Origin: a virus
Lineage: Duplodnaviria; Caudoviricetes
DNA length: 25,043 nt
IMG/VR virus record: IMGVR_UViG_3300026039_000010
Coordinates: 1 to 25,043 of that record
Direction: 5' to 3' (one strand)
Below the pieces are notes generated by a model. That model was not told the DNA's origin. It saw only the letters and a list, made by a program, of their open reading frames with translations, and made no database searches. The position numbers and the translations under genes are program-made. Position 1 is the stretch's first letter; every line of letters begins with the position of its first letter. Of this stretch, positions 1-25,043 are shown one piece after another.

Positions 1-166
1 CCACCGCGCATAAAAATATCCTTAAATTGTCCGTTTCTTTTTTCCTTAAATTAAATTTGCAGGTTGGGGTTTGGGGGCTTGTTTTAGACATCAACGACAT
101 ACTTATAAAAGCAAATGCATGTCAAAATCGTGGAAACCTTAGATATAATATTGATTAAAGCCATTT

Positions 167-194
167 TTTAAACTGCTTAGGTAAGCAGTTTAAA
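167..194. promoter_or_regulatory. Perfect 13-bp inverted repeat (candidate operator or hairpin) upstream of the first ORF
   Basis: TTTAAACTGCTTA-gg-TAAGCAGTTTAAA; a TATAAT lies at 144-149. The repeat is certain, its function is inferred. Confidence 0.55.
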
Positions 195-221
195 TTTTGC
201 CCATAGAAGGGGCTTTAGAAG

Positions 222-770
222 GTGAAAAAATTGAATGATGATTTAATTAAGTTTTTGCTCGGGGAATCAAAAGCAGTGAATTTGGGCAGCGGCAATGTGA
301 TATCGGCGGAACATTACACCGATACTTGGTGGCAGATTATTTTAGCGAATGATGACGAAGAAGTTTTCCGGCTGAATTATAACCCGAAAACTAAACGGGA
401 CGAAAATAAAGCACCTCCAAAAAACACCGGTGGCAGGAAATCATATGCAATGTTGATGATGAAGGAACTCGACAAAATTATTAATGCTGATATTCCCCAT
501 AAGCTCGAAACAGTTGGTTTTATAACTTATATGTCAAGATTTGCGGAATGGGGAACTGGAAAAATAGTAAAAAAGCGAACTAAGCAGCCAATTAAATATG
601 AGGAAATGCTTGAAATATTATCTTTAGGACATAAGAAATTAAGTGATATTATAACAAATTTAAGGAGCCTAGACCTTCTGAAACATACTTCAGAAGGTTA
701 TTTTATATCCCCTATCATTGTTAAAAAAGGGAAAACAATTAAAAAGGAGGCCGATAGAGATGGCCATTAG
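222..770 (+). CDS. Putative winged-helix DNA-binding protein, RepL-like C-terminus
   Basis: 182 aa ORF; C-terminal IKYEEMLEILSLGHKKLSDIITNLRSLDLL...GYFISPIIVKKG resembles the HTH plus YxxNPxxxxKG ending of Firmicute RepL-type proteins. Confidence 0.5.
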   Translation: MKKLNDDLIKFLLGESKAVNLGSGNVISAEHYTDTWWQIILANDDEEVFRLNYNPKTKRDENKAPPKNTGGRKSYAMLMMKELDKIINADIPHKLETVGFITYMSRFAEWGTGKIVKKRTKQPIKYEEMLEILSLGHKKLSDIITNLRSLDLLKHTSEGYFISPIIVKKGKTIKKEADRDGH

Positions 771-1377
771 AATCGCGACTTATGTCAATGCTTTTGAAGG
801 CGTTTTAGGAATTAAATTTGATTCAAAGTGGAAAGAATTTGTTACCGAGCTTGAAAAAGAAGGCCACAAGGAAAAAAGTATTGCATATGCCATTTGGAGA
901 AGCCAAGACAAACTTAATTCTTTTAAAGGCGATCGACGCTTTTTGAGCATTTTAAAGAATGAAATCTGTAAATGGTCATGGTCACGAGATGATCCAAGGT
1001 GGAAGGAATATAATAAACGTAAGGCCGAACTTGCGGCAGCAGCAACAACACAATATGAGCTAGAACAAAAGGAAGCCGCCGAACACGAACGGCTTAAAAG
1101 AGGTTATGTTTATTTTATTCAAGGCGAGTCGGGCGGCGCTATAAAAATAGGCCATTCAAAAGATCCGGAATTAAGGCTTAAGACTTTGCAAACTGGTTAT
1201 CCCGATACCTTAAAAATTCTTTTGATTATACCCGGCAGCGAAAAAATGGAAGAAAAATTGCATGAAAAATTTAATGACATCAGGCTAAATGGTGAGTGGT
1301 TCAAACCTGATATAAAATTATTAAATGCAATAAATATATTAAAATGCAAGTTAGAGCAAAAAGGGAACCACAATTAA
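760..1377 (+). CDS. GIY-YIG superfamily nuclease (T5orf172/MUG113-like C-terminal domain) with unknown N-terminal domain
   Basis: GYVYFIQ...IKIGHSKDPELRLKTLQTG...E..LHEKF...RLNGEWF motif; start moved to ATG 760 behind AAGGAGG (744-750). Confidence 0.85.
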   Translation: MAIRIATYVNAFEGVLGIKFDSKWKEFVTELEKEGHKEKSIAYAIWRSQDKLNSFKGDRRFLSILKNEICKWSWSRDDPRWKEYNKRKAELAAAATTQYELEQKEAAEHERLKRGYVYFIQGESGGAIKIGHSKDPELRLKTLQTGYPDTLKILLIIPGSEKMEEKLHEKFNDIRLNGEWFKPDIKLLNAINILKCKLEQKGNHN

Positions 1378-1414
1378 TCAAACCAACCAAAAACAACCTT
1401 AAGGAGCTGATCAA

Positions 1415-1597
1415 ATGCCTACAAATTATTTAGAGTGTTTGGAAAAATTAGTTAGCGATATCAAATATGGAAAATATGAAATTGAAAATATAGAAATAAG
1501 TCGGGAGATTATTTCCGTACCTTCTTTCGATGAGTGGGAAACTTATGCGCCTGGTGATATAATTGATTGGCATATTAAGCTTAAAGTGGAAGTTTGA
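1415..1597 (+). CDS. Hypothetical phage protein (60 aa)
   Basis: AAGGAG RBS at 1401, ATG start, co-oriented. Confidence 0.7.
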   Translation: MPTNYLECLEKLVSDIKYGKYEIENIEISREIISVPSFDEWETYAPGDIIDWHIKLKVEV

Positions 1598-1635
1598 AAA
1601 ACAGGGAGAAAATATTAGGAGAGAGGCATTTCAAA

Positions 1636-1920
1636 ATGAATAGTATTATAAATTATTATCAAGGTGATAAAATAATAGTATCAAATATTATTATTTCATG
1701 TAATTGGAGCATAAAAACAATTGAAGATTATTTATTATCTTGGGAAGGAGAAATTTCCGGAGCAGCAATTATAAGTTGCGATAATACGGAGATTGTTTTC
1801 GAAAACTTCAAACAAAATACAGTAATAAAAGGTAATGTTTGTATTAGTAGTTATGAAATTGGTGAATCTTTGATAAGATGCTGTTTCCAAGGAAGCGACA
1901 AACCAGAAATAAAGTACTAA
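1636..1920 (+). CDS. Hypothetical protein (AT-rich)
   Basis: ORF track gives 1594..1920; ATG 1636 preferred because AGGAGAGAGG lies upstream. Confidence 0.6.
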   Translation: MNSIINYYQGDKIIVSNIIISCNWSIKTIEDYLLSWEGEISGAAIISCDNTEIVFENFKQNTVIKGNVCISSYEIGESLIRCCFQGSDKPEIKY

Positions 1921-1948
1921 AATCAACTGCTAAAAAGGAGGGTGCACT

Positions 1949-2158
1949 ATGGAACAGCAATTTTTTGAAAAGGGAATGACAATTCGTGAATTAAAAACAA
2001 TTGTTAAAGATTTACCAGAAATAGGAACCGACGGAGAACTATTAGAAGTTTGGATAGAAACCGGTCGTGAATTATCAAGTATAGTTACAAGTATGCATGC
2101 TTTGAATAGAAGAAATGATCGACATGATATTTTATTGAGCTCAGATGCTTTTGAATAA
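1949..2158 (+). CDS. Hypothetical phage protein (69 aa)
   Basis: AAGGAGG RBS, ATG start. Confidence 0.75.
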   Translation: MEQQFFEKGMTIRELKTIVKDLPEIGTDGELLEVWIETGRELSSIVTSMHALNRRNDRHDILLSSDAFE

Positions 2159-2180
2159 TTTATTTTTAATAGTCTAACTT

Positions 2181-2248
2181 TAGCCTTGCCGTGGGATTAT
2201 CCCAAAGCGGTAACTCTCCGCCGCTGGCAAGGCTATAAAATAGGAGAG
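2181..2248 (+). ncRNA. Candidate structured cis-regulatory RNA: three-way junction with a loop-to-SD pseudoknot
   Basis: P1 TAGCCTTGCC(2181-2190)/GGCAAGGCTA(2226-2235); P2 TGGGA-tta-TCCCA; P3 AGCGGT-aactctcc-GCCGCT; loop CTCTCC complementary to GGAGAG (2243-2248); GC-rich island in an AT-rich intergenic gap. Confidence 0.6.
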
Positions 2249-2267
2249 CTAAAAGGAGGGAAATCTG

Positions 2268-2510
2268 ATGAAATATCGCAGAAAGCCGGTTGTTGTCGAA
2301 GCGGAACAATGGTTCAAAGGTAAGAATATAGATGGGGTTGTTTGTAATCCCATAGGTAATCCGATGATTCCGGATTTTTATTATGTTAAAACTTCTAATG
2401 GATTCGTTGAAATACACGAAGGGGAATTTGTTATAACGGAAATTAATGGAGAAAAATATCCATGTAAACCTGACATATTTGAAAACACATATGAATTAAT
2501 TGAACAATGA
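2268..2510 (+). CDS. Conserved small phage protein (KYRxKPVVxEA...YPCKPDIFExTYE family), function unknown
   Basis: Characteristic N- and C-terminal motifs of a widespread phage hypothetical family; AAGGAGG RBS. Confidence 0.85.
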   Translation: MKYRRKPVVVEAEQWFKGKNIDGVVCNPIGNPMIPDFYYVKTSNGFVEIHEGEFVITEINGEKYPCKPDIFENTYELIEQ

Positions 2511-2528
2511 AATTTGGAGAGAAAAACC

Positions 2529-2775
2529 AAGGAGAGTGCATTTTATGAAAATTCCAAATTATTTTATAGTTAACAAACCATTTCATGATGGGAACAAATT
2601 TTATTATAATATTAAAATTAAATGGTGGGGATGGGCAGTTTTGATTTGGGGAAATTTTAATTTTAGTTTAAAAATTAAAAACATTGACATTTCTTTTCTG
2701 GCAAAGCCATTTGCGATTATTTTGTTTTACATAAAATGTTATAAAAAAATGTTAAAGGAGAGTGCATTTTATGAA
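2529..2775 (+). repeat. Perfect 21-bp direct repeat AAGGAGAGTGCATTTTATGAA at 2529-2549 and 2755-2775
   Basis: Read directly; each copy is the RBS plus ATG of consecutive genes. Confidence 0.95.
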
Positions 2776-2778
2776 TAA
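2545..2778 (+). CDS. Hypothetical protein, aromatic/hydrophobic, possibly membrane associated
   Basis: ATG 2545 behind AAGGAG; KWWGWAVLIWG and FLAKPFAIILFYI hydrophobic segments; very AT-rich. Confidence 0.65.
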   Translation: MKIPNYFIVNKPFHDGNKFYYNIKIKWWGWAVLIWGNFNFSLKIKNIDISFLAKPFAIILFYIKCYKKMLKESAFYE

Positions 2779-3034
2779 TTTTAGCGTTTACGAAACGTTA
2801 ACGCCGGAATTCGTCCAAGAAGCAGATTTACGCGAAATGATGCGGTCTATCAAAGGAGAAGGCAAATATCGGTTTACGGGCATCGGCATCCATACATGCC
2901 CGGGAACCATACAGCAAAAATATTGTGAAGAATTAGAAACGAGAGGATTGATATATCGGCAAATCGATGAGAAAGATCATATATTTTGGATGCCGGTAGA
3001 AGTTAAGGAGAACGGCAGTGATGTTAAATCCTGA
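2771..3034 (+). CDS. Hypothetical phage protein
   Basis: ATG 2771 behind AAGGAG; overlaps the previous stop. Confidence 0.7.
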   Translation: MNNFSVYETLTPEFVQEADLREMMRSIKGEGKYRFTGIGIHTCPGTIQQKYCEELETRGLIYRQIDEKDHIFWMPVEVKENGSDVKS

Positions 3035-3167
3035 AATTACTGAATCGGGTCCATTTTTATTGGGCGCTGATTTATCAACCTTAAAAAAGCCCGTCGTCGA
3101 AATGACAATTAATGACAATGGGAAAGTTATTGGCGTAAGAATTAAGGAGAGTGGCAATGATGAATAA
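3021..3167 (+). CDS. Small hypothetical protein (48 aa, MLNPEITESGPFLLGADLSTLKKPVVEMTINDNGKVIGVRIKESGNDE), not in ORF track
   Basis: Hand translated; AAGGAG RBS at 3005; fills the gap between neighbours and overlaps both. Confidence 0.65.
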   Translation: MLNPEITESGPFLLGADLSTLKKPVVEMTINDNGKVIGVRIKESGNDE

Positions 3168-3603
3168 ATATAAATTCGAATTTAATGTTGATAAAGGAGT
3201 TAAATATTGCAATTTAGTTAGGGATGGCGTAGAAATAAAAGGCATTGATGAAATGAATAATGCGTTATGGGTCAAATATGGGGATGTCAAAGGTCTGGAG
3301 CTACAAGTTGCGACGCTCACCGAGCAATTAAGCAAGATAGAGCGGAGACAAAGCAAACAGTTTAACATTAGTTATTGTGTCAGGGTTAAATTAACTGATT
3401 TAGGTAAAGACATTTATTATCACCAATACGATAAAACGAATGATTATTATGGCAGGCAAGTTATTGAACCATGTTATCCTACAATAGATAAAGAAGGATA
3501 TACTGAGTTTCAACTGTGGGAATTAATGAGATTATATGGAACGTATTGCAGCAACGGTTGCGGTTTACCTTTTGAGACAAATATAACGTTATGTGATTGT
3601 TAG
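3157..3603 (+). CDS. Hypothetical phage protein with short coiled coil and conserved C-terminal VRVKLTDLG...TEFQLWELMRLYG domain
   Basis: AAGGAG RBS at 3144; the C-terminal motif is typical of a phage hypothetical family; start could be 3157 or 3160. Confidence 0.75.
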   Translation: MMNKYKFEFNVDKGVKYCNLVRDGVEIKGIDEMNNALWVKYGDVKGLELQVATLTEQLSKIERRQSKQFNISYCVRVKLTDLGKDIYYHQYDKTNDYYGRQVIEPCYPTIDKEGYTEFQLWELMRLYGTYCSNGCGLPFETNITLCDC

Positions 3604-3615
3604 GAAGTGGTAAAA

Positions 3616-4161
3616 ATGCCCGGTGGTAGGCCAAGAAAACCAATAGCATTATTAAAGCAAGAGAAAAAGACACATTTGACCAAAAAACAGATCGCAGAGC
3701 GGGAAAAGTCCGAAGTTAAAACCGGCGATAAAATTTTAATCGCGCCGGATTATATCAGGAATGATCTTAATGCTTTCAAAAAATGGAACGAAATCCTTGA
3801 AATTTATAAAGATGTTGGCTTTGTAACTTCGGGAGACGCCGGTTTCCTTGCCCGGTACTGTCTTACCTATAGCGAATATTTGGGATTAGTAGAACGCAGG
3901 AACAAACTAAACTCGATGTATTCCAATTGGGACAAATACGAAGATGTTTTACCGGAAGATTTTCGGGATGCCATAGATGATCTTTTTAAATGTGATTATG
4001 AATTGCAATTAGAAAGCTCAATTAACAAAAAAATGGAATTGCTAATCAAAATGGAAGACCGTTCCTTCCTGAACCCGTTGGCTAAGGTTAAGGGGATACC
4101 GCAAAAACAAGAAGCTCCCAAACGAACCCCCTTGCAACAGCGTGGATTTGGTAATGTATAA
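3616..4161 (+). CDS. terS: Terminase small subunit, P27 family
   Basis: MPGGRPRKP...KTHLTKKQIAERE N-terminus, LARYC and FLNPLAK motifs; directly upstream of TerL. Confidence 0.9.
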   Translation: MPGGRPRKPIALLKQEKKTHLTKKQIAEREKSEVKTGDKILIAPDYIRNDLNAFKKWNEILEIYKDVGFVTSGDAGFLARYCLTYSEYLGLVERRNKLNSMYSNWDKYEDVLPEDFRDAIDDLFKCDYELQLESSINKKMELLIKMEDRSFLNPLAKVKGIPQKQEAPKRTPLQQRGFGNV

Positions 4162-4183
4162 AGGAGGGAGGTTACGATAATGT

Positions 4184-6001
4184 ATGAAAAAACGCAAAGA
4201 CCTAATTCTCGAAGAATTAACCGATTATTGTCATGATATCAAAGATAAAAAGATTATAGCCTGTCAAAAGTATATTTGGGCTTGCCAAAGATTTCTAAAT
4301 GATTTAGAACGGTCAGAAAACGGCGATATGCCTTATATATTTAATCCTCAGATATCGTTGACGACTGGGGACTATGACGAATATGGGAAGCCTATAATGG
4401 ACAAATTTTATCCAGTCGACAGATATCTTGAATGGATGTGTTTATTCAAACACAGCAAAGGGGAACTAGTCGGTCAACCGAAAATCCCTGTTATTTACGA
4501 AAAATTTGTGTATGGTAACATTTATGGATGGGTCAATAAGGACACCCATTTAAGACGGTTTAGAAGGTCATATGAGCAATTAAGCAGGAAAAATGCAAAA
4601 TCGCAGGACAAGGGAATCCAGGCGTTATATGAAATATCTGCTTTTGGCGAGCAAATGGCAGAAGCTTATGTGGCAGCAACAAAAAAAGCCGATACAAGAC
4701 ATGTTTGGGGCGAAGCCAAATGGCTTTATAACAATTCTGAGTATTTACGCGATAGTTTTACGTGCAAGTTTGAACAGGATTTAATGCAAGTCGTGATTCG
4801 TCATAAAAAGAGCGGGTCTTTTTTTATGCGGTTGTCCAAAGATGATAAAAAGACTGGTGATGGTACGTGTCCACAGTTTATGTGTCTCGATGAATATCAC
4901 CTGCACGAAACAACAGAATATTATGACATTGGCACTTCCGGTATGAAAACTCGAAAGCAACCGCTCTTATCAATTATTACAACTGCCGGGTTTGACCTGA
5001 GTCATCCGTGTTATGCAGTCGAGTATGAATATGTTTCTAAAATTCTTAACCCCAATATCGATGTTGAAAACGATAGATATTTTGTCGCTATTTGTGAAGC
5101 TGATTTAGACGAGAACGGGGAATTGGTAGATGCGATTGATAGTGAAGCAATCAGGTTAAAATCAAACCCGATCATCGGCGACACCGCAACCGGGAAAGAA
5201 TCAATTTTGATCGATTTGTCGGAAGCGCTAGACAAGCCCGAGAAAATGCGGGATGTCAAGACAAAAACCTTTAACATCTGGATAAACGAACGAACTGCCG
5301 GATACATGAATATGGAAAAATGGAAAGCTTGTGGCGCGATGACAGAAAATCCTTTTCCTGATGTTAAAGGAATGAAGTGTTTCCCCGGAATCGACCTTTC
5401 GGCAACTTTAGACTTAACAAGTACTGGTTTTGATATTCCTCTGGGTGAAGAAAGATATGCTTTGCTATCTCATTCGTTCATGCCGGAGGAAACTTACTTG
5501 AAAAGATTAAAAGAACGCAAAATTCCATTCGATCTATGGAAATCCCAAGGGTGGTTAACCATTACTGATGGGGCGGAAGTGGATTATCATGTTGTTTTAA
5601 AATATATTCTTGATATGTTTGAAAAATATCAATGGCCAAAAGATGAATTTTGTTTTGACCGAGCAATGGCAACATGGTTAAAACAAGAATTAGAAAGCAA
5701 TGGTTTCCCAAAACCGGTTGATATTTACCAAGGATATCGCGATCTAAGCGAACCAACCAAGGATTTAAGGGCAAAGGTTTACAGTGAGAAAGTAATGCAT
5801 GATAACAATCCGGTTTTAAACTGGGCCATGTCGAATGCCATTGTTCGGAAAAGTCCTAATGAATCAATCATGCTCGACAAGGAAAGAACCAAAGAAAAAA
5901 TCGACCCAGTGGCGGCTATTATTAACGCTCACAACCGCGCTATGGTTAACGAACCGGCTAAGAGATCTATCTATGAGGAAAGAACGTCATTTAGGCTATA
6001 G
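4184..6001 (+). CDS. terL: Terminase large subunit
   Basis: Walker A-like SRKNAKS, Walker B CLDEYH, coupling motif ITTAG, nuclease GIDLSATLDLT and KIDPVAA. Confidence 0.97.
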   Translation: MKKRKDLILEELTDYCHDIKDKKIIACQKYIWACQRFLNDLERSENGDMPYIFNPQISLTTGDYDEYGKPIMDKFYPVDRYLEWMCLFKHSKGELVGQPKIPVIYEKFVYGNIYGWVNKDTHLRRFRRSYEQLSRKNAKSQDKGIQALYEISAFGEQMAEAYVAATKKADTRHVWGEAKWLYNNSEYLRDSFTCKFEQDLMQVVIRHKKSGSFFMRLSKDDKKTGDGTCPQFMCLDEYHLHETTEYYDIGTSGMKTRKQPLLSIITTAGFDLSHPCYAVEYEYVSKILNPNIDVENDRYFVAICEADLDENGELVDAIDSEAIRLKSNPIIGDTATGKESILIDLSEALDKPEKMRDVKTKTFNIWINERTAGYMNMEKWKACGAMTENPFPDVKGMKCFPGIDLSATLDLTSTGFDIPLGEERYALLSHSFMPEETYLKRLKERKIPFDLWKSQGWLTITDGAEVDYHVVLKYILDMFEKYQWPKDEFCFDRAMATWLKQELESNGFPKPVDIYQGYRDLSEPTKDLRAKVYSEKVMHDNNPVLNWAMSNAIVRKSPNESIMLDKERTKEKIDPVAAIINAHNRAMVNEPAKRSIYEERTSFRL

Positions 6002-6013
6002 GAGGGCAAAATT

Positions 6014-6298
6014 ATGAATTGTATTGCGGGAATAATTGTTCCGGGAACGATTTTTATTATTTTAATTGCTGCGGCTATATGTTGGTCGACTTTTTTGAAA
6101 GAGGATGAGTTATACGAGGTTAAGCGACCCGACGAACTTCCTAAACATCATTGCCCTAAATGTGATCGCATTTTAATCCCGCTTCCACCGAACCCGAAAG
6201 GCGAATTTCAATGTATGCATTGCCATACTTATTATCATTTAAAATCAGGAGGTTCCGAATGCAAGACTTCCGCTGCGCCAAATGTAACAAAAAACTAG
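6014..6298 (+). CDS. Small protein with N-terminal transmembrane helix and Cys4 zinc ribbon
   Basis: GIIVPGTIFIILIAAAICW hydrophobic run; CPKC...CMHC; GGAGG RBS. Confidence 0.7.
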   Translation: MNCIAGIIVPGTIFIILIAAAICWSTFLKEDELYEVKRPDELPKHHCPKCDRILIPLPPNPKGEFQCMHCHTYYHLKSGGSECKTSAAPNVTKN

Positions 6299-6399
6299 CC
6301 GAGTATGAGGGGAATGTTAAACTAAGCATCAAATGTCCGCGATGTGGGTCATTAAATTTAAAGGAGGAATCACAAGATGATCAAAACCGATCAATATGA
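6259..6399 (+). CDS. com: Mu Com-family zinc-ribbon RNA/DNA-binding regulator (46 aa)
   Basis: MQDFRCAKCNKKLAE...LSIKCPRCGSLN matches the Com pattern RCxxCxKxL...IKCPRCxxxN; AGGAGG at 6247-6252 before ATG 6259. Confidence 0.85.
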   Translation: MQDFRCAKCNKKLAEYEGNVKLSIKCPRCGSLNLKEESQDDQNRSI

Positions 6400-6535
6400 A
6401 TTAATGTGGATAGAATTAAAAGAAATGCTTCAAGAAATTAGAATATATGGAAACTGCGTTCAATATGGAATTTGCAGTGGTCTTATCGAAAAAATGGAAG
6501 AAATCGAAGAAAAGCATAAAGAGCCAAACGAATAA
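6377..6535 (+). CDS. Small hypothetical protein (52 aa, MIKTDQYELMWIELKEMLQE...KHKEPNE), not in ORF track
   Basis: Hand translated; AAGGAGG RBS at 6361. Confidence 0.7.
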   Translation: MIKTDQYELMWIELKEMLQEIRIYGNCVQYGICSGLIEKMEEIEEKHKEPNE

Positions 6536-6547
6536 AGGAGGCACAAG

Positions 6548-6754
6548 ATGACCGAGAAAGAGGAAGCTCTATTAAAAGAGTACTTTGAAATAAATTTTTC
6601 TGACGTATTATCGATTTATAGAGGATATGAAAACATATCCGATTCCGGTAGAAAATATGTTTATGATTCTTTTGGCTTCAAATGGTATGTGTTACATTGT
6701 TACTGTCGAGAACTGAAAACGCAAATTGTAGATGCTTTAAAATTTTGGAAATAA
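6548..6754 (+). CDS. Hypothetical protein (68 aa)
   Basis: AAGGAGG RBS, ATG start. Confidence 0.7.
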   Translation: MTEKEEALLKEYFEINFSDVLSIYRGYENISDSGRKYVYDSFGFKWYVLHCYCRELKTQIVDALKFWK

Positions 6755-6761
6755 ATATTTA

Positions 6762-6777
6762 GAGGCTCCAGAAGCCC
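6762..6777 (+). promoter_or_regulatory. Candidate Com-binding RNA site / antiterminator hairpin GAGGCTCCAGAAGCCC
   Basis: GGCT-ccaga-AGCC mini-hairpin with bipartite GARNNYC repeats; overlaps the 5' arm of the downstream terminator. Confidence 0.5.
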
Positions 6778-6803
6778 ACTCCTTAACCGGGGTGGGCTTT
6801 TTT
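6772..6803 (+). terminator. Intrinsic terminator between the terminase/Com block and the portal block
   Basis: AAGCCCACTCC-ttaacc-GGGGTGGGCTT stem running into a T-tract (TTTTTTGTTGTTTT). Confidence 0.8.
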
Positions 6804-6826
6804 GTTGTTTTAAAGGAGGTTTTACC

Positions 6827-7012
6827 ATGCTTAAATTACCTAAATTAAACCTAAAAAGGCCGCATTTTACCGATGAATTCAAGCAAGAATTAGGTCTAAT
6901 CGGCTTTTTTTGTTTATTCGGAGTTGGTCTATATCTTATAAATATATCTTTGTGTTTCATTATTTGCGGTTTAATGGGAATATTCTTTTTTTACCCGAGA
7001 GGAGATAGATAA
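6827..7012 (+). CDS. Small two-helix membrane protein of the type commonly found just before HK97 portals
   Basis: LGLIGFFCLFGVGLYLINISLCFIICGLMGIFFF hydrophobic hairpin; AAGGAGGT RBS; position. Confidence 0.8.
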   Translation: MLKLPKLNLKRPHFTDEFKQELGLIGFFCLFGVGLYLINISLCFIICGLMGIFFFYPRGDR

Positions 7013-7683
7013 TGCCTAGAAAAACTCAAGATTTAACTAATATAAAATTTGGAAAATTAAAGGTTATTAACAAATGTGGAAAAGATCATCGTGGAAACTA
7101 TTTATGGAAATGTCTTTGCGATTGTGGCAATGAACATGCAGTCAAAGGATATAATTTGTTAAGCGGCAAAACCAAAAGCTGCGGGCAGTGTTCAAAAAAT
7201 AAATTTGAAATTAATGGTAATCATGTAATTGGTCTTACCACCAAAGGAGATGAATTTTATTTTGATATTGATGATTATAAAATTATTTCTAAGCACACTT
7301 GGTGGATGGATGAACGAGGATATATAAGATGTGAAATAAAAGGGAAAATAGTTTTTTTACATAGGTTTTTATTAAAAACACCAAAAGATAGAAATGTAGA
7401 TCACATAAATGGAGACCCTTATGATAATCAAAGAAAAAATCTTCGTCAATGCAATGATTTTCAAAATATGAAAAACCGTAAAAAAAGCAAACTCAATACT
7501 TCATCTATTTTCAAGGGTGTCTCATGGGCTTCATATGCAAATAAATGGCGTGCACAAATAAGTTTTGACAACATAAATAAATATTTAGGTCTTTTTGAAA
7601 ATGAAATTGATGCAGCAAAAACATATGACAAGGCGGCAATAAAATATCATGGTGAATTTGCTAAATTAAATTTCCAGTTATAA
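7012..7683 (+). CDS. HNH homing endonuclease with N-terminal Cys-rich domain and C-terminal AP2 DNA-binding domain
   Basis: DLTNIKFGKL...WKCLCDCGN...KSCG; LHR...VDHINGDPYDNQRKNLR (HNH); FKGVSW...KWRAQI...YLGLF...AAKTYDKAAIKYHGEFA (AP2). Confidence 0.93.
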   Translation: MPRKTQDLTNIKFGKLKVINKCGKDHRGNYLWKCLCDCGNEHAVKGYNLLSGKTKSCGQCSKNKFEINGNHVIGLTTKGDEFYFDIDDYKIISKHTWWMDERGYIRCEIKGKIVFLHRFLLKTPKDRNVDHINGDPYDNQRKNLRQCNDFQNMKNRKKSKLNTSSIFKGVSWASYANKWRAQISFDNINKYLGLFENEIDAAKTYDKAAIKYHGEFAKLNFQL

Positions 7684-7715
7684 CTATTGCTTTTTCCCTA
7701 GAAAGGGGTGATTAA

Positions 7716-8969
7716 ATGGGTTTCATTACGCGACAAGCTATAAAAAACTTATCAATACGCGAGCTTGACCATTTAATGGAACACGGTTGGGGACGTCCGA
7801 CAAATGCCGGGGTTCCGGTTTCCGAACAGTCTGCAATGAGTTTGATTGAAGTTCATAAATGTGTCAAAGTTCGTGCCGAAACGCGCGGATGCCTGCCCGT
7901 GGGGATTTACAAAAAGCGTCCCGATGGCAAAGGTAGAGATTTGGCGCGTGACCATCCTTTGCAAGACCTATTAAACGTTGCTCCAAACAATGAAATGGAT
8001 TCCCAAACTTTTTATGAAAGGATGGAAATCTATTTTAGTTTATGGGGTAATGACTATTCAATTATTACACGAAACACGAGCCGTAACAAAGATGTCAGAG
8101 AACTTTATCCGGTTCCCGCATATCAAATGCAGGTCAAACGTGATCCTGAAACCCAGGATCTTTTTTATGAATATCGGGATCGTGGTCAAACCGAACAATT
8201 GCCGCCCGAAAAAGTATTCCATATTCGCGGGATGTCGTTTGATGGATTGACGGGCATTTCAACTATTGGAATGGCACGTGAGGCGGTAGCTCAAGGCTTG
8301 GCGATGCAGGAATTTACAAATCGGTTCTTTGGTAATGGAATGAATTTCGGCGGTATTCTTGAGGTTCCTAATGTTTTGACACCTGAAGCTCGTAAAAACA
8401 TGAAGTTGGCCGCGCAAGAGTTGTCTGGAGGGCTAGGAAACGCTTGGGAACCTTTTGTTTTGGAAGAAGGAACCAAATACAATAGAATCCCAATGTCCTT
8501 TGTTGACGCCCAATTTATTGATGTGATGAACCTTAATAAAGAGGATATCGACGGCTTGTTCCGTGTCCCGCCCCATATGGTTGCAAACCTAAAAGAATCA
8601 ACTAACAACAACATCGAACATCAAGGAATTGAGTTTGTAACCTATTCCTTATTGCCAATGATTACCCGGTTCGAAAGGATGGCCAACTGGCGGCTACTGA
8701 CAAGAGCAGAACGGGCAGCCGGTTATTATGTCAAGGTTAATGTTGATGCTTTGTTACGTGGTGATGCTGCAAGCCGGGGCGAATATCTGCAAAAGAAGCG
8801 GCAAAACGGGGCTTTGTCGGCCAATGAGTGGAAAGACCTTGACGATGAGAACCCGATTGAGCAAGAGGGCGGCGACGCTTATTTGGTCAACGGCAACATG
8901 ATTAGTCTTGAAACGGCTATGAAGCAGCAACCGAAGACGAATACACAGAATGGAGGAAGTGAGAAATGA
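7716..8969 (+). CDS. Portal protein, HK97 family
   Basis: VFHIRGMSFDGLTGIS, FFGNG, VLEEG, DAQF, FRVPPHMV, NNIEHQ, LLRGD motifs. Confidence 0.97.
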   Translation: MGFITRQAIKNLSIRELDHLMEHGWGRPTNAGVPVSEQSAMSLIEVHKCVKVRAETRGCLPVGIYKKRPDGKGRDLARDHPLQDLLNVAPNNEMDSQTFYERMEIYFSLWGNDYSIITRNTSRNKDVRELYPVPAYQMQVKRDPETQDLFYEYRDRGQTEQLPPEKVFHIRGMSFDGLTGISTIGMAREAVAQGLAMQEFTNRFFGNGMNFGGILEVPNVLTPEARKNMKLAAQELSGGLGNAWEPFVLEEGTKYNRIPMSFVDAQFIDVMNLNKEDIDGLFRVPPHMVANLKESTNNNIEHQGIEFVTYSLLPMITRFERMANWRLLTRAERAAGYYVKVNVDALLRGDAASRGEYLQKKRQNGALSANEWKDLDDENPIEQEGGDAYLVNGNMISLETAMKQQPKTNTQNGGSEK

Positions 8970-9823
8970 AAATACCGATCAAAGGTGTCATTATATCGAA
9001 TGATGACAAATGGATTTATGATTGGCTTGAAGTCGCCGCGACAAGCCCGAAAGATGTTTCCGATATGATTGATTCTGCCAATGGAGAAGATCTGGAAATT
9101 GAAATTAATAGTCCGGGTGGTGATGTTTATGCTGGTTCCGAAATCTATACTTCGTTAATGGCCTATAAAGGCAAAGTCATTGAGAATATTGTTGGAATTG
9201 CTGCAAGTGCAGCCGGAGTTATTGCAATGGCCGGCAGACCCACAAGGATATCCCCTACGGCTCAAATAATGTTACATAACACATCATCGGGAGCATATGG
9301 CGATCATCGAGTATTCGAAAACGAAGCGGAAATTTCAAAAAATTATGATATTTCAATCGCTAATGCCTATCGCTTAAAAACCGGTATGAGTCAAGAGCAA
9401 ATATTGGAAATGATGGGCAAAGGGGGATCATACAATGGCGGTTCGTGGTTAAATGCTCAGCAAGCCTTAGAACTAAAATTTGTTGACGAAATTATGTTTG
9501 ACGAAGGCAAAAAGCTTGTTGCAAGCGCCGGATTAACTGCAACGTTGCCCCCAGCGGTCATTAATAAGTTAAAAAACTATCTAAAACAAAATCATAACGA
9601 AAACAACGAACCGCCTAACAATGAATCGGTTACTAAAGATGATTTATTAGCGGCAGTTCAGTTAATCGTTGATGAACTTAAACCAAAAAACAAACTCGAA
9701 AACCCAGATCCGTCTGAAACGGAATCAACTACCGAAGAGAAACCCGCCGATGAAAGCGGGTTTTTTGATACCCAATTATCCGAAAAAATCAATCAATTAA
9801 ATCTTAGGAGGAATGACAAATGA
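8966..9823 (+). CDS. Prohead maturation protease, ClpP-like
   Basis: INSPGGDV, GIAASAA (catalytic Ser), IMLHN (His); lies between portal and capsid. Confidence 0.93.
   Translation: MKIPIKGVIISNDDKWIYDWLEVAATSPKDVSDMIDSANGEDLEIEINSPGGDVYAGSEIYTSLMAYKGKVIENIVGIAASAAGVIAMAGRPTRISPTAQIMLHNTSSGAYGDHRVFENEAEISKNYDISIANAYRLKTGMSQEQILEMMGKGGSYNGGSWLNAQQALELKFVDEIMFDEGKKLVASAGLTATLPPAVINKLKNYLKQNHNENNEPPNNESVTKDDLLAAVQLIVDELKPKNKLENPDPSETESTTEEKPADESGFFDTQLSEKINQLNLRRNDK
9740..9766 (+). terminator. Terminator-like hairpin inside the 3' end of the protease gene, about 55 nt before the capsid start
   Basis: AAACCCGC-cgatgaaa-GCGGGTTT followed by TTT. Confidence 0.5.
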
Positions 9824-11097
9824 AATTAGAAGCGTTGTATGCGAAAGCAAACGAGTTGCAGACCAAAGTTAATGATCTGCAAACCAAGGAAAATAAAACT
9901 GCAGAAGAAAACGAGCAGTTAAAAGCCTTGGCGAACGAGTGGGAAGGTATTGAAAATCAAATTGATACCGAGGAAAAAGTTCAAAAACTAAACGAGAAAG
10001 TTAGACAACCGGAAAATAAGGGTTGGCGGCCAAATGCTCAAATTGCTCCGAACGGAATTACCAAAGATTTTAAAGGTTTTGGTGATTTTTTAATGTCCGT
10101 TCGCAGCGCTTCCGTAACTCCCGGAAATGCTGATTATCAGCGTTTAATTAAGAATTCCGCTTCCGGAGCTAACGAATCCGTTGACGCCGAAGGTGGGTTT
10201 CTTGTCCAAACCGATTTTGTAAGCCAATTGATGGAAGATACCTATGAAACCGGAATTTTACCAAACCGTTGCCAACGGATTCCCGTTTCCGCCGTTTCCA
10301 ATGCGCTTACTATGAATGGCGTTGATGAATCGAGCCGGGCTAATGGATCGCGTTATGGCGGTGTACAAGCGTACTGGGAAGATGAGGCCGATGCCCTACA
10401 GGGTAGTAAACCAAAGTTTCGCAAAATCGAGCTAAAACTAAAGAAACTGACCGGTCTTTGTTATGCCACCGATGAACTTTTGCAAGATGCAAGCGCGTTG
10501 CAAGGAGTAATTCAACGAGCTTTCGCTTCTGAATTTGGGTTTAAACTTGATGATGCGATTATACGCGGAACCGGTGCCGGGCAGCCTTTGGGTATTCTGA
10601 ATTCCGGTTCGCTTGTAACCGTTGCAAAAGAAACCAGTCAACCCGCGGATACTGTTGTTTATGAAAATGTTGTCAATATGTATGCACGTTGCAATGGTAG
10701 AAACCCTGAATGGTATATCAACTGTCAATTGATTCCACAACTGGCGTTTATGTCTATTCCGGTCGGTACTGCTGGCGTCCCGGTATTCTTGCCAGCCAAT
10801 GGCGCAGCCGGTCGCCCCTATAACACCCTTTTGGGCTTACCGATCAACATGATCGAGCAAGCATCAGCGCCGGGCGACGTAGGCGATATTACCCTTGGAG
10901 ACTTTACCGAATATTTATTGGCTGACAAAGGCAGCATGGAAAGTGCGGTTTCCATTCACGTTCGGTTCCTTTACGCCGAACAAGCTTTCCGGTTTATTTT
11001 GCGGATTGATGGTCAACCGCTTAGGTCAAAAACACTGACTCCGTATAAAGGCAGTGACGAATTATCTGCTTTTGTAACTTTGGCGGAGAGGGCTTAA
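9820..11097 (+). CDS. Major capsid protein, HK97 fold, with N-terminal coiled-coil delta (scaffold) domain
   Basis: EGGFLVQTDF, ATDELLQD, DDAIIRGTGAGQPLGILNS, TLLGLP, LGDFTEY, AFRFILRIDGQP. Confidence 0.97.
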   Translation: MKLEALYAKANELQTKVNDLQTKENKTAEENEQLKALANEWEGIENQIDTEEKVQKLNEKVRQPENKGWRPNAQIAPNGITKDFKGFGDFLMSVRSASVTPGNADYQRLIKNSASGANESVDAEGGFLVQTDFVSQLMEDTYETGILPNRCQRIPVSAVSNALTMNGVDESSRANGSRYGGVQAYWEDEADALQGSKPKFRKIELKLKKLTGLCYATDELLQDASALQGVIQRAFASEFGFKLDDAIIRGTGAGQPLGILNSGSLVTVAKETSQPADTVVYENVVNMYARCNGRNPEWYINCQLIPQLAFMSIPVGTAGVPVFLPANGAAGRPYNTLLGLPINMIEQASAPGDVGDITLGDFTEYLLADKGSMESAVSIHVRFLYAEQAFRFILRIDGQPLRSKTLTPYKGSDELSAFVTLAERA

Positions 11098-11117
11098 ACA
11101 AGCTCTCTCTTTATTTT
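11085..11117 (+). terminator. Weak terminator/stability hairpin over the capsid stop codon
   Basis: GGAGAGGGCT-taaaca-AGCTCTCTCT (two G-U pairs) then TTATTTT. Confidence 0.5.
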
Positions 11118-11142
11118 CAAAAATTGAAAGGGGATTAAAAAA

Positions 11143-11607
11143 ATGAATATTGCAGAAAGATGCCATGTAGTTAATATTTTGCCGCCCCAAAGCATTACCG
11201 CGGCCGTTACCTCCGATGTTTTTAGTCTTAAAAATTATGCTCATGCGACAATTATTGCTCAAGCCGGATCGACCAATGCCGACGCCGGGAACATTACCAT
11301 CGAAGAATGCGACGATTTCACTCCAACCAACGACACCGCCATTGATTTTCGCTATTATGCCGAAACTACCGCCGCTGGCGACACTCTTGGAGCAAAACAA
11401 AATGCGGTAGCGGCCACCGGAATTGACGTTTCTGCAAATGATAATATTTTTTATGTTATCGAAATTGATTCCGCTCAATTGTCCGATGGCTATCCGAATT
11501 TGATTCTCAAATGGTCTATTCCTGGCGGGGCAACTTTGGTTAGCGCGGTAGCTGTTTTAAGCGGTTCCCGGTACGCCGAAGATCAATCAGCTACGGCTAT
11601 AGCGTAA
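11143..11607 (+). CDS. Putative capsid decoration/accessory virion protein
   Basis: Ala/Thr/Asp-rich beta-type sequence directly after the MCP; role inferred from position. Confidence 0.6.
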   Translation: MNIAERCHVVNILPPQSITAAVTSDVFSLKNYAHATIIAQAGSTNADAGNITIEECDDFTPTNDTAIDFRYYAETTAAGDTLGAKQNAVAATGIDVSANDNIFYVIEIDSAQLSDGYPNLILKWSIPGGATLVSAVAVLSGSRYAEDQSATAIA

Positions 11608-11612
11608 ATGCT

Positions 11613-11774
11613 ATGAATATTAAATTATTAGAAAGCTGGGGAGGTGCCGACTTTGGCACCTCTCTTTCGATCGATGATGTAACCGCACAAAATTTAATTG
11701 ATCGCGGAATCGCCGAAAAAACTTCTGCTCGAAAGAGTGCTGCGAAAAGCAGTGGAAAGGATGAAAACAAATGA
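11613..11774 (+). CDS. Small protein (53 aa, MNIKLLESWGGADFGTSLSIDDVTAQNLIDRGIAEK...), not in ORF track
   Basis: Hand translated; G...D...A..LI..GIA pattern with a basic tail is typical of small post-capsid genes; stop overlaps the next ATG (ATGA). Confidence 0.7.
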   Translation: MNIKLLESWGGADFGTSLSIDDVTAQNLIDRGIAEKTSARKSAAKSSGKDENK

Positions 11775-12265
11775 GTATTGCAAATGTAGGAAGCCAATGG
11801 GTAAGCGGCGTTTTACAGTTTTTTAACAAAGCCACAAAGGCCGCGATTTTCACAATTGATTCCGATGGAGACATCGAATTATCAACCGGCCAGCATATTA
11901 AGGGCGAACGGTTTACTGTCAACCTTTACAACTTTGCAGCGGCCACGGTGGGGCAACCGTTTTTTATTGCTCCTGCCGCTTGCAAAATCGTGTCTGCTTA
12001 TGAACGTCATATAACCGTTTGTGATGCAGCCGACACAATGACTATTGAAAAATTAAATACCGGAGAAGCACCGGGGGCGGGCGATGTTGTTCTGGGAACC
12101 GCCTTTATTCTTAATAGTACTGCTAATACACCTGTCAGCAGTGCGGCGGTTGCTACTGGCGCTGAATCACTGGTTGCCGGAGACACCCTTTGCACTAAGT
12201 TTGCATCCGGTGACGGAACGAATTATGCCGGGGCCGTAATTACGGTTACAATGGAATGGCTATAA
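11771..12265 (+). CDS. Putative head accessory/decoration protein
   Basis: 164 aa Ala/Thr/Gly-rich beta-sandwich-like ORF in the head module. Confidence 0.55.
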   Translation: MSIANVGSQWVSGVLQFFNKATKAAIFTIDSDGDIELSTGQHIKGERFTVNLYNFAAATVGQPFFIAPAACKIVSAYERHITVCDAADTMTIEKLNTGEAPGAGDVVLGTAFILNSTANTPVSSAAVATGAESLVAGDTLCTKFASGDGTNYAGAVITVTMEWL

Positions 12266-12292
12266 GGGCGGATTATACCGCCCTTATTATTT
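12262..12292 (+). terminator. Terminator-like hairpin
   Basis: ATAAGGGCGG-attata-CCGCCCTTAT perfect 10-bp stem followed by TATTT. Confidence 0.7.
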
Positions 12293-12308
12293 GGAATGAG
12301 GTGATTAG

Positions 12309-12476
12309 ATGGCCGCAACATTATTAACAACTTATAACAAATATATCGGGTTATCAACCGATACCAAACCGACGGATAATATAAAAATTGGGTCTCGTTT
12401 TCTTGAGACCGACACCGACAAAAAGTTTATTTTTAATGGAACAAGTTGGGACGAAATTACCGGACTTGAATTTTAG
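12309..12476 (+). CDS. Small virion-associated protein (55 aa) with GLSTDTKPT...GSRFLETDT...W motif, not in ORF track
   Basis: Hand translated; GAGGTGA RBS; motif typical of short phage fibre-like modules. Confidence 0.75.
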   Translation: MAATLLTTYNKYIGLSTDTKPTDNIKIGSRFLETDTDKKFIFNGTSWDEITGLEF

Positions 12477-12487
12477 GTGGCGATATA

Positions 12488-13096
12488 ATGTGGAAAAAAC
12501 TTAATCCAAAATTTGTATTAAAAACAGCCCCAACCGTTGAACCGATTACGCTTACCGAAGCCAAAGATTTTTTACGTATTACCGGGACGGTCGAAGATGA
12601 TGTATTGAATTCTTTGATTGTCGCCGCCCGTAACTATGCCGAGGACTACCAAAACAGGCCATTAGTAACCCAAACTTGGGAATTATGGCTTGATGATTTC
12701 CCGCCACATGATTGCATGCCAATCCGGTTAAAGGCCGGTTTGCAGTCTGTTGCAAGCGTTAAATATTACCCCGATGGAGGAATCGAAACAACATTCGGTT
12801 CCTCTAATTATATCGTTGATACAACTGATTATGTTGGTAAAATTGTTTTAAATGAAGATTACCAATGGCCGTCTGAGGATTTAAGGGCTGCGAATGGTGT
12901 GTATGTGGAATTTATCTGCGGGTATCCAATCAAAGATATCGGATTGGCAACTGAAGATCCTGCCGGAAATGTTCCTGAAATGACTAAAACAGCTATGAAA
13001 ATTTGGATATCATATCATTATGAAAACCGCGAAGGGATTGATTTACCCAAAGCGGTTAATATTTTATTGGGGCTGAATCGGGTGAGCACGCTATGA
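12488..13096 (+). CDS. Head-tail connector (HK97 gp6 / phiE125 gp8-like)
   Basis: PTVEPITLTEAKDFLRI, LIVAAR..AE....R.LVTQTW, ISYHYENRE. Confidence 0.92.
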   Translation: MWKKLNPKFVLKTAPTVEPITLTEAKDFLRITGTVEDDVLNSLIVAARNYAEDYQNRPLVTQTWELWLDDFPPHDCMPIRLKAGLQSVASVKYYPDGGIETTFGSSNYIVDTTDYVGKIVLNEDYQWPSEDLRAANGVYVEFICGYPIKDIGLATEDPAGNVPEMTKTAMKIWISYHYENREGIDLPKAVNILLGLNRVSTL

Positions 13097-13407
13097 ACCC
13101 AGGAATCTTGCGGGATAGAATTGCTATTCAAGATTACACCACGACATATAACATTCTTAACGAACCGATCAAGGCATGGACTGATTTTGTAACGGTTTGG
13201 GCCGAAGTTATGATTAACCAAGGCCGCGAGTTTTGGGGTGCCAAAAAGCTTAATGCGGAATTGTCGGGGATTATCAAAATCCGTTTTAATCATGATATCA
13301 CTGAATTAATGCGGATTATTTATGATGGCGAAACCTATCAAATAACAGCAGTAATTCAAGACGTTAAAAAATCTTGGACTGAATTGCATGTAAAGAAGGT
13401 GGAATAA
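13093..13407 (+). CDS. Head closure protein / head-tail adaptor (SPP1 gp16-like)
   Basis: MNPGILRDRIAIQ, W..FVTVWAEV, GREF, IRF...I...MRI. Confidence 0.92.
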   Translation: MNPGILRDRIAIQDYTTTYNILNEPIKAWTDFVTVWAEVMINQGREFWGAKKLNAELSGIIKIRFNHDITELMRIIYDGETYQITAVIQDVKKSWTELHVKKVE

Positions 13408-13880
13408 TGGCTAATGTTTCTATATCGACAAGTGATATCAAAGCCGTTATCCAAGAGCTTGAAAAATGGGGGAAAAAACTAGGCGACGGTATGGAAGCTC
13501 CAACAAAGCGTGGAATGGATATTATTGCAAAAAAAGCCAAAAACAAAATTCATAATATTTCCGGTGAAACCGCTGCATCTATTAAAACCAAAATCGACGG
13601 CAAGGGAAGAAATTATGTTGTTGGTCATATAGGGACTATCGATGGAACCAAGGAGGAAGCAATTCGGGCTAATTCATTAGAATTTGGTCACTCGCATCCC
13701 GGAGAGGGACGTGACAGCTTTGGAAAGCAGCAATGGACTAGCGACCGCGAGGGCGGCGCAGACAGAGTAGAAGCTCACCCCTTTATACGTCCCGCCTTAA
13801 AGGGTTCCAGACGCGTTGTAACCGCTGAATATGAAAAAGAAATACGAAAAATTTTAGGTGGTGACAGCGGTGGAAATTGA
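13407..13880 (+). CDS. HK97 gp10 family neck/tail-component protein
   Basis: SG....SI, LEFG, AHPFIRPAL motifs; position. Confidence 0.88.
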   Translation: MANVSISTSDIKAVIQELEKWGKKLGDGMEAPTKRGMDIIAKKAKNKIHNISGETAASIKTKIDGKGRNYVVGHIGTIDGTKEEAIRANSLEFGHSHPGEGRDSFGKQQWTSDREGGADRVEAHPFIRPALKGSRRVVTAEYEKEIRKILGGDSGGN

Positions 13881-14274
13881 CGTAGCAATAATTACATATT
13901 TGTTGTCTTATTCCGGCTTAACTGCGCTTGTCAGTAGCCGGATTTTTGTTAATGGTACAGTTCCGGAGAACGTTACTTATCCTTATGTTTCTATATTTTT
14001 AGTCAATGGTCAAGATGAGGAATGTTTTATAGAAAGCCCAGATTTTGCCGAAGACACATTTCAATTTACAAGCGCCGCATTGTCTAAAATCGATTCAATT
14101 AACGTTTCCAGGCAGGTTAGAATGGCCTTTAAGGACTACTCCGGAGTTATGGGCGGAACCGGAGGGGTAAATGTTCAGGCAATATTGCAAGATGGCCGAC
14201 GTGATGCGGTTGAAAAACGCAGTGACGGGACGGCCATTTTTTATAGAGACGAAGATTTTATTTTTCAACATTAA
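13870..14274 (+). CDS. Tail terminator/completion protein (DUF3168-like)
   Basis: YLLSYSGLTALVSSRIF...P....YPYV; GTG start behind AGGTGGTGA; position before the tail tube. Confidence 0.85.
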   Translation: MEIDVAIITYLLSYSGLTALVSSRIFVNGTVPENVTYPYVSIFLVNGQDEECFIESPDFAEDTFQFTSAALSKIDSINVSRQVRMAFKDYSGVMGGTGGVNVQAILQDGRRDAVEKRSDGTAIFYRDEDFIFQH

Positions 14275-14293
14275 TTAAAGGAGGAATTTTAAA

Positions 14294-14698
14294 ATGGCTA
14301 CAGCAGGAAAAAACGCAAGTTTATGGGTCGGCGATTCTTTGATTAAAGTTGCCGAAGGGACGGAATGCTCGATAACGGTAAATGGTACGACTATTGATAC
14401 CACTAATTTTGATTCGGGGGAATGGAGCGAATTTATTAACAGCGTGAAGGATTTTAGCTTGTCGCTTACTGCCAATTTTAAAGCGACTGACCCCGCCCAA
14501 GTTGCAATTATGAACAATATTATTACCGCCAGTCAGGACGAGTATCCATTCGAGTATCGGTTGACATCGGCTGCTGCTCCTAATTTCTCGGGTGATGTCA
14601 TAACTGAAAATTATTCCGTGTCAACTCCGGTGGCGGATAAAATCACATTAACTGCAAGCCTAAAAGGGGTTGGAGCATTGGAGTTTACGGCATCTTAA
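14294..14698 (+). CDS. Major tail tube protein (TP901-1/lambda gpV-type fold)
   Basis: TIDTTNFDSGEWSEFI...KDFSLS, FSG..I...YSVSTPV...ITLTASLKGVGAL; strong RBS. Confidence 0.9.
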   Translation: MATAGKNASLWVGDSLIKVAEGTECSITVNGTTIDTTNFDSGEWSEFINSVKDFSLSLTANFKATDPAQVAIMNNIITASQDEYPFEYRLTSAAAPNFSGDVITENYSVSTPVADKITLTASLKGVGALEFTAS

Positions 14699-14711
14699 GG
14701 AGGTGTTTTGA

Positions 14712-15854
14712 TTGGCTACGCCTGGAAAAGTAGGACGAGTCCTAATAAAATCAAGCGCTTCGGCGGTTGCATTTACCGACGAGGCAACGGGATCAAGTGC
14801 CGGATATAAACGATATACAATAACTGATTCGACTAAAGCATATTGGGATAAGGATACTGCAATTGTCGTTGAAGTTGACGATGTAGTTGTAGCGTCCGGA
14901 TATTCAATCGAATATCCCGGCGGAGTTATTGTTTTCGATGCCGTACAAGATTCCGATGCAGTTGTGACGGTTTCCGGTAAATATTTTGTCGTTGAGCAAT
15001 TGGCCGGGTTTTTTAATTGGTCATTGACGGTTAACAATACCACAATTGATGCAACGTCATTTACAAGCGGCGAATGGTCAGAATTTGCGCTTGCGACAAA
15101 AAACTGGGAAGCAACCGCCGAAAAGTTTTGGGCCTCGACCGATGATTTTAGTCAACGAATGGGCGAAGAGGTCATAATTGTATTATATTGTGATTTCGGA
15201 ACGGTCAAGACTAGATTCGAAGGTTACGCAGTTATTCAAAGCGACGAGGTAAGCACACCGGTCAACGAATTAATTAATGATTCGATTTCATTCAAAGGAT
15301 TTGATGGCGTTTATTTTAGGAATGGATTCGACCCTGTCCAATTATTAATTTCCGATTCATTTGACCGCGCTGACAATGCTTCAAGCTTGGGAAATACCGA
15401 TACCGGGCAAACGTGGGTAACATTTACCGGAGTCCCAAGAATTATCAGCAACCAAGCAAGCGCCACAACCGGAATTTATAGAGGATACATCGAAACCGGG
15501 ATTACTGATTGCGTTTTGTCGGCAAAAATTGTTGATGTTGATGCCGATGGAGCCGCGTTAATGTTTAGGATTGTCGATGTTGACAATAGATATTATGTAG
15601 CGGCATATCCCGCATCTTTGATTTTTGGTAAATTTGTTGCTGGAGCGCAAACCGCCGTAACTACAATCGCATTAGCTTTTGCCGAGAATGAAATAGTGAA
15701 AGTTGTTGTCAATGGTACTTCAATTAAAGCCTATGTAAACGGTACTTTACAGATTGATGTAACTGATAGTAGTTTAACGACCGGTACTAAATGCGGAATT
15801 GGTCTAGGGACGAGCGACGATTATTTAGATGATTTCAAAATTGAGGCTATTTAA
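14712..15854 (+). CDS. Second tail-tube paralog with an inserted N-proximal domain and a C-terminal lectin/ConA-like domain
   Basis: SLTVNNTTIDATSFTSGEWSEF and VSTPV...SISFKG align with the upstream tube protein; C-terminal DSFDRADNASSLG...YLDDFKIEAI beta-sandwich; TTG start behind GGAGGTG. Confidence 0.75.
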   Translation: MATPGKVGRVLIKSSASAVAFTDEATGSSAGYKRYTITDSTKAYWDKDTAIVVEVDDVVVASGYSIEYPGGVIVFDAVQDSDAVVTVSGKYFVVEQLAGFFNWSLTVNNTTIDATSFTSGEWSEFALATKNWEATAEKFWASTDDFSQRMGEEVIIVLYCDFGTVKTRFEGYAVIQSDEVSTPVNELINDSISFKGFDGVYFRNGFDPVQLLISDSFDRADNASSLGNTDTGQTWVTFTGVPRIISNQASATTGIYRGYIETGITDCVLSAKIVDVDADGAALMFRIVDVDNRYYVAAYPASLIFGKFVAGAQTAVTTIALAFAENEIVKVVVNGTSIKAYVNGTLQIDVTDSSLTTGTKCGIGLGTSDDYLDDFKIEAI

Positions 15855-15860
15855 GAATTT

Positions 15861-15882
15861 GGGCGGCGTAAAGTCGCCCTTT
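15861..15882 (+). terminator. Terminator-like hairpin after the tail-tube genes
   Basis: GGGCGGC-gtaaa-GTCGCCC then TTT. Confidence 0.5.
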
Positions 15883-15900
15883 AAATTTAAGGAGGGGGCA

Positions 15901-16131
15901 ATGATGTTTGTTTCAGCTGATAATCCGAAAACCGGTCGAGCAACAGTGCTGTGCAATGGAAAACCATTATCATATTGTTACGCAGCGGATTCCGATTTAG
16001 GGATAGCCCTATGTTTTGCTGTCAACGAAAAGGGAAAAGTTTACGCAGATCATGAAACAAAAAACTTTAAAAAAAATTTAGTTCAAGGTAAAATCGAAAT
16101 TTTGAATATAAAGGAGAGACGGCAATGTTAA
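15901..16131 (+). CDS. Hypothetical protein (76 aa) inserted in the tail module
   Basis: ATG 15901 behind AAGGAGG; overlaps the chaperone start. Confidence 0.7.
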   Translation: MMFVSADNPKTGRATVLCNGKPLSYCYAADSDLGIALCFAVNEKGKVYADHETKNFKKNLVQGKIEILNIKERRQC

Positions 16132-16493
16132 ATGCAGTTGATTTTAATTATTTCGGAAAACCACGTCATTTAAAATTTGACATTAACGCCATGGGCGATT
16201 TCGAACGGGAAATGAAACTCAGTGTTATGGCAGCCATGAGCGCAGAACGTTTTGGGCTTGACGCCACCAGGGTGCTGCTATGGGCTGGATTAAAACACGA
16301 AGATCAGTCTCTGACTCCATATAAAATAGGGAATTGGATTCAAAAATACATTGTCGACAATGAAGTTGGTTTGATTGAAGCATTAACTACGTTTCAAGAA
16401 CCAATTTTGGAGGCCATGCGTCTAAGTAAAATATTCGGCGAAATTAAAACCGATGATGAAGAATTGGGAAACGCGGGAGCGGAGGAAGTATAA
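16125..16493 (+). CDS. Tail assembly chaperone (lambda gpG equivalent)
   Basis: LKFDINAM...E, R.LLWAGLKHED..LT motif; ends ...ELGNA at a slippery site; precedes the TMP. Confidence 0.9.
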   Translation: MLNAVDFNYFGKPRHLKFDINAMGDFEREMKLSVMAAMSAERFGLDATRVLLWAGLKHEDQSLTPYKIGNWIQKYIVDNEVGLIEALTTFQEPILEAMRLSKIFGEIKTDDEELGNAGAEEV

Positions 16494-16510
16494 AACCTTA
16501 CCTCCGCTTT
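16466..16510 (+). other. Programmed -1 ribosomal frameshift signal: G GGA AAC plus stimulatory hairpin
   Basis: In-frame XXXYYYZ heptamer at 16466-16472; 5-nt spacer; AGCGGAGG(16478-16485)/CCTCCGCT(16501-16508) stem. Confidence 0.88.
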
Positions 16511-16828
16511 TGTGATTGGGTCGAGGACGAAGAATCTTTTGCATATGGAGCTTTAGGGCTTACGCCGTATGAATTTGGTTGTCTGACATTTGGCGAGTAC
16601 AAGGCAAAAAAAAGGGGATTTTTTGAAAATCAAAATAACTATCTCAAACAGCAATCATGGTTGATCGGGATGATGGCAGCAAGAGCAATAAGCGCGAGCG
16701 AAAAGCATCCCTATCCCCCGCTTGATAAATTTATAAACAACGAAGAAGCCGAGCAAGAAGAAACGGACGAAAAGCTGTTTAAATTGGCGCAGGAAAAGGG
16801 AATTGAAATCCCGGAAGGGGTGGTTTAA
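16472..16828 (+). CDS. -1 frame extension of the tail chaperone (lambda gpT equivalent; fusion about 234 aa), not in ORF track
   Basis: Open -1 frame RGSGGSIKPYLRFCDW...ALGLTPYEFGCLTFGEY...GIEIPEGVV* ending 1 nt before the TMP ATG; LGLxPxEFxxLT is typical of gpT-like segments. Confidence 0.88.
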   Translation, partial: RGSGGSIKPYLRFCDWVEDEESFAYGALGLTPYEFGCLTFGEYKAKKRGFFENQNNYLKQQSWLIGMMAARAISASEKHPYPPLDKFINNEEAEQEETDEKLFKLAQEKGIEIPEGVV

Positions 16829-16829
16829 T

Positions 16830-19800
16830 ATGGCACAAGCTGGGAGCCTGTGGATTAAGCTTGGTCTTAACTCAAAATCATTTAATACCGATCTAAAAAA
16901 AGCCGAGCAGCAAATGAAAGCATTTAGTAAAAATATAGGCGCATTAGGTGCGACCATGACCAATGCGTTTACAATTCCCCTCTTGGCAATTGGAGCGGCG
17001 GCACTTAAATCATCTCATGATATAAACAATGCCTATTCTACGATTAGAACTGGAACGGGAGCCACCGGGACGGCGTTAGAACAACTTAAAAAAAGTTTCA
17101 ATACTGTTTTTTCCAATGTACCGAGTTCGGCGGCAGAAGCCGGACAAGCTATTGCCGATTTGAGCACGAGAACAGGGCAAACCGGAAAGGCATTAGAAAA
17201 ATTAGCAATTCAAGAATTGAATTTGGCACGAATACAAAAGACCGACATTGCTTCAACCGTTGCCTCTACAACTCGAATATTCGGAGACTGGGGCATAGCA
17301 ACCAACGAGCAAAGCAGAGCTTTAAATTATCTTTTCAAGGCGTCACAAGCTACCGGCCCTAGTGTTCAGCGTATCGGTGAGTTAATAGTCCAATATGGCG
17401 CTCCTATGCGTCAAATGGGGTTTAGCTTCGAACAAGCCGCGGCTTTAATGGGTAAGTTTGAAAAAGAAGGCGTCAACACTGAAACTGTCATGTCATCTTT
17501 CCGAATTGGGCTAATCAAACTATCTCAAAGTGGCGAAAATATACCCGAAACTTTTGCTAGAGTGATTGAGGCAATTAAAAATGTAGGATCGACTGCAGAA
17601 GCCAATGTAATGGCGGCAGAAATATTTGGTAAACGAGCCGGCCCTGATATGGCCGCGGCAATACGCGAAGGTCGGTTTGGGATTAATGACTTAATTAAAA
17701 GTCTTAATAGCAGCCGTGAAACCATTAATAAAGCTGCCGAAGACGCCTTGACCTTCGGCGATAAAATGAAACGCATGGCAAATAAAGCCGAAGTGGCTTT
17801 TGCTCCTGTTGGCAGCGCACTGGAAAAAGCGTTCGAAAAAATGTTTCCTGCCGTTGAAAAATTGTTGCAAAAAATTGCAGATTTAGCCGAATGGTTTGCC
17901 AACTTAAGCCCCAAAATGCAAGAAAATATTATTAACGCCGGTTTGTTCGTTGCAGCAGCTGGGCCAATGTTAACTATTATTAGCAAATTAGCCGCAGGGA
18001 TAAAGGGGTTAGTTGAGGCGCTGGCATGGTTGGCTAGTGGCGGGATCATTAAAGGTATTAAAGGGATAGGAACCGCGTTAAGCACAACAAAAACATCAGT
18101 TGTTTTGCTAGCTAAATCGTTTAGTTCCTTTTTGGTCGGAGGCGCGATCATTGCCGGTTTTATTGCTCTTGCAGCGGCAATAAGCGAATGTATCAAACAA
18201 GAAAATATTTTGATGCAAAAGCAAAAAATTTCCGATACGTCGTTAGGGCAATTGACCGATCCAAAGAAAATTAAAGAAGCACTAAAAGTCGAACAAGAAA
18301 AAAATAAACTTTTAGCCGAGCAAGTTGCCCAATCGAAGGGAATTGTAGCTAGTTATCGCGGAGCTGATACGCCTTATTCCCGAGACGCCGAAAAGGGGTT
18401 GGCTAAAGTTGAAGCTGAAAAGGCCACGTCTGATATACGACTTGCAAAATTGAATGCAATGGCTTATCCAAAACCGAAGGCCAAAACGCCAGAGGTTGAA
18501 ACGCCAAAAATTACTAGCACTACGACATTATTCCCGGAAACTGAAAAATCAAAAACTCCCGCCGATATCATCAAAGAATATGGCGAAGCTTTAACCGAAA
18601 TTAAAAACAAAGAATCGGCAATGACTTCCCTGTTTGACGAACCAGCGGCCAAGGCGGATTTATTGCTTTCTAAAATTCAGGAGCTTTCAGCAATTGATCC
18701 CAGCAATAAAGTTTTAAAAAGCTGGATTACCGACTATAAAACCATCACCGACGATATTGAAACAGCCAAAAAGCTCGAAGAAGATCGGCTTGAACAAGAG
18801 AAAAAAATAACAGAAGAGCTTGAAAAGCAAAACAAGCGGCGCGAAGACGCTATAAGCTACATGCAAGAGCTTGCCGATGCGGCTGAAACCGCCGGACAGC
18901 CAGAAGGGCTTGAGTCCGATAAAACTTGGAATGAACAAATAAAAAAGCTTAATGAAAAGTTTTATGTGCAACAAGCGACGACTCAGGAAGAATATAATGC
19001 GTCAAGAGCCAATATTGATAAGATTTGGGCCGCTAATCATGAAAAAGAAGCCACGGATGCATGGCAGTCTGAACTTGATAAATACACTGATGCTATTACT
19101 AAACAAATGCAACTCGATCAAGATTTAACCAAAGATCAAAAGAAACAAATCGAACAACGGCTTGCAAACAGGCTTTTGGAGCTAGACCCAAACACTCCTG
19201 AGTATGACGCGACTTTCGACATATACAAAAATTTAGGGACGTCCAACTTGGCGAGCAGTGACATATTTGGCGTTCGCTGGCAAGCCGGTCTTGCAGACGG
19301 AATTAAAAGCCTTCAATCATTTGGTGATACCGTCCAACAAATATCATCAAGCATTGCATCCAGTATGTCGTCAGCTTTTGAAACGGAATTTTTTAACATT
19401 TTTCAAGGTGAGTATTCAAATCTTAAAGAAATGTTCTCCAGTCTTGAAGATATTGTCGCTGATTTCCTAAATTCAATCACTCAAAACATTAGCAAAATGT
19501 TAGCCAATATGGCGACGCAGCAATTAATGAGCTGGATTAGCTCGTTGACTGGTACCGCCGCAAGTGTTGGGTCAGCCGCAAGTGTTGGTGCGGGCTCGGT
19601 TATCGGAACAAGTGTTGGGTCGGCCGCGAGCATTGGGGCGGGTTCGGTTATATCTGGAGCGCTTGCAGGGGGTGGTTCGGTATCATCGAACAACGCCTAT
19701 CTTGTTGGCGAAAAAGGGCCGGAATTATTTGTACCATCATCTTCTGGTTCTGTCATTGCCAATTCCCAACTAGCGGCAATGAATCAAGGTTCCGGTGGTT

Positions 19801-19979
19801 CGGGCGGCGGAAACGTGTCGGTCAATGTTATTAATAGCACCGGGACACAAGCAACTGCCAAAGTAACATCTAAAAAGAGCGATTCTACTGGAAACCAGGC
19901 CATTACAGTAGTTATGGAAGCAGTTCGAAAAAACACCGGAGGAAGCAGGGATTTCTTTAGAGCTTTAGGTAATTCGTGA
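16830..19979 (+). CDS. Tail tape measure protein
   Basis: About 1050 aa Ala-rich helical protein; MAQAGSLWIKLGL start, IFGKRAGP, hydrophobic mid segment, C-terminal AGGGSV...YLVGEKGPELFVP. Confidence 0.95.
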   Translation: MAQAGSLWIKLGLNSKSFNTDLKKAEQQMKAFSKNIGALGATMTNAFTIPLLAIGAAALKSSHDINNAYSTIRTGTGATGTALEQLKKSFNTVFSNVPSSAAEAGQAIADLSTRTGQTGKALEKLAIQELNLARIQKTDIASTVASTTRIFGDWGIATNEQSRALNYLFKASQATGPSVQRIGELIVQYGAPMRQMGFSFEQAAALMGKFEKEGVNTETVMSSFRIGLIKLSQSGENIPETFARVIEAIKNVGSTAEANVMAAEIFGKRAGPDMAAAIREGRFGINDLIKSLNSSRETINKAAEDALTFGDKMKRMANKAEVAFAPVGSALEKAFEKMFPAVEKLLQKIADLAEWFANLSPKMQENIINAGLFVAAAGPMLTIISKLAAGIKGLVEALAWLASGGIIKGIKGIGTALSTTKTSVVLLAKSFSSFLVGGAIIAGFIALAAAISECIKQENILMQKQKISDTSLGQLTDPKKIKEALKVEQEKNKLLAEQVAQSKGIVASYRGADTPYSRDAEKGLAKVEAEKATSDIRLAKLNAMAYPKPKAKTPEVETPKITSTTTLFPETEKSKTPADIIKEYGEALTEIKNKESAMTSLFDEPAAKADLLLSKIQELSAIDPSNKVLKSWITDYKTITDDIETAKKLEEDRLEQEKKITEELEKQNKRREDAISYMQELADAAETAGQPEGLESDKTWNEQIKKLNEKFYVQQATTQEEYNASRANIDKIWAANHEKEATDAWQSELDKYTDAITKQMQLDQDLTKDQKKQIEQRLANRLLELDPNTPEYDATFDIYKNLGTSNLASSDIFGVRWQAGLADGIKSLQSFGDTVQQISSSIASSMSSAFETEFFNIFQGEYSNLKEMFSSLEDIVADFLNSITQNISKMLANMATQQLMSWISSLTGTAASVGSAASVGAGSVIGTSVGSAASIGAGSVISGALAGGGSVSSNNAYLVGEKGPELFVPSSSGSVIANSQLAAMNQGSGGSGGGNVSVNVINSTGTQATAKVTSKKSDSTGNQAITVVMEAVRKNTGGSRDFFRALGNS
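19557..19656 (+). repeat. Imperfect 48-bp tandem duplication with a nested 18-bp unit in the TMP
   Basis: CAAGTGTTGGGTC starts at 19561 and 19609; encodes SVGSAASVGAGSVIGT/SVGSAASIGAGSVISG. Confidence 0.85.
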
Positions 19980-19989
19980 GGTGATTTAA

Positions 19990-20352
19990 TTGGCTAATCC
20001 AACTTTTCCCACTTTATCAAGAAAACCGGCATCAATTAGTTTTGGGATTGAAGATCCCGGTTTGAAAACGGATATGTCAGATGGCTATTCGGTAAGCAGG
20101 GCGCGATTCACAAGATCGCGCTTTACTTTTACAGTTAATTATTCGGCAATGACATACGCCGACAAAGAAGCGATCGAGGATTTTTACCGGGAAACAATTT
20201 ACGGATCGGCGCTTGCATTCAATTGGACTTGCAATGATCCAAGTTCCAAATATTATAATACTGTTTATGCCGTCAGGATGACAGAAACCCCGGAAATGAC
20301 ATTTGTTCAGCCTCACTGGTGGAGCATTCAGCTCGTCATGGAGGAGATATAA
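19990..20352 (+). CDS. Distal tail protein (lambda gpM-like)
   Basis: DGY..SRARFTRSR..F.V.Y, F.W motifs; 120 aa directly after the TMP; TTG start behind GAGGTGA. Confidence 0.8.
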   Translation: MANPTFPTLSRKPASISFGIEDPGLKTDMSDGYSVSRARFTRSRFTFTVNYSAMTYADKEAIEDFYRETIYGSALAFNWTCNDPSSKYYNTVYAVRMTETPEMTFVQPHWWSIQLVMEEI

Positions 20353-20966
20353 TGCCAAATGAATTGACGCTATTACAAAGGCTTGAAAAAAACCGTTTAT
20401 CGTCGGGCGGCGCTTGGATTATCTTACTTGATATTAATGTCAATGATATTTATTTTGTGAAGGTTTGCAATAATAATGAGGATATAACTTATGACGGGGA
20501 TGTTTACGCTGCCTTCCCTTTTTCGATGGAAGTCATAACTCTTGAGGATAGCAAAGGCGAAACAAACGAAGTTAGCGTTAAGGTCTCAAATCTTACCGGG
20601 ATCATCATGAATTATATCGAAGAAACCAACGGCGCTATTAATTCGACCATTACTATCAAAGCTATTAGCTCAAAACATTTGGAAGAAAGCCCCGCGTTTG
20701 AAGCGACGATGAAAATAGCCTCCGTGAGTTATGACGATTCTTGGATTGAACTGAAATTATCGGCTGACTATATTACATCATTTAGAATCCCAATGCGGAC
20801 GTATAAACGGGATTTCTGTGATTACCAATTTAAAGGCGTTGAATGCGGATATAATGGTTCAGAAACCGAATGTGATCGGAGCCTAAAGCGTTGTCGAGAG
20901 CTTGACAACGAAATCCGCTATGGCGGCGAGCCGACGATCGGAAGTGGTTTCTATGTTGACGAGTAG
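20352..20966 (+). CDS. Minor tail protein L-like (DUF1833) with C-terminal four-Cys cluster
   Basis: NNEDITYDG..Y.AFPF, VSN; CDYQFKGVECGY...CDRSLKRC...N..RYGGEP matches the lambda gpL Fe-S motif. Confidence 0.87.
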   Translation: MPNELTLLQRLEKNRLSSGGAWIILLDINVNDIYFVKVCNNNEDITYDGDVYAAFPFSMEVITLEDSKGETNEVSVKVSNLTGIIMNYIEETNGAINSTITIKAISSKHLEESPAFEATMKIASVSYDDSWIELKLSADYITSFRIPMRTYKRDFCDYQFKGVECGYNGSETECDRSLKRCRELDNEIRYGGEPTIGSGFYVDE

Positions 20967-21345
20967 TTTAAACGATTTGATCGGCGCTCCATTTGTCGAT
21001 GGTGGAACGGGTCCGGGCTATGATTGTTGGCATTTGGCGATGGAAGTATGGCGGCGTTTAACTGGGCAGGAATTACCGGATTACCGGATTCCGTGCCATA
21101 GCTCAAACCGGATCAGCGCTAAAATCAAAAGTGAAGCAGCAACTAAATATGAAAAAATTATTAATCCACCAGTTCCGGCACTGGTGGTTTTTAAATTTAA
21201 CGATCCGATCTATGCCAACCACATTGGGGTTTATATTGGCGGGTGTCGGTTTATTCATGCACGGGAAAAGACCGGGGTATGCATTGACCGGCTAGACCAT
21301 CCTTATTGGCGCTGCGCGGTGCAGGGATTCTATTTACCGAGGTGA
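20953..21345 (+). CDS. NlpC/P60 tail tip protein (lambda gpK-like, lacking the JAB domain)
   Basis: IGAPF..GG.GPGYDCWHL (catalytic Cys), HIGVYIG..RFIHA. Confidence 0.9.
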   Translation: MLTSSLNDLIGAPFVDGGTGPGYDCWHLAMEVWRRLTGQELPDYRIPCHSSNRISAKIKSEAATKYEKIINPPVPALVVFKFNDPIYANHIGVYIGGCRFIHAREKTGVCIDRLDHPYWRCAVQGFYLPR

Positions 21346-21349
21346 CAAA

Positions 21350-24300
21350 ATGAAATTAACAATAATCAAGAATCCATTCGATAATAATAGCCGTGCTTTT
21401 AAAGATATTGAGCCTAATAAACCTATATTTGAATTGGTCAGGCCATTTATCCCGGATTGCAAGTATGAGATTATTCTTGATGATCGGGTGATTCCTTTTG
21501 AGGAGTCAAAAGCGATTATTCCAAAAGACGATCAGACTTTGGCAATTCGGGCAACAATTGGAGGCAGTAGCAGCTCTAATAAAAATATTTTATCTGCGGT
21601 TGCGAGTTTGGCGTTGGCAATTACAACTCTTGGGGTGGGCTCGTTAATAGCTGGAGGAACGTTTATTGGTTCTGGAATGGTAGCGACCGGTTGGGGAATG
21701 GCTTCGTGGCTGGGAGCATTGGGTGTCTCCCTCGTTGGTGGTTATCTGATGAATTTGTGGTTTGGTGCCGATGATGACGATTCCGAGACCACTTATGACT
21801 GGGGTAGCGTTGAAGCAAATGACCGCGAGGGTGGCGCGGTACAAATGACTTATGGGACAATTAAGGTGGGTGCTAGTGGTCAGGCACAGGTACTAAGTCA
21901 ATATATTACTTATGACGGTAGTTATCAATATCTTAACGTCCTTTTATGCGGTGGCGAGGGACCATGCGACTATACCGGAGATGGTGAAAACGATAATTGC
22001 ACAGGAATCAGTAATATTGAAATCAATGACAATGCTATAGCTAATTATGATGATGTTATTGTTTATAAACGCGCCGGATTAAATAATCAATCTATAATCC
22101 CCAACTTTGATGATTCCTATGATGTTAAAAGCCTATCCTATGAGTTGGCATACGATCCGGATGAAGAATCAGAATGGAAAACTGATCAAACATATGGTGT
22201 CGGAGCGGGGCTAGAAATCGTATTTCAATTTCCATCCGGATTATATCGCGTAAAGGACAGCGGTTCTTTAGCATCCACATCCGTAATTATTCAATCACAA
22301 TATAAACTTGTGGCTGATTCCGATTGGACGGATTGGGATACTTGGACAATTAGCGCCAAGCAAAACGAACCTCTGTACATTGTCAAACGTCTCGACAACA
22401 TAACCGAGGGACAATACGACGTCAGGGCGCGTTGCACGTCAAAAAGCGGGACTTCCACTTCATATTCGAACGCCACATACTGGATTTCGGTGGCAACAAT
22501 TACCTATGATAATTTTACGAGACCAAACAAGGTTTTATTGGCCATTAAAGCTCTTGCGACCGATCAACTATCCGGAAATGTCAATGTGACCTGGAATCAA
22601 ACGCGCAGCTATGTATATGTATGGGTTCCGGACGACGAAACAAATCCATGGGGTTCTGGATCATATATTCAAAAACCCGCCAACAATCCGGCTTGGGCTT
22701 GCTATGATATTATACACGGATGTTATAGACTCTATAACATCAATACTTCGGCATATGAATATGTAATTAAGCGCATTGCGGCGAATAGAATTTTATATGC
22801 TGACTTTAAACAATGGGCTGATTTTTGCGACGAATATGAAATAACCTGCGCTTATTTTGTAAACGAAACTCAAACACTTTGGGATTCTTTAAGTCCATTG
22901 GAAACCATCGGACGCGGAAAAGTGCTTCCTTTTGGGACGCATTTAGGAGTATTGGCAAATTTTCCGGGCGATGTTGTCCAAAAATTTAATTATTCTAATA
23001 TTATTGCTGAAAGTTTTCAAGGCGAATTTGTCGGGCAGAGTGACCGGGCGAATGCTCTAGAAGTATCATTTTTAGATGCGGATAGGGAATTCAAACGTCA
23101 TTATTTCCCAGCATATGGCACCGACTATAACGAAGCGGAAACGGTTAATCCCACATCGATATTTTTACAAGCTTGCGATAGTTTGCCGGTGGCTTGGAGA
23201 CATGCGCAATATCAATTACGACTAAATAAATATCTTTATCGGTCGGCAAAATGGCAATGTGATGTCGACTCCATATCATGCCGGGTTGGTGATGTTGTCG
23301 GTGTAACAACTCCCAAATGGGGTACCGGAGGACGAATTGTAGACGTCGGAGATAATTGGATCGAAGTCGAAAAGACCATCGATGCATTCGGGGAAGTCAT
23401 TGATGGTGTTGAACGAACCCCATTGGCGACCTATATTGTCAAGATTACGCTTTCTGACGATACGATTATTACAAGAACAGTTCGGCAATTAATAAGTTGC
23501 GCCATATTTGGGCGAGCTGGGTATACCTTGGAAAGCGAAAATGGTTCGATAACCGGAACGCGGATTTATTTTACCGAGGAGTTCGCTAACGACCGGGCGG
23601 TGGCGACATATATCGATGATACCACTTTTACGGTTGTCGGTGATTTGACCGCTAATTTTCCGGCAGATAAAACTGACCTGATTCTTTACGCCGGTTATGG
23701 TGACATGTACCAAACAACCATTGTAAGCAGCAGTTATAACGGGACATTAACAACGGTAGTTTGCGATAACGTGCCGTCAGACATTACGGAAGCGCGGTGG
23801 GGATTTACCAAGCCGGATCAATATAATCTCTACAGTTTCGGGACTAACGGGACGGATTGCAAGCTGTTTCGATTGACAAGGATCGAACGTCACGACGATT
23901 TAACCGCCACTTTGTCGGGATTAGAATATATTGAGGAGGTTTACCAAGACGATACCGAAGTTCCAGAGATTGAAAGCGGGGCAGACACTGGGACGGTGAC
24001 GGTAAGCGTTACGGAACATACGGATCAAGGCGGGGATTTATATCTTGATATCGGTTGGTTGCCTTCGCGAAAGATTTATTATGGCGCATTAGTTTTTATC
24101 AACGGAACGCAGGTTGCTAAAGTTGATATGTCGGTTAATATCTATTCTTACAAGGTAGCGGATATTGGAGAATATATCATTAAAATTGTCACGCTTGATT
24201 ATTTTGGTAATCCATTTGTGAACGCTTCAAAAACGTATACCGTTGTTGGCGAAACCGCGCCCGGAGATGTAACTAATTTGGACATAGCCTATAAAGGCGA

Positions 24301-25043
24301 CCAAGTATATTTGGCTTGGGATATAGTTTCTGATTCCCGGTCGATTAGTTATGAGGTAAGAAAAGGGACGGATGCTAACAATGCAAGCTCATTGGGTCGA
24401 ACTTCTAATAATGAATATCCAATAATGGGCGACGGAACTTATTGGGTAGCAACATATTATCGGACACTATATGGAGATTGGAAGGGGGTTGTCGTTGAAA
24501 ATTCGCTTGATAACACCAATGTTGTTGTACAATACAGCGAAACCGAGTCCGGATGGGCAGGAACATGTACCGATGCAATTATCGATGAACTATATTTTGA
24601 TGATATAGAGGATTTTGATTCGATTGTATCTTTGGACAGCTCTTTAAAACGGTTAGAATTAGATCCATCTGCTACGCTTGGTTATTATACCATTGCCGCC
24701 GCCGATATAGTCGATATTTTATATGAAGCTAAATGTACAATTACGGTTGATTTAGGCGCAATTACTCCAACCGGAACCACCGCGATTGTGCAAATTAATG
24801 TCGGCGATGCTAGCGAGACTTATGCAGGATGGTCTAATTTTAATAATAGTCAAAAATATATCGGCAGATATTTCAACTTTAGAATTAAATTAACCTCCGA
24901 AACAGTTGGAATTATTCCAATTGTAAGCGCATTTGGTTTTGTTGTCGATATGCCAGACGTTAAAGAATATGGCAATGACGTTTTGATTCCTGCGGCAAAA
25001 ACAACAATAACCTATGCAAAAACATTTCATTCAATACCAAGCT
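21350..25043 (+). CDS. Central tail tip / host specificity protein, fused lambda gpI-gpJ-like, 3' truncated by the window (over 1230 aa), not in ORF track
   Basis: ATG 21350 behind GAGGTGA; ubiquitin-like N-terminus ending IGG, Gly/Ala hydrophobic segment, YG.IKVG, YLNVLLCGGEGP, NNPAWACYD, FN3-like PGDVTNL...LAWD...YEVR; frame was open in all segments translated by hand, through to the window end. Confidence 0.9.
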   Translation, partial: MKLTIIKNPFDNNSRAFKDIEPNKPIFELVRPFIPDCKYEIILDDRVIPFEESKAIIPKDDQTLAIRATIGGSSSSNKNILSAVASLALAITTLGVGSLIAGGTFIGSGMVATGWGMASWLGALGVSLVGGYLMNLWFGADDDDSETTYDWGSVEANDREGGAVQMTYGTIKVGASGQAQVLSQYITYDGSYQYLNVLLCGGEGPCDYTGDGENDNCTGISNIEINDNAIANYDDVIVYKRAGLNNQSIIPNFDDSYDVKSLSYELAYDPDEESEWKTDQTYGVGAGLEIVFQFPSGLYRVKDSGSLASTSVIIQSQYKLVADSDWTDWDTWTISAKQNEPLYIVKRLDNITEGQYDVRARCTSKSGTSTSYSNATYWISVATITYDNFTRPNKVLLAIKALATDQLSGNVNVTWNQTRSYVYVWVPDDETNPWGSGSYIQKPANNPAWACYDIIHGCYRLYNINTSAYEYVIKRIAANRILYADFKQWADFCDEYEITCAYFVNETQTLWDSLSPLETIGRGKVLPFGTHLGVLANFPGDVVQKFNYSNIIAESFQGEFVGQSDRANALEVSFLDADREFKRHYFPAYGTDYNEAETVNPTSIFLQACDSLPVAWRHAQYQLRLNKYLYRSAKWQCDVDSISCRVGDVVGVTTPKWGTGGRIVDVGDNWIEVEKTIDAFGEVIDGVERTPLATYIVKITLSDDTIITRTVRQLISCAIFGRAGYTLESENGSITGTRIYFTEEFANDRAVATYIDDTTFTVVGDLTANFPADKTDLILYAGYGDMYQTTIVSSSYNGTLTTVVCDNVPSDITEARWGFTKPDQYNLYSFGTNGTDCKLFRLTRIERHDDLTATLSGLEYIEEVYQDDTEVPEIESGADTGTVTVSVTEHTDQGGDLYLDIGWLPSRKIYYGALVFINGTQVAKVDMSVNIYSYKVADIGEYIIKIVTLDYFGNPFVNASKTYTVVGETAPGDVTNLDIAYKGDQVYLAWDIVSDSRSISYEVRKGTDANNASSLGRTSNNEYPIMGDGTYWVATYYRTLYGDWKGVVVENSLDNTNVVVQYSETESGWAGTCTDAIIDELYFDDIEDFDSIVSLDSSLKRLELDPSATLGYYTIAAADIVDILYEAKCTITVDLGAITPTGTTAIVQINVGDASETYAGWSNFNNSQKYIGRYFNFRIKLTSETVGIIPIVSAFGFVVDMPDVKEYGNDVLIPAAKTTITYAKTFHSIPS

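Follow-up and report, generated by a model that had tools for sequence, protein, structure and literature searches.

The com locus in a phage late region

The window, by which we mean the whole 25,043-nucleotide stretch of DNA analysed here, is a phage late region, given as one strand, that extends from terS through the tail genes, as assigned from ORFs, Pfam and PHROG (Table 1). The earlier note had placed a Com-family zinc-ribbon gene between terL and portal with no mom gene in view, and both points are borne out: profile matches of the encoded protein exceed the curated cut-off, and a Pfam scan of 39 window ORFs gave no match to Mom or a methyltransferase. Alignment with Mu Com revealed 12 identities in 29 residues and the presence of all four zinc ligands, which the available text of PMC3299994 assigns to cysteines 6, 9, 26 and 29 of Mu Com. 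By these sequence criteria, the protein is a member of the Com family (PF10122). A PDB profile search with Com returned generic zinc ribbons and fingers alone, the best at E 2e-4. The gene is preceded by an AGGAGG Shine-Dalgarno (SD) sequence at 6247-6252, and the codons of its C-terminal tail share sequence with the SD and start of the ORF that follows. We considered a second Com site inside the com 3′ end and rejected it, as the stretch corresponds to that SD and start and is altered in the close relative L002. A com variant from another sequencing run (one contig, depth 2.7) carries nine synonymous codon changes and one non-synonymous change, and com appears to be under purifying selection.

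Table 1. Features of the window, with the basis for each assignment
Feature	Position	Strand	Basis or remark
Terminase small subunit (terS), upstream of the predicted gate	3607..4161	+	PHROG 83, E 4e-14; PF05119 under cut-off
Terminase large subunit (terL), upstream of the predicted gate	4184..6001	+	PF20441, PF03354
Small variable ORF overlapping the com start	6014..6298	+	Different in close relatives
Com-family CCCC zinc-ribbon gene, 46 aa	6259..6399	+	PF10122, 39 bits (curated cut-off 22.9); PHROG 6417 (E 3e-11), PHROG 13819
Two small filler ORFs (6377-6535 and 6548-6754)	6377..6754	+	Variable; no family matches
Predicted Com-binding hairpin	6762..6777	+	Motif register, stem pairing, covariation
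Intrinsic terminator with T6 run	6771..6803	+	Fold energy, shuffles
First gated ORF (predicted), small hydrophobic protein	6827..7012	+	Kept in both close relatives; SD GGAGG 6815-6819
HNH-AP2 endonuclease	7012..7683	+	Profile match; missing at the same place in L001 and L002
Portal, predicted gated gene	7716-8969	+	Pfam
Clp-type head protease, predicted gated gene	8966-9823	+	Pfam
Major capsid, predicted gated gene	9820-11097	+	Pfam
Head-tail connector, tail tube, tape measure, minor tail and tip genes	11143..25043	+	Predicted members of the gated unit

A gene with a T5orf172/MUG113 domain lies upstream at 718-1377, and the HNH-AP2 gene is inserted before portal. The starts of adjacent small ORFs (6364-6387 and 6535-6557) have AAAGGAGG..CACAAGATGA in common, which suggests that the filler genes are exchanged in a cassette-like manner; one contig in sequencing run X4 departs to different sequence at 6382 and another at 6540. 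The portal gene is common to the window and its close relatives (87% in L001), the capsid of L002 (L002:3758-4537) diverges from that of the window past the first ~70 residues, and the head protease is longer in L001 and L002 (406 versus 285 residues in the window). We read the capsid divergence and the difference in protease length as a sign of module exchange among close relatives.

A predicted Com-site hairpin within an intrinsic terminator

Positions 6762-6777 read GAGGCTCCAGAAGCCC and divide into GA, stem A (GGCT, 6764-6767), a CCAGA loop (6768-6772), stem B (AGCC, 6773-6776) and a final C. The 4-bp hairpin has the sequence and fold described in the earlier note, with an energy of −4.3 kcal/mol that is not above chance when taken alone (z −1.15; 29/200 shuffles equally good). 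The overlapping terminator folds at −21.7 kcal/mol (z −5.19; 0/200 shuffles as good), its stem occupying 6771-6800 with a 5′ arm to 6782, a loop at 6783-6788 and a 3′ arm at 6789-6797, followed by the T6 run at 6798-6803. Segment C of the terminator (GGCT, 6795-6798) competes with stem A for stem B, and because AGCC pairs with either 6764-6767 or 6795-6798, the small hairpin and the terminator are mutually exclusive, as had been claimed for an AGCC arm that doubles as the terminator's 5′ arm. One detail of the original description is corrected here: the site occupies the second intergenic gap after com rather than the first, since a 12-nt gap at 6536-6547 precedes it. The distance from the com start is ~500 nt, and two small ORFs intervene.

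Within the window, the motif occurs on just 1 of 11 plus-strand hairpins at or below −12 kcal/mol, namely this terminator, and the 6762 site is the only motif match with a full 4-bp stem. Its sequence is identical in two further DNA sequencing runs. A search with Rfam gave no window match at gathering score and only sub-threshold terminator-like matches. The loose pattern GARNNYC-N2-3-GARNNCC is expected by chance 0.48 times per window, and thus the case for the site rests on comparative data; the tighter pattern GAGNNYCCAGARNNCC is expected 0.01 times.

The Com target given in the earlier note, GAG-NN-CC-N2-3-GAG-NN-CC, agrees with the SELEX motif NGAGNNCC(N)2-3GAGNNCCNN given in the available text of PMC6483171. 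According to the same text, the two cores of the motif flank a 3-4 bp stem, Com favours the hairpin over a duplex, the zinc finger alone suffices for RNA binding, and the loop-closing pair is invariably C-G in SELEX for H. sputorum Com. The window site fits 8/10 fixed positions of the motif, a score that native mom shares when aligned in this register (stem AUGC/GCAU, C-N-GA loop). Its loop-closing pair is U-A, a departure from the SELEX C-G.

Several features link the window system to Mu com/mom, including a CCCC zinc ribbon with Cys6/9/26/29, a bipartite GAG-NN-CC-type target that forms a 4-bp hairpin whose loop reads C-N2-3-GA, a regulator gene encoded 5′ of its target in the same orientation, and a small hairpin that overlaps a larger inhibitory one. 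In contrast to Mu, where the inhibitory structure hides a start codon, that of the window is an intrinsic terminator. The predicted targets are virion and lysis genes rather than mom/DNA methyltransferase, the closing pair is U-A instead of C-G, and the site is remote from com, whereas that of Mu lies inside com. By sequence, then, the window system is not com/mom: a terminator replaces the translation structure and the scanned window ORFs include no mom. To our knowledge, Com has been studied so far solely as the Mu translational activator of mom.

Distribution and covariation of the motif around com homologues

The earlier note had stated that its proposal would fail if the motif were not enriched downstream of com homologues, and this comparison revealed both enrichment and terminator overlap. 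In a Com-first set of 83 com loci fetched by protein similarity, the motif occurs within 1.1 kb downstream in 68 (0.89/kb versus 0.036/kb elsewhere on the same strand). A larger set comprised 322 loci, with the window's own contig (L404) left out, of which 321 have com and which together yield 251 distinct com domains; as queries A4 and A5 were made from terminator-class proteins, shares among these 251 domains do not represent family-wide frequencies. The motif with at least three of four stem pairs lies within 2.5 kb downstream of 204/251 domains, the control counts being 22 for the upstream side and 27 for the opposite strand; 47/251 lack a motif in the downstream 2.5 kb by the pattern used. 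It overlaps a hairpin followed by a U-run downstream of 53/251 domains, with no such case upstream and one on the opposite strand, and in 118/251 homologues it directly precedes a start codon, the arrangement known from Mu. Nine of the 53 terminator-overlap loci have a weak hairpin or a nearby start codon and 44 are canonical, of which 33 remain once 11 seed loci found by DNA pattern are dropped.

The association was also approached from the terminators, with seeds dropped, no pairing filter, and terminators taken within ~1 kb downstream of com. GAR...GA occurs in register in 33/64 of these terminators versus 6/362 others, the controls being 3/51 upstream, 1/169 on the opposite strand and 2/142 at portal loci without a com match. 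The motif is absent from the remaining 31/64. A DNA pattern scan found 68 loci, 30 with com and 38 without com at ≥20 bits within 3.5 kb, and a scrambled-motif scan found seven loci, none with com; this pair of scans is only supportive, as the com profile was partly built from pattern-found loci. A phylum-wide search with query A3 matched 83/401 genomes, many through generic zinc ribbons, and was left out of the counts. Among the 19 best A3 loci, a strict motif lies downstream of com in L489, L491 and L498 only, with a weak match in L505. Judged by these sequence comparisons, the pairing of motif, terminator and com is not chance.

Joint presence was further assessed in 80 loci fetched by portal protein. 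A com match occurs in two, L159 (on the same contig as L001) and L185, both with a motif-terminator downstream, and the other 78 all lack a stem-competent motif with T5 after it. Re-examination of the 66 loci in which 1.3 kb of sequence precedes portal showed hairpin-U sites in 10. In one of these, L180, a motif one base shorter lies in a terminator, and directly upstream, at the terL-portal position, is a divergent 64-residue zinc-ribbon gene (L180:3074-3340) missed by the Com profile. It is possible that the L180 protein and site co-vary.

On this evidence, Com sites are bimodal, falling into a terminator class and a start-codon class, and the antitermination predicted here is one of two modes. 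The U-A closing pair of the window occurs in 22/44 terminator-class loci versus 13/124 start-codon-class loci. The idea of a transcriptional switch rather than translational activation is supported for the terminator class (53/251), though not as a replacement of the translational mode, given the start-codon class (118/251). For the window itself, a Mu-like reading would have Com free the SD of ORF 6827 by translational control, the long hairpin being a translation or stability structure and not a terminator. This reading draws on the known Mu mechanism, the many homologues with a motif just before a start codon, and the potential of CUCC (6766-6769) to pair with GGAG (6815-6818), the minimum-energy fold of 6745-6830 indeed pairing CUCC with the SD region. 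We nonetheless consider it decidedly improbable, as at least five T directly follow the stem in all 33 terminator-class loci and the 3′ arm of the window terminator contains no SD. Likewise, no start codon preceded by an SD occurs in the 44 canonical loci at 45 nt or less from the motif, although this was a criterion for their selection.

The short stem also covaries. As the sequences are related, the following shuffle counts overstate independence: 46 distinct motif strings from the Com-first set, taken with no pairing filter, are 94% paired versus 68% when shuffled (0/2000), and 17 distinct A/B pairs from the terminator-first test are 93% paired versus 63% (0/5000). By comparison, 27 chance motif matches in com-less loci are 48% paired. 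In a three-way comparison of 18 distinct triplets, stem A equals terminator segment C at 82% of positions versus 54% when shuffled. In 24 hand-picked rows that were pre-filtered for pairing, 99% of cells are paired versus 68% and both-sided changes number 33 versus 9.8, while two of five measures are not significant (245/500 and 53/500 shuffles). Compensatory changes and G-U pairs are present in the motif stem. Close relatives vary the filler genes and retain the motif, and L002 has replaced the entire upper terminator stem while keeping the motif and base. Within the limits of sequence comparison, this A:B covariation reveals selection on the antiterminator fold.

These observations bear on whether the protein might instead bind the GAG..CC direct repeat as DNA and act on elongating or initiating polymerase. 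The NCBI label 'Com family DNA-binding transcriptional regulator' (on protein P0015) and the 9-10 bp repeat of the half-sites are compatible with such a role, but the stem's compensatory changes and G-U pairs, the confinement of the motif to the coding strand downstream of com, and the RNA binding measured for a family member (available text of PMC6483171) render it extremely improbable.

Predicted antitermination and its energetic constraints

We consider it likely that Com prevents termination by occupying the hairpin on the nascent RNA, in the manner of a BglG-RAT antiterminator. Early transcripts would give terminase and Com and then stop at the terminator, where we infer that termination occurs in vivo at 6798-6803. 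The Com zinc ribbon would then bind the 4-bp GAG-GC-UC-CA-GAA-GC-CC hairpin in nascent RNA and keep AGCC from the GC-rich base of the terminator, and polymerase would continue through to portal, capsid and the tail genes. The position of com, upstream on that strand and transcript, predicts a delay, with head and tail transcription beginning only after Com has built up. The switch would probably sit beneath a conventional late activator in the hierarchy. G003, a close relative, is temperate and carries a gene for a phrog_36 transcriptional regulator, which suggests a two-tier cascade.

Folding calculations place constraints on this scheme. The full terminator is favoured by 9.2 kcal/mol in the window and by a median of 9.9 kcal/mol (range 6.2-18.8) in 33 relatives, in which the fold cost is not correlated with terminator strength. 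As the terminator wins without protein, the default state would be off, and as it is favoured by ~9 kcal/mol, control by Com must be kinetic. With the small hairpin fixed, at that same cost of 9.2 kcal/mol, the upper terminator stem could still form and would end 4-5 nt short of the U-run. For prefixes folded up to 6778-6794, when the 3′ arm is still incomplete, the small hairpin has a predicted probability of 0.54-0.72, leaving a co-transcriptional interval in which Com could bind. The short terminator of the window leaves a narrow time window for Com.

The equilibrium advantage of the terminator also fits another arrangement, in which the terS-terL-com unit ends constitutively at this structure or is leakily attenuated by it, a separate promoter serves the head genes, and the Com site represents a relic or weak modulator. 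A 9/12 sigma-70-like site at 7400-7428 could serve as such a promoter, and the phrog_36 regulator of a relative could drive late promoters. However, the 7400-7428 site lies within the HNH gene missing from L001 and L002, promoter-like counts are at chance level (40 versus 35.2), and L002 has no promoter-like site between terminator and portal. The next start codon follows the U-run after just 18-25 nt, stem A shows covariation with stem B despite having no part in the terminator, and com is apparently under purifying selection. We regard this arrangement as unlikely.

Com might also act post-transcriptionally, through cleavage or stability of the long stem, or in reverse by favouring termination. 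Long perfect stems of 15-25 bp are present in many relatives, and in the Mu model, as presented in the available text of PMC6483171, Com finally melts neighbouring structure. Against this, Com prefers the hairpin form in the same source, a form that excludes the terminator base, and the A:B covariation shows selection for the antiterminator fold. Repression of capsid as Com rises would, moreover, poorly suit phage timing, and we judge this alternative very improbable.

Antitermination by Com would have both parallels and differences with characterized systems. As in the BglG/SacY (LicT)-RAT system (available text of PMC3369931), a weak hairpin lies over the 5′ arm of a terminator and only one fold forms at a time, with stabilization by protein being a prediction here. 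Unlike that system, the window has no CAT or PRD domain by Pfam, a target of 16 nt as opposed to a 29-30 nt RAT, and no evident phosphorylation input; the signal would instead be the level of a phage protein that the same transcript encodes. The ANTAR (EutV) system, as described in the available text of PMC3369931, similarly uses small hairpins with conserved loop residues that overlap a terminator, and one element serves termination at some loci and translation at others. It differs in that the window has a single hairpin rather than two, no ANTAR domain by Pfam and no response-regulator input. By domains and RNA, the window system is neither BglG nor ANTAR, although it is predicted to work like them. 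Lambda Q and N modify polymerase and act over many terminators. The predicted likeness is the use of a phage protein to permit expression of late or delayed genes through read-through of a stop; in contrast to lambda, the one window terminator bears its own site, and one pattern copy was found in each of five records searched.

Other loci and wider distribution of the cassette

Genes downstream of the site match endolysin, terminase, portal, head protease or capsid families in 32/35 pattern-found loci, and no methyltransferase was found among the 79 of 113 listed downstream ORFs that were scanned in these loci. As the downstream families vary among loci, the cassette occupies different points of the late region. 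The cultured Acetoanaerobium phage ANDSL2_ph1 (PP197248.1) offers a perfect match to the SELEX consensus, GAGGACCAAGAGTCCC, inside a terminator at the com end. In two Omnitrophota contigs, the site is ~2.7 kb downstream of com.

We lean, with moderate confidence, towards a broader proposal in which the widespread Com zinc ribbons of ~35 residues are site-specific RNA-binding antiterminators. A portable com-terminator cassette, placed before lysis, terminase, portal or capsid genes in phages of several host phyla, would provide a self-made delay, and one RNA code would be used against either a terminator or a translation-blocking hairpin. If so, the Com family would also be a common phage late-gene switch at transcription termination, temperate phages would have a further level of late regulation beyond the lambda Q paradigm, and the database label 'DNA-binding transcriptional regulator' would need correction. 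A very small protein-RNA pair (~35 residues, 16 nt) could in that case be usable as an orthogonal genetic switch. We found no account of Com antitermination in searches of the openly accessible literature; a whole-word term search of the main text of Weinberg 2017 (PMC5737381) gave 0 matches.

Rfam matches in 15 related loci were limited to a tRNA, int-alpA and GP20-b. The GP20-b match in L268 (2680-2730) was considered as a Com-site element and rejected, as it begins just after the terminator and is a neighbour. Tandem com pairs occur in bacterial genomes at L491 (G380:C15), L487, L488 and L490, and L491 has three motif-terminator units between its two com copies, an array form of the predicted switch. 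In Bacillus phage Slash (L484:2608-2680), the half-sites GAGTGCC and GAGCACC follow com at a spacing of 11 nt, the second at a terminator base, and the annotation shows no gene on that strand over the following 2.4 kb. Start-codon-type sites lie 600-950 nt from com in L003, L006, L008, L010, L012, L017, L019 and L058, from which it follows that the translational mode also tolerates separation of com from its target.
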